Translations under genes and position numbers: made by a program
Assembly (NCBI GenBank): GCA_965219445.1
Contig: CBDCNQ010000002.1
Coordinates: forward strand, 576,001-640,000
DNA from: Longimicrobiales bacterium
GTDB taxonomy: Bacteria > Gemmatimonadota > Gemmatimonadetes > Longimicrobiales > Gaopeijiaceae
DNA length: 64,000 bases
Direction of reading: 5' to 3'
The notes under the pieces: model-generated
Seen by the model: only the letters and a program-made list of their open reading frames with translations
Told to the model about the DNA's origin: nothing
Database searches by the model: none
Part shown: in pieces, positions 1 to 64,000 of the stretch
Numbering within the stretch: position 1 is the first letter of the stretch
How the letters are laid out: every line of letters starts with the position of its first letter

Positions 1-2
1 GC

Positions 3-890
3 TACTTCGATGTAACGGGTCGTTCGCAAGCACCCGCAGATCTTGTACGTGCCTTGGACCGAGGGGATGCGGTCCTTGGGGTCGAGATCCCGCGGGGATA
101 CGCGGAAGCCTGGCTGGGCGACGGCGGAGCACAGATCCAGGTACTCCTCGACGGAACCAACTCCAACACGGCCACGATGGCCCAAGGCTACATCACTCGC
201 ATCATCGAGGGACGCGCCGTTGAGCGGGCGATGACGGGAGTGGCACCTCCCGTGGATCTGCGTGAAAGGGCCTGGTACAATCCCGAGCTCGCCAGCCGTA
301 ACTACAATGTCCCGGCGGTCGTGGGGACCCTCATCATGATAGTCTGCCTGCTGCTCACGTCACTCGCGATCGTTCGAGAGCGCGAGATCGGAACCCTGGA
401 GCAGCTCAAGGTCAGCCCACTCACGGCCGGGGAGCTCGTTGCCGGAAAGACATTACCGTTCGGGATCATCGGGATGGGGGATTTGGTCCTGGTGACAACG
501 GTGGCGGTCCTCTGGTTCGACGTGCCGCTTCGGGGCAGCCTTCCCGTCCTGTTCATGGCCAGTCTCTTGTATGTGATCGCGGGCTTGGGCATGGGTCTGC
601 TCATCTCCACAGTCTCCAAGACGCAGCAAGAGGCCTTCATGACCACCTTCCTCGTGTTCATGCCCGCCCTGCTACTGTCCGGATTCATGTTTCCCGTTTC
701 CAGCATGCCCCAGATTTTCCAGGACATCACCATCTTGAACCCGGTCCGGCACTACATCGAGATCGTGCGGGCCATCTTCCTCAAAGGGATTGGTCTCGAT
801 GTCCTTTGGCCTCAGTTCCTAGCCCTCCTGCTCCTGGGCCTCGCGCTCCTGACCCTGGCGACTCTTCGGTTCAGACGAGAGGTCGTCTAG
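3..890 (+). CDS. ABC-2 type transporter permease (YbhR/YbhS-like), 5'-truncated by window edge
   Basis: Frame is open from base 3. Motifs LLDGTNSNTA, WYNPEL, AIVREREIGTLEQLKVSP, LLSGFMFPVSSMP; several TM helices. Confidence 0.9.
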   Translation, partial: YFDVTGRSQAPADLVRALDRGDAVLGVEIPRGYAEAWLGDGGAQIQVLLDGTNSNTATMAQGYITRIIEGRAVERAMTGVAPPVDLRERAWYNPELASRNYNVPAVVGTLIMIVCLLLTSLAIVREREIGTLEQLKVSPLTAGELVAGKTLPFGIIGMGDLVLVTTVAVLWFDVPLRGSLPVLFMASLLYVIAGLGMGLLISTVSKTQQEAFMTTFLVFMPALLLSGFMFPVSSMPQIFQDITILNPVRHYIEIVRAIFLKGIGLDVLWPQFLALLLLGLALLTLATLRFRREVV

Positions 891-958
891 ACGTAGAGCC
901 GCGGGGAAAGCGTCTGAGACAATCCACTTGCGGTGTAAAGCCCGCTTCGAAGACGGGC

Positions 959-1756
959 TTATCTCATATTGGCCGCTCGCTGGACCATCTCGATATTCGC
1001 ACCGCTCGGTCCCGCGATGAAGAAAAAGGAGATCTGTCCATTCACAAAGGTCAGTCTGTTCGGCCGCCGAGTGATCTCCACACGCTTGCCGCTGAGCTCA
1101 TCCAGCTTCGGGTTGAGATCCAGAGCTCTCCATCCGAGGTGATCTATGGCCCCCTCGGTGCTCGGGAAAGTCTCGCCCTGGGTTACCAACAACCAGACGT
1201 TCCCCGGATAGAGGATTCCGTCCAAGCGGCCCCGCAGAGGGGTGCGGACACCACCGAACTTGTCCTGATACCACTGCAGGGCAGTCTCCGGCTCCGGGCT
1301 CCTCACGTGGATATGGTGGAACCCTAGGTGCTGAGGGTCCTCGATGATTTCGAGTCGCACTCCCCATGGGTCCACGGCAAAGCTCAGCGGAAAGAGGCCC
1401 TCGACGTCCCGCCTCGGTGTGGTGATCGTCGCGCCCGCTGCCTCTAGCTCGCGGAGCTTCGCGTCGAGATCCGCTACCGAAAAGCCCAAGTGGTCGATCA
1501 CGCTCCCCTCGCTTGGCCTTCGATCCGCCGCCCGCTGCCAAATAAACCGGGTCGTGCCCAAGAGCAGTCGCTCGTCCCGACCGTCGACCGCCTCACCCCC
1601 GATGTGATCGAGATACCACTGGGCGGCCGCCGGAGGATCGGGCACGGCCATATGTACGTGATCGTACAGCAGCGTCTCGGACTGAGCGCCCAGGACAGGA
1701 GCGGACACAGCGATCAGGGCGATCGCCCCGAGGATAGACGTAGCGAAGCGTTGCAT
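959..1756 (-). CDS. VOC/glyoxalase-family protein, two VOC domains, signal peptide
   Basis: N-terminal signal peptide; repeated DHVH/HHIH and IDHLG motifs; DPWGVRLE and GPSGANIE C-terminal VOC motifs. Confidence 0.8.
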   Translation of the reverse strand: MQRFATSILGAIALIAVSAPVLGAQSETLLYDHVHMAVPDPPAAAQWYLDHIGGEAVDGRDERLLLGTTRFIWQRAADRRPSEGSVIDHLGFSVADLDAKLRELEAAGATITTPRRDVEGLFPLSFAVDPWGVRLEIIEDPQHLGFHHIHVRSPEPETALQWYQDKFGGVRTPLRGRLDGILYPGNVWLLVTQGETFPSTEGAIDHLGWRALDLNPKLDELSGKRVEITRRPNRLTFVNGQISFFFIAGPSGANIEMVQRAANMR

Positions 1757-1788
1757 GACGGACTCCGAAAAGGAACGTGAGTTGACTG

Positions 1789-2490
1789 CTAACGCGGCAT
1801 AGAGGCAGGCGGGTTGAAGCGATTCGTGAAAGGGGCCAGTTCGTTCGTCCGCTCCTGGGCATCGATCACGGCATGGGAGGCGCCAATCGCTCCGTACAGT
1901 GCTTGAATGGAAACAAGCTCGATAATCCCTTCCTCACCGAACATGGCCAGCGCCCGCTCATAGGTCGCGTCAGTGATATGCCGATTCTTCCAGAGCTCCT
2001 GGAGGAAGTCGTACGCAAGCGCTTCGTCTTCCGTCATGTTAATTGGACGCTGGCCCGCGGCCAGCGATCTCACCGTCTCCGGCTTCACGCCTTCCCGGAT
2101 CGCGGCTCCGCTGTGACTGTTCCACGGATGATTTGCGGTCCACTCGCGAGCGGTGATGATGGCCGCCCATTCGTAGATTTTCGGAGAGACCTGCAACTCC
2201 TCCGAACCGTAATGCACCCGCAACCGCACCATCGTGTCCACCAGGTCGGGAACCCGAAGGAACGCATTCCACGCAACATTACCGGGATTACGCCCGGGCC
2301 TCACGGCCTCGTAGTCGTCCCAGTCCTGCTGTTGCCGCGGGGTCAATTCGTCATAGGAGAGGAGCCGAAACCGCTGGCGCTCCATCTGACGATGGAGATC
2401 CGGGTCGATCTCATTTGCCGCCGCCTGGGCGCTCACCCCGGAGTAAGGCATCAATACGAAAAAGGAGAGCAGGACGGTCTTCATCTGCAT
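1789..2490 (-). CDS. Carboxymuconolactone decarboxylase (CMD/AhpD-like) family protein, secreted
   Basis: EWAAIITAREWT...WNSH...A.REG and ITDATYERALAMFGEEGIIELV motifs typical of the family; signal peptide. Confidence 0.7.
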   Translation of the reverse strand: MQMKTVLLSFFVLMPYSGVSAQAAANEIDPDLHRQMERQRFRLLSYDELTPRQQQDWDDYEAVRPGRNPGNVAWNAFLRVPDLVDTMVRLRVHYGSEELQVSPKIYEWAAIITAREWTANHPWNSHSGAAIREGVKPETVRSLAAGQRPINMTEDEALAYDFLQELWKNRHITDATYERALAMFGEEGIIELVSIQALYGAIGASHAVIDAQERTNELAPFTNRFNPPASMPR

Positions 2491-2899
2491 TTTGATTTCT
2501 CCCGGTCTCTAGGGGGTGACCCTCGTCGCCAAAAGCGCCACTTGGAGTCTGCATCGGAACTTCTCTCGTGCCCTGACCATGATGTGGCTCTCCTGTCGGT
2601 ATCTTACCGGCTCGCGACGCGAAAACCTCTACCTTCTCTGCTTGTCCGGCGGAGCTGTGCTTGCGACAAGATGCCGCGACCGCACACGGACAGCAAGCAG
2701 AGCTAGGGCCCCGTCCATATGCTCCGGGCCGAGCCCGAAAGCTGTTCTAGCGCGCGGCGAAACCGTTGACTACCGGCCTTTCGAGCCTGATGATTGTGCC
2801 GCCGCGCGTGACGAAATCAGGCTGTCACGGGCAACTGACTCCCTCGTTTCGTGTCTCCATGACATCTTCCACCATCTTACACAGCAGCGTAAAGTCCCA

Positions 2900-5299
2900 A
2901 TGACCGTTCGCCGTTCGATCGCAGCTTCGTCCGTTACGGTGATCCTTTGGACGGCGTCCGTGCTTCTCGCCTCGCCCACCGGTGTGGACGCCCAGGTACC
3001 CGTGTTCTCCGAGGCCGACCGAGTCACGATCGAGGGGCCACCGCCTCCGACGGCCCCAGACGTCATCAACCGGGATGCCGAGGGCCGAGCCACGCTCCGG
3101 GCCGTCCGGACTTCGGAGCCTCTCCGAATCGATGGCGAGCTGGATGAGGCATTCTACCGCAACACGACTCCGATCTCGGATTTCGTTCAGAACCTCCCGA
3201 ATGAAGGAGCAGCCCCGACGGAGCTCACCGAAGCCTGGGTCGGGTTCGACGGCTCGAACGTGTACGTGTCCGCACGCGTTTGGGACTCCGCCCCAGAGAG
3301 AGATTGGGTCGCCAACGAGATGCGGCGGGACTCGCCGTCGATAGAGTCCAACGACCAGTTCGGCGTCTTTCTGGATACCTATTACGACCGTCGGAATAGC
3401 GTGGGGTTCTTCGTCAACCCGCTGGGCGGCTTCACGGATCAACAGATCACGAACGAAGTGGACCTCAACATCGACTGGAATCCCATCACTCAGATCCAGA
3501 CGGGTCGCTTCGACGGGGGATGGACCGTCGAAATGGCGATTCCATTCAGATCGCTCCGCTATCGCACCGGAAGGGACCAGGTCTGGGGGATCCAGATGAG
3601 GCGCTCCATCGTTAGAAAGAACGAGTGGAGCCATCTCACTGACCTCCCGTTCTCCGTGGTCAGGAACGGAGCCCAGGGGGCGACACGCATATCGATGTAC
3701 GGAACCCTCGTGGGAATCGAGCCGCCGCCGCCGAGCAAGCACCTGGAGGTCAAGCCCTATGCGATCTCCGGTCTCGAAACGGACTTGACCGCTGATCCCG
3801 CGATTTCCAACGACGGCTACGCCGACGCCGGGCTGGACATCAAGTACGGGATCACTGAAAACTTGACCGCCGACGTCACCTTCAACACCGATTTCGCTCA
3901 GGTGGAGGTGGACGAGCAGCAGGTGAACCTCAGCCGCTTCAACCTTTTTTTCCCGGAAAAGAGAGAATTCTTTCTGGAGGGTCAGGGGATCTTCGAGTTC
4001 GGAAATGGTGGCAGGGTAGGAACCGTGGGTTCGGGTGGGCCACCCCGAGCTTCGAACGCAAGCAGCACCGGCCGGGGGCGTGGTGGACGGAGTGTAAACG
4101 CTCCCACTTTGTTCTATAGCCGACAGGTCGGGCTCCAGGATGGTGAGTCGGTGCCCATTTTCGGGGGAGGTCGCCTCACCGGGAAGGTCGGCGCATTCGA
4201 CGTCGGAGCCGTCGGCATCCGGACCGATGACGAGCCGGCTGTCGGTCCCGAACCCACGACCTTCACCGTGCTGAGGATTCGTCGGGACGTATTCGCCCGA
4301 AGCAGCGTCGGCGTGATGTTTCAGGATCGTTCGAACTCCATTCTCGCCGGGACCGGATCCAATCAAGCGTACGGAGTCGACGCGAATTTCAACTTCTTCG
4401 AGAACCTTCAGGCCTTCGGCTACTACGCGAAAACCAGAACTGACGGACTCGGGGACAAGGACGAGAGCTATCGGGCGAGGGTCGGTTATCGAGGGGAGGT
4501 GTATAGCCTGTCCATGGATCACGTCCTGGTCGGCGACAACTTCAACCCCGAGATCGGATTCGTTCGCAGGAGTGATTTCCGCGAGACCAACGTGTTCGGG
4601 CGGTTCAGTCCCCGCCCCGCATCCGTCCCCTCCATCCGTCGTTTCACCTTCGCCGGAGCGCTCGGCTACATAGAGAACGAGCGACTCAGATTCTTGGAGA
4701 GTCGCACTCGACTGGGCCGCTTCGAGGTCGAGTTCGAGAACAGCGACTGGCTGACCGTGACCTTCACCGACCTCTTCGAGAGGTTGGCGGAGGACACCAA
4801 CATCTCGGGGGCGACCATCCCGGCGGGGCGCTATTCCTTCCGCGACGTCGGGTTGAGCTATGCCTTTGGCCCTCATCGCCGGGCATCGGGCAACCTCTCG
4901 GTCACCTGGGGCAGCTTCTACTCCGGTGACGTCAGGTCAGTCGGCGTCACCGGCGGCCGAGTCGAAGTCCTCCCTCAGCTATCCGTCGAGCCCAGCATCG
5001 AGTTCAACTGGGTCGACCTGCCCGGGCTGCAGGCGTTCGACGGGGAGTTCAACCAGCACGTGGCGCGAACGCGGATCACCTACAGCCTGAGTCCCCGCTC
5101 GTTCTTGAGTGGACTCGTCCAATACAACGCGGGTAGCGACACCTTCAGCACCAACGTTCGGCTGAGGTGGGAGTGGGCCCCCGGCAGCGAACTCTTCATC
5201 GTGTACACGGAGGATCGCAACGCCGACGTGCTCGACAGGTGGTCTGAGCTGTCGAACCGTGGGTTCGTGATCAAGGTCAATCGGCTGTTTCGGTTTTGA
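2900..5299 (+). CDS. DUF5916 / CBM9-like outer-membrane protein
   Basis: IDGELDE, GWTVEMAIPFRSLRY, TFNTDFAQVEVDEQQVNLSRFNLFFPEKREFFLEG; C-terminal F. Start placed at ATG 2900 (signal peptide) rather than at the ORF-track start. Confidence 0.85.
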   Translation: MTVRRSIAASSVTVILWTASVLLASPTGVDAQVPVFSEADRVTIEGPPPPTAPDVINRDAEGRATLRAVRTSEPLRIDGELDEAFYRNTTPISDFVQNLPNEGAAPTELTEAWVGFDGSNVYVSARVWDSAPERDWVANEMRRDSPSIESNDQFGVFLDTYYDRRNSVGFFVNPLGGFTDQQITNEVDLNIDWNPITQIQTGRFDGGWTVEMAIPFRSLRYRTGRDQVWGIQMRRSIVRKNEWSHLTDLPFSVVRNGAQGATRISMYGTLVGIEPPPPSKHLEVKPYAISGLETDLTADPAISNDGYADAGLDIKYGITENLTADVTFNTDFAQVEVDEQQVNLSRFNLFFPEKREFFLEGQGIFEFGNGGRVGTVGSGGPPRASNASSTGRGRGGRSVNAPTLFYSRQVGLQDGESVPIFGGGRLTGKVGAFDVGAVGIRTDDEPAVGPEPTTFTVLRIRRDVFARSSVGVMFQDRSNSILAGTGSNQAYGVDANFNFFENLQAFGYYAKTRTDGLGDKDESYRARVGYRGEVYSLSMDHVLVGDNFNPEIGFVRRSDFRETNVFGRFSPRPASVPSIRRFTFAGALGYIENERLRFLESRTRLGRFEVEFENSDWLTVTFTDLFERLAEDTNISGATIPAGRYSFRDVGLSYAFGPHRRASGNLSVTWGSFYSGDVRSVGVTGGRVEVLPQLSVEPSIEFNWVDLPGLQAFDGEFNQHVARTRITYSLSPRSFLSGLVQYNAGSDTFSTNVRLRWEWAPGSELFIVYTEDRNADVLDRWSELSNRGFVIKVNRLFRF

Positions 5300-5330
5300 C
5301 CATTTGGATGGCACTCCGAAGTCGCTCGAG

Positions 5331-5595
5331 TCATTTGACCGAGAGCGTTGATCGCCCGCCGGCTCCCCGCCGCCCTTGAGGGTGAGCCGCCCGGGCCGCC
5401 ACGACATCGGTGACCCGACTCGGCAACACAGCCTCGACCCAGTCGACGAACATCGGATCCGACGTGATCCGCCGAAGCTCGTCCTCATTGAGGTAGAGGT
5501 CGGCCCGACCGGTCGCGCAACGAACTTGGATGGTGCGGGGAATATAGATTCCGGCTGTCAGGGCACCAACGAGTCCGTTCAGGAAGGTCTTCCCT
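5331..5595 (-). pseudogene. C-terminal remnant of a Bor/Iss-like lipoprotein
   Basis: TFLNGLVGALTAGIYIPRTIQVRC resembles the Bor-family C-terminal motif; no N-terminus or lipobox present. Confidence 0.45.
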
Positions 5596-5844
5596 TCCCT
5601 GGCCAAGTACGAGCGGCTCTACGCCGAAAGCTGCCAGGAGGCCGTGTCACTCCTCCTAATCTGTGAGGAGCTCGGGCGGAAGATCGGGAAGCTCCAGAGC
5701 TCCGTGCGGTGGGATCTGGAACTGGCACACGATCGGAATTCCCAGGGGCGACGTCGCCGGACCCTTGCACCCATAATGAAGCCTGGGGGTCCTCAGCGGC
5801 CTTGCGGCGCGGCAGGGAGGGCCGAGGTAGGGATAGCTCGGTAG

Positions 5845-6203
5845 AGGGGGTTCCCGGAACCGCGTACGACTCCCGTACGCGGCCTCCGACGGCCTCATTC
5901 GGATGGGCAAAGCGGGGGGTCCCATCCTTGGACGTTCGATGAGGCCGTTGAGCGCCTGGCTCCTCAGGTTGAGCAGGTAGAGCGCGAGGTTGAAGCCCTC
6001 CCTAGCCAACTCAGAGGCGCCAGAGTTGTCATCGAGGCAACCCTCCTCCCGAACTATCTCGCCGCCACATATTTCCCGACCCCCCTTCTCGAAGCCACTG
6101 GGTTTCAGTCGGTGGGCAGTCGCTCGACGACTGGAACTTACCGCACTCAAACGATGGAGCAGGAGAGGCCGACGAAGGTGCTGTTGTTGTCTGGAACTGG
6201 GGA
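5845..6203 (+). pseudogene. N-terminal remnant of an S8-family peptidase (IetS-like), frameshifted and cut by IS256
   Basis: Hand translation HPWTFDEAVERLAPQ...EATLLPNYLAATYFPT / LLEATGFQSVGSR resembles the prodomain of AAA-ATPase-linked S8 peptidases. No start codon; ends at the IS256 IR. Confidence 0.4.
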
Positions 6204-6233
6204 GGAGGTTGGGTCAATAGGTGTGTAAATGTT

Positions 6234-7478
6234 TCAGGCGGCGTTTTTCCGCTGTTGGGTTGAGACGGGCTTTCCGTCTTCGAACTTTCTTCCTTCAAAT
6301 ACGTCCTTGAGGAGGTGAGGAGCGTCGAGCCTTCTGAAGCGCTTCTCCGCCACCAAGAGCAGCTTCCAGATCAGCGCCGTAGCGCTCTCGACCCGCTTGA
6401 AGCGCTTCGCCGCCGTTGTCCTGAGCCGTACTGCGGCAAAGGGGCTCTCGACCACGTTCGTCGTGCGTAGATGCTTCCAGTGGTCCTCGGGGAAGTCGTA
6501 GAACGCCACCATCCGCTCCCAGTCGTCCTCGAGTACATCCACCGCCTTCGGATACCACGGTCTGTAGCGCCTGGCGAACGCCTCACGGGCCTTCAGCGCC
6601 TCGGACCGCCTCGGTGCGTAGACCACGGTCCTGAGAAGGTCCTTCGCCTCGCTCTGCTCCCGCTGAGGCAGCCGGTCCAGCACGTTCCTCATCTTGTGGT
6701 TCCAGCACCGTTGCTCGCCCGCCTCAGGCCATACCTGCCGTACTGCGCCCCAGATCGCCGCGTTGCCGTCCGCCATCAAAAGCCGGGGCGCCTCGATGCC
6801 GCGTGCCTTCAGATCCCGCAACACCTCGGACCAGGACTCGACCGACTCTCGGTAGCCCGATCTCAGGGCCAACACCTCCTTCGTACCATCTCGCATCGCA
6901 CCGAGAACCACCAGCAGCGCTGCCTTGTCCCGCTCGAGCCCCGCCTTCACGTAGATCCCGTCCGCCCAGACGTAGACGACCTCACGGTCGGCCAGCGAGC
7001 GCTTCGACCATTCCTCGAATTTCCTTGTCCATCCCGCCCGCAGCCGCCAAATCGAAGACTTCGACAACGGGGCCCCCTCGCCCAGCAGGCCCCGCATCGC
7101 CAGCTCGAAGTCTCCCTCCGCCAGCCCGTGCAGATACAGCTCCGGAAGCAGAGCACCCACCTCCTTCGTCCGTCGTGCGAACAACGGCAACACCCGACTC
7201 TCGAACCGCTCCTCAATGCCTCGAACCCGGGGCCGTCGGAGCATGATCGTGCCCGAGCTCATCGCCAGCCGCCGAGCCTTGCCGTAGCCGTTGCGGTAGC
7301 CTGGCGCCGGGTCTACGACCGTCTTCCGCTCCGACTTCTCCCGGCCGAGCAACTCCGTCACTTCCTCCTCCAGAATCCGCTGGACCATCTCCTGGGCCTT
7401 CTCACGAACCAGCGCTTCCAAGCACTCCCACGTCGGCGTGCTGGACTCACTCTCGGGTCCCACCATATTCTTCCTCAC
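6234..7478 (-). CDS. IS256-family DDE transposase
   Basis: YRNGY, WADGIY, LMADG, QRCWNHK, LRTTNVVES motifs; 414 aa. Confidence 0.95.
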   Translation of the reverse strand: MRKNMVGPESESSTPTWECLEALVREKAQEMVQRILEEEVTELLGREKSERKTVVDPAPGYRNGYGKARRLAMSSGTIMLRRPRVRGIEERFESRVLPLFARRTKEVGALLPELYLHGLAEGDFELAMRGLLGEGAPLSKSSIWRLRAGWTRKFEEWSKRSLADREVVYVWADGIYVKAGLERDKAALLVVLGAMRDGTKEVLALRSGYRESVESWSEVLRDLKARGIEAPRLLMADGNAAIWGAVRQVWPEAGEQRCWNHKMRNVLDRLPQREQSEAKDLLRTVVYAPRRSEALKAREAFARRYRPWYPKAVDVLEDDWERMVAFYDFPEDHWKHLRTTNVVESPFAAVRLRTTAAKRFKRVESATALIWKLLLVAEKRFRRLDAPHLLKDVFEGRKFEDGKPVSTQQRKNAA

Positions 7479-7574
7479 GAGGCATCGTTCCTTTCCCCCG
7501 GGCGCTCACCCGGGATTCGCTGGTTAACTTCTTACTACCTAGCGGAAAGGTACGTCGCCTCTTTTTTTACACAC

Positions 7575-9169
7575 CCTTCTATGGGGCTGGCGGTCAAGAC
7601 GCACCTTCCCCACGCGCCGTCGGCTCATTTTTTGACCGTCGGCGTCCGCATGGTTTGGATTGCCCGGTCGACGACTCAGGGTGGGGAGGGGTGCGCTCGC
7701 AGGGTCCGCATCGCAGTCCGGAAGACGTTCACAGCCGTCGCGTTCTCCGCTCTGGAGCGGGAACCATCCTTCTATCTGGGACTCTGTGGCCCATCGCTTC
7801 GTTCGGCTCTTCCAGGGGTGCATAGCCTTTGAGTGGGGGCTTGGGCTCTCTGCCCCGGCCCACGGTGTGTATGGATGCTGTCCCCTGTAACCGGTTCGCT
7901 TCCGTTTCGTCGGACCCCATGTTGTGACCGCTTTCGACCCCACGCTCGCCGATCCCAGGCCGGTTTACTCCGTCGCTTCCAGTCTCTTGGGGTCGTACGC
8001 TTCGCCCGTGCGCCACACCGCTAGCACGATCGAGGCGAGCTGACGCGCGATCGTCAGCTTCGCCAGATTCGGCTTCGTGCCCCCCTCCAGGAGTCGCTCG
8101 TAGTGGCGGTACAAGGGTTCGTTTTCGGCCCGACCGATCACCGTCGTCGCCGCGCCCTTGAACACACGCTTCAGCGTGTGGTTGAAGTTCCGATTCAGCC
8201 CCCGCGTCTGCTGTACCGGTTCCCTTACCCACCGCCCACCCGGACCCCGCACCCAGTCCGACGAGCTCCGCATCACCACGCCCAGTCCGCAGTACGCCCA
8301 GAACCTGCTCCGGCTCTGGAACCGGTACGGCGTCACCACCACCGGCAGGAGCTCCGCCGTCCGGATCGGACCCAGACCCGGGCACGTCTTCAGCACATGC
8401 CACTCTCGATGCTTGCGTGCTTCCGCCAGCAACGCCTTCTCGGCCTTCGCCCTCAATGCCACGAGTGCGTCGTGCTCCTCGTACAGCAACCCGGCCGTCG
8501 TCCTGCTCGCTTCCGGCAGCTTGGCCAACCACTCCTCCCGGTCGCGCTTTAAGTAGACCGAGCGCCCCGCGCCGTAGGCCACTCCTCTCGAGCGCAGCAC
8601 GCTCTTGAGCCGGTTCTTCACCCGCACCGTGTCGCCGACCAGGAAGTCGTAGCTCTTCGCCCGTTCCCCCAGCCGCCTGAACTGGCCCCGGTTCTTGTAG
8701 ACCCTCGTCTCCAGTGATCCGATCCGCAGCTTCTCCGCCAGGGCAAACGCGTCCAGCTTGTCGGTCTTCGGGCCCCGGCTCTTGCCGACCCCCGCCACCG
8801 TCAGCTCCTCCACGTGCGGCTCCAGCACCTCGTACAGCCACCCCGACAGCGTCCCTTCTTCCAGGCATAAGTGCCGGTTCCTCGGAATCCCTCGCAGCAC
8901 CTCGATCAGCGCCCGCGCGTTCGTCTCCACCACCTGCGAGCCCAAGCGCTTGCCGCTGGGGCCTACAATCCCCAGCGTGCAGCTCGACGCGTGTGCGTCG
9001 AGTCCGATATATCTCTCCATCGGCGTTCTCCTCTTGGATAGGTGGGTTGCTTCCTTGCGCGAACAATGATGAACGCGCACCCGCTCCCGGAGGAGAACGC
9101 CTCTTCGTCTTCGGGCTGCTTCGCTGCTGATCGGTACCGGTAGCCGTCGCCATGCCCCTATGATGCCTT
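7575..9169 (-). mobile_element. IS110-family (IS1111-like layout) element, copy A
   Basis: Bounded by CCTT at 7575-7578 and 9166-9169; long non-coding region downstream of the transposase; near-identical copies at 25905-27191 and 39552-41145. Confidence 0.9.
7965..9020 (-). CDS. IS110-family DEDD recombinase/transposase
   Basis: YIGLDAH, CLEEG, KTDKLDA (DEDD), TCPGLGP, WAYCGLG..RSSS; start at MERYIG. Confidence 0.92.
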   Translation of the reverse strand: MERYIGLDAHASSCTLGIVGPSGKRLGSQVVETNARALIEVLRGIPRNRHLCLEEGTLSGWLYEVLEPHVEELTVAGVGKSRGPKTDKLDAFALAEKLRIGSLETRVYKNRGQFRRLGERAKSYDFLVGDTVRVKNRLKSVLRSRGVAYGAGRSVYLKRDREEWLAKLPEASRTTAGLLYEEHDALVALRAKAEKALLAEARKHREWHVLKTCPGLGPIRTAELLPVVVTPYRFQSRSRFWAYCGLGVVMRSSSDWVRGPGGRWVREPVQQTRGLNRNFNHTLKRVFKGAATTVIGRAENEPLYRHYERLLEGGTKPNLAKLTIARQLASIVLAVWRTGEAYDPKRLEATE

Positions 9170-9182
9170 TGATCCTAGCTCC

Positions 9183-9240
9183 TGATGTACGCAGGACCAT
9201 CGAGAAGGACGTAGTGAGACAGCCATGCAGGTCTCCACAT
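9183..9240 (-). pseudogene. Start of a third graspetide-operon gene, truncated by IS256
   Basis: TAATG stop/start overlap with the ATP-grasp gene gives MWRPAWLSHYVLLDGPAYI, which runs into the IS256 end. Confidence 0.45.
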
Positions 9241-10229
9241 TAGGAACCCCTACGTCGTGCCGAGCGCGTCCGTCCGAGTAGCTCGGCCAGTTCGGCAGCG
9301 ATCGGAAACTGAACTTCCTCTTGGAGCCACGCCCACTCTCCCGTCGGGTTCACCTCCAGAAAAAAGAAGCGGTCGTCCGAGAGTGCGAGGTCTATTGCCG
9401 CGAAGCTCAGTCCAAGTCGGCGGGTCAACTCGATACAACGGGCTCCGACTGCCTGGGGAAGTGTGAACTCCGAGAAGACTACACTCGATTTCTTCAGCCG
9501 CCAGTCTCCGGCGATCCCGGATCCTCTTTCGGTTGCCGAAGCACACCACCAGCGATCCTCGACCACCGTCACCCGGAGATCCAGCTTGTCCGTCAAAGCT
9601 TGCTGGGCGACGAGCGGAGCTCCGCTCAGTTCTGCCTCTTCGAGTTCTTTTCGGAGCAGGAGATTCGTGTAACCGAAACTCTCGGTTGTCTCCGTCCTGA
9701 CCAAGACCGTGTCCAGCCCCTTGATCGCGACGACGGAACCGTTGACTCGGTCATCGAGAAAGTCGTCTGAGTTCAAGCAGTATGTCGCGGGGATGTCGAA
9801 GCCCACCTCAAATGCAGCCAGAAGCTGAATCATCTTATGTTCAGCTTCATAGGTCCGGGTCGGATGGTTGACCCATCGAGCCATGTCGAAGACCATCAGG
9901 TTGCGCAGGAACGCTGCCCACTGTGCCCGAGCGAATTGCTCCTCCGGTCGGCGTCCAGCTTGCGAAGCCTCCCGAAGAAAGGTTGGCCGTCGAAAGTACA
10001 CGCCTACGAGTCGGTCCGCCTCCACCTCGACGCGAACGTCTTCCGTGTGGCAGGACAACCGCCTCCGACACGGGTCGAGGCACAGCGTGTACGTGGGGAG
10101 GTCCTCGCTGTTAAGTCGGAAGTAGGGATGTCCGGACCTCCGCAGTGCCGATACGACGTAGTCGCACGACAGGTCATACCGGCTGGCGAGAACAAGCACC
10201 TTGGGACGAACCGTCGTGGTCGGAGGCAC
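9240..10229 (-). CDS. ATP-grasp peptide macrocyclase (graspetide synthetase, MvdC/MvdD/RimK-like)
   Basis: DYVV..L, FRLNSED, VYFRRP, WVNHP...AEHKMIQL..A..VGF.IP.T, DLRVTVV, DWR, LGLSFAAIDL, FLEVNPTGEWAWL. Confidence 0.9.
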   Translation of the reverse strand: MPPTTTVRPKVLVLASRYDLSCDYVVSALRRSGHPYFRLNSEDLPTYTLCLDPCRRRLSCHTEDVRVEVEADRLVGVYFRRPTFLREASQAGRRPEEQFARAQWAAFLRNLMVFDMARWVNHPTRTYEAEHKMIQLLAAFEVGFDIPATYCLNSDDFLDDRVNGSVVAIKGLDTVLVRTETTESFGYTNLLLRKELEEAELSGAPLVAQQALTDKLDLRVTVVEDRWWCASATERGSGIAGDWRLKKSSVVFSEFTLPQAVGARCIELTRRLGLSFAAIDLALSDDRFFFLEVNPTGEWAWLQEEVQFPIAAELAELLGRTRSARRRGS

Positions 10230-10247
10230 TACGGCATCCTCAGCGAC

Positions 10248-10463
10248 TCAATAGCCCTTCTGGTCCTCGCCGGTCTCGACATCAGCCTTCTTCGTACGGG
10301 GGGGGGGGTCGGGGTTAGCCGACTCGACAAACAATCCACCGGACGACCGGTCAACCCACGCACCCGCAAGGAGGTCGTAGTCGCAGCCATCAGGCCGCAA
10401 GTCGATGGGCTCACGAGCGTACGCTCGAGCATTCGCCAGTAGTACATGTTGTCGGCTCGCCAT
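10248..10463 (-). CDS. Graspetide precursor peptide (71 aa; core TKKADVETGEDQKGY)
   Basis: Small ORF 18 nt upstream of the ATP-grasp gene with AGGAAGGA RBS. C-terminal core rich in Thr/Lys donors and Asp/Glu acceptors. Confidence 0.82.
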   Translation of the reverse strand: MASRQHVLLANARAYAREPIDLRPDGCDYDLLAGAWVDRSSGGLFVESANPDPPPRTKKADVETGEDQKGY

Positions 10464-10666
10464 GGTATGATCCTTCCTGGGTGACATGATCAGGGGCGTC
10501 GGCAGGACGGGCCGCCGCGAATCGGCGTGCGCGACGCACAGGGCACCGTCTACCTCGAAGCTGGTAGGAGAAGCGCGTTGGGGTCAAGGCTCTGGATTCG
10601 CCCGCCGGTGCCGTCCCTTTGGCCTAGTCCCAGTGGGCTAGTCCAGCTGGTCAACGGGACTTGGCG

Positions 10667-13803
<3,137 letters not shown>

Positions 13804-13804
<1 letters not shown>

Positions 13805-14781
13805 CACTTCAGGAGTCCCGCTTTCCAGGTTTCGGCAAGAGCTGTCGACAGACCACGGGCCACCTTGCCAACGAGTTGGAGAAGGTCCCGCACCTCGTCC
13901 GCTTTGATATGAATCCTCCGACCGACGACAGCCTCCCTGTCCGCCGCCTTGGCGACGTAGGCCTGGTCCACGACTCCCATTCTGTGCGCGATGAGATGGC
14001 GCCTCTGAAAAGCACGAACGAGCGATTGCCATTCACCCGCAGTCACTGCAGAAGACAGGTCTACGCCATAAGCTTCTTGGAGGTGCCTCTTCGCTCCTTC
14101 AAGATTCTGGAAGCTAATCCTGCCCACGATGGCGCGGTTGGTCGCGTTCCTCGCGTAGACTCGGCACAGTTCGCGCCCGAACCCGTCGAAGACCGACACG
14201 CAATCCTCCAACCCGTTCTCGATGAGCCTCCTAGAAACGTCTCTCTCCGTGCTCTCTGCCAAGTCCATCATCTTTGCGACAACTTCGATGTTCTTCTCGA
14301 AGATCTGGAGCGAATTGTGTTGGCCGCAGTCGGGACAAAATGCAAAAACACCGTAGACGGAGTAGCGGAGCGTACAATTGGTACAGACCACCTGGGTTTC
14401 GAGCTGCTTCTCCCTGTAGTGGCGGATCGGCAACAGACTATCGGGCTTGAACGTCAATGAGAACCCGATTCCGAATGGCCCTTTCGGCTCCAGGTTGAAC
14501 TCCATCTTCTTGAGATCCCTGTGGATTGCGTCTGTGACTTCCCGCGTGGCAACCGACTCGATATACTTGACCTGCTCTTTGGTCCAGAAGTAGTCGTGTG
14601 CCGCAGTATGGCCGCAGTACGGGCAGTGGCACGGAAGGTCTTTTCCCTCAAGCCCAGTGCCGAACTCGACCTTGAAGTATCCCTCGCAGTCCGACTGGGG
14701 ACACTCACGGCCCGTGAAGCCGTCTTCATCGGGCTTGATGGGGATCGAAATGCGATTGCCAAGTCTGCGGAGGTGATTCAT
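13804..14781 (-). CDS. Zn-finger protein with C-terminal HEPN-like RxxxxH motif, inserted between hsdS and hsdR
   Basis: Cys clusters [43 protein letters not shown] overlaps at both ends. Confidence 0.7.
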
Positions 14782-16409
14782 CAGGCCGTCATCCCAATGA
14801 TCCGTGCTGTCTTGCCCAATCGTATCTCGCCCGAAATGAGCTTGGGGAGGAGGGCGTCGCGGAGTGCGGTGAGCGTCCGGGATTCGTGGATGTTGCTGAC
14901 GATCCGCCGCAACATCGGCGAAACGGTCCGCTGGAACTCTGAAGCCATGGTATCGGTGGGCCGGCCCAGCTCGTACCTGCGCATGGCCTGCCAACTCGTT
15001 CGAGGCATCTTCGTTCCCGTCGCAGTCTGGCTGGTGTGGGCCACGAACGCTGACGACGAGACGCAGGCCAGGACGAAGGCGGACCACTTCGGCTTCCGTG
15101 CACCCAGCACAACGATATCCGTGGAGCAGAGGCCATCAACCGGAGCGATGCCCACCTTGTGGAAGTAGGGCCTGAGCTTCCCGAACAGAATATCCCCGGC
15201 CTTGAAGGCAGACTTCCTGCTGGAGACGCTCCCAGTCTCGCCCCAGTCGGTCAGAGCGATCGATCCACGGGGCATGTCCGCCAACCCGATGTAGGGCGTA
15301 TCGCTGGCCTCGCTCGCCGGATCAATTCCCTTCCGTCGCAAGGCCGCCACGTCCCCGAGACTCGCAACCTCCCATCCCTCCGGAATCTCGCCCAGTTCGG
15401 AATCCACCAGCCGGTCGGGGAACAGGTCGGCGAGATGGCGCGGTAAGCCCGTGTCGTGGCCTTCCATCTTCGCACGTACCGGATCGAAATCGACGAACCA
15501 CGACTTGAACAGCGCCCGTGCCATCGCCTCCAGCGTCTCATTCATCCGACGGTTCAGCTCTATCTTGTCGTCTAAGGTGCCAAGGATGTGCGCGATTGCA
15601 CGTTGTTCGGAGAGCTTGAGGGGTGGCCACCAGATCGTAGCGAGCTGGCGGGCAGAAACGTTGGGGAATGTGGATCCGGTGGCTTGATTCAAGAGATCGG
15701 GTAAGCTGAACTCGACCACCGCTTGAACGAATGGTTGGAATTGCTGACCTCGCTTATGGCGAAGAGAAGCAATGCCTCTGCCAATCGCGTATTCCTGATC
15801 GGCCCAGTTCATTCGTCCAGTGGTCGATCCTCGAACACAGAAGAGGAGATCGCCGGGATACGCCATCTTCCGGGCATCGGTAGTGAACTGAGCAGGTTCG
15901 GGATGATGCGAGCCAAATTCAGTCGGTCCATTCAGTAACGGTACACCGTCGCCGGATGTGTTGGTGGTATTTCCGGGAGGTGACTGCCCCATCACGATTT
16001 CAGCGCAGATACCAAGCTGGCTAGCTTCTTCAATCGACTCCCCGCTGGTTGATAACGATCGGCACGCTGGACCGGTCGCCTTGGACGTTTCCCTGGGAAC
16101 CTGCACCGCCACGCCATCGCGGCGGACAATGTTGCGGAAGATGTTGTCGATCTTTGCCCAATCGACGACATCAACCTTGAATGGTAGATCGGACTCTCCA
16201 AAGCCTTCGGCCAGAGCCGAGGTTGCGTCTAGTGTCAGTGGCTCATCGCCCATGATCGCAAGATCGAGATCGGAATAGTCCTTCGCCGTCCAGGTCGCGC
16301 GTGATCCGAAGGCAAGCACCTCTCGATCCGGCACGTGCTGGCGGAGAATGCTGCACACGATGGCCCAATGATCGGGCCGGAGGTCAACGCCTGGAGCCGT
16401 CCTACTCAT
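14781..16409 (-). CDS. hsdS: Fusion: minimal nucleotidyltransferase (MNT) + full type I R-M specificity subunit
   Basis: N-terminal FGSRATWTAKDYSDLDL (GSx10DxD) and FKVDVVD; then two TRDs, central EQRAIAHILGTLDDKIELN...EIPEGW and terminal LRDALLPKLISGEI. Confidence 0.9.
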   Translation of the reverse strand: MSRTAPGVDLRPDHWAIVCSILRQHVPDREVLAFGSRATWTAKDYSDLDLAIMGDEPLTLDATSALAEGFGESDLPFKVDVVDWAKIDNIFRNIVRRDGVAVQVPRETSKATGPACRSLSTSGESIEEASQLGICAEIVMGQSPPGNTTNTSGDGVPLLNGPTEFGSHHPEPAQFTTDARKMAYPGDLLFCVRGSTTGRMNWADQEYAIGRGIASLRHKRGQQFQPFVQAVVEFSLPDLLNQATGSTFPNVSARQLATIWWPPLKLSEQRAIAHILGTLDDKIELNRRMNETLEAMARALFKSWFVDFDPVRAKMEGHDTGLPRHLADLFPDRLVDSELGEIPEGWEVASLGDVAALRRKGIDPASEASDTPYIGLADMPRGSIALTDWGETGSVSSRKSAFKAGDILFGKLRPYFHKVGIAPVDGLCSTDIVVLGARKPKWSAFVLACVSSSAFVAHTSQTATGTKMPRTSWQAMRRYELGRPTDTMASEFQRTVSPMLRRIVSNIHESRTLTALRDALLPKLISGEIRLGKTARIIGMTA

Positions 16410-16819
16410 GCTAGACGTTCCCTCAATCTGTCGCGCAGGTAGGTTACCTCTTCGATGAAGCGCGGAATGCCCTCGACCACTTCCTGCGCCACATCCTCGT
16501 TGTAGGTGTGACTGGTCGCTCCACGCAAGTCACGGTAGCCGCGCCAATCCGGCCACTCCCCCAGCAGCAGGCCCTGTTCGTTTCCCGCGCGGATCAGGTC
16601 TTGAAACGTCATCTCATCGAACTGCTCCGGGTTGGCCGCAGTATATTCGAGATAGCGTTTCAGAACCTTATGTCCGAGCTCGTAAGTGAACTCGAATCTC
16701 TGAACCAGACCGTCACGAATCTGGATATCCCTCGTGTCAGCCTCATACCGCGACAGTCCTTCTTCGAGGCGTTGGATCGCTCGTTCGAGGGGTGCAATCT
16801 CGGGCTTACCGTTGGACAT
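16406..16819 (-). CDS. HEPN protein of the HI0074 / nucleotidyltransferase substrate-binding family (HepT-like toxin)
   Basis: [14 protein letters not shown] and RGATSHTY (Rx4HxY); ATGA overlap with MNT::hsdS. Confidence 0.88.
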
Positions 16820-18371
16820 GGTGATCTCCACCCCAGAGTCCCAATGCCTCTAGGTTCTCGGCGATTGCAGCATCGAGCCGAGCGCATTCGGCCTGCTGTT
16901 CGCGAAGCTCGGCGACCATCCGCTTCATCTTGTCGCCGAACGGCTCACCGTCATCTTCCTGCGGCTCCACACCGACATAGCGGCCCGGCGTCAGCACCTG
17001 CCCATGCTTACGCACCTCTTCCAGTGCCGCACTCTTGCAGAAGCCGGCGACATCGGCATAGCCGTCGTCAATCTCGCCGGTGCGCCAAGCATGGTAGGTG
17101 TCGGCGATGCGGGTAATGTCTTTGTCAGTAAGCTCGCGGTGCGTCCGGTCCACCATCCGGCCGAGCTTCCTCGCGTCGATGAACAGGATCTCGCCCTGGC
17201 GCTTGCGTCGGCGCGCCAGGAACCACAGACAGGCGGGAATCTGGGTGGAGTAAAAGAGCTGACCCGGCAGTGCAATCATACAGTCCACTAGCTCCGCCTC
17301 GATCAGGTTCTTCCGAATCTCTCCCTCGCCCGATTGGTTTGAGGACATCGACCCGTTGGCGAGCACGAACCCCGCGACGCCCTTCGGCGCCAAGTGGTGG
17401 ACCATGTGCTGGACCCAGGCGAAGTTGGCGTTGCCCTTCGGCGGGATGCCGTAGCGCCAGCGCTTGTCCTCGACCAGTCGCTCGCCGCCCCAGTCCGAGA
17501 CGTTAAACGGGGGATTGGCGAGGATGAAGTCGGCCTTCAGGTCTGGATGGCGGTCGTTATAGAAGCTGTCGCCGTGGGCGATCTGCCCCCCAATGCCTCG
17601 TATGGCCAAGTTCATCTTCGCGAGCCGCCACGTCGTGTAGTTCGACTCCTGCCCGTAGATCGAGATGTCGCCGCGCGCCTTGCCGCCGTTGCCGTTTCCG
17701 CTGGAGTGGGCGCGAATGAACTCGATCGACTGCACGAACATGCCCGAGGACCCGCAGCAGGGATCGTAGACCCGCCCCCGGTAGGGCTCCAGCATCTCGA
17801 CGAGCAGCTTGACGACGCAACGCGGGGTATAGAACTCGCCGCCCCTCTTGCCCTCGGCACTCGCGAACTGTGAGAGGAAGTACTCGTAGACGCGGCCGAG
17901 CACGTCTCGGGAGCGGGCTTCGGCGTCCCCGACCAGGATGTTGCCGATCATGTCGATCAACTGGCCGAGCCGCTGCTTGTCCAGGGCGGGCCGCGCGTAG
18001 TCCTTGGGCAGCACCTCCTTCAGCCCCGGGTTGTCGCGCTCGATCGCGGCCATGGCGCGATCGACGGTCTGTCCAATGGTCGACTGCCTCGCCTGGGCCT
18101 TCAGGTGTGGCCAGCGGGCTTCCCGCGGCACCCAGAAGATGTTTTCGGCGATGTACTCGTCGCGGTCCTCTGCGGCCTCGTCCCCCCACTTTGCCAACAC
18201 CGCCTCGTGGCGCTCCTCGAAGGCGTCCGAGATGTACTTCAGGAAGACGAGACCGAGCACGACGTGCTTGTACTCGGCCGCATCCATGGAGCCGCGTAGC
18301 GCATCGGCCATCGCCCACAGCTCGGCCTCGTAGCCGGTCGTGGCTCCGCTGTCGTTTTGCGTGCCTGCCAT
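16806..18371 (-). CDS. hsdM: Type I R-M methyltransferase subunit M
   Basis: [37 protein letters not shown] (SAM binding), ANPPFN (catalytic), LTPGRYVG. Confidence 0.96.
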
Positions 18372-19053
18372 TGCTGTCGCGGTCCTCATTCTTCGTCGCT
18401 GTGGAGGAACTTGGGGAGCTGGGTCGTAAGCAAAGATACGACATGGCATCTGTCCTGCCATCGCAGGGATCGCCGACGCAGGGTGTCCCATGCCCGGCGG
18501 ACCTGCGCTGCGCAGGGATCGACTAGTCCGGAAACCGGCGGAGAACACCGTTGAATGATAGGAGATTGGGTGCCGGGCACGATCTCGGCCGATCCCGGGA
18601 ACCATCAGGGGGACGGGCGCCCGTCGTCCCCCGGGTCCGCCTGGGACTGGATGGCTTCCTGGGACCTCCACGACATCTTCAGCCGCTTTCCCGACGACTA
18701 CCAGCTGCAGCCGCGAAACTCATCGTCCCAAAGCCTGCGGGAAGACGCCAACATCCGTGGCGGATCCAGCCTCTACGTGCACTGGTCCCCGAGTGGGAGT
18801 CTGGCGCCAACCAGCATCAGGGTGACCGCTCCATCCGGTGCCTCGGTGCCCGGACACGTCTCGGTCTGGGCATGGAGGATCCGATGAGAGCCCAGATCGC
18901 GAACCTCATCGTCCCCGGATGCACGCTCCTGCATCAGCTGTCGCCCAAGAAGTCGGCCTCCCCTCCCAATAGGTTTTTGTATGTCGTTGCGCGACAGGAT
19001 ACAATAGTCGGCCTAAGGTCGTTGGAACGTTCAAGCCATTGGGAGTTCGACTG

Positions 19054-19362
19054 ATGCCACAAGATCCAGAGAAGCCGATACATCCTGGGAGTTTCGTAAG
19101 GGAACACGTGATTCCGACGGGGATGTCGGTGACGGAGGCCGCCAAACGATTGGGGGTGGGAAGGCCAGCCCTGTCGAAACTGCTGAATGCGCGTTCGTCG
19201 TTGTCTCAGGACATGGCGGTCAAATTGAGGAAGACGTTCGGCGCTGACCCAGAGAAATTGCTCGCTCTGCAAGCAGCATCTGATCGCGGTGTCGGTCGCT
19301 CGAAAGAAATGTCAACACCAGCACACGTCTATGTCCCGCCGTCTATGTCCCGCCGTTTTTGA
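19054..19362 (+). CDS. HigA-family HTH (N-terminal part of a split fusion gene)
   Basis: PIHPG..VRE..IP.GMSVTEAAKRLGVGRPALSKLLN..SSLS.DMA.KL.K.FG; no HigB toxin gene nearby. Confidence 0.85.
   Translation: MPQDPEKPIHPGSFVREHVIPTGMSVTEAAKRLGVGRPALSKLLNARSSLSQDMAVKLRKTFGADPEKLLALQAASDRGVGRSKEMSTPAHVYVPPSMSRRF
19326..19356 (+). repeat. 14-bp tandem duplication (CGTCTATGTCCCGC x2) causing a frameshift
   Basis: Units at 19326-19339 and 19340-19353; removing one joins the HigA frame to the 19359 ORF. Confidence 0.9.
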
Positions 19363-22300
19363 CCATCAAAGCTGACCAGATCGACGGTTGGGCAAAGGGC
19401 AATATTGCTGCTCGCCAATTGCTGCCAGTACTACTGAGGCGGTTGATTCGTTCGACCGGAGAGGCTCTCCGTCAGGTAGACTTCCCAGGTTATGACAATG
19501 CGGAGCGCAAGGGCTGGGATGGCTTGGTCGATGCTGGGGCGGCTACACCGTGGATTTCAGAAGGGAAGTCCGGCTGGGAGCTTGGTACTGGCGCAAATCC
19601 GGGCGACAAAGCCAATAGCGATTATCGTAGCCGCACCGGTTCCGTCTCGTCGGACGAGAGGCGTGAGCACACCTTTATCTTCGTTACAACGCGCAATTGG
19701 CCGGGCAAGAAGGCATGGGAGGAAGCCAAGGATGCGTCGGGCAAATGGAGGGCTGTCCGGGCATTCGACGCGAGCGATCTGGAGCAGTGGTTGGAAGAGT
19801 CGATCCCCGCACAGATATGGCTTGCCGAACAGCTAGGTATTCCAGTCAGAGGATTCGAGACACTCGATCGGTTCTGGCAACGTTGGGCGGACGCAAGCGA
19901 TCCGAGCATCGTACCTGCGATGTTCGAGCCCTCAGTCCAGTCATACTGTGAGACCTTCAAGGAGTGGCTCGAGACAGAGAGGGAACGTCCGTTCGTGGTC
20001 ACGGCCGAATCCAAAGAAGAGGCGATCGCGTTCTTGGCCTGCATGTTTCAAGATAGCGCTATCGCACCGCAGTGGCGTGACCTTCCGGTAGTGTTCGAGT
20101 CGGATGACGAGCTACGGAAGCTGGCTAGCTGCTCGGCTCCCTTCGTTCCGATCGCTAGCACGGACAAGGCTGCCCACGCGTTGGCCGACGTCCACCGTCG
20201 GCTTCACTGTATTGTCGTCTCTCCCCATAACGTCGTCGATTCAACACCCGATATCAGGGTGGACCTATTGCGTCCTCATGCCTTCGTGCAAGCTCTCAAA
20301 TTGATGGGTGTCCCACAGGATGAATCCGAACGACTCGCCCGGGAGTCAGGCTGTTCGCCGACAATCCTCCGGAGGCGCCTCTCGAAGATCGACGCAATCA
20401 GATCACCCGAATGGGCCAAGGACTCACGGACCGCGAGAGATCTGATCCCGATGGCTTTGATCGGAACATGGCACGCAGAGTCAGAGGCCGACTGCGAGGT
20501 TGTCCGAGTCCTCGCGGCCAGGCCATATCGGGAGGTCGAAGAAAGCGTCGCGCGCATGCGGCAGGATAATGACAGTCCTGTGTGGTCCGTTGGGGAGCAT
20601 CGCGGAGTCGTATCAAGAGTTGATGCCCTCTTTGCAATCAACAGACATGTGACTCCAAACGACTTGACTGAGTTTCTATGGCTTGCCGAGTACGTACTCT
20701 CCGAGATCGATCCGGCACTTGACTTACCGGAGGAAAGCAGGTGGGCCGCTGGGCTGTACGGCAAGGTGCGGAATCACTCGTCTGCACTACGTGACGGTCT
20801 CCTTGAGAGCCTTGTCATCCTCTCTATCCACGGGAATGACTTGTTTAGGGATCGGATTGGCACTGTTGTCGACGTTATGGTCGGCCAGTGCATCGAGAAG
20901 TTGCTGACACCTCTGACACTCGAGAAACTCCTATCGCATTGTGATGACCTCCCACGCTATGCCGAGGCCGCACCGGAGGTATTCTTGAAGCTAATCGAAG
21001 AAGACTTGCAACAATCTGACCCGGTCACACTTCGCCTCTTAGAGCCGGTTGACAACAGCAATTTCTTTAGCCGGCTCCCGCGTTCGGGTCTCTTATGGTC
21101 CATGGAATGTCTCGCATGGAAGTACGTTGCACGTGTGAGTGCCATTCTCGCTCGGTTGTCGAGAACCGTCATTGACGACAAGTGGGAAAACAAACCGATT
21201 GCTAGCCTGAAATCGATCTACCGGTCCTGGGTGCCGCAGACAGCGGCCTCCCTGAAGGATAGAATGAAGGCGCTTGAGATGCTGACAAGACGCTTTCCGG
21301 ACATCGGTTGGCAGATCTGCGTTGAACAACTCGAGCGGGCTCCCCGAAGTGGGGACTACAGCTACCGACCGCGCTGGCGGAGTGACGCTTCAGGGGTGGG
21401 TCGACCAGTGCCTAGACCGGAGGCTCGTGAGTTCGAACGTCAGGCCTTCAAGTTAGCGCTCCTGTGGTCGGAACACGATCAGCGGACGCTTGGCGACCTT
21501 GTGACACGGATACAGGTAATGTCCGAAGAAGAACAGCTAGCCCTTTGGGACCGAATCGATGCGTGGCTGGCTTCAAAGCCCAGTGATACTGCCAAAGCAG
21601 ATCTTCGCGAGCGGATTCGTCAGGTCGCGTTCACGAGACTCGGTCAGGGACGCGGCTTCCACACTGCGACCAAGGATCGTGCTCGTCGTGCATACACGAA
21701 TCTACAACCTAAAGATACGGTCATCCGTCACGCTTGGCTATTTGCCGACTCTTGGGTCGAATTCACCGACGATATCGAGGATGAAGATGCTAGCTATTTG
21801 ACGCGCGTGGAGAAATCCCGCCTCCTTCGCACGGCAGCGATCGAAGAAATATGGATGGATCGTGGTTTCGAGGGAGTGAGAACACTTCTATCTCACGGCA
21901 GCACAGCAGAGATCGTCGGAGATTCCCTTAGACTAATCATCTGTCTCAGCGAACAAGCCGATTTCCTACGGAGATGCCTGTCCGTCACGGGTGACTTCGA
22001 GGCGCAGTTTGACCGCTGCATTGGGGGATTACTTAGATCCATCAGCGCCGACGATCGTCACGCGTTACTATTGGCAGCGGCCGATGATGCCAATGTAGAA
22101 CGCACCGCCCGATTGTTTCGGTGCGCTCCATTTGGACAGAAGATATGGCGTCTCATGGACCGATACGGAGAGAAAGTCAGAGCACGGTATTGGGATACAG
22201 TCTTCCCAGAAGTTGGTCGATACAGTGAGGCTGAATCGACTGAGTTGATCGATCGGCTTCTTGAAGCCAGGCGGCCTCGGGCTGTCTTCCATGCCGTGTG

Positions 22301-23132
22301 GTTTGACTGGTCGAGTATTGAAACATCCCGGCTTAAGCGTCTTCTGCTATCCCTAACGTCGGTGGGTGCTATCTCCGAGGAAGGTTATAGACTCGATCCC
22401 CATGATGTCTCCGAGGCCCTTGACTCACTGGACGGTCGACCGGGAGTCAGCCGAGACGACATGGCACAGCTTGAATTCCTGTTCATTACAGCACTTGGCT
22501 ACGCCAATCGTGGCATTCCCAACTTGGAGCGGAAGGTCGCAGAGTCCCCTGCCGAGTTTTTTCGAGCTCTAGCTTTTGCGTGCGACCGCCGGCACCGTGG
22601 AGAAGATCCTCGGGAATTACGAATCGACAACCCTGAGCAGCGAGAAGCGATGGCTCTATCCTGCCTAGATCTCCTTGATCGAGTCAGCATAATCCCGGGT
22701 ACGTCACAGGACGGCGGAATCGATGTCGAGGTGTTATCTACTTGGGTGATGGAAGTCCGTCGCCTCTGTGCAGAACACGACCGCACGGAACTCGGTGACC
22801 AGTATATCGGACAGCTCTTGTCCAAAGCTCCTCCAGATGACGACGGAATGTGGCCATGCCGCGCAATTTGCGAAGTCATGGAGGCAGTTGCATCTGAGCA
22901 TATCGGCAAAGGATTCTGGATGGGAGTCTACAATTCTCGCGGTGTATATTGGGGCAGGCGGGAGGCAGAACAGGAACGGGTGTCCGCTCAGAGGTATCGG
23001 GACTTGGCCGAACAACGTAACGCAGACTATCCTTACGTTTCCAGCGTCCTAAATAGCATCGGTGACACCTACGACCGGGAGGCGAAACAGCTGCAGATAG
23101 AAGCAGAAATCGAGAAACGGCGGAGTGTCTGA
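19359..23132 (+). CDS. Large (~1250 aa) putative defence protein: N-terminal PD-(D/E)xK-like nuclease domain plus long helical region
   Basis: DFPGYD..RKGWDGLV....TPWI.EG.SGWELGT resembles restriction-fold N-termini; visibly lower GC than core genes; stop codon abuts an IS256 IR. Confidence 0.6.
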   Translation: MTIKADQIDGWAKGNIAARQLLPVLLRRLIRSTGEALRQVDFPGYDNAERKGWDGLVDAGAATPWISEGKSGWELGTGANPGDKANSDYRSRTGSVSSDERREHTFIFVTTRNWPGKKAWEEAKDASGKWRAVRAFDASDLEQWLEESIPAQIWLAEQLGIPVRGFETLDRFWQRWADASDPSIVPAMFEPSVQSYCETFKEWLETERERPFVVTAESKEEAIAFLACMFQDSAIAPQWRDLPVVFESDDELRKLASCSAPFVPIASTDKAAHALADVHRRLHCIVVSPHNVVDSTPDIRVDLLRPHAFVQALKLMGVPQDESERLARESGCSPTILRRRLSKIDAIRSPEWAKDSRTARDLIPMALIGTWHAESEADCEVVRVLAARPYREVEESVARMRQDNDSPVWSVGEHRGVVSRVDALFAINRHVTPNDLTEFLWLAEYVLSEIDPALDLPEESRWAAGLYGKVRNHSSALRDGLLESLVILSIHGNDLFRDRIGTVVDVMVGQCIEKLLTPLTLEKLLSHCDDLPRYAEAAPEVFLKLIEEDLQQSDPVTLRLLEPVDNSNFFSRLPRSGLLWSMECLAWKYVARVSAILARLSRTVIDDKWENKPIASLKSIYRSWVPQTAASLKDRMKALEMLTRRFPDIGWQICVEQLERAPRSGDYSYRPRWRSDASGVGRPVPRPEAREFERQAFKLALLWSEHDQRTLGDLVTRIQVMSEEEQLALWDRIDAWLASKPSDTAKADLRERIRQVAFTRLGQGRGFHTATKDRARRAYTNLQPKDTVIRHAWLFADSWVEFTDDIEDEDASYLTRVEKSRLLRTAAIEEIWMDRGFEGVRTLLSHGSTAEIVGDSLRLIICLSEQADFLRRCLSVTGDFEAQFDRCIGGLLRSISADDRHALLLAAADDANVERTARLFRCAPFGQKIWRLMDRYGEKVRARYWDTVFPEVGRYSEAESTELIDRLLEARRPRAVFHAVWFDWSSIETSRLKRLLLSLTSVGAISEEGYRLDPHDVSEALDSLDGRPGVSRDDMAQLEFLFITALGYANRGIPNLERKVAESPAEFFRALAFACDRRHRGEDPRELRIDNPEQREAMALSCLDLLDRVSIIPGTSQDGGIDVEVLSTWVMEVRRLCAEHDRTELGDQYIGQLLSKAPPDDDGMWPCRAICEVMEAVASEHIGKGFWMGVYNSRGVYWGRREAEQERVSAQRYRDLAEQRNADYPYVSSVLNSIGDTYDREAKQLQIEAEIEKRRSV

Positions 23133-23640
23133 GGAGGTTGGGTCAATAGGTGTGTAAACGTATCAGGCGGCGTTTTTCCGCTGTTGGGTTGAGACGGGCT
23201 TTCCGTCTTCGAACTTCCTTCCTTCAAACACGTCCTTGAGGAGGTGAGGAGCGTCGAGCCTTCGGAACCGCTTCTCGGCCACCAAGAGCAACTTCCAGAT
23301 CAGCGCCGTAGCGCTCTCGACCCGCTTGAATCGCTTCGCCGCCGTCGTCCTGAGCCGTAGCGCAGCGAACGGGCTCTCGACCACGTTCGTCGTGCGTAGA
23401 TGCTTCCAGTGATCCTCGGGGAAGTCGTAGAACGCCACCATCCGCTCCCAGTCGTCCTCGAGTACGTCCACCGCCTTCGGATACCACGGCCTGTAGCGCC
23501 TGGCGAACACTTCGCGGGCCTTCACAGCCTCGGCCCGGCTCGGTGCGTAGACCACGGCCCTTGAGAAGATCCTTCGCCTCGCTCTGCTCCCGCTGCGGCA
23601 GCCGGTCCAGCACGTTCCTCATCTTGTGGTTCCAGCACCG
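23133..23640 (-). mobile_element. IS256-family partial copy (3' third of transposase plus IRR)
   Basis: Same IRR as 6204; near-identical C-terminal protein; homology stops at ~23640; internal 1-nt frameshift near 23560. Confidence 0.9.
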
Positions 23641-23960
23641 TCGCTGCGTCGCGGAGGCTGATCAGCACCTTGAAGGCGCTTCCCAACCGGCGCATCAACG
23701 AGGTAGAAGGTCTTCCATTCTTTCCTCTACATACTCGTGCGACTGTCCACTTGGCGGTTGGAGTCGCCGCGGAGTATTTCAATTGCTGAATTTCAACGTG
23801 TTCTGCGTCAACCAAGTTATCGGCGCCAAAGAGTAGGGTGCAGTCCACACCATCCCAGTAGCTTCCATCACCGTTCGTGGCGGTCACCGCCACCTTCTTT
23901 GGCTGGCTGGCGGTGCGGGTATGTGCCGAGGGGTCCGATAGGGTGCGCGCCCATGTGTCG
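23641..23960 (-). pseudogene. Remnant of an N-terminal nuclease-like domain (Cap4/PD-(D/E)xK-like), cut by IS256
   Basis: YWDGVDCTLLFG...EIQQLKYSAA.P..KWTVAR has a D...QxK arrangement like nuclease domains of defence NTPases. Confidence 0.35.
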
Positions 23961-24069
23961 AGATAAATGGCCGTCTTGTTCGACGCTCTCTGCCCACACA
24001 ACACACTGACCTACGGGAGGCGCTCACGGTCGTAAATAGACAGGATTGCGCCTTGTCGTGGACACATCC

Positions 24070-24168
24070 GTGAAAACCATCGCCTACCTCCGTGTTTCCA
24101 CGTGGTCGCAAGACGGCACCTGGCTCAACCACGAACCCAGGAGGCCAAATGTGCCTGCGGCAGAGTGA
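24070..24168 (+). pseudogene. Serine recombinase/resolvase N-terminal stub
   Basis: GTG-KTIAYLRVSTWSQD matches the YxRVST catalytic N-terminus; similarity is lost after ~15 codons. Confidence 0.6.
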
Positions 24169-24170
24169 CT

Positions 24171-24488
24171 TCAGTCTCTCGCGACCGCGAACAGACTCTT
24201 CACCGCGACGACCAAGACCGCGCCCCCCAGGAAGAGCACGAGGTTCGCGATGATCCGGGTCATCCCCTCCCCGATGTAGGGGATCGCTCCGACAGCGCTG
24301 GTCGCTACGATCAGCGCGATCGCCGCTAAGAGGAAGGTCTGACTCTCCTTGTCGCTGATATTCAAGAATCCAACGACCAGGCCGAGCACGGCGAGTACCC
24401 AGCCAAACCACGCTTGTTCAAAGCCTAAGCCTCCGGCCACCGCGATCACCAGTCCAACGAGAAAAGCGTACTTCCCCACGAGTGCCAT
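24171..24488 (-). CDS. Small uncharacterised multi-pass membrane protein
   Basis: AAGGAGG RBS; hydrophobic helices with LGLVVGFLNISDKE..FLLAAIAL and IPYIG motifs. Confidence 0.8.
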   Translation of the reverse strand: MALVGKYAFLVGLVIAVAGGLGFEQAWFGWVLAVLGLVVGFLNISDKESQTFLLAAIALIVATSAVGAIPYIGEGMTRIIANLVLFLGGAVLVVAVKSLFAVARD

Positions 24489-24571
24489 TGTTCCTCCTTG
24501 CTAGGAAACGGCAGTGCGGATACATGAAACTGTCCCGGGTTTGAGGTCGGGTCAATAGGTGTGTAAACGTT

Positions 24572-25816
24572 TCAGGCGGCTGCTTTGCGCTGATGAGCTG
24601 AGACGGGCTTACCGTCCCTGAACTTCCTTTCTTCAAACACGTCCTTGAGCAGGTTTGGAGCGTCAAGCCTTCTGAAGCGTTTCTCCGCCACCGTCAGGAG
24701 CTTCCAGATGAGGGCGGTAGCACCTGTCGACGCGCTTAAATCGTTTTGCTGCCGACGTGCGGAGCCGTACCGAAGCGAACGGGCTTTCCACCACATTCGT
24801 CGTCCGTAGATGCTTCCAGTGGGCTTCGGGGAAGTCGTAGAACGTGACCATGCGGTCCCAGTCATCCTCGAGCACCGTCACAGCTTTCGGGTACCACGGC
24901 CCATAACGCTTGCCGAACGCCTGACGAGCTTTGAGCGCCGCGGCCCGTGTCGAGGCGTAGACGACTGTGCGCAGCAGTTCCTTGGCCTCTGACTGCCCGC
25001 GCTGCGGCAGCCGATCCAGGATGTTCCTCATCTTGTGATTCCAGCACCGCTGCTCGCCGGCCTCAGGCCACACCGTCCTCGCCGCGCCCCAGATCGCCGC
25101 GTTACCGTCGGCCATCAGTAGCTTCGGCGCTGCGAGGCCTCGAGCCTTGAGACCCCGAAAGACCTCCGCCCACGAGTCCGTTGACTCCCGGTAGCCTGAT
25201 GTGACGGCCAGAACCTCTTTCGTCCCGTCGCGCATGGCTCCCATCACCACCAGCAGCGCCGCTTTGTCTCGCTCCAGGCCCGCCTTCACGTAGATCCCGT
25301 CCGCCCATACGTAGACGACCTCACGGTCCGCCAAGGACCGCTTCGCCCACATCTCGAACTCACTCGACCACACGGCCCTGAGCCTGCGGATCGAAGCCTT
25401 CGACAGCGGCGCCCCCTCACCGAGTGGGCCCCTGAGCGCCAGCTCGAAATCCCCCGCGGCCAACCCGTGTAGGTACAGCTCCGGTATCAACTCCCCTACC
25501 TCCTTCGTCCGTCTCGCAAACAGCGGCAACACCGACTCTCGAAGCGTTCCTCCAGACCCCGTACCCGGGGGCGTCGCACCGTGATCGTGCCCGAACTCAT
25601 CGACAGCCGCCGCGCCTTGCCGTACCCGTTGCGGTAGCCAGGCGCCGCATCCACGGCTGCCTTCCGCTCTGACTTCTCACGGCCGAGGAGCTCGGTGACT
25701 TCCTCCTCCAAGATCTGTTGGATGAACTCCCGGGCCTTTTCACGGACCACTCCCTCCAGGCCCTCCCACAGCGGCATGGTGGACTCGGTCTCGGGTCCCG
25801 CGATATCCTTCCTCAT
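24572..25816 (-). pseudogene. IS256 transposase variant, two frameshifts
   Basis: Three overlapping ORF pieces (25496-25846, 24663-25532, 24572-24865) rebuild a homologue of 6234-7478 with many amino-acid differences. Confidence 0.88.
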
Positions 25817-25904
25817 GAGGCGACGTTCCTTTCCCCCGGGTGGCAACCCGGGACTCGCTGCTTAATGGTCAGCGGAAAGGTACGTCGCCTCTCTTTTTAC
25901 ACAC

Positions 25905-27191
25905 CCTTCTATGGGGCTGGCGGTCAAGACGCACCTTCCCCACGCGCCGTCGGCTCATTTTTTTGACCGTCGGCGTCCGCATGGTTTGGATTGCCCGGTC
26001 GACGACTCAGGGTGGGGAGGGGTGCGCTCGCAGGGTCCGCATCGCAGTCCGGAAGACGTTCACAGCCGTCGCGTTCTCCGCTCTGGAGCGGGAACCATCC
26101 TTCTATCTGGGACTCTGTGGCCCATCGCTTCGTTCGGCTCTCCAGGGGTGCATAGCCTTTGAGTGGGGGCTTGGGCTCTCTGCCCCACGGTGTGTATGGA
26201 TGCTGTCCCCTGTAACCGGTTCGCTTCCGTTTCGTCGGACCCCATGTTGTGACCGCTTTCGACCCCACGCTCGCCGATCCCGGCCCGGTTTACTCCGTCG
26301 CTTCCAGTCTCTTGGGGTCGTACGCTTCGCCCGTGCGCCACACCGCTAGCACGATCGAGGCGAGCTGACGCGCGATCGTCAGCTTCGCCAGATTCGGCTT
26401 CGTGCCCCCCTCTAGGAGTCGCTCGTAGTGGCGGTACAAGGGTTCGTTTTCGGCCCGACCGATCACCGTCGTCGCCGCGCCCTTGAACACACGCTTCAGC
26501 GTGTGGTTGAAGTTCCGATTCAGCCCCCGCGTCTCCGGCAGCTTGGCCAACCACTCCTCCCGGTCGCGCTTCAAGTAGACCGAGCGCCCCGCGCCGTAGG
26601 CCACTCCTCTCGAGCGCAGCACGCTCTTGAGCCGGTTCTTCACCCGCACCGTGTCGCCGACCAAGAAGTCGTAGCTCTTCGCCCGTTCCCCCAGCCGCCT
26701 GAACTGGCCCCGGTTCTTGTAGACCGTCGTCTCCAGTGATCCGATCCGCAGCTTCTCCGCCAGGGCAAACGCGTCCAGCTTGTCGGTCTTCGGGCCCCGG
26801 CTCTTGCCGACCCCCGCCACCGTCAGCTCCTCCACGTGCGGCTTCAGCACCTCGTACAGCCACCCCGACAGCGTCCCTTCTTCCAGGCATAAGTGCCGGT
26901 TCCTCGGAATCCCTCGCAGCACCTCGATCAGCGCCCGCGCGTTCGTCTCCACCACCTGCGAGCCCAAGCGCTTGCCGCTGGGGCCTACAATCCCCAGCGT
27001 GCAGCTCGACGCGTGTGCGTCGAGTCCGATATATCTCTCCATCGGCGTTCTCCTCTTGGATAGGTGGGTTGCTTCCTTGCGCGAACAATGATGAACGCGC
27101 ACCCGTTCCCGGAGGAGAACGCCTCTTCGTCTTCGGGCTGCTTCGCTGCTGATCGGTACCGGTAGCGGTCGCCATGCCCCTATGATGCCTT
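25905..27191 (-). mobile_element. IS110-family element, copy C (303-bp internal deletion)
   Basis: CCTT cores at 25905-25908 and 27188-27191; both ends and the non-coding region are retained. Confidence 0.88.
26290..27042 (-). pseudogene. IS110 transposase with in-frame 101-aa deletion
   Basis: LAKLPE is joined directly to TRGLNRNF; 753 nt versus 1056 nt in the intact copies. Confidence 0.9.
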
Positions 27192-27204
27192 TGATCCTAA
27201 CTCC

Positions 27205-27425
27205 AATAGGATAAGTCGTTGTGCCGGAGCAACGCGCTGGTGGTAGAGCTGTGCAACTTCTCCCAATGGTGCTTCAGTCGTAATTAAGACATCACCCGGT
27301 CGGGGAATGCCACGTTGCATCCAAGAGCCATAGTTCTCAATTGCAATGAATTCTGTAGGCCTACTGATCCGTCCTCTCTTCACAACCTTGGCCGTGATGA
27401 GCGGGACACCAGAAGGTGATTTCGG
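27205..27425 (-). pseudogene. Orphan HsdS target-recognition-domain fragment
   Basis: SGVPLITAKVVKRGRI..EFI...WMQRGIP.PGDVLITTEAPLGEVAQL...AQRLILL is a typical TRD sequence; cut at the IS256 end. Confidence 0.75.
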
Positions 27426-27878
27426 AGGCAGAGAGATGAAGGATGGGACCAAGAGAGAGAATGGAAATGAATGGAACGCCCTCCTCGGCGCAGCGAGCAG
27501 GCACCGAACTCGGCGCAGGCGACCGGATCACCCTCGGGCAGGAAGCCGGCACTCTTCAAACGGGTCGCTCGCAACCTCGCCGCCGCCGCCGAGCAGCTAC
27601 ACCCAGCACCCGCGTAACGCCTCTGAGCCTCGCCCCCCCTGCGCCTCGGATGGGTTCACTCCGGGGCGGTGCTCGGCGTCCGCTGCATTCCCGGTTCACG
27701 CACGCCTCACGGATACATCGCCCCGCACAGCATCCAAATCGCTGCTTCCCACCTTCCCCGAGGACGCACCGCACCCTGACCTCGCCCCACCGCTCTTCCG
27801 CAAGGCGAGATCCCGCACTCTCAGCACCCCTGGTGACGGATCCGGGCTAGTCGAGCCGCCTCGGTTGCCGCGGGCCGA

Positions 27879-29448
27879 CTACCGCCTGCCCCGCTCACGC
27901 AAGATCCGAATGGCGGCGCCGAGGTTGTTCTGCGTCATAGCCCAGTCGAGGGGTACTCGATCGCGCGTCCGCTCCTTGAGCGCCTCGGTGAAGGCATCCA
28001 CAGCCTGCTCAAGGCGCTCTGTCCCGCTCTCTCGCTCGCCCAAGGCCGTAAGGGCGACGCCGAGGTTGTTCTGCGTCATAGCCCAGTTGAGGGGCACTCG
28101 ATCGCGCGTCCATTCCTTGAGCGCCTCAGCATAGGCATCCACGGCCTGCTCAAGGCGCTCTGTCCCGCTTTCCCGCTCGCCCAGGGCCGTAAGGGCGCCG
28201 CCGAGGTTGTTTTGCGTCGCGGCCCAGTTGAGAGGCACTCGATCGCGCGTCTGCTCCTTGAGCGCCTCAGCATAGGCATCCACGGCCTGCTCAAGGCGCT
28301 CTGTCCCGCTTTCCCGCTCGCCCATGGCCGAAAGGGCGACGCCGAGGTTGTTTTGCGTCATAGCCCAGTTGAGGGGCACTCGATCGCGCGTCCATTCCTC
28401 GAGCGCCTCGGTGTGGGCATCCACGGCCTGCTCAAGGCGCTCTGTCCCGCTTTCTCGCTCGCCCAAGGCCGTAAGGGCGGCGCCGAGGTTGTTCTGCGTC
28501 ATAGCCCAGTCGAGGGGTACTCGATCGCGCGTCCGCTCGTTGAGCGCCTCAGCATAGGCATCCACGGCCTGCTTCAAGGCGCTCTGTCCCGCTTTCCCGC
28601 TCGCCTAGGGTCTCAAGGGCGACGCCGAGGTTGTTTTGCGTCGTAGCCCAGTCGAGGGGCACCCGATCGCGCGTCTGCTCCTTGAGCGCCTCGGTGAAGG
28701 CATCCACGGCCTGCTCAAGGCGCTCTGTCCCGGGCTCCCGCTCACCCAGGGTCGCCAGGGCGACGCCAAACGCCATATGCAGGGAGGCGCGACGCTCCGA
28801 TTCGACCGTACCGCCTTCGAGCAGGGCGGCGATCTTCTTGATGACGCCGTTCAGGCCCTTCTCCAGCACCCGGCCGCGTGCTTCCGTTCCCGTGATCGGC
28901 GCTGCAACTCTCAGCGCCTCGGCGGTGAGCTGAGCACGGAGATCCTCGTGGAAGTCATCCTGCAGCCTCACGTTAACCAACTCGTAAGGCAGGTCCGCTC
29001 GATGAAGTGTGCCGTCCCCCTCGCGCGGCACGAACCACAAATTTAGTGCTTTTCCGGGATCTTTGACCGAACCGACGACTGCCAAGTCGGCATTCCACGT
29101 TTTCAACACTGTGAGGGTGCCCTTCCGCATGGCTGGCCGCCAATCGTACGCAGCACCAAGTGCTGACACGACACGGGCAGAGCGGACCAATTCGATGCCC
29201 TCAACGCCAGTGAAGGCCTCTTCGACCGTGCTCGTGTCACGTCCGGCAGCATCGTGTTGCAACCAGCACAACACCAAGCGAAATCTCTGTTCAGGAAGCG
29301 GCGGTCTGCTCTTGAAAGCATTGGCGATGGCCAACTGCGTCCGTTGAGGCGACGGCAGGAATTGCGTAAAGAACCCCTTGAGCCAACCCCTTAACACTGC
29401 CAAGACGATGGCGACGATCCAGACGACCGGACTCGTTAACAACTCCAT
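27879..29448 (-). CDS. Membrane-anchored TPR-repeat protein (1-nt frameshift at ~28573)
   Basis: N-terminal TM helix; WAxTQNNLGxAL TPR repeats; one repeat reads CTGCTTCAAGG where the others read CTGCTCAAGG. Confidence 0.85.
27915..28765 (-). repeat. About 6 tandem 141-bp (47-aa) coding repeats
   Basis: Unit WAMTQNNLGxALTALGERESGTERLEQAVDAxxEALKExTRDRVPLD/N, highly similar at DNA level. Confidence 0.92.
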
Positions 29449-29784
29449 TTCGTAGACACTCCCCCCACCTCTTCAGCTCTTGCTCGGGATGAACGCCTCT
29501 GGCGTTCGGCTATCGGACCGACGGCCGCAGTCGTGACCCACGCTCCGGACTTGTGGCGGGCCGTAGCGTCCGGATGGCGCTCGGAGCGACGGCGACGGAA
29601 ACCATGCGGTCGTTTATCCTTACTCAGCGGCTAGGGCCAGAGTCCCGTTCTGGCTGGGGGAATCGCCGGATGGAGGATGTTCCGAACACATCCAGACCGG
29701 ACGGCAGGGCGGAGCCTGCCGAGCAGCCCCGTTACCGACGGGCATCACGCGGTCGCTGAACGGAACACGCCCCTTGCCACGCCA

Positions 29785-30708
29785 TCATGACACCGTACCC
29801 AAGGGCCCGGATCGATACCGGGGGACCTCACGGATTATGCGCCGAGCTAGTGGGAAGGCCCCGGTGGCTGAGAAGATCCACCGGCCAGCATAGAGAACCT
29901 GGAGGAAGTTTTTCCGTTCTACGTTCTCCGGTGCGAGCTCAAAGGGATCTCCTGTGTCAACAGCCTTCACAAGGGCTCCACCGAACCGCCCCCTCGAGTC
30001 AGAGAAGATCTTCCTCACCCGCTCTATGTCGGAAGGGCAGGGAATGTACAGCGTAAGGCAGGGGCCGAGTGGAAAGTGGATCTCCACTCCGGGCACAGCG
30101 AAGCCGGTATTCCCGTGGTAGCCGAAATCTCGCTCGTTGTACATGGCAACGGGGTTGTCACCGATATAGAGGTCCCCGTCAGGCGCCCGGGCCAGCACCC
30201 ACGGTTTAGCGGCAATGATCTGCGCGATCTCCTCGGCCCCGTCTACGATCAGCCCCAAGGAGACGCGCTTGGCGTCTTCTTCCGTTGGTGCTGGGAGCCG
30301 CGCTTCAGACATGTCCTCGGGGACTACGCGATTCACCTTGTCAATGAGGAGCTTGTGCATGTGCAAGATGTTCGTGCGTTGATGCCGTGTGCGAAGGGCC
30401 TGAATCGCTATGAATAGAGACAACTTTGCACGATCGATGTCAGACAGGCCTTGCAGTGACGCATCCTGATGGATGCTCTCGATGATCCCTGCGGTCTGAG
30501 CTTCAACTTCAGCGAGGCCAGGCTCCAGAGTCAGGACATCTTCGTTGCTCTCTACGTCGTAAAAGAAGGCTTCCGCCGCAACGGCCCGCGTCCCGGTGGT
30601 GAAGGATCGGTCAGACGACTTATCAAACACGGCCAAGGCTCCGTCGGCATCTGTGAATCGCCGGAGCAGGAATTGAGGGACGTAGTGTTGAAGTCGGGCG
30701 TTATTCAT
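29785..30708 (-). CDS. DUF4238-family protein
   Basis: QHYVPQFLLRRF, FFY, LE..LAEVE, FIAIQALRT, IGDNPV, FPLGP motifs. Confidence 0.8.
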   Translation of the reverse strand: MNNARLQHYVPQFLLRRFTDADGALAVFDKSSDRSFTTGTRAVAAEAFFYDVESNEDVLTLEPGLAEVEAQTAGIIESIHQDASLQGLSDIDRAKLSLFIAIQALRTRHQRTNILHMHKLLIDKVNRVVPEDMSEARLPAPTEEDAKRVSLGLIVDGAEEIAQIIAAKPWVLARAPDGDLYIGDNPVAMYNERDFGYHGNTGFAVPGVEIHFPLGPCLTLYIPCPSDIERVRKIFSDSRGRFGGALVKAVDTGDPFELAPENVERKNFLQVLYAGRWIFSATGAFPLARRIIREVPRYRSGPLGTVS

Positions 30709-30776
30709 GGGCTCGCTACTAAGCTACTCAATGATGCACGGAACCCGGCATACGGCGAACGCCCGCGTGGACGCAC

Positions 30777-31970
30777 TGACCTGCCCCCCTGAAACGAGAC
30801 CAGGTGCAATGTTAGGATGAGTTGGTCTGAAGCTTTTCAGCGAGGAGGTCAGGATGGGAAGGAAGCGACACACTCTGGAGCAGATCATCACTGCACTGCG
30901 GGAGGCAGAGGTCGGTCTGGCCCGCGGCAAATCCGTGAAGCTGATGAGCCGGGAGCTCGGCATCAGCGAGCAGACGTACTACCGGTGGAGGCGGGAGTAC
31001 GGCGGGATGAAGGTGAGCCAGGGGCACGGCGCCTGAAGGAGTTCGAGCGCGAGAACGGGCGCCTGAAGCGAGCAGTGGCGGACTTGACACTGAACAAGCT
31101 GATCCTGGAGGAAGCGGCGAAGGGAAACTTCTGAGCCCCGAGCGAAGACGCAGGGCGGTGGTGCATGTGCGCCAGCGGCTCGGGGCGAGTGAGCGGCATG
31201 CGTGCCGGGTGCTGGGCCAGTCACGGTCGACGCAGCATCGTCGGCGGAAGGTGCGGGCCGACGAGGCGGCGCTTCGCTCGGACGTGATGCGGTTAGCGAG
31301 CCGGTTCGGCCGCTACGGGTACCGCCAGATCACGAACCTGCTGCGGATCGAGGGCTGGCGGGTCAATCACAAGCGTGTGGAGTGGATCTGGCGTAAGGAG
31401 GGGCTAAAAGTGCCCCGAAGGCAGCCGAAACGGGGTCGGCTGTGGCTGAATGATGGCTCGTGCATCCGGCTGAGACCGCTGCATAAGAATCATGTCTGGT
31501 CCTACGACTTCGTGAACGCGCGGACGCACGACGGTCGGCCTCTGAAGCTGCTGACCGTACTCGACGAGTCCACGAGGCAGTGTATGGCGATCAAGGTGGC
31601 TCGGAAGATCCGAGCCCATGACGTGCTCGAGGTGCTGGCCGATCTCTTCGCACGGCACGGGCCGCCCGAGCATCTACGTTCGGACAACGGTCCGGAGTTC
31701 ACGGCCAAGCTCGTGCGGCAGTGGCTAGCCAGGCTCGGCGTCCAGACGCTCTCCATCGAGCCCGGCAGTCCCTGGGAGAACGGCTACAACGAGAGCTTCA
31801 ACGGCAAGCTGAGGGACGAGTTCCTGAACGGGGAGATCTTCTACACACTCCCCGAGGCCGTCATCCTCGTCGAGCAGTGGAGGCGGCTGTACAATACTGT
31901 CCGACCCCACAGCGCCTCGGGTCGGCGACCCGCCGCCCCGGAGGCGATCAAGCCATCGCCTTGGTTCCTT
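30777..31970 (+). mobile_element. IS3-family element (IS407-like), degenerate, right end missing
   Basis: Starts TGACCTGCCCCC; frameshifted orfA (30854-31134); AAGGGAAAC slippage-like site; orfB with WSYDF, SDNGPEF, PWENGYNESFNG. Confidence 0.88.
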
Positions 31971-31979
31971 TCTGGCTAG
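31158..31979 (+). CDS. IS3-family transposase OrfB (rve integrase core)
   Basis: RYGYR, VNHKRV, WSYDF, LRSDNGPEF, YNTVRPHS. Confidence 0.9.
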   Translation: MVHVRQRLGASERHACRVLGQSRSTQHRRRKVRADEAALRSDVMRLASRFGRYGYRQITNLLRIEGWRVNHKRVEWIWRKEGLKVPRRQPKRGRLWLNDGSCIRLRPLHKNHVWSYDFVNARTHDGRPLKLLTVLDESTRQCMAIKVARKIRAHDVLEVLADLFARHGPPEHLRSDNGPEFTAKLVRQWLARLGVQTLSIEPGSPWENGYNESFNGKLRDEFLNGEIFYTLPEAVILVEQWRRLYNTVRPHSASGRRPAAPEAIKPSPWFLSG

Positions 31980-32019
31980 GATGTTCCGTTCAGAGGAGAA
32001 GAGCTGCGCAACACCACGT

Positions 32020-33381
32020 TCAATGGTTTACACCGCCGGTCTTCTGTATCCTGAAAGCGTGGGATGATACATGGCCCACGAATAGCCCGCTCTTGTTCTC
32101 GCCACGGGCGACCTGAACGGCTCGTTCAACGTCCGCTTTCCGGGTGTTCGCCCCACGGTAGATTTCCTTTATTGCCTCCGGCGGAGGGTCTATTACTTTG
32201 ACGGGCCAGCCGTTACAGTCCTCCTTTCCGGTGTCGCGCGCCTGCTCCAGATCAACCAATAGCCGGACTTCCTTCTCGTACCCCCACGATATCCCTTTCA
32301 CCAGCAACAGCCTGGACAGTGACTTCCAAGTCGCTCCAAACTCCGCGATATTTGTACTCGTAAGAATCGGGAATCCTTCTGCATTCCGTCCTATCCTCAA
32401 ATCACGTTCCATGCTCTCTCGGTCGACAAAATCTAGCCGGATAGATTCGCCTACCGATGGCTGGTATATGGGGGCTATTTCCGAGTAAATGACCGGCCTT
32501 AATTCAAAGCCTAGAGCGCTCAATGCCTCCGTATCGTAGCCCACGACTATACCAGTATTCTGGGCATAATGCGCCCACATCGTGGGAACGAGTATGTCTG
32601 TGCTAAACGAGACCACTCCCACCAGCGTATTCAAGTATTCTTGGATGAATGTGGACAGCCGCAGGTCGCCGTAGCGGAGCGACCGTGTCAATAGTTCTTC
32701 CCATGGCATCGCAATACCCAAGTGCCCTTCCAGTTTCGATTGCACCATAGCCAGAAAAGCGAGCGTATCCTCCTGCCTGTGGCTCTTCATCGTTATGACA
32801 TTGCATTCCATATCGTCGTTCAGGGCCAACAATTGAGTCGCCCGCAGATTGCGCGGTGGTCCCTCGCCGATGAGTTTTTTGGGGATGTACTTGTATAGGA
32901 TGTCGGGGATGTCCGAATCACCCCACACGGACCTCTGCGCGCACTCCTCCGATTGAAGGATTTGAAGCCAGTGCGCTGCGATGTCGCCCATGTTCGACAT
33001 CGCAACCGCGCGGTTTGCCTCATTCAAAGTCGCCATTTGTGCGTAAGCCGCGGTAAGGCGCGCCATCGTTTTCCGTATGGCCTGGTCGTCGTATAGGTGA
33101 TGACTCTCGTGGATCGAGCAATACAACCCCCGGGCAACCAATCGGTTGACTCCTTCGATCGCAACAGCCGGTGGACCAGTTATACCCCTCTGCTCTCCGC
33201 TTCGCTCTTCTGGATTCGCCTCGAAAATGACCTCACCCCGGGGCGGTGATCGCCGCTCTCTTTCGAGCCTCTCCTTTCTTCGGGACTCGTCGAGGCCAGT
33301 AAGCCTCTCCTCCATCCCTCGATTGGATATACTCGCGATGCCTGACGTTCTCAGACTTGCTGGTGCGCTTATCCGTGTCAT
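32020..33381 (-). CDS. DUF2971-like protein (true start uncertain)
   Basis: LYKY, LNDDMEC, VSFS.D...TMWAHYA..TGIVVGYD, K..SWGYEKEVR; lower GC. Confidence 0.7.
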   Translation of the reverse strand: MTRISAPASLRTSGIASISNRGMEERLTGLDESRRKERLERERRSPPRGEVIFEANPEERSGEQRGITGPPAVAIEGVNRLVARGLYCSIHESHHLYDDQAIRKTMARLTAAYAQMATLNEANRAVAMSNMGDIAAHWLQILQSEECAQRSVWGDSDIPDILYKYIPKKLIGEGPPRNLRATQLLALNDDMECNVITMKSHRQEDTLAFLAMVQSKLEGHLGIAMPWEELLTRSLRYGDLRLSTFIQEYLNTLVGVVSFSTDILVPTMWAHYAQNTGIVVGYDTEALSALGFELRPVIYSEIAPIYQPSVGESIRLDFVDRESMERDLRIGRNAEGFPILTSTNIAEFGATWKSLSRLLLVKGISWGYEKEVRLLVDLEQARDTGKEDCNGWPVKVIDPPPEAIKEIYRGANTRKADVERAVQVARGENKSGLFVGHVSSHAFRIQKTGGVNH

Positions 33382-33692
33382 CGTGCAAGCCGAAGTCAGA
33401 ACAATACGCGGCGTCCAGTCTCCCTTTCGCTCCGTGGCAGTCGCAGTTATCCGACAACGTTTCGCACCATGGGTACGGATACCGTTCGATCCTGTATTCC
33501 CCGTCGTCCCACTCTTTCGGGAGTCGATCTACGATCGACTCCCAATTGGCTACGTGGCTTGAACAATCGGAGAGCCGAAAGGGTGTAACCGATGGAGTGG
33601 ACGCCCCCTCCCGACGGCATCGCAATGTGCCAAGATGGTGTTGAGTGATTGCGACCTTGAGAGGTCTGACCATCTGAGGGAGGAGGCATCCA

Positions 33693-34718
33693 ATGGAGGA
33701 GGTTATCATCATCGCGATCGATTTGGCAAAGAACAGCTTCCAGGTACATGGGGCGAGGGGCGACGGGTTGGTGGCATATCGCAAGAAGCTGAGCCGGGGG
33801 AAGTTGCTGAGTTTTCTTGCCTCGCAGCCGCGCTGTGTGGTGGCGATGGAAGCGTGCGCCGGCGCCCACTACTGGGCCCGGGAGATCATGATGCTCGGTC
33901 ACGAGACGAGGCTGGTGCCACCGATCTACGTGAAGCCGTTCGTCAAGAGGCACAAAAACGACGCGGCGGACGCAGAGGCGATCTCGGAAGCGGTGCAGCG
34001 TCCGACCATGCACTTCGTGGCGGTGAAGACAGAAGCGCAGCAGGCGCAGGGGATGCTCTTTCGCACGCGTGACCTTCTGGTGCGCCAGCGCACCCAAACG
34101 ATAAACGCGCTTCGGGGCCACCTGGCGGAGTTCGGTGTCGTGGCTCCACAGGGCACTGCCGCGGTGAGGCGGCTGGCCGGTGTGCTCGAGGACGGGGACT
34201 CTGCGCTGCCGGGGGCGGTCCTTGAGCTGGGCAGGCTACTGCTCGAGCGGATCGATGAGCTCGATGAGAAGATCTACGGACTGGACAAGAAGCTCCGGGC
34301 GAGCGCACGGGAGGATGAAGAGACGGCGCGGCTGATGACGATCCCGGGAATCGGACCGATCACCGCGCTGGCCATCCAGGCCTTCGCGCCACCGATGGAG
34401 AGCTTCCGGCGTGGGCGCGACTTCTCGGCTTGGCTTGGCCTCGTGCCGCGGCAGCACACGACCGGGGGCAAGCCGAGGCTTGGCAGAATATCGAAGATGG
34501 GTCAGCGCGATCTCAGGCGGCTCCTGATCACGGGCGCCATGACGATTGTCCACCACGCGATCCGACGCGGCGAGACGACGGATCCGTGGCTAGCCAGGAT
34601 GTTGGCACGCAAGCCCAGGATGCTGGTCGCGGTAGCGCTGGCGAACAGGATGGCGCGCATTGTCTGGGCGCTTACGACGAAGAAGGAGATCTATCGGGCT
34701 CACGCTGCCGCCGCCTGA
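33693..34718 (+). CDS. IS110-family (IS1111 group) transposase, unrelated to the nested element
   Basis: IAIDLAKNSFQVHG, VAMEAC, KNDAADAEAI, TIPGIGP, AWLGLVP, VALANRMAR; ATGGAGTGGACGCCCC left-end-like sequence at 33592. Confidence 0.92.
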   Translation: MEEVIIIAIDLAKNSFQVHGARGDGLVAYRKKLSRGKLLSFLASQPRCVVAMEACAGAHYWAREIMMLGHETRLVPPIYVKPFVKRHKNDAADAEAISEAVQRPTMHFVAVKTEAQQAQGMLFRTRDLLVRQRTQTINALRGHLAEFGVVAPQGTAAVRRLAGVLEDGDSALPGAVLELGRLLLERIDELDEKIYGLDKKLRASAREDEETARLMTIPGIGPITALAIQAFAPPMESFRRGRDFSAWLGLVPRQHTTGGKPRLGRISKMGQRDLRRLLITGAMTIVHHAIRRGETTDPWLARMLARKPRMLVAVALANRMARIVWALTTKKEIYRAHAAAA

Positions 34719-35444
34719 CCGGGCGAAAGGAGGGAAGCCGAGAGGACGGTTCGGTGCATGTGGTCAGGTGCTGTCGTCTATCCGGCCTGTTGGTGCGGCA
34801 ACTCAGTTGGCCGCTGGCCTGTATGGAGATACGCGGGCCGAGTCCATATCGGTTACGCGAGCTTCGGTGCTCTCCGTTCGGTTGCTGGTTTTCTCGACCC
34901 CGTCTCATTGACCGTTTGCCCTTACCTGTCCTCCGACCTGCTCACATCCCCAACAGCTGTCCTAATCTGGACTCCAGGAACGCCGCCGCTTGTCTGGATG
35001 ACCAACATGAAGCTTGCAGCTTGAACCACATACGATCGTTGCTGATGACCGTCTCATACAGATGATGCGGCCGATAGCGGCCGACACGTTTACGGTTCCA
35101 CGATTCCCCGACCAAGCGCCACAAACGTGATCGGTACCATCGTCTTTCAAGCTCCCGAGCGACAGAGGACCGGTAACACCATCCGCCCAATGCGTCGACG
35201 ATCTGACCAATATTCATGTACCAGGCTCCAGGGGTCTTGCGAATGCTCAATTTATGAGGCACGATCGGCAACCGGACGTACGTCCGGCCCGTCACAGTCT
35301 GGCCGAGCCTTTATCGAACGTTTACTACCGCGCTGACCTCGCAAAGCACCATTGCACCCCGATCGACGCAGGTTGTCGGGCGACTCCGCATCTCGCCGAT
35401 GTCGACGCAGATTGGCGAGCTGCCGGGGAGATAGCGAGGAGCGA

Positions 35445-35556
35445 AGCTCGCCGGAGGGCGAGCGCCGACGACGTTGTGTGGTGCGTGTACGTCAGCAGCT
35501 CGGGGCGTCGGAGAGGAGAGCGTGCCGGGTGCTCGGGCAGCCACGCACGACCCAGG
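35445..35556 (+). mobile_element. IS3-family fragment (start of orfB)
   Basis: VVRVRQQLGASERRACRVLGQPRTTQ is homologous to 31158-31240 in this window. Confidence 0.7.
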
Positions 35557-36095
35557 AACGGGTCTAGAAAGACCGTGAAGAGGTCGTCTGCCATGGCCCG
35601 GTCGCGGTCGACGCGGCTCGCGCGCATGATGGACGGGTTCTCGTAATGTGCATAGAATCCGAAGTAGAGATAGTCGTCGTCGTAGGCGACGAAGACCTCG
35701 GTGTTCTCGGTCGCGGAAGCCCCGTCCAGTGGCGACTCCTGCACGAAGTCAGCGAGCACCGCGGCCCTCCGCCACGCCTCGTCATCCAGCCGTCCGTCGA
35801 TCACTGGAGGTGTGTCGAGGCGGGTGGGGCGGACCCTCGGACGGCCCGGCACCAGCCCGAGCTGCACGTCGGCAAGCTCGGCGGTGGTTCGCTCGTCCCC
35901 GGAACCGTCGGCTCCTCCAGCAGCCTGGGCGCTCACAGTTCCTGAAAGGGCGAGAAGGGCTACCATCGCTCCGAAGCCACCCGCAAGTCGGCCCAGGCGG
36001 GTGGCTCCTGCGAAATCCCTGCGAGACATGTCTATTCTATGCTTCTCTATGCCTCCGGTCGGGGCTCTCTCGTCTGTGCCGGCACCGCGCGTCAC
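35557..36095 (-). pseudogene. 5' part of a second DUF5916/CBM9-like gene, truncated
   Basis: PPVIDGRLDDEAW...TENTEVFVAYDDDYLY...DDLFTVFLDPF parallels the N-terminus of 2900-5299; it stops at the IS3 fragment. Confidence 0.75.
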
Positions 36096-36139
36096 TGGGC
36101 TAGTTGGGGAGGGCCGTAGGCATCGAGATGCATCCCCTC

Positions 36140-36290
36140 GGTGATCTTGGTGTCCGGTCCCAACATGCCGAAGGCGATTTCCATGGCGTCGATCATCCCC
36201 GACACGCTACCGCCGTTGTACACGTCGATGATGGGATACATGTTGGTCCGGAACACGTCCCCGGTGTGGAGGACGTCCGAGTCCCTCGGC
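36140..36290 (-). pseudogene. MBL-fold (cyclase-like) metallo-hydrolase fragment
   Basis: DVLHTGDVF....YPIIDVYNGGSVSGMI.A......PDTKI. Confidence 0.65.
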
Positions 36291-36410
36291 GACTTCCGGC
36301 AACCAGATTGATATGAGAAAGCAAAGTCGACCCCCATTACGGGGGCACCGTGTGATGCGATGCTCCAATAGTGAAACGGGCTCGAAGCCCACGAGAACCG
36401 AAGCTGGCCA

Positions 36411-36500
36411 GATGAAGACACGAACGATGATCCCAAACTAACGATCGGACTCGACCTCGGCGACCGCTTCAGCACTTTCCATGTTCTCGACGACCAACGG
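36411..36500 (+). pseudogene. IS110 transposase N-terminal stub (third type)
   Basis: Hand translation KLTIGLDLGDRFSTFHVLD. Confidence 0.55.
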
Positions 36501-37050
36501 TGTGTCGCGACCTGCGTTTCATCTACGGTAGAGATCGCAAAAGCGATCCCGTCAGCAGTAATTAAGGTGACGTGCCCCCCCCTGCGGTACCACTTGAAAC
36601 TCAGTTTGCCGACGCGCTGTCGGTCTGCCGGTGGGGGGACAGCTGGACGGAAACTACCTTCTTCTCGTTGGCTACGAGGGCATACTTGAAGGTCATACCG
36701 TATCCACCTCGGTCCAGTTCGGCTGGGTCGACGACGTCACTGTGAAGCGGACCCAGGACGAAGCCGGCAACGACGTGTTCAAGTTCACCGGACGCTCCTG
36801 GTGGCGGCGGGCGGGGTTGGCGGCCGCAAAGGTAAAAGGGACCGTCGTGCAATAGCCTGTGCTGCACATCCCGATAACTACGCGACGGTGACCGTCGAGC
36901 GGCTTCCCGTAGCTTGACAATGCGTGGAGCCCCGAGCGTCCCAGCGGCGTTCGGGGCTTTTGGTTCTACTCCACCACCACCTGCCTCACAGTCTCACTAC
37001 AAACCGGAATCGGCCACTCCCCCGCCACATCTGTCTCGACCTCGAACTCC

Positions 37051-37257
37051 TCATTCCCACGTCGGATATTTTCGTGGTCCTTCTGCCCTTTCGATCACGA
37101 ACGCGGCGAGTTTAGTCCAACGGACTGGAGACGGCTTCAATTCTTCGAGAATCTCGTCGGCAGTCGTGCCTCTGAATAGCCCCTTGTACCTCTTTCTTTG
37201 CCTGTACGCCGCCACAGCACGACGGACAACGGGTTGCTCATCAGGCGTCAAATCCAT
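37051..37257 (-). CDS. Small hypothetical protein
   Basis: 68-aa ATG ORF; no recognisable motif. Confidence 0.3.
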   Translation of the reverse strand: MDLTPDEQPVVRRAVAAYRQRKRYKGLFRGTTADEILEELKPSPVRWTKLAAFVIERAEGPRKYPTWE

Positions 37258-37371
37258 GACCGTAATCTAACGGTACTCCCCGCTGCCGCTGATCAAGCTA
37301 TGGGCGATGATCGAGCGGTGCGATGGTTGGATGGGACAGCTGGAGTCTCGCGGTGCTCGCGCAGATCAAGA

Positions 37372-37725
37372 TCAAGAAAAAATCGCGCTCAGATCTCCAT
37401 CCTGATCCGCGAAATTGACCATGCATCGAATGGGCTTGCTCAACTCCTCCTCCTCGGAGTCGTAATCATCAAAGTCGTACTGCTGGAAAATCTCCTTCAG
37501 CGTTGCAATGGCTTCGTCCTCCAGTTCAACCGGGATGGATTGGTCAGGGGAGCGGCACTGTCCCACACAGCGGATTTCCCCAAAAATCTGGTCACGCCCA
37601 TTCTGGGACAGGGAATACTGGATCAAGGACTGGATGGCTTGGTCGGTTCCTCCAAGGGAATAATCCCTCACGACTTGGTTTAGAAACTGCTGATGTTTGC
37701 CCTTGACCGTGACATTGATTTTCAT
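37372..37725 (-). CDS. Hypothetical protein with two internally similar halves
   Basis: GAGGA RBS; the halves V.....QFL..V...Y.L....AI..LI.Y and V......TL..I...Y.F....PI.CMV.F are similar. Confidence 0.6.
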   Translation of the reverse strand: MKINVTVKGKHQQFLNQVVRDYSLGGTDQAIQSLIQYSLSQNGRDQIFGEIRCVGQCRSPDQSIPVELEDEAIATLKEIFQQYDFDDYDSEEEELSKPIRCMVNFADQDGDLSAIFS

Positions 37726-37842
37726 GGGCCAGTCCTCATGAGGATTGAATGAACGGGCAAAAGCCCACTTCGCCGACGATCACCACGCCTTCCACGAAGA
37801 CGCGAAGCCAGGGGATCTGTGACGACGATGAATCGCTCGGTC

Positions 37843-38760
37843 TCACCGCCTTTCGTCCCGCTGCTCAATGAACTCTCGAACCACCGCCGGCCGCCATCGG
37901 ACGGTGCGCTTGCCCACACGCACCCTGTTGATCGGCAGTTGGTAGACATTATTGGTGGGGATTCCCAGCATCTTTCCCACCTCCGCGGCCTTGAGCAGCG
38001 GTTCATCGTCGTAGCTGTCACCCACCAACGGTGTGGGGGCGGGCGGGGCGGTCTCCTCGGCTACCTCGGGCGTCACCGCCTCTTGCTGTAGTTCCGAATC
38101 GGCCAGCGCCCCATTCGCCATTGTTTCTCTGACCCATTGCACCGGCAGCTCGTCGATGAGCTTAGTAGCAGCCTTGTGAAGGGTCTCCTTCGTCTCATCG
38201 AGGTTGGCCTCAACTTGGCCGACGGAGGCTCCGTTTAGCCTAATGTCCCAAAGGAGTTCAGTCGTGCGGGCCAACCAGTCAATCAGCCTTCCCCCGGCTG
38301 GAATACAACGGACTCGGCCCTTATGCTCGAACTCAAACTCGTCCACTCGACGATGGTTTCCCCGGATGGCGACCTTCGACCTAGGCAATGGAGGAAGCAA
38401 GTTAGTCGGGGCTACTCTTGCGATGGCATCGAGGAGCTCCTTGTAGTCAACTGGCTTGCTGAGCGTTACGCTAGCACCCTTGTTCTCTGCCTCAGCGAGC
38501 AGCTCAGGGCCTTTGGAGGAAACGGCAATGACCGGCGCATCCGGAAACAACGTTTTCAGCGCCACGATAAATTCCATACCACCGACGTTAGGCATGACAA
38601 GATCTGTGATGACGACGTCGATGCTACTTTTCATGTAGACCTTGAAAGCTTGTTCGCCATTCGAGGCGAAATAGACCACGTGGCCCATTCCCTCGACCAT
38701 GTTTCCCAAGATCACCCGATCCGTCTGTTCGTCTTCGACGATCAGAACACGTGCCGCCAT
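37843..38760 (-). CDS. Response-regulator receiver domain fused to a C-terminal excisionase/MerR-like HTH
   Basis: VLIVEDE, VITDLVMP, VIAVS, LSKPV (REC); C-terminal PLLKAAEVGKMLGIPTNNVYQLPINRVRVGKRTVRWRPAVVREFIE. Confidence 0.75.
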   Translation of the reverse strand: MAARVLIVEDEQTDRVILGNMVEGMGHVVYFASNGEQAFKVYMKSSIDVVITDLVMPNVGGMEFIVALKTLFPDAPVIAVSSKGPELLAEAENKGASVTLSKPVDYKELLDAIARVAPTNLLPPLPRSKVAIRGNHRRVDEFEFEHKGRVRCIPAGGRLIDWLARTTELLWDIRLNGASVGQVEANLDETKETLHKAATKLIDELPVQWVRETMANGALADSELQQEAVTPEVAEETAPPAPTPLVGDSYDDEPLLKAAEVGKMLGIPTNNVYQLPINRVRVGKRTVRWRPAVVREFIEQRDERR

Positions 38761-38982
38761 ACCACCGCTCCCTGGTCCGGCTCTTTGGTGAGTGCGCCGT
38801 TACCAAACGATGCAGGGAGGCCCTGCTTGGAGCAACCTTTTTTGGGGGTATTGTCGGGCAGCACCTGCGGGAAGGTTAGGCGCAAACGAAGCGAACGTCT
38901 CGCGCCTCCTGAACGAGAAGGCGGCCACCTCCGAACGATGGGCGTGGCCGTCTAAACCACTGTAGTTCAGACGTTTACACAA

Positions 38983-39056
<74 letters not shown>

Positions 39057-39183
39057 CTGGGGCGAGGGCACTTGGACGCTCGATCCAGGTGGAACCTAAC
39101 AGGCCACTTGCTGCGGCCCAATGCTCGTGCGCTGAACGTGTGGGGTCTGGGGAAGGATCCTGTGGTCGGGCGCGCGCGCTGCG

Positions 39184-39538
39184 TCAGAGCGGGTTGACGT
39201 CGCCCCCGCCCCCGCCGCTTCCTTCGGAGCCGGTACCGAGGACGTCGAACCCGAGGATCGTGACGAGCGCTCCGCCGAGCACCACCACTCCAGTCCGCAA
39301 CCAGGAAACGCGCTTTAGCTCCAGCCCAGCGATGTTGGTCTCGGGGACGCGAAGAGTCGACCCCTCTCCGTCGAATCCGACCCCGCTGATCGCATCCAAC
39401 CATGTGGCCGAGAGAATGACATCACCGGCTTCGCGGCGAACCATTTCCCCGTCCACCCTGATGACGTTATTGACGGTGAACTGTGTCAACTCGAAACTGG
39501 ATGGGCGTTCGAGATGTAGGCGGATGGGACTCCCACGG
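39184..39538 (-). pseudogene. 3' part of a membrane protein/lipoprotein gene, N-terminus removed at IS256
   Basis: Coding-like frame ending in a TM helix plus Gly-rich tail (SWLRTGVVVLGG...GSGGGGG); the open frame runs into the IS end. Confidence 0.6.
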
Positions 39539-39700
39539 GGAGCTAGGATCAAAGGCATCATAGGGGCATGGCGACCGCTACCGGTACCGATCAGCAGCGA
39601 AGCAGCCCGAAGACGAAGAGGCGTTCTCCTCCGGGAACGGGTGCGCGTTCATCATTGTTCGCGCAAGGAAGCAACCCACCTATCCAAGAGGAGAACGCCC

Positions 39701-40756
39701 ATGGAGAGGTATATCGGACTCGACGCACACGCGTCGAGCTGCACGCTGGGGATTGTAGGCCCCAGCGGCAAGCGCTTGGGCTCGCAGGTGGTGGAGACGA
39801 ACGCGCGGGCGCTGATCGAGGTGCTGCGAGGGATTCCGAGGAACCGGCACTTATGCCTGGAAGAAGGGACGCTGTCGGGGTGGCTGTACGAGGTGCTGAA
39901 GCCGCACGTGGAGGAGCTGACGGTGGCGGGGGTCGGCAAGAGCCGGGGCCCGAAGACCGACAAGCTGGACGCGTTTGCCCTGGCGGAGAAGCTGCGGATC
40001 GGATCACTGGAGACGACGGTCTACAAGAACCGGGGCCAGTTCAGGCGGCTGGGGGAACGGGCGAAGAGCTACGACTTCTTGGTCGGCGACACGGTGCGGG
40101 TGAAGAACCGGCTCAAGAGCGTGCTGCGCTCGAGAGGAGTGGCCTACGGCGCGGGGCGCTCGGTCTACTTAAAGCGCGACCGGGAGGAGTGGTTGGCCAA
40201 GCTGCCGGAAGCGAGCAGGACGACGGCCGGGTTGCTGTACGAGGAGCACGACGCACTCGTGGCATTGAGGGCGAAGGCCGAGAAGGCGTTGCTGGCGGAA
40301 GCACGCAAGCATCGAGAGTGGCATGTGCTGAAGACGTGCCCGGGTCTGGGTCCGATCCGGACGGCGGAGCTCCTGCCGGTGGTGGTGACGCCGTACCGGT
40401 TCCAGAGCCGGAGCAGGTTCTGGGCGTACTGCGGACTGGGCGTCGTGATGCGGAGCTCGTCGGACTGGGTGCGGGGTCCGGGTGGGCGGTGGGTAAGGGA
40501 ACCGGTACAGCAGACGCGGGGGCTGAATCGGAACTTCAACCACACGCTGAAGCGTGTGTTCAAGGGCGCAGCGACGACGGTGATCGGTCGGGCCGAGGAC
40601 GAGCCCTTGTACCGCCACTACGAGCGACTCCTGGAGGGGGGCACGAAGCCGAATCTGGCGAAGCTGACGATCGCGCGTCAGCTCGCCTCGATCGTGCTAG
40701 CGGTGTGGCGCACGGGCGAAGCGTACGACCCCAAGAGACTGGAAGCGACGGAGTAA
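39701..40756 (+). CDS. IS110-family DEDD recombinase/transposase
   Basis: Same protein as 7965-9020 with a few substitutions; GAGGAG RBS. Confidence 0.93.
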   Translation: MERYIGLDAHASSCTLGIVGPSGKRLGSQVVETNARALIEVLRGIPRNRHLCLEEGTLSGWLYEVLKPHVEELTVAGVGKSRGPKTDKLDAFALAEKLRIGSLETTVYKNRGQFRRLGERAKSYDFLVGDTVRVKNRLKSVLRSRGVAYGAGRSVYLKRDREEWLAKLPEASRTTAGLLYEEHDALVALRAKAEKALLAEARKHREWHVLKTCPGLGPIRTAELLPVVVTPYRFQSRSRFWAYCGLGVVMRSSSDWVRGPGGRWVREPVQQTRGLNRNFNHTLKRVFKGAATTVIGRAEDEPLYRHYERLLEGGTKPNLAKLTIARQLASIVLAVWRTGEAYDPKRLEATE

Positions 40757-41120
40757 ACCGGCCTGGGATCGGCGAGCGTGGGGTCGAAAGCGGTCACAAC
40801 ATGGGGTCCGACGAAACGGAAGCGAACCGGTTACAGGGGACAGCATCCATACACACCGTGGGCCGGGGCAGAGAGCCCAAGCCCCCACTCAAAGGCTATG
40901 CACCCCTGGAGAGCCGAACGAAGCGATGGGCCACAGAGTCCCAGATAGAAGGATGGTTCCCGCTCCAGAGCGGAGAACGCGACGGCTGTGAACGTCTTCC
41001 GGACTGCGATGCGGACCCTGCGAGCGCACCCCTCCCCACCCTGAGTCGTCGACCGGGCAATCCAAACCATGCGGACGCCGACGGTCAAAAAATGAGCCGA
41101 CGGCGCGTGGGGAAGGTGCG
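40757..41120 (+). ncRNA. Putative bridge/seek RNA of the IS110 element (also in copies A and C on the minus strand)
   Basis: Two stem-enclosed internal loops (40834-40908, 40908-40966) carry TACACACC and TCAAAGG (target matches) and ATAGAAGG (donor junction match). RNA ends are not determined. Confidence 0.75.
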
Positions 41121-41241
41121 TCTTGACCGCCAGCCCCATAGAAGGGTGTGTAAAAAAAGAGGCGACGTACCTTTCCGCTAGGTAGTAAGAAGTTAACCAG
41201 CGAATCCCGGGTGAGCGCCCGGGGGAAAGGAACGATGCCTC

Positions 41242-42486
41242 GTGAGGAAGAATATGGTGGGACCCGAGAGTGAGTCCAGCACGCCGACGTGGGAGTGCTT
41301 GGAAGCGCTGGTTCGTGAGAAGGCCCAGGAGATGGTCCAGCGGATTCTGGAGGAGGAAGTGACGGAGTTGCTCGGCCGGGAGAAGTCGGAGCGGAAGACG
41401 GTCGTAGACCCGGCGCCAGGCTACCGCAACGGCTACGGCAAGGCTCGGCGGCTGGCGATGAGCTCGGGCACGATCATGCTCCGACGGCCCCGGGTTCGAG
41501 GCATTGAGGAGCGGTTCGAGAGTCGGGTGTTGCCGTTGTTCGCACGACGGACGAAGGAGGTGGGTGCTCTGCTTCCGGAGCTGTATCTGCACGGGCTGGC
41601 GGAGGGAGACTTCGAGCTGGCGATGCGGGGCCTGCTGGGCGAGGGGGCCCCGTTGTCGAAGTCTTCGATTTGGCGGCTGCGGGCGGGATGGACAAGGAAA
41701 TTCGAGGAATGGTCGAAGCGCTCGCTGGCCGACCGTGAGGTCGTCTACGTCTGGGCGGACGGGATCTACGTGAAGGCGGGGCTCGAGCGGGACAAGGCAG
41801 CGCTGCTGGTGGTTCTCGGTGCGATGCGAGATGGTACGAAGGAGGTGTTGGCCCTGAGATCGGGCTACCGAGAGTCGGTCGAGTCCTGGTCCGAGGTGTT
41901 GCGGGATCTGAAGGCACGCGGCATCGAGGCGCCCCGGCTTTTGATGGCGGACGGCAACGCGGCGATCTGGGGCGCAGTACGGCAGGTATGGCCTGAGGCG
42001 GGCGAGCAACGGTGCTGGAACCACAAGATGAGGAACGTGCTGGACCGGCTGCCTCAGCGGGAGCAGAGCGAGGCGAAGGACCTTCTCAGGACCGTGGTCT
42101 ACGCACCGAGGCGGTCCGAGGCGCTGAAGGCCCGTGAGGCGTTCGCCAGGCGCTACAGACCGTGGTATCCGAAGGCGGTGGATGTACTCGAGGACGACTG
42201 GGAGCGGATGGTGGCGTTCTACGACTTCCCCGAGGACCACTGGAAGCATCTACGCACGACGAACGTGGTCGAGAGCCCCTTTGCCGCAGTACGGCTCAGG
42301 ACAACGGCGGCGAAGCGCTTCAAGCGGGTCGAGAGCGCTACGGCGCTGATCTGGAAGCTGCTCTTGGTGGCGGAGAAGCGCTTCAGAAGGCTCGACGCTC
42401 CTCACCTCCTCAAGGACGTATTTGAAGGAAGAAAGTTCGAAGACGGAAAGCCCGTCTCAACCCAACAGCGGAAAAACGCCGCCTGA
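41242..42486 (+). CDS. IS256-family DDE transposase
   Basis: Protein identical to 6234-7478 in the ORF track. Confidence 0.95.
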   Translation: MRKNMVGPESESSTPTWECLEALVREKAQEMVQRILEEEVTELLGREKSERKTVVDPAPGYRNGYGKARRLAMSSGTIMLRRPRVRGIEERFESRVLPLFARRTKEVGALLPELYLHGLAEGDFELAMRGLLGEGAPLSKSSIWRLRAGWTRKFEEWSKRSLADREVVYVWADGIYVKAGLERDKAALLVVLGAMRDGTKEVLALRSGYRESVESWSEVLRDLKARGIEAPRLLMADGNAAIWGAVRQVWPEAGEQRCWNHKMRNVLDRLPQREQSEAKDLLRTVVYAPRRSEALKAREAFARRYRPWYPKAVDVLEDDWERMVAFYDFPEDHWKHLRTTNVVESPFAAVRLRTTAAKRFKRVESATALIWKLLLVAEKRFRRLDAPHLLKDVFEGRKFEDGKPVSTQQRKNAA

Positions 42487-42516
42487 AACATTTACACACC
42501 TATTGACCCAACCTCC

Positions 42517-42624
42517 GTCGGTATCGGGCTGAGTGCAGAACTCGGGGCCCACTGGTTCAGTGGCCTCGTCACCGCAGGAGAAAATCAGGATCCCGATGGT
42601 AACCGAACGTGTGAGCGTACGCAT
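42517..42624 (-). pseudogene. Lipoprotein N-terminus truncated by IS256
   Basis: AGGAG RBS; MRTLTRSVTIGILIFSC-GDEATEP lipobox-like signal; runs into the IRR. Confidence 0.6.
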
Positions 42625-42735
42625 GGCACACTCCTGGTGTGGGTCAATGCAACATACACAGTCCCGTCGTAGTGCGCCGATCTTCTGAACGCCCACATTC
42701 AACAACAAGCTGTCATGGAGCGGAGCAAGCAGGCA

Positions 42736-42777
42736 TACGTCAAATGACGTAGCGATGGCCGTCAGATGACGTAGCGA
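42736..42777. promoter_or_regulatory. Tandem palindromic operator-like sites
   Basis: TACGTCA-AA-TGACGTA (42736-42751) and CGTCA-GA-TGACG (42760-42771), 22 bp apart. Confidence 0.45.
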
Positions 42778-42809
42778 GCGGATGCGCCCCCCGGGTGCCA
42801 CCCCTGAAC

Positions 42810-43268
42810 GCGGCCCTCACCCTGCTCACTCAGTAGGATGTTACCGGGCTTGATGTCGCGATGGACGACGCCGTTCTCGTGCGCGTAGTCGAGAGCGCCC
42901 CCGACCTTCTGCGTGATCGCCAGTGCGTCATCCACACCGAGTTGCTTCTCGCGGTCGATGCGCTCCCTGAGTGATTCCCCTTCGATGTGGGGCATCACAT
43001 AGAACAGGAAGCCGTCGGCTTCGCCTGAATCGTGGAGCGGCAGGATGTGCGGGTGAGTCAGGTTCGCCGTGGTCGTGATCTCAGCTAGGAAACGTTCGGC
43101 TCCAACGACAGCAGCCAATTCGGGCTTAAGGACCTTGAGCGCAACCTTTCGCTGGTGCTTCAGGTCATCGGCCAGGTAGACGGTGGCCATGCCGCCCTCG
43201 CCGAGCTCTCGCTCAATGGCGTAGCGGCCTTCTAGGGCAGCGTTCAGGCGAGCGACTGGATCGGACAT
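42810..43268 (-). pseudogene. Hanks-type Ser/Thr protein kinase, truncated after the catalytic loop
   Basis: LGEGGMATVY, VALKVL, HPHIL, VVHRDIKPGNILL present; DFG and the C-lobe are missing. Confidence 0.9.
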
Positions 43269-43590
43269 GGGCGCACTCCGGGATCAGACTGCGGTCAAGA
43301 TCCGAGAGCGGGGCGGTAGGCGCAAGCTGAGCCCTGTCACACGCCCAGAGTCGAGTTCTAAGTGTCGTCGGTGCTAGCGCCCCCTGACTCATACCCCCGC
43401 ACCGTGTGGAAAATGGCCCGGTCGAAGAAACGGACCACGAGCAGCTCGAGGTCGAGCTGCGGCGTGACATGGTGCTCGCGAGTTTTCGCGAGAGACCATC
43501 GAAGAGTTCATCCATGGTAGTCACCTTGAGGAAATCATTTACTTCTTCCCCAATTTACCACCACGGGGCGGAGTACCCTCAGCTTATTTT

Positions 43591-44625
43591 TCAGGCCACA
43601 CCCGTCTCGGCCGAGGTAGCCATCAGCTTCTCGATGTCTTCCTTTCCCGTCGCGACGCGGCTAGCAATCGTGCCGTCCGGATCGACGAGTACCAGTGCCG
43701 GGGTGACGAAGACACCGTAGGCGTCAGCCACACCGTCCTCCTCATCGGAGAGTACGTCCTTCACGCCGAAGACCAACTCTCGGGCCCGCGCGGCCTGCTC
43801 CCACCCACTACCGAGCACGGCGATCCGGAGCGTCTCACGTTGTTCCCGTTGCCACCTCTCGACGTCGGGTGCCAGTGCCATGCACGGCTTGCACCTCGGA
43901 TCCAGAAAGATCAGCAGGACTTTCTTCCCATCGCCGCGGAGGTCGTCGAGGCTGACGGATCCGCCCGCCAGGGAAGGCAGTTGGAAGCCGGGGGCGACCT
44001 CACCGACCGGGAGGTCGCGCGCCTCCTTGATCGGGTTGAAGAGCTCGGGCACCGACGCGCCGGGTCCTTCCAGGGCATCCAGCCGAAGCAGAAGCCGACC
44101 CTGCTGCCGGATCAGGTGAAGGATGAGCCACCCCTGTACCGCCACGACGGCGACCACCCCAATCACAACGGAGAGTGTCACTACGTCCGAGCCGGCGGCC
44201 TGGGCGATGAGCGGGACGATGCTCGGCCCGGGGCCCGCCCAAACGACGAACCCCGCCAGCGCCAGCAACACGCCGTTCCGCATGAGCGTCGGCCACCCGA
44301 TCGGGCGCGTGTCGGTCGAACCGAAGCATCGGCAGGGTGGCCTCCGCCCCAGAAGGAGATTCACCCCGATCACCGCGGTGAACACGAATAGGAGGGTCAA
44401 CGCAGCCAAGGCTCCCCACGACGCCGAGCGGACAGGAAGGAGGACTACGGCCACCGCCAGTTCGGTGAGTGGAAGCAACGCCGCGACGGTGGCGGCGACC
44501 CGTTCCGGGACGCCGAGTTCCAAAGCCGCCTGCCGTGTGCCTTTTGGGTCAACCAGCTTCGCGCCAGCCGCGACGACGAAGACCGCGCTCAGCAGCACTC
44601 TGGCGACCACCAGTAATGGATCCAC
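43591..44625 (-). CDS. MauE/DoxX membrane domain + thioredoxin-fold (redoxin) fusion
   Basis: VFVVAAGAKL.D, CRCFG, TLMRNG (MauE); APGFQLP, CKPC (CxxC), TPALVLVDPDG (redoxin). Confidence 0.85.
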   Translation of the reverse strand: MDPLLVVARVLLSAVFVVAAGAKLVDPKGTRQAALELGVPERVAATVAALLPLTELAVAVVLLPVRSASWGALAALTLLFVFTAVIGVNLLLGRRPPCRCFGSTDTRPIGWPTLMRNGVLLALAGFVVWAGPGPSIVPLIAQAAGSDVVTLSVVIGVVAVVAVQGWLILHLIRQQGRLLLRLDALEGPGASVPELFNPIKEARDLPVGEVAPGFQLPSLAGGSVSLDDLRGDGKKVLLIFLDPRCKPCMALAPDVERWQREQRETLRIAVLGSGWEQAARARELVFGVKDVLSDEEDGVADAYGVFVTPALVLVDPDGTIASRVATGKEDIEKLMATSAETGVA

Positions 44626-44734
44626 CCGACTCTCCTGTGGACGATTGGTTTCCCGTCACATCCGTGAAAACGATGGAGCGCGGGGTCTTGCTTTCGGTTC
44701 GTATCGGGGGGTGATACGGACGTGCTTCGTGCAG

Positions 44735-44808
<74 letters not shown>

Positions 44809-44899
44809 TTGTGATGGACCTCAAGGTAATGCGCCCTCCAACTTCCATCCACGGGACAGGCCGGTCCTTCCCTTCCATCGATCCCTCCCATCGCTCGAG

Positions 44900-45616
44900 T
44901 CAGGCCTCCTCCGCACACTTCGTGAGAGCCGCCACATCCTTGGAGCTCAGCGTCTCCCACTCGCCAGGAGAAAGGTCCCCGAGCTTTACGGGACCGAATC
45001 GCACCCGCTTCAACGTCACGACGGGTAACCCGACCGCGTACATGAGCCTCCGCACCTCTCGCTTCCGTCCCTCGGTCATGACGAGCGTGAGATGTCCGGT
45101 TTCCTCGACCGGGTCGGCGACTTCTAATCGTACCGGACGGGCGAGGCCATCGTCGAGCACGACGCCCTCCCGAAGACGCGCGACATCCTCCTTGGACGGC
45201 AGGCCCTGCACGCTTAGTTCGTATTCGCGCTCCACCTCGTAGCCTGGGTGCTGAAGCCGGTTCGCGACGTCTCCTTCGTTGGTCAGGAGGAGCAGCCCCT
45301 CGGTGTCGAGGTCGAGCCGGCCGACGTAGCGGAGGCTGGAGTGCTCAGGAGGAAGCAGGTCGTAGATGGTGCGCCTTCCGTGGGTGTCCGCCGCGGTGCA
45401 CAGAACGCCCACAGGCTTGTGAAAGCGGATCCAGAGTGCGTCGGGGAGACGGACGGAGGTTCCATCCACTTCGACCTTGTCTCGGGATGGTTCGACCTTG
45501 GTTCCGAGCTCTGTAACCACGGTCCCATTGACCTGGACCCGGCCGTCCAGAACCATCGCCTCGGCCTTCCGCCGGGAGGCCACGCCAGCCCTGGACAGGA
45601 ACTTCTGAATCCGCAT
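44900..45616 (-). CDS. rluB: 23S rRNA pseudouridine synthase (RluB/RsuA family)
   Basis: RIQKFLSRAGVASRRKAE S4 domain, VGRLDLDTEGLLLLTN, EGRKREVRR; follows scpB. Confidence 0.9.
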   Translation of the reverse strand: MRIQKFLSRAGVASRRKAEAMVLDGRVQVNGTVVTELGTKVEPSRDKVEVDGTSVRLPDALWIRFHKPVGVLCTAADTHGRRTIYDLLPPEHSSLRYVGRLDLDTEGLLLLTNEGDVANRLQHPGYEVEREYELSVQGLPSKEDVARLREGVVLDDGLARPVRLEVADPVEETGHLTLVMTEGRKREVRRLMYAVGLPVVTLKRVRFGPVKLGDLSPGEWETLSSKDVAALTKCAEEA

Positions 45617-45631
45617 ACAGCGTTCTCATCC

Positions 45632-46345
45632 TCAGTCGGCGGCCGGGTCCTCCACTCCGTCGACCCGATCTTCGGCTGCGTCGGAAAGCACGTCGTCCAC
45701 ACCCGGCTCCGGCGCGTCCGCGTCGGCCTCCCTCCACTCCGCCTCCTCCCTCGACTCCGCCTCCTCCCTCGACTCCGCCTCCTCCGTCGGCTCCGAGCCC
45801 TCCAAATCTTCGAGCGGCGTCCGCTCCCTCAGGATTACGGGCAATTCCTCCTGGCGCGGGAGATCCTCCAGCAACCGGAACCCGAAGTGCTCCAGGAAGC
45901 GCTGGCTGGTTCCATACAGGAGGGGACGACCAAGGCCCTCGCCCCGGGCTACGACGGTGATGAGCGCACGGTCCTGGAGCGTTCGAATCACGCCCGCCGA
46001 ACTGACACCACGAATGTACTCGATCTCGATGCGCCCGATCGGCTGCCGATACGCAACGATGGCCAGCGTCTCCAAAGCCGGGCCGGAGAGCCGGGAAGGC
46101 TTGGGAATCGTGTCGAACCGTTCCAGGTAGGGTGCAAAGTCCGCCCTAGTGAGAAGTTGATAGCCCTCACCGAGTTCTCGGATCTCGAAGGCCCGCTCGG
46201 ATTCCGAGTACGCGGCGTTGAGCTCCTGGACCGCCTCCTCGATCAGATCTTCGTCGAGCGCCTCGTCGGCACGGGCGATCTCCTCCGCATTCAACGGCGC
46301 GTCGCTCGCGAAAAGCACGGCCTCCACGATCTGGGTCGGATTCAC
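45632..46345 (-). CDS. scpB: SMC-Scp complex subunit ScpB
   Basis: VEAVLFAS, LSGPALETLAIVAYRQP, IEYIRGV, GRPLLYGT..FLEHFG. Confidence 0.95.
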   Translation of the reverse strand: MNPTQIVEAVLFASDAPLNAEEIARADEALDEDLIEEAVQELNAAYSESERAFEIRELGEGYQLLTRADFAPYLERFDTIPKPSRLSGPALETLAIVAYRQPIGRIEIEYIRGVSSAGVIRTLQDRALITVVARGEGLGRPLLYGTSQRFLEHFGFRLLEDLPRQEELPVILRERTPLEDLEGSEPTEEAESREEAESREEAEWREADADAPEPGVDDVLSDAAEDRVDGVEDPAAD

Positions 46346-47151
46346 GGCGCCTCCAACGCGTTATCATTGGCCGCTCCCGGATCTTCCTTCCCCGCTGAGT
46401 CTTCACTCTCCCCGACCCCCGGATACATCCACAACTCCGAGAACATCTCAACCTGCCGTAACTTCACGCGCCGCCTCCGTGTGAGCTCCAGGCCCGCAAG
46501 CAAGGTCATGACGCCATGTAAGCGGCTCTTGAAGGGCCGCACCAGCCGGCTGAACTCGATCCGTCGCACCCGATTGAGCGTGCTGAGGATCAGGTCCATC
46601 TTGTCTTCCATCGCCACCGGACGGGTGGCCACCAGGTGCGTCCGAATTCCAGGATCTGGCGGAGTAACCAGGAGGGCCGCGGCAAATACCTCCTCCCAAG
46701 TCGTCTCCAAGGGCGTCTCTTCCATCGGCGGGCGTGGGCGCGGTTCCAAGAATCCCTTCCCGAATCTGCGAGCTCGCTCGGCCTCCGCAGTGGCCAGCCG
46801 CTGGCTGACATCCCGGATCTGTTCGTATTCGAGGAGGCGGCGGACGAGTTCGGCCCGCGGATCTTCGTCTTCCGTCTCTCCATGCCTAGGCAGGAGCATC
46901 TGAGTCTTGATGTGAACGAGCCCGGCCGCCATCTCGATGAACTCACCGGCATTGTCCAGATCCTTGGCCTCGATCCCTTCGAGGGCGGCCAGAAATTGAC
47001 GTGTGATCCGGGCGATCGGGATCTCGAAGACATCGATGTCCTGCTGGCGGATGAGGTGCAGTAGAAGGTCGAGCGGCCCCTGGAAGCGCTCAATGTCGAT
47101 GACAAGAAAGTCCTCCCGCTCGAGGGGACTCTCGATGACGGCTAAATCCAC
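46342..47151 (-). CDS. scpA: Segregation/condensation protein A
   Basis: FQGPLDLLLHLIR...IDVFEIPIARIT, AGEFIEMAA, EDPRAELVRRLLEY; start approximate (GTG). Confidence 0.93.
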   Translation of the reverse strand: MDLAVIESPLEREDFLVIDIERFQGPLDLLLHLIRQQDIDVFEIPIARITRQFLAALEGIEAKDLDNAGEFIEMAAGLVHIKTQMLLPRHGETEDEDPRAELVRRLLEYEQIRDVSQRLATAEAERARRFGKGFLEPRPRPPMEETPLETTWEEVFAAALLVTPPDPGIRTHLVATRPVAMEDKMDLILSTLNRVRRIEFSRLVRPFKSRLHGVMTLLAGLELTRRRRVKLRQVEMFSELWMYPGVGESEDSAGKEDPGAANDNALEAP

Positions 47152-47795
47152 AGTTCTATGAAGGTGTCGGCCAGGCCGAAGAGAGCGAAGACCGGCCACA
47201 GGATGATATTGAAGAAGGGGGGATAGAGAGAGGCGAGCACAATCAAGACCAGAATCCCGTAGCGGCCCGCTTGTTGGTAGGCGGCGCGCCATCCTCGAGG
47301 CAGGAAGTGGTACAACACATGGGAGCCGTCGAGTGGTGGAATCGGGACAAGATTGAAGAAGGCGAGGATCAGGTTGATGAATACGCCGAACCGCGCGGTG
47401 CGAATCAGGAAACCGAACGTCGATTCCCCCGCAGGCAAGGCGCCCTGAAGCTTGATGAAGACCACGACCATGAGCGTGAAGACTACCGCCAGAATCAGAT
47501 TCGACACGATTCCGGCAAGAGAAACACGGATGTCTCCACCCCGGAAATCCCTGAATTTCCGGGGATCGATGGGGACCGGTTTGGCCCACCCGAAAATCAA
47601 GCCACCCGGCAGCAGGTACAGGACCACCGGAACGATGAACGACCCTAACGGGTCCAGATGCGAGACAGGGTTGAGCGTGATGCGCCCTAGGGATTGGGCG
47701 GTGTCGTCACCCTCCTTGAGGGCCACCCACGCGTGCGCGACCTCATGAACAACGATCGAGAAAATGAGTACCGGGAGAACCGACAGAAGCAGCAT
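47142..47795 (-). CDS. Site-2 protease family (M50) membrane metalloprotease
   Basis: HEVAH, GRITLNP..HLDPLG, FGWAKPVP, FNLVPIPPLDG. Confidence 0.92.
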   Translation of the reverse strand: MLLLSVLPVLIFSIVVHEVAHAWVALKEGDDTAQSLGRITLNPVSHLDPLGSFIVPVVLYLLPGGLIFGWAKPVPIDPRKFRDFRGGDIRVSLAGIVSNLILAVVFTLMVVVFIKLQGALPAGESTFGFLIRTARFGVFINLILAFFNLVPIPPLDGSHVLYHFLPRGWRAAYQQAGRYGILVLIVLASLYPPFFNIILWPVFALFGLADTFIELWI

Positions 47796-47981
47796 GGCGG
47801 GAAGGTATCCGTGGCAGTGGGCAGCGGCTAGTGCGCCCCACCGGAGCCTCCATCCGGGATGGGCGGTCTCGTCCCTCCCTTATCCGCACGGTTCTTGATG
47901 GGGTCTTTCGTTTCGTCTATACTTTCCGCTAAACGCTGAACCCAGTCGTGGTCTAGAAGCCAGAGGGTCGAAAGAGCAGAG

Positions 47982-48236
47982 TTGCCGAATATCAAGAGTG
48001 CGAAAAAGCGCGTCAGGTTGAGCCGTGACGCCAACGCACGTAACCGCGCCGTGAGGTCCAGGCTCCGGACGGCCCTGAAGCGCGTCGAAAACGCCGAGAA
48101 CGCGAAGACGGCCGAAGTCGAGTACCGAAAGGTACAGGTCCTTCTCGACCGGGCGGCCACAGGCAGACTCCTCCATCCCAATACTGTGGCTCGGATGAAG
48201 AGCAATCTGGCCCGCAGGGTCGGCGTGATGAGCTGA
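47982..48236 (+). CDS. rpsT: 30S ribosomal protein S20
   Basis: PNIKSAKKRVR...NR..RSRLRTALK...LDRAA..LLHPN..AR.KS; TTG start. Confidence 0.95.
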   Translation: MPNIKSAKKRVRLSRDANARNRAVRSRLRTALKRVENAENAKTAEVEYRKVQVLLDRAATGRLLHPNTVARMKSNLARRVGVMS

Positions 48237-48239
48237 GAG

Positions 48240-49523
48240 TTATACCTCCCAGACGACCACACCCCCGACGATCGTATAGCGAGCTCGCCCCTTGAGCTCC
48301 CAGCCGTGGAACGGCGTGTTTCGGCTCTTGGACAGGAATGCGCCCCGGTCTACCGTCCAAGCTTCTTCCGGATCGATGATCGTGACGTCACCGGGCGAGC
48401 CGGCGGCCAACGTTCCCCCGGGCAAACCGAACGCCTGAGCCGGACCGACACTCATCCGGTGGATGAGCGTCGAAAGGTCGACGAGTCCCTCCTCCACCAC
48501 ATGCGTAAGCCCGAGCCCCAACGCAGTCTCCAACCCGATGATTCCGTTGGGTGCGTCCGCGAAGGCCTGCTCCTTTTCATCGTAATGGTGGGGAGCGTGG
48601 TCCGTCGCGAATACATCCAGAGTCCCATCGGCCAACCCCTCGCGGACCGCTTCCCGATCTTCCACTGAGCGAAGCGGCGGGTTCATCTTAGCGTCTGTGT
48701 CGAAGCCCTCGACACGCTCGTCGGTGAGGATGAGGTGGTGGGGGGTGGCCTCGGCCGTGACGCGCACACCCCGCGCCTTCGCCTGCCGGATGGCCTCCAC
48801 TCCGTAAGCCGTGGAGACGTGCTGGAGGTGGATGTGCCCCCCGGTGAGCTCCGCAAGAAACAGATCTCGAACGATATGGACGTCTTCCGAAGCGTTGGGC
48901 TTTCCGTGGAGACCGAGCTTGGTGGCGACAAGCCCCTCGTTCATGACCCCAGCACCCGACAGCCCGAGATCTTCTGGGTGATCCGCAACCGGAATGTCGA
49001 ACGCCTGGGCGTACTCCAACGCCTTGCGCATGAGCCCGGAGTCCATGACGGGGTTCCCGTCGTCGGTGATGCCCACCGCCCCCGCCTCGAACATCTCGCC
49101 GATGGCCGCGAGCTGTTTGCCCTCCTGCCCCACGGAGATGGCGCCCATCGGGTAGACCCGCGCTGCCCCTGCCGCCACACCCTGGGCGAGAACGAAGCCC
49201 ACGCCCGCCGGGTCGTCCACGACAGGGTCCGTGTTCGGCATTGCGCACACCGCCGTGAATCCGCCGGCCGCCGCTGCCATCGCACCGGTGGCGATCGTTT
49301 CCTTGTGCTCGCCCCCGGGCTCACGGAGATGGACGTGGACGTCGATCAGGCCCGGTGTCACAGCGAGTCCCCCCGCGTCGATTTCACGAGCGCCCTCGGG
49401 CGGATCGATCCCCTCGCCGACCTCGCCGACGACTCCATCCGCGATTAGGACGTCCCGAATGGAGTCGATCGATTGGCTGGGGTCGATGAGCCGTCCGCCA
49501 CGGATCAACAGCGGTTCGCTCAA
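48240..49523 (-). CDS. pyrC: Dihydroorotase
   Basis: [35 protein letters not shown] start overlapping the pyrB stop. Confidence 0.94.
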
Positions 49524-50491
49524 ACCTCTGCTCCCCCCTTGGCCGCCTCGGCCGTGTCTGGCGCACCGCCCGCGAGCAGATAGAGAACCGCCATCCGAAC
49601 CGCTACACCGTTCGTCACTTGCTGCAGAATCAGGGCGTGAGGCCCGTCGGCCACGTCGCTGTCGATTTCGACCCCGCGGTTCATGGGCCCGGGATGGAGG
49701 ACCAGCAAGTCCTTTGGCGCCTGTTCGAGCTTGGTCCGGGAGACGCCCCAGACCTGATTGTACTCTCGCAAGCTGGGGAGGAAGCCTGCTTCCATCCGCT
49801 CCAACTGCAGACGGAGAACGTTGAGGACGTCGGCCCACTGGATCGCCTCTTCGATCCGCGAAAAGACGGTGACTCCGAGCTCGGCGATCCCTAACGGGAG
49901 CAGTGTCTTCGGTCCGCACACTGCTACCTCGGCGCCGAGGGCGAGGAGTCCATAGATATTCGAGCGAGCCACTCGGGAGTGGAGGATGTCACCCATCAGG
50001 CAGACCTTGAGTCCTTTGATTTTCCCGTAGTGGTCGCGGATGGTGAGAATGTCGAGGAGCGCCTGGGTCGGGTGCTCGTGGCTGCCATCCCCTGCGTTGA
50101 TCACGTTCGAGGGAATACGCTCGGCCAGAAACTTCGCGGCCCCCGAAGAGCCATGCCGGATGACGACCATGTCGATGCGCATCGCCTCGAGGTTTCGGGC
50201 CGTATCGACCAACGTCTCACCCTTCACCACCGAAGATCCACTCGACGTGATATTCACCGTGTCCGCGCTTAACCTCTTCTCGGCGAATTCGAACGACACC
50301 CGGGTGCGTGTGGAGGCCTCGAAGAAGAGGTTCACGATGGTTTTTCCCCGGAGGACGGGCACCTTCTTGATTCGGCGCTCCGAGATTTCCTTGAAGGGCT
50401 CCGCCGTGTCCAGAATGTTGAGAATCTGTTCGGCCGAAAGCGACTCGAGTCCCACGAGATCCTTGCCGAGAGGCGAATTCGGCTCGTTCAA
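49520..50491 (-). CDS. pyrB: Aspartate carbamoyltransferase catalytic subunit
   Basis: [30 protein letters not shown]. Confidence 0.96.
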
Positions 50492-51024
50492 GCCTCCGCC
50501 TCCGATGAAACGGGCACGATGTCAACGCCCCAACGGCCATCGAGGTCCGGGACGGACACCTCCACGGACTGCTCGGGCAAAACCGTGATGACCTTTCCCG
50601 CGACGTTCGGTTGGATCGGAATCTCTCGGCCTCCACGATCGACCAGTACGCAGAGTGAAACCCGCGCCGGCCGACCCCAGTCCGTGAGTTCGTTGAGGGC
50701 TGCCCGGACGGTTCGGCCCGTGAAGAGTACGTCGTCGACGATCACCACCGCCCGCTCGTCCACACCCCCCTCGGGCAGGACCGTCGCACCGATCACAGGG
50801 CGTGGCCCAATAGCCATGAGATCGTCTCGATACAGCGTGATATCCAGGGATCCGATCGGTACGATGACGTCTTCGGCGCGTTCGATCTCGGATCGGAGCA
50901 GGTCGGCGATCTGGACGCCGCGTCGCTGGATACCCAGGAGGGTCAAATTGCCGGGTCCTGCGTTTTGCTCCACGAGCTCACGAGCCATCCGCGCGACGGC
51001 GCGACGCACCGCCTGTTCGTCCAT
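50488..51024 (-). CDS. pyrR: Pyrimidine operon regulator / uracil phosphoribosyltransferase
   Basis: [38 protein letters not shown]. Confidence 0.95.
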
Positions 51025-51190
51025 GATCGAGACGTGCAGAGAGGAGCTCCTAGCCTAGGCCCGATTCCGTCGTGCAACACCCCCGACCAATCCCCAAAAG
51101 ACACCGGCGGGTGGGTGCAGCCCACTCAACGAAGGCGCCGGAAGGTAGACAAGGCTACAACGCTTTACAAGGACATCCCGCCCCGACATC

Positions 51191-53257
51191 ATGAACGCCG
51201 CCAGAAGGCTGCTCCGGACAGCATCGCTCTCCATACTGAAAGGTTCCTCTATGCTTCAAGGCCCCAAGCACGGCCGTCTCTGCGCGGTGGTGATCCGCTG
51301 CAAGTGCATGCAGATGGCCGTCTTGGGGCTTCTGATCGGGATCTCGGGCCTTCGCCCCTCTCCAGCGTCGGCTCAGGGGAGCCCCGAGGCTCCCCAGGTA
51401 ATCGGCGCCCCCAGGGTGATCTTGGGAGGTGTCCCTTTCTCGCTCGATCTTCAGGGAAGTGCGGTCGCCGCGGTCGCCTACGACGTGCGGGACGCCCAGG
51501 GGATGGTCCTGGGGTCGGGCTCCGTGGGAGTCGGCGGAACGGCCACCGTGAGCGACCTGGTCGTGTCTGGCCGCAACCGCCTGCCGCTCACGATCCGACT
51601 CGGACAGGTGAGTGAAGAGTTGTCCCGTCCTTACGCACCGGGCTGGTTCTCCCTCGCTCCCCCTGTTGTTGCCATCCTGCTCGCGTTGGTCTTCAAAGAG
51701 GTGATCACGGCGCTGATGGCTGGCGTCTGGCTCGGTGCGCTCGCGGTGGCCGGATATAACCCGCTCTCCGCCCTGTGGCGCACGATCGACCTCTACGCCG
51801 TTCCGGCGCTCGGTGACGTGGAGGGAGGACATACGCAGATTGTCGTGTTTTCCTTGTTGTTGGGCGGCCTCGTGGGGATCGTCTCCAGAAACGGCGGCAC
51901 ACAAGGGATCGTTGACGCCGTGAGCCCCTTCGCGAGCACGAGCCGGCGCGGCAAGATCGCCACGTGGGCCGCCGGCCTTGCCATTTTTTTCGACGACTAC
52001 GCCAACACGTTGATCGTCGGGAACACGATGCGGCCGATCACGGACCGCCTCAAGATTTCGCGCGAGAAGCTCGCGTACATCGTCGACTCGACCGCCGCTC
52101 CCGTGGCCGCTCTGGTCCCGATCTCGACGTGGGTTGGATACGAGATCTCGTTGATCGCGGACGGCATGGCTATCGCGGCCCAGCAAACCGGCACCGATCC
52201 GGCGCTCGTCGCAACGCTGACGTCGGTCAGCCCGTTCGCCGTATTCATCAGCACGATCCCGTATCGATTCTATGCGCTTCTGGCCCTCGCGTTCGTGTTC
52301 CTCACGTCCGTGATGGACCGGGACTTCGGAGCGATGGCGAGGGCCGAGCGGCGCGCGGCGTCCGGCGGGGGTGTTTATCGCGCAGGAGCGCAGCTCTCGA
52401 TGGACACGACGGATCCCCATGTGACACCCCCGGAGGGAGTGACACCTCGGTGGTACAATGCGGCGGTTCCGATCATCACGGTCATCCTGGTCGTCCTCGG
52501 GGGCCTCTACACGTCTGGACGCGCGTCCGCAGGCGCGGACGCATCGCTGATGGACGTTTTCGGCGCGGCCGACCCCTTTGCGACGCTTCTTTGGGGATCC
52601 ATGGCGGGATGCATCGTGGGAATCGGGCTTTCGGTGATCCAACGGATCTTGAGCGTCCAGGAGTCGCTGAACGCTTTGGTGGCCGGGATGAAGTCAATGT
52701 TCCTGGCGATGATCATCCTGACGCTGGCCTGGTCGCTCGGCCAGGTGACAGAGGATCTGGGTACGGCTCAGTACCTCGCACAGATCCTGAGCGACGCGGT
52801 GCCACTCGAAGCCATCCCCGTACTCGTGTTCCTGACTTCAGCCGCGATGGCCTTCGCGACCGGTACGTCCTGGGCGACCATGGCCATCGTGATCCCCCTG
52901 GTGATCCCCCTCACAGTGACCCTGGGCGGTGCGGAGGGTTTCGGAGCCGGCGGAGAGTACTCGATCCTGTTGGGAGCCATCAGCTCGGCCCTCGCGGGGG
53001 CCATTTTCGGAGACCACTGTTCGCCGATCTCGGACACGACCGTACTCAGTTCGACTGCGGCGGCATGCGATCATGTCGACCACGTGAGGACCCAGCTGCC
53101 CTATGCCGTAGTGGTGGCGCTCCTCGCGATGGTCGTGGGCGACGTCGGCACCGCCTTGGGATTGTCGGTCTGGGTCGCTCTCGTCGCCTCGATCGCGATA
53201 CTCGCGGGCGGGTTGAAGTTGTTCGGTACTTCACTGCGGGGGGAATCGGGAGCGTAG
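51191..53257 (+). CDS. Na+/H+ antiporter NhaC-family membrane protein (true start probably downstream, ~51308)
   Basis: IFFDDYAN, SREKLAYIVDSTAAP, FATGTSW, FGDHCSPISDTT, DHVRTQLPY. Confidence 0.9.
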   Translation: MNAARRLLRTASLSILKGSSMLQGPKHGRLCAVVIRCKCMQMAVLGLLIGISGLRPSPASAQGSPEAPQVIGAPRVILGGVPFSLDLQGSAVAAVAYDVRDAQGMVLGSGSVGVGGTATVSDLVVSGRNRLPLTIRLGQVSEELSRPYAPGWFSLAPPVVAILLALVFKEVITALMAGVWLGALAVAGYNPLSALWRTIDLYAVPALGDVEGGHTQIVVFSLLLGGLVGIVSRNGGTQGIVDAVSPFASTSRRGKIATWAAGLAIFFDDYANTLIVGNTMRPITDRLKISREKLAYIVDSTAAPVAALVPISTWVGYEISLIADGMAIAAQQTGTDPALVATLTSVSPFAVFISTIPYRFYALLALAFVFLTSVMDRDFGAMARAERRAASGGGVYRAGAQLSMDTTDPHVTPPEGVTPRWYNAAVPIITVILVVLGGLYTSGRASAGADASLMDVFGAADPFATLLWGSMAGCIVGIGLSVIQRILSVQESLNALVAGMKSMFLAMIILTLAWSLGQVTEDLGTAQYLAQILSDAVPLEAIPVLVFLTSAAMAFATGTSWATMAIVIPLVIPLTVTLGGAEGFGAGGEYSILLGAISSALAGAIFGDHCSPISDTTVLSSTAAACDHVDHVRTQLPYAVVVALLAMVVGDVGTALGLSVWVALVASIAILAGGLKLFGTSLRGESGA

Positions 53258-53279
53258 CCCTCGTAACGCTTTCGGCCCG

Positions 53280-54647
53280 TCAGCGAATCAGAGTCAGAGT
53301 CTCAACCCCCCGGCCCACCCGTTCGAGGAACGGCCGGCCTCCCGAGGCCGCTCCGTTCGCCACCGACCAATCGTAGGAGAAGAGTAGGAAGCCCCTCACC
53401 CCGATGCGATGAGTGATGTCGATCTTGCTGAGGACCCCATCATACGTCGTCAGATAGGCCCCCACACCGGCCCAGACCCGTTCGGGTCCACCGACTTCCG
53501 CCGCACGGGAGATGGCTCGGTCGAATAAGTCGTCATCCGGGTTGTATGCCATTGGCGCCACCACGTCGATAATTCCCCGTCGGAGCCACCCCTCCCAATC
53601 CTGGTACCGGTGCAGGAAAGACTCTCGGGCATCGGGAAAGACAGCGGCCGAAACGAGTACCTCCGGGCGCCTACGCTTCACGCCCACATAGATTCTCTCG
53701 ACCAACTCCGTAATCTGACTTCTCCGGAACTCGGCCCACGGCTCGGGGAACGCCTCCACGAGTGCCAGCGGATTCTGCTGGGAGGCCACGGCGAGTTCGG
53801 GTCGCTGACCGTCCGTGATACGTCCGTCCATCCAAATCTCGAATCGGTCGAGCGCCCCCCGTGAGTAGTCGAAGGCTCCACTCGGATAGCGAACATAGTC
53901 GAGGTGGATCCCGTCGAGATCGTAACGCTCCACGAGGTCGGTCGTGACCGCGTACACACGCTCCTTCACCTCGGGGGCCGACGGGCTCGAATACAACCCC
54001 TCGACGTCGGAGTTGGCCAATGCGTGCGAAATCAGGCGCTCGAAGTATCGGGAAGACGCTGGATCCACGTCATACAGCTCAATGGCGAGCTCTCGTGGAA
54101 CAGCAAGGAGCCCGGGACGCTCATTCATCAGATGCCTGGGGTCCCGGGAAATGACGGATGCGCTGGAAATCAGGTGTACGTTCACCCAGGCGTGAACTTC
54201 GATGCCCCGTGCGTGTGCCTCCCGGACGGCCAAGGCAAGCGGATCGAAGGCCGGTGGGCCCTGGATCCCTTCGGCTCTGGGCTCGATCCCCCCCAAGTAG
54301 TAGGCGTCCCCCCTGCCCCGAACCTGAACCAATAAAGTATTGAAGCCGGCTTCCGCCGCCCTGGCCACCATGGCCCGCACGGAATCGGGATGGGTCAGTG
54401 TGGAGCGGACCACCCAGAGTCCTCGGGTCTCCGAGACCCGGGGGTACGATGAGTTCGCCGCAGGGCCACCAGTTTGATCGACCGGCACGGCGACGGCGGT
54501 CACGGCAATGTGTGGGCTTGGGACTCCCAAGGTTTGACAGGCCGCCACGAGAAGACCGCTCGCAACGAGAAGACTGCCCACAACGCGGAACAGCCTGTCG
54601 AAGACGCCACCCTGCCTCTTCGGTTCTCGATTCAGATCACGGTCCAC
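53280..54647 (-). CDS. GHL10 (DUF187/YddW-like) glycoside hydrolase lipoprotein
   Basis: ETRGLWV, QVRGRGDAYY, FDPL....AH.RGIEVHAW, DGIHLDYVRYP, PMAY; LVAAC lipobox. Start moved downstream to avoid a long overlap with tadA. Confidence 0.85.
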   Translation of the reverse strand: MDRDLNREPKRQGGVFDRLFRVVGSLLVASGLLVAACQTLGVPSPHIAVTAVAVPVDQTGGPAANSSYPRVSETRGLWVVRSTLTHPDSVRAMVARAAEAGFNTLLVQVRGRGDAYYLGGIEPRAEGIQGPPAFDPLALAVREAHARGIEVHAWVNVHLISSASVISRDPRHLMNERPGLLAVPRELAIELYDVDPASSRYFERLISHALANSDVEGLYSSPSAPEVKERVYAVTTDLVERYDLDGIHLDYVRYPSGAFDYSRGALDRFEIWMDGRITDGQRPELAVASQQNPLALVEAFPEPWAEFRRSQITELVERIYVGVKRRRPEVLVSAAVFPDARESFLHRYQDWEGWLRRGIIDVVAPMAYNPDDDLFDRAISRAAEVGGPERVWAGVGAYLTTYDGVLSKIDITHRIGVRGFLLFSYDWSVANGAASGGRPFLERVGRGVETLTLIR

Positions 54648-55104
54648 GGTGCTCCCGGAAAAAGTCCCGAAGAAGATCACCCGCCGCATCGGCGAGCGTT
54701 CCACCCGTCACGTCGATCCAATGATTCAGCCGCTCGTCTTGAGCCAGGTTTGCCAGACTTCCCACCATGCCCGCCTTGGGGTCCGCCGCTCCGAAGACGA
54801 GCCGGTCGATTCGAGATAAAACCAGCGCACCCGCGCACATCGCGCAAGGCTCCAATGTCACGTAGAGCGTGCATTGGGTGAGACGCCAGTCACCCAGCTT
54901 CTGAGCAGCTTCCCGGATCACCACCAATTCGGCGTGAGCGGTCGGGTCATTGGAGGTGACCGTGAGGTTATGCCCCTCCGCGACGATCTCGTGGTCCTTG
55001 GTGAGTACCGCCCCAACCGGGACCTCTCCCATGGAGGTGGCCATCTCGGCCAGCTCCAAGGCGCGAGTCATCCACTCGACGTCCGTCGGCGACGCACCCT
55101 CCAT
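54637..55104 (-). CDS. tadA: tRNA adenosine(34) deaminase
   Basis: GEVPVGAV, DPTAHAE, LYVTLEPCAMC, DPKAG, LNH. Confidence 0.95.
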   Translation of the reverse strand: MEGASPTDVEWMTRALELAEMATSMGEVPVGAVLTKDHEIVAEGHNLTVTSNDPTAHAELVVIREAAQKLGDWRLTQCTLYVTLEPCAMCAGALVLSRIDRLVFGAADPKAGMVGSLANLAQDERLNHWIDVTGGTLADAAGDLLRDFFREHRGP

Positions 55105-55156
55105 CAGGAAGTAGGTGGTGAAGCTAGTGCGACGCGAATCCCGCTTCGCACATCAC

Positions 55157-55822
55157 TCAGTGGGCCGTCGTGCTGACCAGAATCGAAGCGTCGTCGAACC
55201 GGCGGTACAGGGCGACCACCCGTCCGATCAGATGAAGCTTCTCGGGATCCTCAACGGCCGTTGGGGGGCCGCCGCCGTCGGCCGGCGTCAAAGAGACAGC
55301 GCGCCCATTATTCGAAAATTCATAGAAAGACGGGCCACCCTCGACGCGAGCCACCACGATGGCCCCCTCGACCAACTCCTCGACCTCCGCCGGTTCGACC
55401 AACAGATAGTCGCCCTCGTTGATGTCGAGAGCCGCCAACTCCCGCCCAACGGCACGGACGAAGAACGAACCCTTCGATCCAGCGAGCCGCCGGTCGATTG
55501 TCAGGTGCATCTCGGCCAGCTCGGTCCTCAGGCCACCACGCCCCTGGGGAAGGTCGTGGTAGCAGGGCACGGATACCGTCTGCGCACTCAGGTCCACGCC
55601 GAGGATCTTGACCCCCCTCGAACGGGAGGGATCGCGCTCGAGAAAGCCCTTGTCGGCCAACGCTTGGAGGTGCTCGGAGACAGTCTTGGTGCTCTTTATA
55701 CCAAACCGCTCGCCGATTTCCCGAATGGAGGGTTGATACGTGTTGCTCCGAAGGTAGTGCACCATGAAGTCGAGAATTTTCCTCTCGATTTCGGTGATGC
55801 TTTGCTCCATCCGGGACTCCAA
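55157..55822 (-). CDS. lexA: LexA-like repressor lacking the autocleavage residues
   Basis: wHTH PSIREIG..FG..S...V..HL.AL..KG.L.R...RSRG; C-domain retains I.EGD.LLV, G.IVVAR and IGRV but has no AG site, Ser or Lys. Confidence 0.8.
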   Translation of the reverse strand: MESRMEQSITEIERKILDFMVHYLRSNTYQPSIREIGERFGIKSTKTVSEHLQALADKGFLERDPSRSRGVKILGVDLSAQTVSVPCYHDLPQGRGGLRTELAEMHLTIDRRLAGSKGSFFVRAVGRELAALDINEGDYLLVEPAEVEELVEGAIVVARVEGGPSFYEFSNNGRAVSLTPADGGGPPTAVEDPEKLHLIGRVVALYRRFDDASILVSTTAH

Positions 55823-55871
55823 CGGTTTCGCCCCTACATCAGGCGTTTAAAAGATTCCTTCTCAGTTACAG

Positions 55872-55912
55872 AATAAACACCTGTTCCCAACATTGAAAGG
55901 GCGTTGTTTATT
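55872..55912. promoter_or_regulatory. Candidate lexA operator: AAAC-N4-GTTC within an AATAAACA/TGTTTATT inverted repeat
   Basis: AAACACCTGTTC at 55875-55886; IR arms at 55872-55879 and 55905-55912; AT-rich upstream region. Confidence 0.4.
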
Positions 55913-55988
55913 AGGAGGTGGCTATCCTAATGCGTGGCGATCCACCCCGTCAAGAATACCGTGGAAGGCGCCGGCACCTGGAAACGGA

Positions 55989-57459
<1,471 letters not shown>

Positions 57460-57580
57460 TTAATGTTATTTATCACATGTCGATGTATTCTGCGGGCGGG
57501 CGACTTCGAGCGATGCCCACCGCCGAAAACCGCCCCGAGCGCGACCGAGCGGGGAAGGGCGTGCCGATCACCCGTAGCGA

Positions 57581-58792
57581 TCACCCGTAGCGTGCCTGGA
57601 TGTACTCTTCGAGGATCCCCTTGAACTCCTCCACCATGCCCTCCCCCTGGAGCGTCGAGTGGTGTGCCCCATCGACGTACACCGGGGCCTTCGGGTCCTC
57701 GGCCGTACCGGGCAATGAAATCCCTAAATCGGCGTGCTTCGACTCGCCCGGGCCGTTCACGACACACCCCATCACCGCCACCGTCATATCCTCGACACCA
57801 GGAAACTCCCGACTCCACACGGGCATCTTTTCACGGATATAGGTCTCGATGTTCTGAGCCATCTCCTGAAAGAGGCTGCTGGTCGTACGGCCGCAACCCG
57901 GGCAGGCCGTGACTTGGGGTTCGAAACTGCGGAGTTGCAGAGACTGGAGGATCTGCCTCGCGACGCGCACTTCCTCGGTGCGATCGCCGCCTGGCTCCGG
58001 CGTGAGGGAGACCCGAATCGTGTCCCCGATCCCGTCAATGAGAAGAGGAGTGATTCCCGCGGTGGTCGCGACGATTCCCTTGGTGCCAATACCCGCCTCG
58101 GTCAGACCCAGGTGAAGCGGGTAATCACACTGGTCCGCGAGCATCCGATAGACGTCGACGAGATCCGGCACCTCGGAGACCTTGGCACTGAGCACGATCA
58201 TATCGTGTCCCAGACCGGTTTCCTCAGCCAAGAGCGCCGACCGAGTCGCGCTTTCCACCATCGCGTCCAACAGGACCTCCCGCGCATCTCTGGGATCGGA
58301 GCGTTCGGCGTTGGCATCCATCATTTCGGTGAGGAGCCGTTGGTCGAGCGAGCCCCAGTTCACCCCGATCCGCACGGGCGTCGCATATTCGATGGCCACT
58401 TCCACGATCCTCTGGAAGTTGGAGTCCCAGTGTTTTGTACCGACGTTTCCGGGGTTGATACGGTACTTCGCCAAAGCCTCGGCGCACGCCGGGTACTTCG
58501 TGAGAAGAAGATGGCCGTTGTAGTGAAAGTCACCGACGATCGGCACGTCGGTGCCCTCATCCGAGAGCCGTGCCACGATCTCGGGAACGGCCTGAGCGGC
58601 TGCCTCGTCGTTGACCGTCACGCGCACCAGTTCGCTTCCGGCCTGCGCCAACGCGACGGTCTGAGCGACCGTGGCGTCCACGTCCGAAGTATCGGTGTTG
58701 GTCATCGACTGGACCACGATCGGATTTTTCCCGCCGATCTCGACCCCATCGACGTCCACAACCACGGACGGCCTTCGCGTCCAATGACTCAC
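57581..58792 (-). CDS. ispG: (E)-4-hydroxy-3-methylbut-2-enyl-diphosphate synthase
   Basis: [60 protein letters not shown]. Confidence 0.96.
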
Positions 58793-59084
58793 GTAGCACC
58801 TTGTGTGTTCGGGTGTGGAAAGCGTCGCCGCAATTTACGGAAGGCGGGGCACCGCTCCAAGATCATGCACCGCAACGGAACGGTGGTCCACCCTCGGCGT
58901 GCGGTTCGACGGTGCTCTGGCGCCGGGGTAGCGCTGCCGGATTTCGCGGGACAGGCCGATATTGACCAATGTTCCGGCCTCCGCGACAATCCTTTTCCGC
59001 CTAGGATCTGAGGCCGTGGCATCCCGGGTACCCGTGCGCTAGCACGGGTGGTGACCCACTGTACTTCTTCGGCAGCCTTCCACC

Positions 59085-60218
59085 ATGACAACCAGAAGCG
59101 ATCGAACGAGCGGCGAGCTGAAGCACGACCCCCGCGTCCTACTCGGGCCGGGCCCCAGCAACCTGCATCCTCGTGTGTTCCGTGCCATGGCCAGCCCCAT
59201 CTTGGGTTACATGGACCCGGATTTTCTGTCGATCATGGACCACACGATGGCTCTCTTGCGCTGTCTCTTTCAGACCGAAAACGAGTTGGCCGTCACGCTT
59301 CCTGGCACGGGTATGTCAGGGATGGAGGCGGCCGTCTGTAACGTGGTCGAGCCCGGCGACGAGGTTGTGGTGGGAATCCATGGCTTCTTCGGCCAGCGGC
59401 TGGCCGAGCTTGTGGAGCGGCACGGTGCGACGGCCCTACGAGTCGAGGTCGACTTCGGGCAAATAGTGGACACCGATCAGATCGCGACCGCTCTCGATGC
59501 CCACCCTGACGCCAAGATGGTGGCCGTCGTGCACGGCGAGACCTCCTCAGGGATCGCACAACCGCTCGAGGACATCGGTAAGGTGGTGCGTGAACGGGAC
59601 AAGCTCTTCCTCGTCGACACGGTCTGCTCGCTCGGCGGCGCCCACATCCCGGTAGACGAATACCTGATCGACATCTGCTACAGCGGGGGGCAGAAGTGCA
59701 TCGGGGGACCCGCGGGAATCGCCTGCATTACGCTCAACGATCGTGCGATGGGCGTGATCGACTCCCGAAGCCGCCCGGTCGACACATGGTATCTCGACCT
59801 CACGCTGATCAGTAAGTACTGGCTCTCCGATCGTGCTTACCATCACACGGCTCCGGGATCGCTCGTCTACGCCATCCACGAGGCGCTTCGCCTGGTCCAG
59901 GAGGAGGGGCTCCAGGCGCGATTCGCACGTCACCAAAAGTGCGGAGATCTCTTGAAGGCCGGGCTCACCGACCTCGGGCTCGAGCTATTCGGTGATCCGG
60001 TGAACCGCCTGTCCATGCTCACCTGCGTGATGATCCCGGACGGCGTCGACGACGCCACAGTCCGAGGCCGCCTGCTCCGAGAATACGGTATCGAGATCGG
60101 AGGCAGTCTCGGGCCGCTCGCGGGGAAAGCGTGGCGGATCGGTTTGATGGGGTACGGCTCTAGCGAGCGTAACGTGCACTACCTGATCGCCGCACTGCGG
60201 AAGATCCTCGGAAGCTAG
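59085..60218 (+). CDS. Alanine--glyoxylate aminotransferase family (class V PLP enzyme)
   Basis: LLGPGPS, VHGETSSG, VDTVCSLGG, YSGGQKC (PLP Lys), YHHTAP, WRIGLMG. Confidence 0.92.
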   Translation: MTTRSDRTSGELKHDPRVLLGPGPSNLHPRVFRAMASPILGYMDPDFLSIMDHTMALLRCLFQTENELAVTLPGTGMSGMEAAVCNVVEPGDEVVVGIHGFFGQRLAELVERHGATALRVEVDFGQIVDTDQIATALDAHPDAKMVAVVHGETSSGIAQPLEDIGKVVRERDKLFLVDTVCSLGGAHIPVDEYLIDICYSGGQKCIGGPAGIACITLNDRAMGVIDSRSRPVDTWYLDLTLISKYWLSDRAYHHTAPGSLVYAIHEALRLVQEEGLQARFARHQKCGDLLKAGLTDLGLELFGDPVNRLSMLTCVMIPDGVDDATVRGRLLREYGIEIGGSLGPLAGKAWRIGLMGYGSSERNVHYLIAALRKILGS

Positions 60219-60642
60219 AGACGCCCCTCTCACCGACCTGATCGCTCGAACGGCGGACCCGGGAGTAGGGCGCAGCGAGATTATTGCCGAGACACTTCGG
60301 ACAGGACGCTAAGTAACGGGCACCTCGGGTCCGGAGATGCTCCTGCGCGCCCGCTCCAGGCACCCGTACTCGATGAGCTCCTCGAGAATCTCGACTTTCT
60401 CTTTCTCCGGGCCGTTGTGATACCGTGCCCAGAGGCGCTCGCACGGAGAAAACAGGGGCTCCGCCGACTGAGTCGAGGGCTCCGCCGGCGAAGGCGTGGG
60501 CTCGTGCGGAGCGGTATCCGAGGCTCTGACCTGGCGAGCGATGTCGGTCCTTCCTTGTCCAGCACCGCTCGCTCGGGAGCGGCTGGGGGGGCTAAAAAAT
60601 TGTGGGCTAGAGCATACGGCGAGCAGGGATCATGGGCAAGTT

Positions 60643-61140
60643 TCAGCCTTCGGCAAGCCATATTTCCATCTGAATGTTGCACCGATCGTACGGCGAGGCG
60701 CCGCCCTTCACCGGTCTGAACCCGAGTTTTCTGTACAGGTTGATCGCCGGCTCGAGAATCGTGTTCGACTCGAGATACACCCTCGTCGCGCCTAGCTCAC
60801 GAGCACGGTCCAGCAAAGCCCTGCCGAGCCGCCATCCGATTCCCTTGCCGCGGGCATGCTGGTCGACGGCCATCTTGGCGAGCTCGTAGGACCCGCTTTC
60901 CATGGGTATGAGTGCGACCGTGCCGACGGCCTCGCCGTCGTACAGCGCCATGAGAATCGCGCCGCCGGGGTGGAGAATCTTCTCCTGCGGATGGTCGAGA
61001 TAGAGGCGGTCCGCGTCCTCGGCCTCCCAGTAATGGTTGATCCAGTCCAGGTTCATGCGGCGGAACGCATCGGCATGTTCGGGCCGGAAGTCCAGGATCT
61101 CGACCCTCCCGGCTTCGCGCCGGTCGTACGCTTCCTTCAC
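60643..61140 (-). CDS. GNAT N-acetyltransferase (possibly the C-half of a former MarR-GNAT fusion)
   Basis: ELAKMAV...RGKGIG, LESNT.L.PAI.LY.KLGF, PY.RCNIQM; upstream in-frame LEERSIFDR linker with no start codon. Confidence 0.85.
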   Translation of the reverse strand: MKEAYDRREAGRVEILDFRPEHADAFRRMNLDWINHYWEAEDADRLYLDHPQEKILHPGGAILMALYDGEAVGTVALIPMESGSYELAKMAVDQHARGKGIGWRLGRALLDRARELGATRVYLESNTILEPAINLYRKLGFRPVKGGASPYDRCNIQMEIWLAEG

Positions 61141-61358
61141 TCGATCGAAGATCGAGCGCTCCTCGAGACGACGGGACCAACTCGATCAAAGAATTTCGTC
61201 GTCCACATGAGGCCGATCCCTTCGGGAATTACGAAAGCGACAAATATCTCCCTCTTGGCCACTGGCAATGGCGGTAAAAGGTGGCCTGGGGGGTGTTGTT
61301 CTTGCGATCCGCACGATACAGTAAGTCTCTTCCGGTTCTGCCCAAAAAGGAGATAGCC

Positions 61359-62549
61359 ATGACCCGTGCACGCTTCGGCTTCGTCAGCTGGTTTTCAGTA
61401 CTCACCCTCGCATTGGCCTCCGGGGTCACCGTGCCAACCGGCGCCGCCGCTCAGGAGAGTTCACAAGGTCAACCGTTTTTTGGGATCACCACTGATGGCC
61501 ATCTGACCCCCGACCTCTTCCCGATTCGTGCGACCGGCGTTTCCACTGCACCGATCCTGGAAGCGGCGAGAGCCTACCTCAGGATGTTGAGGCCCGAGCA
61601 AGTGGCACAGACCAACTTCGGATTGGACTCGGATGAGTGGCGTCATTGGAGCAACGTCCCCGTCGGCGGCCTGCCACGGGAGGGGCTGTCGTTCAGGGAT
61701 ATGAGCAACCCCCAGCGGGAAGCGGCCTTCGCCCTGGTCCGGGCGGGCCTCAGCGCTCGCGGATTCGAGCAGGCGCGCAACATCATGCGCATAGACGGTT
61801 ATCTGGCGGCCGTTCTCGAAGACTACAACCGGTACGGAGAGTACCTCTACTTCATCGATATCTTCGGCGAGCCATCTGAGACCGAGCCCTGGGGATGGCA
61901 ACTCGACGGGCACCACCTGGTGGTCAATTACTTCGTGATGGGGGATCAGGTGGTGATGTCGCCCAACTTCTGGGGATCCGAGCCGGTCTCGATCGACACG
62001 GGCAGGTACCCAGATATCAAGGTTCTACAGGAGGAGCAAGACGTGGGCCTGGCCTTCATGGAATCGCTCCGACGGGATCAACGTGCACTTGCCGTCGTGG
62101 ACACTGAGAAAACGCGCAATAACATGCGAGGCGCGGCGTTCAGAGACAATTTGGTCATGCAGGAAGCAGGCATCCGCGGGGACCAACTGGACGCTGTCCA
62201 GCGCGAGCGCCTGATGGATGTAATCGGTGTTTATATCGGCACCATGAGGTATGACCAGGCGAGCGTCCGGATGGACGAAATTCAGGAGTACCTCGGTGAA
62301 ACCCGATTTGCCTGGGTGGGCGATGTGGGACCCGACGCCCTCTACTACTACTACTACCGGGTTCAGAGCCCCATCATTTTTATCGAGTTCGACCACACGA
62401 CTCCAGTCAGTTTCCGCACCGAGCCGAACCCGCCTTCGCGGAGCCACATCCACATCGCCGTTCGGACTCCGAACGGGAACGACTACGGGAAGGACTTGTT
62501 GAGGCAGCACTACGAGGAGCACGACGGCGACCCGAATCACGGGCACTAG
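61359..62549 (+). CDS. DUF3500-family secreted protein
   Basis: AAGGAG RBS; signal peptide; FGEPS..PWGWQLDGHHL, YYRVQSP..IEFDH, HIH...RTPNGNDYG.DLL.QHY. Confidence 0.85.
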   Translation: MTRARFGFVSWFSVLTLALASGVTVPTGAAAQESSQGQPFFGITTDGHLTPDLFPIRATGVSTAPILEAARAYLRMLRPEQVAQTNFGLDSDEWRHWSNVPVGGLPREGLSFRDMSNPQREAAFALVRAGLSARGFEQARNIMRIDGYLAAVLEDYNRYGEYLYFIDIFGEPSETEPWGWQLDGHHLVVNYFVMGDQVVMSPNFWGSEPVSIDTGRYPDIKVLQEEQDVGLAFMESLRRDQRALAVVDTEKTRNNMRGAAFRDNLVMQEAGIRGDQLDAVQRERLMDVIGVYIGTMRYDQASVRMDEIQEYLGETRFAWVGDVGPDALYYYYYRVQSPIIFIEFDHTTPVSFRTEPNPPSRSHIHIAVRTPNGNDYGKDLLRQHYEEHDGDPNHGH

Positions 62550-62753
62550 AGACCTGAGCGGCGTGTTGGTCATGGATGGGGTGGGCTGGTAGAGGGAAGC
62601 CGGCCGGAGAGGTCAGCCAGGTCGGCCGGAACCCGCTTGCCGATCTGGTGGATGTCAGCGACCATACACTCTAGGGGACATGCGGCGGCTTCCAGGTTTT
62701 GCCGCGGCAGGTTACTCTCGAGGCAGGAACGCCAATTCGTCGAGGAGGTAGAG

Positions 62754-63962
62754 ATGCGCCCGATCCGCTCATTCATCCCGACCATTAGCATCGTGCTCGG
62801 CCTCTGGACCGTGCCCCCGGCCTGGGCTCAGGCGCAGGTCCACCAATCCGAGAGCGGACCCTACCGCGTCGTGACCGTCGTGGATGATCTGCAGGACCCC
62901 TGGTCCATCGCCTTCCTCCCCGGGGGTGAGATGCTGGTCACGGAGAAGCCCGGGCGGCTGCGGATCGTGCGCAACGGGGTCCTTCAGCCGGAGCCCATCA
63001 CCGGCACGCCAGAGGTCCGGTACCTGGGGCAGGGCGGCCTCCTGGACGTGGTGCTCCACCCGAACTACGAGTCCAACCGGCTCATCTACCTCAGCTTCTC
63101 CAAGCCGAACGACGATGGAAGCGAGGGTACGACCGCCGTGGTTCGAGGCCGGCTTGAGGGCAACCGCCTGGACAATGTAGAGGAGATCTTCGAGGCGAAG
63201 GCGTGGAGCCGAAGCGGAAGCCATTATGGATCCCGGCTGGCCTTCGACGCCCAGGGCTACCTCTTCATAACGGTTGGCGACCGGGGGGCGGGTCCGGCGA
63301 TCGAAACCGCGTATGTGCACCCTGCCCAGGATCTCACCAACCATCAGGGGACGGTCATTCGCCTGCATGACGACGGACGCGTCCCTGAGGACAATCCGTT
63401 CGTCGGCCGAGCCGACGCACTGCCCGAGATCTGGAGCTACGGCCACCGCAGCCCGCAGGGCCTCACTATCCATCCCGAGACGGGTGACATCTTCCAGAGC
63501 GAGCACGGGCCCCAGGGCGGGGACGAGCTGAATCTCATCCTGCGGGGGCGGAACTATGGCTGGCCCGTCATCGGCTACGGCACGAACTATGGGGGGACCC
63601 GCCTCTTCTCGACGAGGGAGGTCGACGGGATGGAACAGCCGCTCCAGCACTTCACTCCTTCCATCGCCCCCTCCGGGTTGATGGTCTATACCGGCGACCG
63701 CTTTCCGGAGTGGAAGAACAGCGTCTTCATGGGCGGTATGGCCGATCCGCAAGTCGCGCGGCTGCCTATCGTGGGTGAGGGTGAGGGTCTGTACGTCGGA
63801 AGGATGGAGCGGCCTCCATTGATGATCGGCTTCGGGCGCATCCGGGCCATCACGCAAGGGCCGGACGGCTTGATCTACATCGCGATCGACGACCGCCGGG
63901 GCGGTGGCCTCACGCCGATCGTACGCCTCGAGCCCGGCGATGGGGCCCAGGCGGCGGGATGA
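62754..63962 (+). CDS. PQQ-dependent sugar dehydrogenase (GSDH/YliI family)
   Basis: PWSIAFLP, GQGGLLDV, HYGSRL, EIWSYGHRSPQG, EHGPQGGDELN, NYGWP, PSIAPSG. Confidence 0.92.
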   Translation: MRPIRSFIPTISIVLGLWTVPPAWAQAQVHQSESGPYRVVTVVDDLQDPWSIAFLPGGEMLVTEKPGRLRIVRNGVLQPEPITGTPEVRYLGQGGLLDVVLHPNYESNRLIYLSFSKPNDDGSEGTTAVVRGRLEGNRLDNVEEIFEAKAWSRSGSHYGSRLAFDAQGYLFITVGDRGAGPAIETAYVHPAQDLTNHQGTVIRLHDDGRVPEDNPFVGRADALPEIWSYGHRSPQGLTIHPETGDIFQSEHGPQGGDELNLILRGRNYGWPVIGYGTNYGGTRLFSTREVDGMEQPLQHFTPSIAPSGLMVYTGDRFPEWKNSVFMGGMADPQVARLPIVGEGEGLYVGRMERPPLMIGFGRIRAITQGPDGLIYIAIDDRRGGGLTPIVRLEPGDGAQAAG

Positions 63963-64000
63963 TCAGGGATGGGCTAGGACGGCCCCGGAGGGGAGTCCTC

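Follow-up and report, generated by a model that had tools for sequence, protein, structure and literature searches.

A predicted MNT antitoxin domain fused to the specificity subunit of type I restriction enzymes, and how the fusion may be held in its operon

What does an MNT domain of the toxin–antitoxin type do on HsdS, the specificity subunit of a type I restriction-modification (R-M) enzyme? The question is raised by a locus in a window of 64,000 nucleotides (the whole stretch of DNA analyzed) from a Longimicrobiales bacterium (GCA_965219445.1, CBDCNQ010000002.1:576001-640000). A sequence-only reading of this DNA proposed that tethering the antitoxin to the R-M enzyme links toxin control to the state of that enzyme, as a guard against phage anti-restriction proteins or as an addiction device that stops hsdS from being lost or swapped.

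Organization of the locus and its proteins

Five genes, all on the minus strand and coupled to one another, follow in the order hsdM, HEPN, MNT::HsdS, Zn-ribbon ORF, and hsdR, with the following features.

16806..18389, minus strand: hsdM, type I N6-methyltransferase (start at 18389 or 18371); PF02384 and PF12161 over cut-off, DPCCGSSG and NPPF motifs
16406..16819, minus strand: HEPN gene of the HI0074 family, 137 aa; PF08780, TIGR01987, PDB 1jog and 8xdj by sequence, alignment
14781..16409, minus strand: MNT::HsdS fusion gene, 542 aa; Pfam, PDB sequence matches, bridged junction
16101..16397, minus strand: MNT domain, about residues 5-103, with G35-S36, D47, D49, and D80; profile, PDB match, predicted fold
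16035..16100, minus strand: linker, residues 104-125; pLDDT <50, predicted disordered
15624..16022, minus strand: TRD1 (approximate bounds); Methylase_S stretch, match to 3okg
15369..15614, minus strand: central conserved region CR1, residues 266-347; conserved alignment block, long helix 266-306 in the model
14919..15368, minus strand: TRD2 (approximate bounds); unrelated TRDs in its place in close relatives
14790..14918, minus strand: C-terminal conserved region CR2; conserved alignment block, model
13804..14781, minus strand: variable cargo ORF, 325 aa, with Cys-pair Zn ribbons and an RHxxxH motif (Rx4H)
10667..13807, minus strand: hsdR, 1046 aa, with HindI-like C-terminus; TIGR00348, Pfam domains, GSGKS and DEAH motifs

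The hsdM gene lies directly upstream of HEPN, its stop overlapping the HEPN start by 14 nt, and at the other end of HEPN, its stop overlaps the ATG of MNT::HsdS in an ATGA. No sigma-70-like promoter was found in 13500-19100. All three R-M genes (hsdM, hsdS, and hsdR) are present and intact by Pfam, TIGR00348, and motifs; HsdM passes both Pfam cut-offs and falls below that of TIGR00497 (184.7 vs 242.75), and HsdR reaches 573 bits against TIGR00348 (cut-off 284.55) and contains the HindI-like Pfam domain PF11867. The host genome also encodes another HsdM, which belongs to this family and is 88% identical, and a plain, non-fused HsdS copy (L184). The overlap with hsdM upstream, the Zn-ribbon ORF between hsdS and hsdR, and a Gly in the HEPN motif are additions to the sequence-only reading.

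The cargo ORF occurs in one of 67 related loci among the matches listed, yields no Pfam family above cut-off, and has a partial PADLOC PDC-M14A match. Its RHxxxH motif is conserved in four of four aligned homologues, and from its sequence it is possibly a second HEPN-like RNase.

The 542-aa ORF had been read as an intact MNT domain joined to a two-TRD HsdS, and Pfam, PDB matches, and a structural model all bear this out. Pfam places Polbeta/NTP_transf_2 (PF01909) at residues 21-99 (28.4 bits, cut-off 21) and two Methylase_S stretches; against PDB, residues 8-108 match HI0073 (1no5, E 1e-23), and solved HsdS proteins are matched as well. The segment GSRATWTAKDYSDLD begins at G35, and the GSX10DXD motif spans residues 35-49 of the fusion. 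In the AlphaFold model (mean pLDDT 81.7, pTM 0.66), a folded MNT is followed by a low-confidence linker (104-125) and an HsdS fold; the predicted MNT fold reaches a TM-score of 0.90 to 1no5 as target, and the HsdS part has the TRD1-CR1-TRD2-CR2 fold, with Foldseek matches to 1yf2, 7vru, and 1ydx. The long C-terminal helix that MntA has is missing from this MNT, and the fusion scores 36.6 bits against the NCBIfam MntA equivalog NF047752, whose cut-off is 60. By sequence comparison, the MNT is of a different subfamily from the MntA equivalog, closest to HI0073.

The junction (about 16020-16100) is crossed by contigs from seven of eight public runs (seven studies, one of the seven bridging runs being possibly the source sample) with no indel and no stop, and the fusion is real. 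In the eighth run (RNA), TRD2 and CR1 are covered and the junction lies outside the coverage. The linker of the window's locus (L068) contains no in-frame ATG or GTG preceded by a Shine-Dalgarno-like site. Across 83 loci, linkers have an estimated length of 6-70 residues (median 35) and unrelated sequences, and in a TRD-less form in which MNT abuts CR1 the prediction still gives a pTM of 0.48. Internal starts seemed overrepresented in linkers (18 of 83 vs 3.6 expected), but the excess was rejected, as these are mostly Val codons of the last MNT strand. No direct repeat shared by the end of hsdM and the linker was detected: repeats of at least 9 nt occur in two of 71 loci, against three in controls.

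The HEPN gene, reported upstream with an ATGA overlap and the motif RGATSHTY, is corroborated by PF08780 (113 bits, cut-off 31.8), TIGR01987 HI0074 (79.9, cut-off 55.8), and the sequence read itself; RGATSHTY starts at R99, making R99, H104, and Y106 the Rx4HxY residues. Because the GSx10DxD and Rx4HxY patterns match 5 and 15 times across the six frames of the window, which is chance level, the identification of the pair rests on the HMM matches. The second motif residue is Gly where Asn is usual, a variant shared with eight of 77 HEPN motifs. In the related Legionella HEPN, Q44 and E47 are catalytic and R98A and H103A have little effect (PMC11586414). Since catalysis there rests on Q44/E47, and Q40/E43 of the window HEPN align with these residues in 8xdj, the Gly may be without consequence.

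By the published sequence definition (PMC7641770), the window pair is class I HepT/MntA, which agrees with the HepT/MntA-type identity first assigned to it. By analogy with characterized relatives, HEPN would be a toxic RNase, and MNT would silence it by AMPylating Tyr106 (PMC7641770, PMC11586414).

Distribution and repeated origin of the fusion

Recurrence in other genomes, which the sequence-only reading had named as a check, is extensive: the fusion is widespread, arose more than once, and is nearly always with HsdS. A search with residues 1-110 returned 912 proteins of 298-949 aa out of 1078 candidates, and in 119 of 120 homologues among the matches listed, the window's own included, the MNT runs into the HsdS central conserved region. 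A pattern scan of GTDB contigs, biased towards the window's own motif, gave at least 67 loci, at least 56 of them fused, in at least 12 phyla by titles.

Whole-genome profile searches are without that bias. Among 401 genomes of the host phylum, 19 of 55 MNT matches are fused to HsdS; among 401 genomes from the phylum to which G401 belongs (a genome picked as sample center because it is itself fused), 16 of 126 are fused to HsdS and one to HsdM. Taken together, the 181 matches comprise 35 fused to HsdS, one to a truncated TRD1, and one to HsdM; with all matches on open frames of at least 200 aa inspected, none has another long fusion partner. Counted from the side of HsdS, the fused share of this family is at least 27 of 52 in the host-phylum sample (13 rows being without examined flanks) and 16 of 44 in the other. 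The host-phylum matches are concentrated in two families, and counts of kin are not independent.

The cultured isolate Zymomonas mobilis ATCC 10988 carries the fused form on plasmid pZMOB01 (RefSeq). Three Acetobacter plasmids show the same gene order with MNT and hsdS separate and hsdS with its own start; by slot occupancy, 90 distinct fused MNTs stand against this one split lineage. Of 54 fused loci, 46 have hsdR within the flanking sequence covered. A distant DNA search found no match in E. coli genomes, and one weak phage match was observed. The hsdSp deletion strain of Zymomonas ZM4 was considered as a test and dismissed: its system is a different one, with another gene order (PMC8432527) and no DNA match.

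This breadth leaves almost no weight for the fusion being an assembly artefact or a chance read-through in one genome. No point in favor of that explanation was found, and the bridged junction in seven of eight runs, the homologues joined in the same way, and the RefSeq isolate plasmid all stand against it.

Fusions in this one slot involve three MNT subfamilies, which are 23-32% identical to one another and go with a different HEPN type each; their motifs are GSRxxWTAKDYSDLD (the window's), GSRVNGRxHxGSDLD (the second), and GSRATGTNTVTSDVD (the third). On a 150-row MNT tree, stand-alone pairs are nested among fused ones and the fused state takes 31 changes, at least 16 of them forced by well-supported branches; this tree rests on about 100 columns with rough bootstrap, and gains are not separable from losses on it. 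Monophyly of 37 fused rows is rejected (p-AU 3e-103, hand-picked 72-row subset). Judged by these sequences, the fusion arose more than once, in distant antitoxin lineages.

Trp40 was tried as a signature of the fusion and rejected. In the main clade it is found in 20 of 21 fused vs 10 of 25 stand-alone copies, with a median p of 0.25 after phylogenetic pairing; it is absent from subfamilies 2 and 3, and independent pairs are too few. An early Trp40 count was skewed by the pattern used in its own search, and the link remains in HMM-sampled loci.

Selection, swapping, and the readings of the fusion

Both components are retained. Subfamilies 1 and 2 together give 90 distinct fused MNTs, and GSx10DxD is kept in 89; HEPN lies directly upstream in 86 of the 90 loci, and Rx4HxY is kept in 77 of 82 near-complete HEPNs. 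Median dN/dS is 0.17 for MNT (25 pairs), 0.13 for HEPN (24), 0.15 for CR1 (26), and 0.14 for HsdM (19), calculated with a Nei-Gojobori script on 26 non-overlapping pairs restricted to HEPNs >60% identical. On this sequence evidence, HEPN and MNT are under purifying selection.

The same counts bear on the suggestion that MNT was co-opted to modify the R-M enzyme (e.g. by AMPylating HsdM or HsdR) and that HEPN is incidental. In three loci (L053, L064, and L131) the MNT motif is present although the upstream sequence showed no HEPN, and three keep it beside a HEPN without the acceptor Tyr (L103, L110, and L112), as co-option would predict. The near-constant presence of HEPN and of its motif speaks against it, as does L113, where HEPN is gone and the catalytic Asp has decayed (motif DxN). 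Co-option is accordingly rated highly improbable.

The DNA-recognition part of the protein changes freely. In 100 full-length fusions, 22 types of TRD1 and 23 of TRD2 make up 75 combinations; unrelated TRD1s follow MNTs about 90% identical to the window's. The HEPN partner changes too: in 63 of 206 pairs with MNTs at least 72% identical, the HEPNs are <45% identical. Disruption of hsdS was seen in 11 loci (three in-frame deletions and eight truncations or frameshifts), and the HEPN motif survives beside truncated or frameshifted hsdS in L019, L037, and L093. The idea of an addiction device against hsdS swapping or inactivation is not supported by these 75 combinations and three broken genes; addiction might apply only to deletions that remove MNT yet spare HEPN.

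The reading given slightly better than even chances is that a working class I HepT/MntA-type pair has been welded to HsdS and locked in via the lost hsdS start, without allosteric signaling. Mobile HEPN-MNT pairs would land between hsdM and hsdS; once the stop of MNT and the start of hsdS are lost, an N-terminal passenger would remain, tolerated on a floppy tether, and one protein would double as DNA-recognition subunit and predicted HEPN silencer (AMP on Tyr106). Because hsdS would then be without its own start, the pair would be locked into the operon: clean excision of the antitoxin would cost hsdS its start, and an hsdS deletion extending into MNT would free the toxin. Antitoxin dose would track HsdS synthesis one to one, and the pair would probably form a second layer of stress response or defence, one directed at RNA and co-expressed with R-M.

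Counted in favor of such a lock-in are the repeated origin, stand-alone pairs nested among fused ones, the linker (predicted disordered, and variable), the swapping of TRDs and HEPNs, the split form, broken hsdS with the HEPN motif intact, the low dN/dS of MNT and HEPN, and the decayed MNT motif of L113. Counted against it are the HsdS-only partner, the excess of fused over split forms, the retention of hsdM, the TRD-less forms, and the Trp40 bias; covalent AMPylation would also weaken classical post-segregational killing. A near-exclusive HsdS partner together with many more fused than split forms would be the pattern expected from selection for tethering to the methylase.

Seven proteins have lost both TRDs at different breakpoints and kept MNT, CR1, and CR2, in a search aimed at such forms. 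Two genomes combine hsdM, HEPN, and a TRD-less MNT::HsdS, with no HsdR found in these incomplete assemblies by a search that was positive in a control genome. As proof of selection the TRD-less forms were discarded, since the search targeted them and unselected loci show three of 11 in-frame deletions.

These forms enter into the guard idea, in which Ocr, ArdA, or another inhibitor on M2S would block the tethered MNT, so that newly made HEPN would escape modification and bring the infected cell to arrest. The idea is suited by a fusion that recurs with one particular partner, HsdS, and in one case with HsdM, and the two HsdR-negative genomes resemble a decoy, as far as incomplete assemblies go. 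There are precedents, by other means, in PrrC with EcoprrI and in Ronin (PMC3710099, 10.1101/2023.04.06.535777, PMC12707154). However, the linker, predicted to be disordered, has neither a constant length nor a constant sequence; three MNT subfamilies that far apart would need a shared contact; close sister pairs exist without any hsd gene; TRD-less forms would be without the surfaces a DNA mimic is expected to bind; and in-frame deletions in three of 11 disrupted hsdS genes are near chance. A guard is considered unlikely.

In the absence of HsdM, HsdS has low solubility or is degraded. A fused antitoxin might therefore last only inside M2S, and loss or disruption of HsdM would release the toxin, a form of assembly sensing by stability. 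The tether alone would suffice, which fits a floppy linker and several MNT subfamilies. The hsdM gene is in one piece in 68 of 71 fused loci; the three exceptions (one with hsdM downstream, one decayed throughout, and one with many frameshifts) include no clean loss, and none of the 71 loci is a clean full-length fusion with intact HEPN but without hsdM. Where hsdM is broken (L009, L052, L059, L084, and L093), MNT is cut loose or HEPN damaged. Ordinary joint decay of the operon gives the same pattern, however; the host's second HsdM could mask sensing, and split forms persist. Sensing by stability is distinctly unlikely.

A broader version is that methylases repeatedly captured an AMP-adding antitoxin, HEPN being silent only while M2S is intact, and that the TRD-less, HsdR-less forms are decoys keeping only the HsdM-binding helices; this is a tentative alternative, doubtful on balance. 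A ratchet, together with ordinary decay of the operon, could also produce the signs of coupling (partner choice, intact hsdM, TRD-less forms, and the HsdM fusion found at one locus). Allosteric coupling is made less likely by the linker (predicted disordered, and variable), by the split form, and by stand-alone sister pairs. Lock-in through the lost start is the reading carried forward.

Significance and comparison with known systems

Two well-studied systems are joined here by a fusion that is widespread and has evolved repeatedly. If the lock-in is true, it shows a toxin–antitoxin pair securing itself in a restriction operon and traveling along while specificities shuffle. If a guard or assembly sensor is true, it is a new wiring of restriction failure to arrest, with a covalent-modification antitoxin instead of the direct binding of PrrC and Ronin. 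A fused copy on pZMOB01 and a natural split control on Acetobacter plasmids make the readings cheaply separable.

Such sequences sit in curated databases unremarked, filed as plain HsdS. The RefSeq label of the Zymomonas fusion is only "restriction endonuclease subunit S", and the PADLOC model PDLC03138 (Specificity_I) already takes in this MNT region. Full text, mostly of papers outside subscription, yielded no description of an MNT::HsdS fusion; the architecture lists in the supplement of PMC3710099 may include it.

Like class I HepT/MntA, the window has a PF08780 HEPN with RX4HXY beside a PF01909 MNT with GSX10DXD (PMC7641770). The class I references are Shewanella SO_3166/SO_3165, Legionella 8xdj/8xeh, and Haemophilus HI0074/HI0073 (1jog/1no5). 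The window MNT is short and without the long C-terminal helix, like HI0073 and the Legionella protein, and the window HEPN has the Q/E metal site to which catalysis is attributed in the Legionella HEPN (PMC11586414). Unlike HepT/MntA, the window MNT forms the N-terminal part of an HsdS, the fusion falls below the MntA equivalog cut-off, and Gly is second in the HEPN motif. Here the toxin gene comes first; the opposite order, with MNT 5′, is described as nearly invariable (PMC3710099).

With the HindI-like hsdM-hsdS-hsdR family, the window HsdS shares the TRD1-CR1-TRD2-CR2 layout, the fold, and TRD shuffling; unlike ordinary HsdS, it has about 125 extra N-terminal residues.

The anticodon nuclease PrrC, with EcoprrI, is also a HEPN RNase (a predicted one here) whose gene lies among those of a type I R-M system. 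The R-M enzyme keeps PrrC, an ABC-ATPase-HEPN protein, inactive, whereas the window HEPN is 137 aa long, with a single Pfam family and no ABC-ATPase, and its silencer is a predicted covalent-modification enzyme fused to HsdS. PMC3710099 proposes the PrrC logic for many R-M-linked HEPNs and describes clustering of HEPN-T, another MNT-linked HEPN family, with R-M operons. Ronin likewise ties a toxic effector to HsdM and HsdS (10.1101/2023.04.06.535777), and two related loci resemble it in having no TRDs and no HsdR found. In Ronin, RonA is a 61-aa membrane toxin and hsdR is absent; the window has a full hsdR, a toxin of predicted RNase type, and its own antitoxin.

Linkers and fusion architectures in related loci

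The linkers that join the MNT domain (the predicted antitoxin) to HsdS contain G[MV]AGEW-like words in six related loci (L014, L016, L019, L028, L039 and L046). These words look like the usual overlap between the hsdM end and the hsdS start in plain operons, whose HsdS lacks MNT, and are likely remnants of a former hsdS start. In two plain systems (L187 and L190), the site between hsdM and hsdS is occupied by other cargo as separate genes, which appear to be RhuM-like and DUF1016-like.

Several fusions depart from the window's arrangement. One is found in locus L158:

L158 (G435:C222), 3193-6879: HEPN (the predicted RNase toxin), MNT::HsdM, a second HEPN, then MNT joined to a TRD-less HsdS

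This HsdS has lost both of its target recognition domains (TRDs) through in-frame deletion, and a comparable TRD-less MNT-HsdS form with different breakpoints occurs in L160. HsdS carries a tandem pair of MNT-like domains in loci L038, L159 and L178 and in P0016 and P0108, homologues from the search with the window MNT. The paired domains belong to different subfamilies in some cases, and the tandem arrangement suggests captures one after another. In three further homologues (P0041, P0042 and P0070), a DUF559 domain is inserted in the central conserved region of MNT::HsdS.

The ORF between hsdS and hsdR

13804-14781, minus strand: 325-aa ORF, its product combining Cys-pair Zn ribbons with an RHxxxH motif

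The RHxxxH motif is present in all four homologues aligned, and 16 plasmid records hold homologues of the ORF. The Pfam scan matched no family; PDC-M14A matches part of its length, and the ORF falls in Atlas clusters without a name. It possibly encodes a second HEPN-like RNase.

Neighbouring genes and a second system in the host

7965-9200 and 23163-25846, minus strand: flanking transposase-like ORFs (from translations), presumably IS110-like and IS256-like
9240-10487, minus strand: RimK-like ATP-grasp gene (weak match, E 0.004), preceded by a 79-aa ORF and lying a short way downstream of hsdR
19039-23132, plus strand: divergent gene pair in which the gene for an HTH_3 protein (107 aa) overlaps that for a protein of 1257 aa

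The 1257-aa protein has no match in Pfam, NCBIfam or PADLOC. The 79-aa ORF and RimK-like gene together resemble an ATP-grasp peptide cluster.

The host also carries a second, plain copy of the same family:

L184 (G000:C1:195500-203500): plain hsdM-hsdS-hsdR

Because both systems are present in one host, belong to the same family and have 454/515 identical residues in HsdM and 763/838 in HsdR, they might trade subunits.

Follow-up and report, generated by a model that had tools for sequence, protein, structure and literature searches.

An IS110-family parasite of the IS256 left inverted repeat, likely directed by a guide RNA

Relation of the element to described systems

The closest counterpart in habit is IS4321/IS5075 of the IS1111 group, a system reportedly linked to Partridge and Hall 2003. 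IS4321 and IS5075 target the repeats of Tn21 (PMC5001619) and, like the element described here, insert at a fixed base in the terminal repeat of another transposon (a likeness that the initial annotation had already drawn), can fill their targets completely and give imprecise junctions. The target here is the left repeat of IS256, not the 38-bp repeats of the Tn21 family, only one end is used, the subterminal repeats are imperfect, and the element works alike without being a member. The IS1111 seekRNA elements ISEc11, ISKpn4, ISPa11, ISPst6 and ISPa25, as described in PMC11187229, resemble it in their long downstream non-coding end, guide order and the junction promoter predicted for it, and ISPa25 and ISKpn4 (46% identical) have a common target, as two lineages do here; however, our element has a different target, and its recombinase is at most 27% identical to its best matches among plasmid proteins. 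ISEc21 of the IS110 group shares with it a target inside another IS family and the RNA guidance that we predict, but hits an IS3 transposase gene and has its non-coding end upstream (PMC11187229), whereas the element here hits an end repeat and spares the gene. The IS621 bridge recombinase (PMC11208160, PMC13626964) is alike in its DEDD and serine domains (a weak match in the PDB, E 0.023), target and donor guides, shared core and rare excision, and unlike in carrying its RNA in the left end, in its reversed guide order, its REP target and its CT core. As to the host, ISCth4 of the IS256 family has the same 25-bp repeats with TGTAAA and 8-bp duplications (PMC7780238), and its binding sites are applied here by analogy.

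A literature search over openly available full texts returned nothing on IS110 elements that insert into the ends of IS256. IS256 is absent from the main text of PMC11187229, PMC11208160 and 10.64898/2026.08.14.744561, and the supplementary files of the first two papers, so far as legible, contain neither IS256 nor the target strings. The type of parasitism is known; IS256 as its target was not found before in the literature searched.

The stretch analysed (hereafter the window, 64,000 nucleotides) belongs to a 4.56-Mb, five-contig genome (G000), and its features are collected in Table 1. A specific parasite of the IS256 left end is real, and it is likely RNA-guided: we hold with good confidence that an IS1111-type element has repeatedly been placed, by its recombinase and a predicted guide RNA, at one point in the left repeat of IS256, behind bp 15, and that it likely hampers the IS256 that it splits. 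It offers a natural, countable case of one IS parasitising another, by what is probably a guide, with occupied, free and changed targets standing side by side; this opens to experiment how tolerant the guide is, how long the core is, how precisely the element excises and what it costs the host IS. In many bacteria, elements of the IS256 family disseminate resistance and activate genes (PMC7780238), and an element that naturally splits their ends may point to what holds such spread in check.

Table 1. Features of the element, its IS256 host and the other IS256 copies of the window
Feature	Position	Strand	Remarks
Outer 15 bp of IS256 left inverted repeat (left target half)	39540..39554	+	same 15 bp open free IS256 copies in other genomes
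Shared core AAG	39552-39554	+	last bases of outer left-repeat stub
IS110-family element, IS1111-type layout	39555..41144	+	1,590 bp including one core copy
Predicted -10 box CATCAT of circle-junction promoter	39556..39561	+	17 bp from TTGACC once ends are joined
DEDD recombinase gene	39701..40756	+	351 aa; Pfam PF01548 and PF02371 above cut-off
Predicted guide RNA (seekRNA/bridge RNA type)	40834..40973	+	two lobes, unpaired guide slots; RNAalifold, 15 sequences
Predicted target guide TACACACC	40850..40857	+	complementary to top strand of right target half
Predicted target guide TCAAAGG	40889..40895	+	equals left target half, would pair with bottom strand; right repeat has TCAATAG
Predicted donor guide ATAGAAGG	40945..40952	+	fits the circle junction of this element
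Predicted -35 box TTGACC of circle-junction promoter	41123..41128	+	TTGACC-17-CATCAT
Inner part of IS256 left repeat (bp 16-25)	41145..41154	+	holds family motif TGTAAA, named in PMC7780238
IS256-family transposase gene, intact	41242..42486	+	414 aa; NF033543 295 bits against cut-off of 150; PF00872
IS256 right inverted repeat, unoccupied	42491..42515	-	its flank pairs with left flank of another composite (C2:522562)
Second IS256::IS110 composite	6205..9181	-	
Third composite	24543..27203	-	likely recombinant; IS256 body at 80% identity, IS110 internally deleted
IS256 right-end fragment, right repeat free	23134..23645	-	

Excision of the element in silico rebuilds a left repeat, GAGCTAGGATCAAAGGGTGTGTAAA, that agrees with the right repeat in 20 of its 25 bases; IS110 sits at the identical base in each of the window's three full IS256 copies, and the window's four right repeats are intact and unoccupied, so that the initial annotation stands on these points. 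Its core of AAGG, with the element at 39556-41145, is replaced by AAG and an interval one base further left, the circle-junction string staying the same, because five copies in another genome (G064) read ...ATAGAAG up to the right junction and A beyond it, yet keep GG at the left; the second G is thus the element's. Locus L032 has an extra AAG at its right junction, which fits a three-base core. AAG stands at both junctions, and there are neither terminal inverted repeats nor a target duplication, as in the IS110 family. The layout is of the IS1111 type in that the long non-coding end lies 3' of the gene (388 bp at the right, 146 bp at the left), while the subterminal inverted repeats match by eye over about 12 bases with two gaps, their longest unbroken run being 5 bp as against 7-17 bp in IS1111. 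The recombinase scores 39.7 bits for the DEDD RuvC-like N-terminal domain (PF01548), 32.4 bits for Transposase_20 (PF02371) and 112 bits for NF033542, the last under its cut-off of 140. By family analogy, a circle would form at the AAG core and thereby create the promoter of Table 1. IS110 circles and go-back or empty-site joints were absent from the contig sets of 4 of 24 public runs, which carries no weight either way since contigs drop rare forms.

The host falls into the Mutator-type DDE transposase family by NF033543 and has the TGTAAA repeats and 8-9-bp duplication of IS256, its own duplication being kept at 9 of 28 left ends here and in 6 of 7 free copies sampled in genome G063. The third composite had been read as proof of independent insertion. 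Its IS256 body is diverged as described, but its IS110 has lost about 300 bp internally (query 654 to 957), it lacks a target duplication, and it has its left flank in common with a G063 locus holding a different IS256 body; as a likely recombinant, it does little by itself to prove independent insertion. A stretch of 2.5 kb including flank (window 26534-29000, also L036) is 99.2% identical to a locus in G063, and this identity suggests recent transfer of the island that holds the only full IS110 copy of G063.

Elsewhere in the window lie five 141-bp repeats (27890-28877) that encode TPR-like units of 47 residues within an apparently frameshifted gene, a type I restriction R gene (10667-14032), and tRNA-Arg(TCT) and tRNA-Met(CAT) (38983-39056 and 44734-44808). 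The IS256 body has a recurrent breakpoint at CCGAGGC, about base 295-308 (near window 41445), beyond which L287, L289, L291 and L292 continue into unrelated DNA or an IS3-like element, and at which the IS256 fragments C5:415714 and C5:1327232 start.

Occupied, free and altered IS256 left ends

The claim that IS110 specifically targets the IS256 left repeat was borne out genome-wide. Near-identical IS110 left ends number 24 in this genome; 23 are found behind base 15 of an IS256 left repeat, and the remaining one, C2:336726, is off target, at a site that resembles the guides. The identical site is used in five other genomes (G061, G062, G063, G064 and G268) and in metagenome locus L113. Copies in unrelated flanks, which the initial annotation had named as a threat to its claim, are a minority: the one here, one of six full copies in G064 and one of five in G268. 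At the other end, 21 of 24 intact IS110 right ends run directly into the inner repeat, the remaining three comprising one in which an inserted intron-like element interrupts this passage, one tandem duplication and the off-target copy. That intron-like element belongs to a 1.9-kb group II type with a 508-codon frame containing YADD (G000:C4:1169767-1171667 and 12 more copies); many of the 13 copies follow hairpins, and one lies 3 bp into an inner IS256 left repeat, directly past the IS110 end. Partial tandem duplication of the IS110 right part within composites was seen at G000:C5:1611142-1613245 and in L035.

Counted from the side of the host, 23 of 28 IS256 left ends are occupied (C5:1668550, a chance match, was left out) and all 29 intact right ends are free. 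The intact left repeat does not occur in this genome, the five free left ends all being changed within the 14-bp target (+G, A-to-G, minus-A, A-to-G and T-to-A). The search for empty left ends that had been proposed thus yielded altered ones here and intact ones in other genomes. A free left end of exactly the rebuilt sequence is present in 8 genomes out of 301 in the order and in 44 of 47 metagenome matches, with one occupied and two (L117 and L121) left out as unrelated, in assemblies of which the short-read ones under-report composites. The reconstruction is therefore the natural free end elsewhere, contrary to the other finding that would have told against the claim, namely that IS256 relatives free of IS110 have a left end unlike the one rebuilt.

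Genomes differ in how far their targets are filled. G063 has 46 free left ends and one occupied, although its IS110 has an open gene and the same guides, and in G061 the 14-bp target is kept in 5 of 8 free left ends; universal saturation of intact left ends was rejected on these two genomes. G064 has five occupied ends and core changes in all ten free ends parsed, as well as in an eleventh, and G210 has core variants of the left repeat in 39 of 42 matches together with an IS110 relative that has other guides.

What insertion does to the host can be approached through ISCth4, the transposase of which binds the repeat in two places, at bp 7-11 and at bp 14-25 (PMC7780238). By this analogy, insertion after bp 15 would part the two sites, moving the tip of the repeat 1.6 kb away from the inner transposase site, so that occupied IS256 copies would move poorly even with an intact transposase gene. 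Since an ISCth4 junction with only 14 bp of left repeat still integrates, if more slowly (PMC7780238), immobilisation may be partial: IS256 movement should be reduced but perhaps not abolished. An active element would in time exhaust the intact targets and leave only changed ends free.

Three of the five changed free ends are likely footprints of imprecise excision or repair, judging from their sequence. These three sit on main-type IS256 with no differences in 1,370 bp of body, and each is altered at the 5' edge of the core, two of them by the donor's G. Donor-type G alleles occur in 1 of 260 family genomes, namely this one, and the footprint alleles are absent from the 259 other family genomes and from G061-G065; none of the three has multiplied. 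Excision of IS621 is rare (PMC13626964) and another IS110 element copies out (10.1101/2025.10.25.684509), while PMC5001619 describes no deletion junctions for IS4321. The three changes could instead be consensus errors at sites that are a mixture of occupied and free, with the other changes being neutral variation, which we regard as less likely. In its favour, the breakpoint of the insertion is where all three changes fall, one of them is the loss of an A from a run of that base, a public run (X1) has contigs with unchanged free left ends (contigs not tied to a host), and bp 13-16 vary in other genomes. It fits less well with the 15-bp stub, which is unchanged at bp 10-15 in 23 of 23 occupied ends, with the identity of the three bodies, with the gain of the donor's G in two cases and with the 1.7% of indels carried by IS4321/IS5075 circle junctions (PMC5001619).

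Probable repeated insertion and possible movement of composites

Repeated independent insertion into IS256 copies already in place is the reading that the data favour. The 22 full IS110 copies fall into 19 haplotypes that differ by a mean of 11 and by up to 25 substitutions, whereas 15 IS256 bodies here show no differences; conversely, IS110 copies with no substitutions ride IS256 bodies 154 differences apart. The number of haplotypes overstates the number of insertions because IS110 copies have a mosaic make-up (four-gamete test failed by 189 of 300 site pairs), and the insertion events cannot be counted since, in addition, many flanks are swapped. Across many G000 composites, some nine left flanks find their target-duplication partner in the right flank of another copy, which may reflect either recombination between 3-kb repeats or mis-assembly.

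Alternatively, insertions were few and the IS256 transposase copied whole 2.98-kb composites, with recombination then mixing the IS110 parts. We judge this improbable for the present genome, where identical IS256 bodies carry IS110 parts up to 25 substitutions apart, four other IS256 types (78-89% identical) are likewise occupied and off-target copies attest to independent movement. Seven composites here keep an 8-9-bp duplication of their own, but target duplications are expected under both models; the capacity of 14 bp of left repeat to support ISCth4 integration would nonetheless permit composites to move. Two other genomes hold hints that they do. Three composites of G268 have in common a private outer allele, GGAACAAAG, and an IS110 with no substitutions, the allele being absent from both free ends, and all five composites of G064 have A at bp 16, seen in none of the free ends parsed; such a shared allele could also spread by gene conversion.

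The predicted guide RNA and its probable reprogramming in relatives

The element is likely steered to the IS256 left end by its own predicted guide RNA, as judged from base matches between guide slots and targets. Alignment folding of 15 sequences with RNAalifold gave a conserved scaffold with variable guide slots, with two-sided changes in only 2 of 33 pairs, and the right end as a whole folds no better than its shuffles (z -1.18). Public RNA runs X15 and X16 cover IS256 only and are hence uninformative on guide-RNA expression and on habitat. The top-strand guide (40850-57) precedes the bottom-strand guide (40889-95), which is the IS1111 order given in PMC11187229. By family analogy, the two guides would pair with the two halves of the target, and the left guide would pass over the right repeat. 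That guide, which like the others had escaped the initial annotation, differs from the right repeat in two bases of the core, a likely reason why the left end is chosen over the right.

Across relatives, the guide slots change with the flanks. Left guides matched their own flanks at 57 of 63 positions in nine pairs (permutation mean 41, p 2e-4, with kin not independent), and right guides at 88 positions in 13 pairs, taking the best of two registers (permutation mean 61, p 5e-5, with the same dependence among kin). The comparison was confined to loci with a mapped flank, set aside off-target or rearranged copies, and omitted the left flanks of L059, L054, L076, L083/84, L088 and L094, where the left end is unsure. 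Among eight variant-guide loci checked, the donor guide tracks the element end in five (L045, L071, L080, L088 and L094) and has no match in L054, L076 and L083. Both target guides occur together in 1.3e-4 of right-end shuffles, a figure for guides picked after they had been seen. That the site is chosen by protein-DNA contacts or with help from the IS256 transposase, the guide matches being incidental, is very improbable, for although the guides are short (7-8 nt) and structural covariation is weak, guides match different targets across relatives, the donor guide changes along with the end of the element at five loci, the shuffles seldom reproduce both target guides and off-target sites look like the guides.

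In L039, the left guide is ATCACTAGG and the left junction lies within the IS256 right repeat, a switch confirmed on one side only because the right junction is rearranged. In L113, the recombinase is 69% identical to ours and the target guides and site are the same, yet its place on the tree is with L046 and L057, whose guides differ. The simplest reading of the L113 sequence is convergent reprogramming, the alternative being that it gained its guides by transfer of the guide region alone. A single origin of IS256 targeting on the protein tree was rejected by the AU test (p 5e-60; group fixed before the test, after the tree had been viewed). The guide series in relatives supplies natural examples of reprogramming, within a recombinase lineage for which no close named relative was found, and for a natural case the record of how guides change, how targets are used and how they may escape is unusually complete.

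One may tentatively see in this an arms race, a reading that we hold to be somewhat doubtful: the element would fill intact left ends, excision footprints would immunise, escape alleles at bp 13-16 would spread elsewhere, guides would shift to the right repeat, and two recombinase lineages would have reached the same 14-bp target between two transposase sites. Against a general rule of escape stand G063, G061 (with the target kept in five of eight free ends) and G210, which has the core variant and in which this IS110 was not found.

Related elements leave further traces: remnants with other left guides lie at G000:C2:661602 and C5:1023334, and a genome of the same genus (G005) has 15 matches to a 40%-identical IS110, several of them clustered.

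Follow-up and report, generated by a model that had tools for sequence, protein, structure and literature searches.

An IS110-family (IS1111-like) element of 1590 bp, counting its AG core once, occupies positions 39555-41144 on the plus strand of the window (the whole stretch of 64,000 nucleotides that was analysed). The insertion interrupts an IS256-family element 15 bp into its left inverted repeat. The target left arm and the AG core (39553-39554), at 39540-39554 on the plus strand, are the outer 15 bp of this repeat, which is found uninterrupted 44 times in a related genome (G005). The remainder of the invaded element follows on the same strand at 41145-42515, with the target right arm at 41145-41152, a transposase ORF at 41242-42486 and a right inverted repeat that ends at 42515. 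Insertion occurs without target duplication, the free site being left arm, AG and right arm, and it is specific in site and orientation, with 23 of the 24 left ends in this genome at one base and in a single orientation.

The element and its recombinase gene

The DEDD recombinase gene (39701-40756, plus strand; 351 aa) has 146 nt of non-coding DNA on its left and 388 nt on its right, and 78 nt separate its 3' end from the RNA segment. Pfam domains PF01548 and PF02371 are both found above cut-off, and the NCBIfam IS110 model gives an E-value of 3e-32 at 112 bits, below its cut-off of 140 bits. A DEDD RuvC-like N-terminal domain and a Tnp C-terminal domain with the catalytic serine are present, as in the IS110 family in the broad sense. 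D8, E54, D87, D90 and S253 are invariant in 19/19 aligned homologues and align with the catalytic positions of IS621, which the accessible part of PMC11208158 gives as D11, E60, D102, D105 and S241. A single-sequence search of the PDB with the recombinase returned no match; at the profile level it matches the structures of IS621 and ISCro4, with an E-value of 5e-11 for the IS621 profile. Among 8000 proteins scored, 3146 are homologues at E<=1e-20. Recombinases that are 95-100% identical occur in Longimicrobiales assemblies, and distant ones in other Gemmatimonadota, Myxococcota and Acidobacteriota. Plasmid-borne IS110 relatives are 23-27% identical at most among the best 30 of 51 matches, and the names IS4321 and IS5075 are absent from these 30. 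Judged from these sequence comparisons, the recombinase is a member of a deep clade far from the characterised enzymes.

The left sub-terminal inverted repeat (39560-39573, plus strand) pairs with 41128-41141, which belongs to a segment (41128-41144, plus strand) comprising the right sub-terminal repeat, the donor left arm ATAGA and the AG core. The repeat is 14 nt long and imperfect, with indels, and homologues have perfect repeats of 8-10 bp; the spacing is 7-8 nt versus the 9-10 expected for the IS1111 group, which is defined by near-perfect repeats of 11-13 bp with extensions of 7 (or 6) and 3 bp. In the RNA, the top-strand match lies 5' of the bottom-strand match, as in that group. The C-terminal motif reads GLGVVMRSSSD here, against GL-P----S(t)G for the IS1111 elements in the portion of PMC11187229 consulted, where the repeat likewise differs from the imperfect one found here; the serine is kept, the proline is absent, and S or A usually replaces the following G. 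The element works like an IS1111 member, and with its differing C-terminal motif and imperfect repeats it is a candidate for membership in the strict sense.

The donor right arm (GCATCA; 39555-39561, plus strand) includes CATCAT at 39556-39561, a putative -10 box. TTGACC at 41123-41128 on the plus strand, a putative -35 box, would stand 17 nt from it after joining of the ends, and the corresponding boxes in homologues are TTGACA and CATTAT. No sigma-70-like promoter was found in the linear element. A search for the circle junction gave only one unrelated near match in the genome and nothing in the contigs of four sequencing runs, from which rare forms are dropped. Among 22 listed runs that contain the sequence none is of RNA, which tells neither for nor against expression.

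This genome contains 24 copies of the RNA, three of them inside the window. A second IS256 composite (6205-9181, minus strand) has its RNA at 7892-7737 with a single A added to the linker that joins the hairpins, a variant present in 8/24 copies and tolerated by the structure model. The third composite (24543-27203, minus strand) is defective: its IS256 is divergent, about 300 bp are lost from the recombinase gene, leaving it about 100 codons short, and its RNA (26217-26068) has a 5-nt deletion. This deletion had been read as still allowing GTGGGG/CCCCAC to pair in the inner stem of the first loop. The deletion itself is real and confined to this middle copy of the window (1/24 copies); the best predicted fold, however, sequesters the left guide. 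Elsewhere in the window, five direct repeats at 141-bp spacing lie in an ORF region (27890-28877), and two tRNA-like repeats (38986-39059 and 44738-44811) occupy the distant flanks of the composite.

Two predicted hairpins right of the gene

For a consensus fold, the window and 27 loci chosen from 77 were aligned, with near-identical copies, fragments and shorter Acidobacteria forms excluded. RNAalifold predicts two hairpins from these 28 RNA regions, each with a large internal loop. A target-binding hairpin at 40834-40908 (plus strand) has its outer stem at 40834-40846/40898-40908 and its inner stem at 40860-40863/40881-40884, and a donor-binding hairpin at 40911-40959 (plus strand) has its outer stem at 40911-40916/40954-40959 and its inner stem at 40928-40931/40938-40941. 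In the refined structure 96.3% of 784 cells are paired and 13/28 pairs show a compensatory change; slid controls reach 30-53%, and none of 500 shuffles, a control that ignores relatedness among the homologues, attains the score of the structure. The outer stem of the first loop had been read as CAGGGG..GCAT/ATGC.CCCCTG from the single sequence, and it holds well, with 98.8% and 100% of cells paired and compensatory changes in 5/10 pairs. The other two stems proposed at that stage, GTGGG/CCCAC as the inner stem and GGA.AGC.GAAC/GTTC..GCTCC as the outer stem of the second loop, are out of register: together they are 67.9% paired and score 0.099 versus 0.094 for shuffles. The stems that replace them, GGGC/GCCC and G.AGCCG/TGGTT.C, score 0.373 versus 0.161, with 96.3% of cells paired. 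A long-range pairing of CATCC with GGATG was also considered and was dropped because homologues break it.

Both hairpins follow a common plan of an outer stem, a right guide of about 10 nt, a U-GGGC inner stem and a left guide of about 9 nt, which suggests a duplication. Folded as a single sequence the region is unremarkable, with a z-score of about -1.0 (+1.3 for a longer stretch), and the second hairpin alone folds weakly (z -0.08). An Rfam search of the RNA region found no family, its one match (E 0.92) being attributable to chance. A degraded orphan donor hairpin lacking both target loop and gene is present elsewhere in the genome (G000:C5:1023332-1023424).

Guides and element junctions

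The target loop could be parsed in 46/77 loci and in the window, giving 35 distinct guide sets, and each test used the sets that have the needed end; the left ends of L053-L055 were re-anchored. Scores of guides against their own junctions were compared with those of 20,000 permutations that ignore relatedness. The original prediction had proposed variation of guides with insertion sites across homologues as a check, and the right-target, left-target and left-donor guides do vary in this way, none of the permutations reaching the observed score in any of the three cases.

The right-target guide TACACACC (40850-40857, plus strand) is the reverse complement of 41145-41152; it occurs once in the 374-nt 3' non-coding region, and the chance of such an exact match is 0.0016 (5000 resamples). 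Across homologues it matches 6.31 of 8 bases at its own junction versus 4.00 at permuted ones (n=32; 0/20,000), where true and permuted pairs were each scored at the best of several offsets. Its register shifts by 0-2 nt between homologues, and four of the 32 right ends fit poorly (L027, L029, L041 and L065, 4/8 each). The left-target guide ACTCAAAG(G) (40887-40895, plus strand) matches the IS256 site at 6/8 and the single non-IS256 insertion site at 8/8. Its part TCAAAGG (40889-40895) also occurs once in the 3' non-coding region (chance 0.021; 5000 resamples), and 4.63 of 6 non-core bases match the own junction versus 2.36 for permuted ones (n=24; 0/20,000), with misfits at the left ends of L047 (1/6, a one-base shift) and L065 (3/6). 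The left-donor guide ATAGAAG(G) (ATAGAAGG; 40945-40952, plus strand) is again unique in the 3' non-coding region (chance 0.0014; 5000 resamples) and scores 6.90 versus 5.91 of 7 (n=31; 0/20,000). It equals the left donor arm of its own element at 7/7 in 28/31 elements and tracks five different arm sequences.

The fourth guide had been assigned to GATG, and this assignment fails. The 3' region has three GATG sequences and 87% of resamples contain one, GATG does not covary with the donor arm (3.17 versus 3.11 of 4, a score reached by 5765/20,000 permutations), and its last G is paired within the conserved inner stem. The right-donor guide is likely to be CGAAGC (40919-40924, plus strand) instead, which matches the donor right arm at 4/6 with one central mismatch and scores 4.04 of 6 on own junctions versus 3.62 on permuted ones (n=24; 0/20,000). 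This assignment is graded as likely and not as firm because its signal comes from three lineages: L033, in which the first donor base and its partner change, L047, which matches at 6/6, and three Acidobacteria, which differ at the fifth base.

The core assumed earlier had to be corrected to AG at 41143-41144, with a donor right arm that starts with G, because homologues with A or C after the target core keep G at the left end of the element. The core is the two bases before GCAT, AG here and AA or AC in other homologues. The left guides end on the core, and the right guides have no clear or consistent core pairing, so that the core does not take part in all four pairings as it does in IS621. 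The base that follows the left-donor guide tracks the first post-core target base in two informative lineages (window 40895 and 40952; L033, L035, L045 and L051), and it could take part in pairing of the handshake type; for the base that follows the left-target guide the signal is mixed. A loose target, GGATAG followed by G(A/C)ANNCAA, is common to many homologues (junctions of L011, L013, L014, L016, L022, L026 and L047).

The guide matches might be leftovers at the DNA level or products of chance, in a region without any guide role. Short matches of 6-9 nt, the lack of an Rfam family and the unremarkable single-sequence z-scores would fit such an origin, which is nevertheless very improbable in view of the compensatory stem changes and the guide-junction covariation, both spanning 39-100% protein identity. 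The analysis establishes the recombinase gene, both ends of the element, its insertion point, a conserved fold, and guides tracking junctions across homologues; we are confident that the segment templates a two-hairpin guide RNA, which likely directs the neighbouring IS110-family recombinase to one fixed position in the IS256-family left inverted repeat. The proposal of a bridge/seek RNA encoded downstream of the gene, its right guide preceding the left one, is supported by the covariation of structure and guides, apart from one of four guides and two stems that had been misplaced. The location of the RNA on the 3' side and this order of the guides had been regarded as new; Siddiquee et al. 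(2024) describe both for IS1111 elements in the accessible part of PMC11187229, in which the RNA lies 3' of the gene and the top-strand match precedes the bottom-strand match.

By analogy with IS621 (PMC11208160, PMC11208158 and PMC13626964, as far as their accessible parts describe it) and ISEc11 (PMC11187229, likewise), excision would produce a circle, whose joined ends would bring TTGACC and CATCAT together as a promoter for the recombinase gene and the RNA. With its right guide first and its left guide second, hairpin 1 would bind the top and then the bottom target strand of the IS256 end. Hairpin 2, of like design, would bind the donor DNA where the ends of the element are joined, and AG would be the place of strand exchange by the recombinase. 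In a seekRNA model, which alters only the role of hairpin 2, guiding is left to hairpin 1, with hairpin 2 as a structural or precursor portion, and the protein recognises the ends via the sub-terminal repeats. An 82-nt seekRNA sufficed for ISEc11 according to the portion of PMC11187229 consulted, and the weak right-donor match and the weak fold of hairpin 2 alone agree with this model. It appears rather unlikely, however, given that the stems of hairpin 2 covary, that the left-donor guide equals the element's own arm in nearly all elements over five arm sequences, and that the CGAAGC position tracks the right arm in three lineages.

The IS1111 seekRNAs of ISEc11, ISKpn4, ISPa11 and ISPst6 share with the present system, in the accessible description (PMC11187229), a long 3' non-coding region, the top-strand match first, sub-terminal repeats, natural reprogramming among relatives and a protein length of roughly 350 aa; what sets the present RNA apart from that description is its second hairpin, which has the plan of the first and carries donor-matching guides. 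The defining features of a bridge RNA are also found, namely two conserved internal loops, target guides that covary with the target, and donor guides that covary with the donor, strongly on the left and weakly on the right (three lineages). The IS621 bridge RNA, as presented in the accessible parts of PMC11208160 and PMC11208158, is alike in its two simple internal loops, target loop before donor loop, four guides, a 2-nt core, a DEDD plus serine enzyme and an interrupted right-donor guide. In contrast to IS621, the RNA here lies at the right end, the guide order is reversed in both loops, the core is AG, AA or AC instead of CT, the right guides lack a clear core, and the recombinase is remote, matching at the profile level only. 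A bridge RNA at the right end has been predicted for 93% of IS1111 elements, many of these RNAs having multi-loop donor sites (accessible parts of PMC11208160; preprint PMC10849738), whereas the donor loop here is simple. The reversed donor loop may already appear in further IS1111 RNA models, in Extended Data Fig. 10 of PMC11208160. Belonging to a deep recombinase clade, the element and its RNA are a clear addition to the bridge/seek RNA systems already known of the IS1111 type, and what adds interest is that an IS256 left inverted repeat serves as the target.

IS256 ends as targets

The IS256 left repeat is the site of 23/24 left ends and 21/24 right ends of the element in this genome. One copy has both ends outside IS256, at a site that its left guide matches at 8/8, two bases better than the usual site. 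Of the two further right ends that are aberrant, one is a tandem partial duplication and the other joins unrelated DNA. Tandem partial duplications were noted at G000:C5:1612702 and L005:3921, where the element right end is joined inside its own recombinase gene. An orphan left end of a related element was also seen (G000:C2:661546-661605), with the target left arm GGGATAG, which resembles the commonest target type of the homologues.

Among the 28 IS256 left ends of this genome, 23 are invaded and five are free. An intact free target gave no exact match in the genome, and all five free ends are altered within the 14-bp site. Three of them, belonging to the main IS256 type, consist of GATC of the left arm followed by the final 5, 4 or 3 nt of the donor arm and core together, and these scar-like ends could result from imprecise excision. 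Polishing artefacts were considered as a source of the altered ends and rejected at one of five sites, where contigs of two of four runs cross the variant without difference; one run possibly represents the source sample, and in the remaining two the junction is not covered. IS256 ends with an altered target are likely to be passed over.

The high occupancy might alternatively reflect hitch-hiking, in which IS256 and its passenger moved as one unit without repeated guided invasion; only the reading of occupancy would then change. Consistent with this, 11/16 invaded IS256 bodies are identical, 8/23 composites are flanked by 8-9 bp duplications, and the five invaded ends of a relative (G002) share a post-core base absent from all free ends there. 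The passengers, however, fall into 20 patterns among 21 copies, independent of IS256 type, divergent IS256 copies (21, 46 and 154 differences) are invaded as well, one copy lies outside IS256 at a guide-matching site, and just 15 bp of the repeat are left at the end. Passenger patterns on mostly identical IS256 bodies favour separate insertions, although recombination between copies blurs both lines of evidence; hitch-hiking as the source of the occupancy seems improbable. As a separate observation, 21/28 left flanks of the IS256 copies in this genome (including those at 6205-9181 and 39540-42515 of the window) have an 8-9 bp duplication partner, which lies at a different IS256 copy for 11 left flanks; the genome has therefore been rearranged between composite copies.

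IS256 left ends of related genomes were counted by exact pattern as invaded, free and intact. G002 has 5, 10 and 0, its invaded and free copies belonging to one IS256 subfamily and all free ends lacking the AG core. The counts are 4, 3 and 1 in G003 and 2, 1 and 0 in G004. G001 has 0, 6 and 5, and its single element, with changed guides, abuts the outer part of the right repeat and has an aberrant right end of its own. G005 has 1, 45 and 44, and its one apparently whole element carries eight amino-acid changes. Ten free IS256 copies of G005 that were compared differ at 0-31 bases, which suggests a recent burst. Because of the 44 intact free ends in G005, the idea that targets generally all become saturated was rejected. 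None of the conclusions depends on the unpublished genome G030. Non-matching IS256 ends survive. We infer selection for escape, together with immobilisation of IS256. Among the junctions of relatives, the right junction at L002:3944 (G003:C7) carries an additional AAG at the core, which points to imprecise joining. Flanks of one IS256 locus are met again in different genomes: L006 has the same left flank as the IS256 copy at 24543-27203 of the window, and the L009 element lies in the outer portion of the right repeat, one flank matching the other side of that window copy.

A wider reading is put forward tentatively, as possible rather than probable. The element may be a hyperparasite that uses RNA guidance and is engaged with IS256 in an arms race, in which insertion splits and immobilises the left end, IS256 variants with altered sites escape and spread, and the guide is retuned in reply, the extended left match in G002 and the shift to the right repeat in G001 being examples. 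The RNA would be a duplicated, fully reversed two-loop bridge RNA of an uncharacterised recombinase clade, and the three scar-like free ends would be traces of imprecise excision that confer immunity.

Insertion of one mobile element into the ends of another has a precedent in IS4321 and IS5075, IS1111 elements which, as Partridge and Hall reportedly described in 2003, insert in the terminal inverted repeats of another mobile element. Those two elements target Tn21-family transposons, whereas the element here targets an IS256-family insertion sequence. A literature search, with thin coverage of subscription journals, turned up no paper in which IS256 ends are the target.

The locus provides a readable, covariation-backed model of a right-end bridge RNA with both loops reversed, including a position for the right-donor guide, and it bears on the question whether IS1111-type RNAs guide the donor besides the target. 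The natural variants suggest that the recombinase/RNA pair would be programmable. The clade is large and far from characterised enzymes, and it offers 35 natural guide sets and the cores AG, AA and AC; it is therefore a source from which recombinases that prefer other cores can be drawn. The IS256 ends of six genomes, invaded or free, open guide-target escape between mobile elements to direct test.
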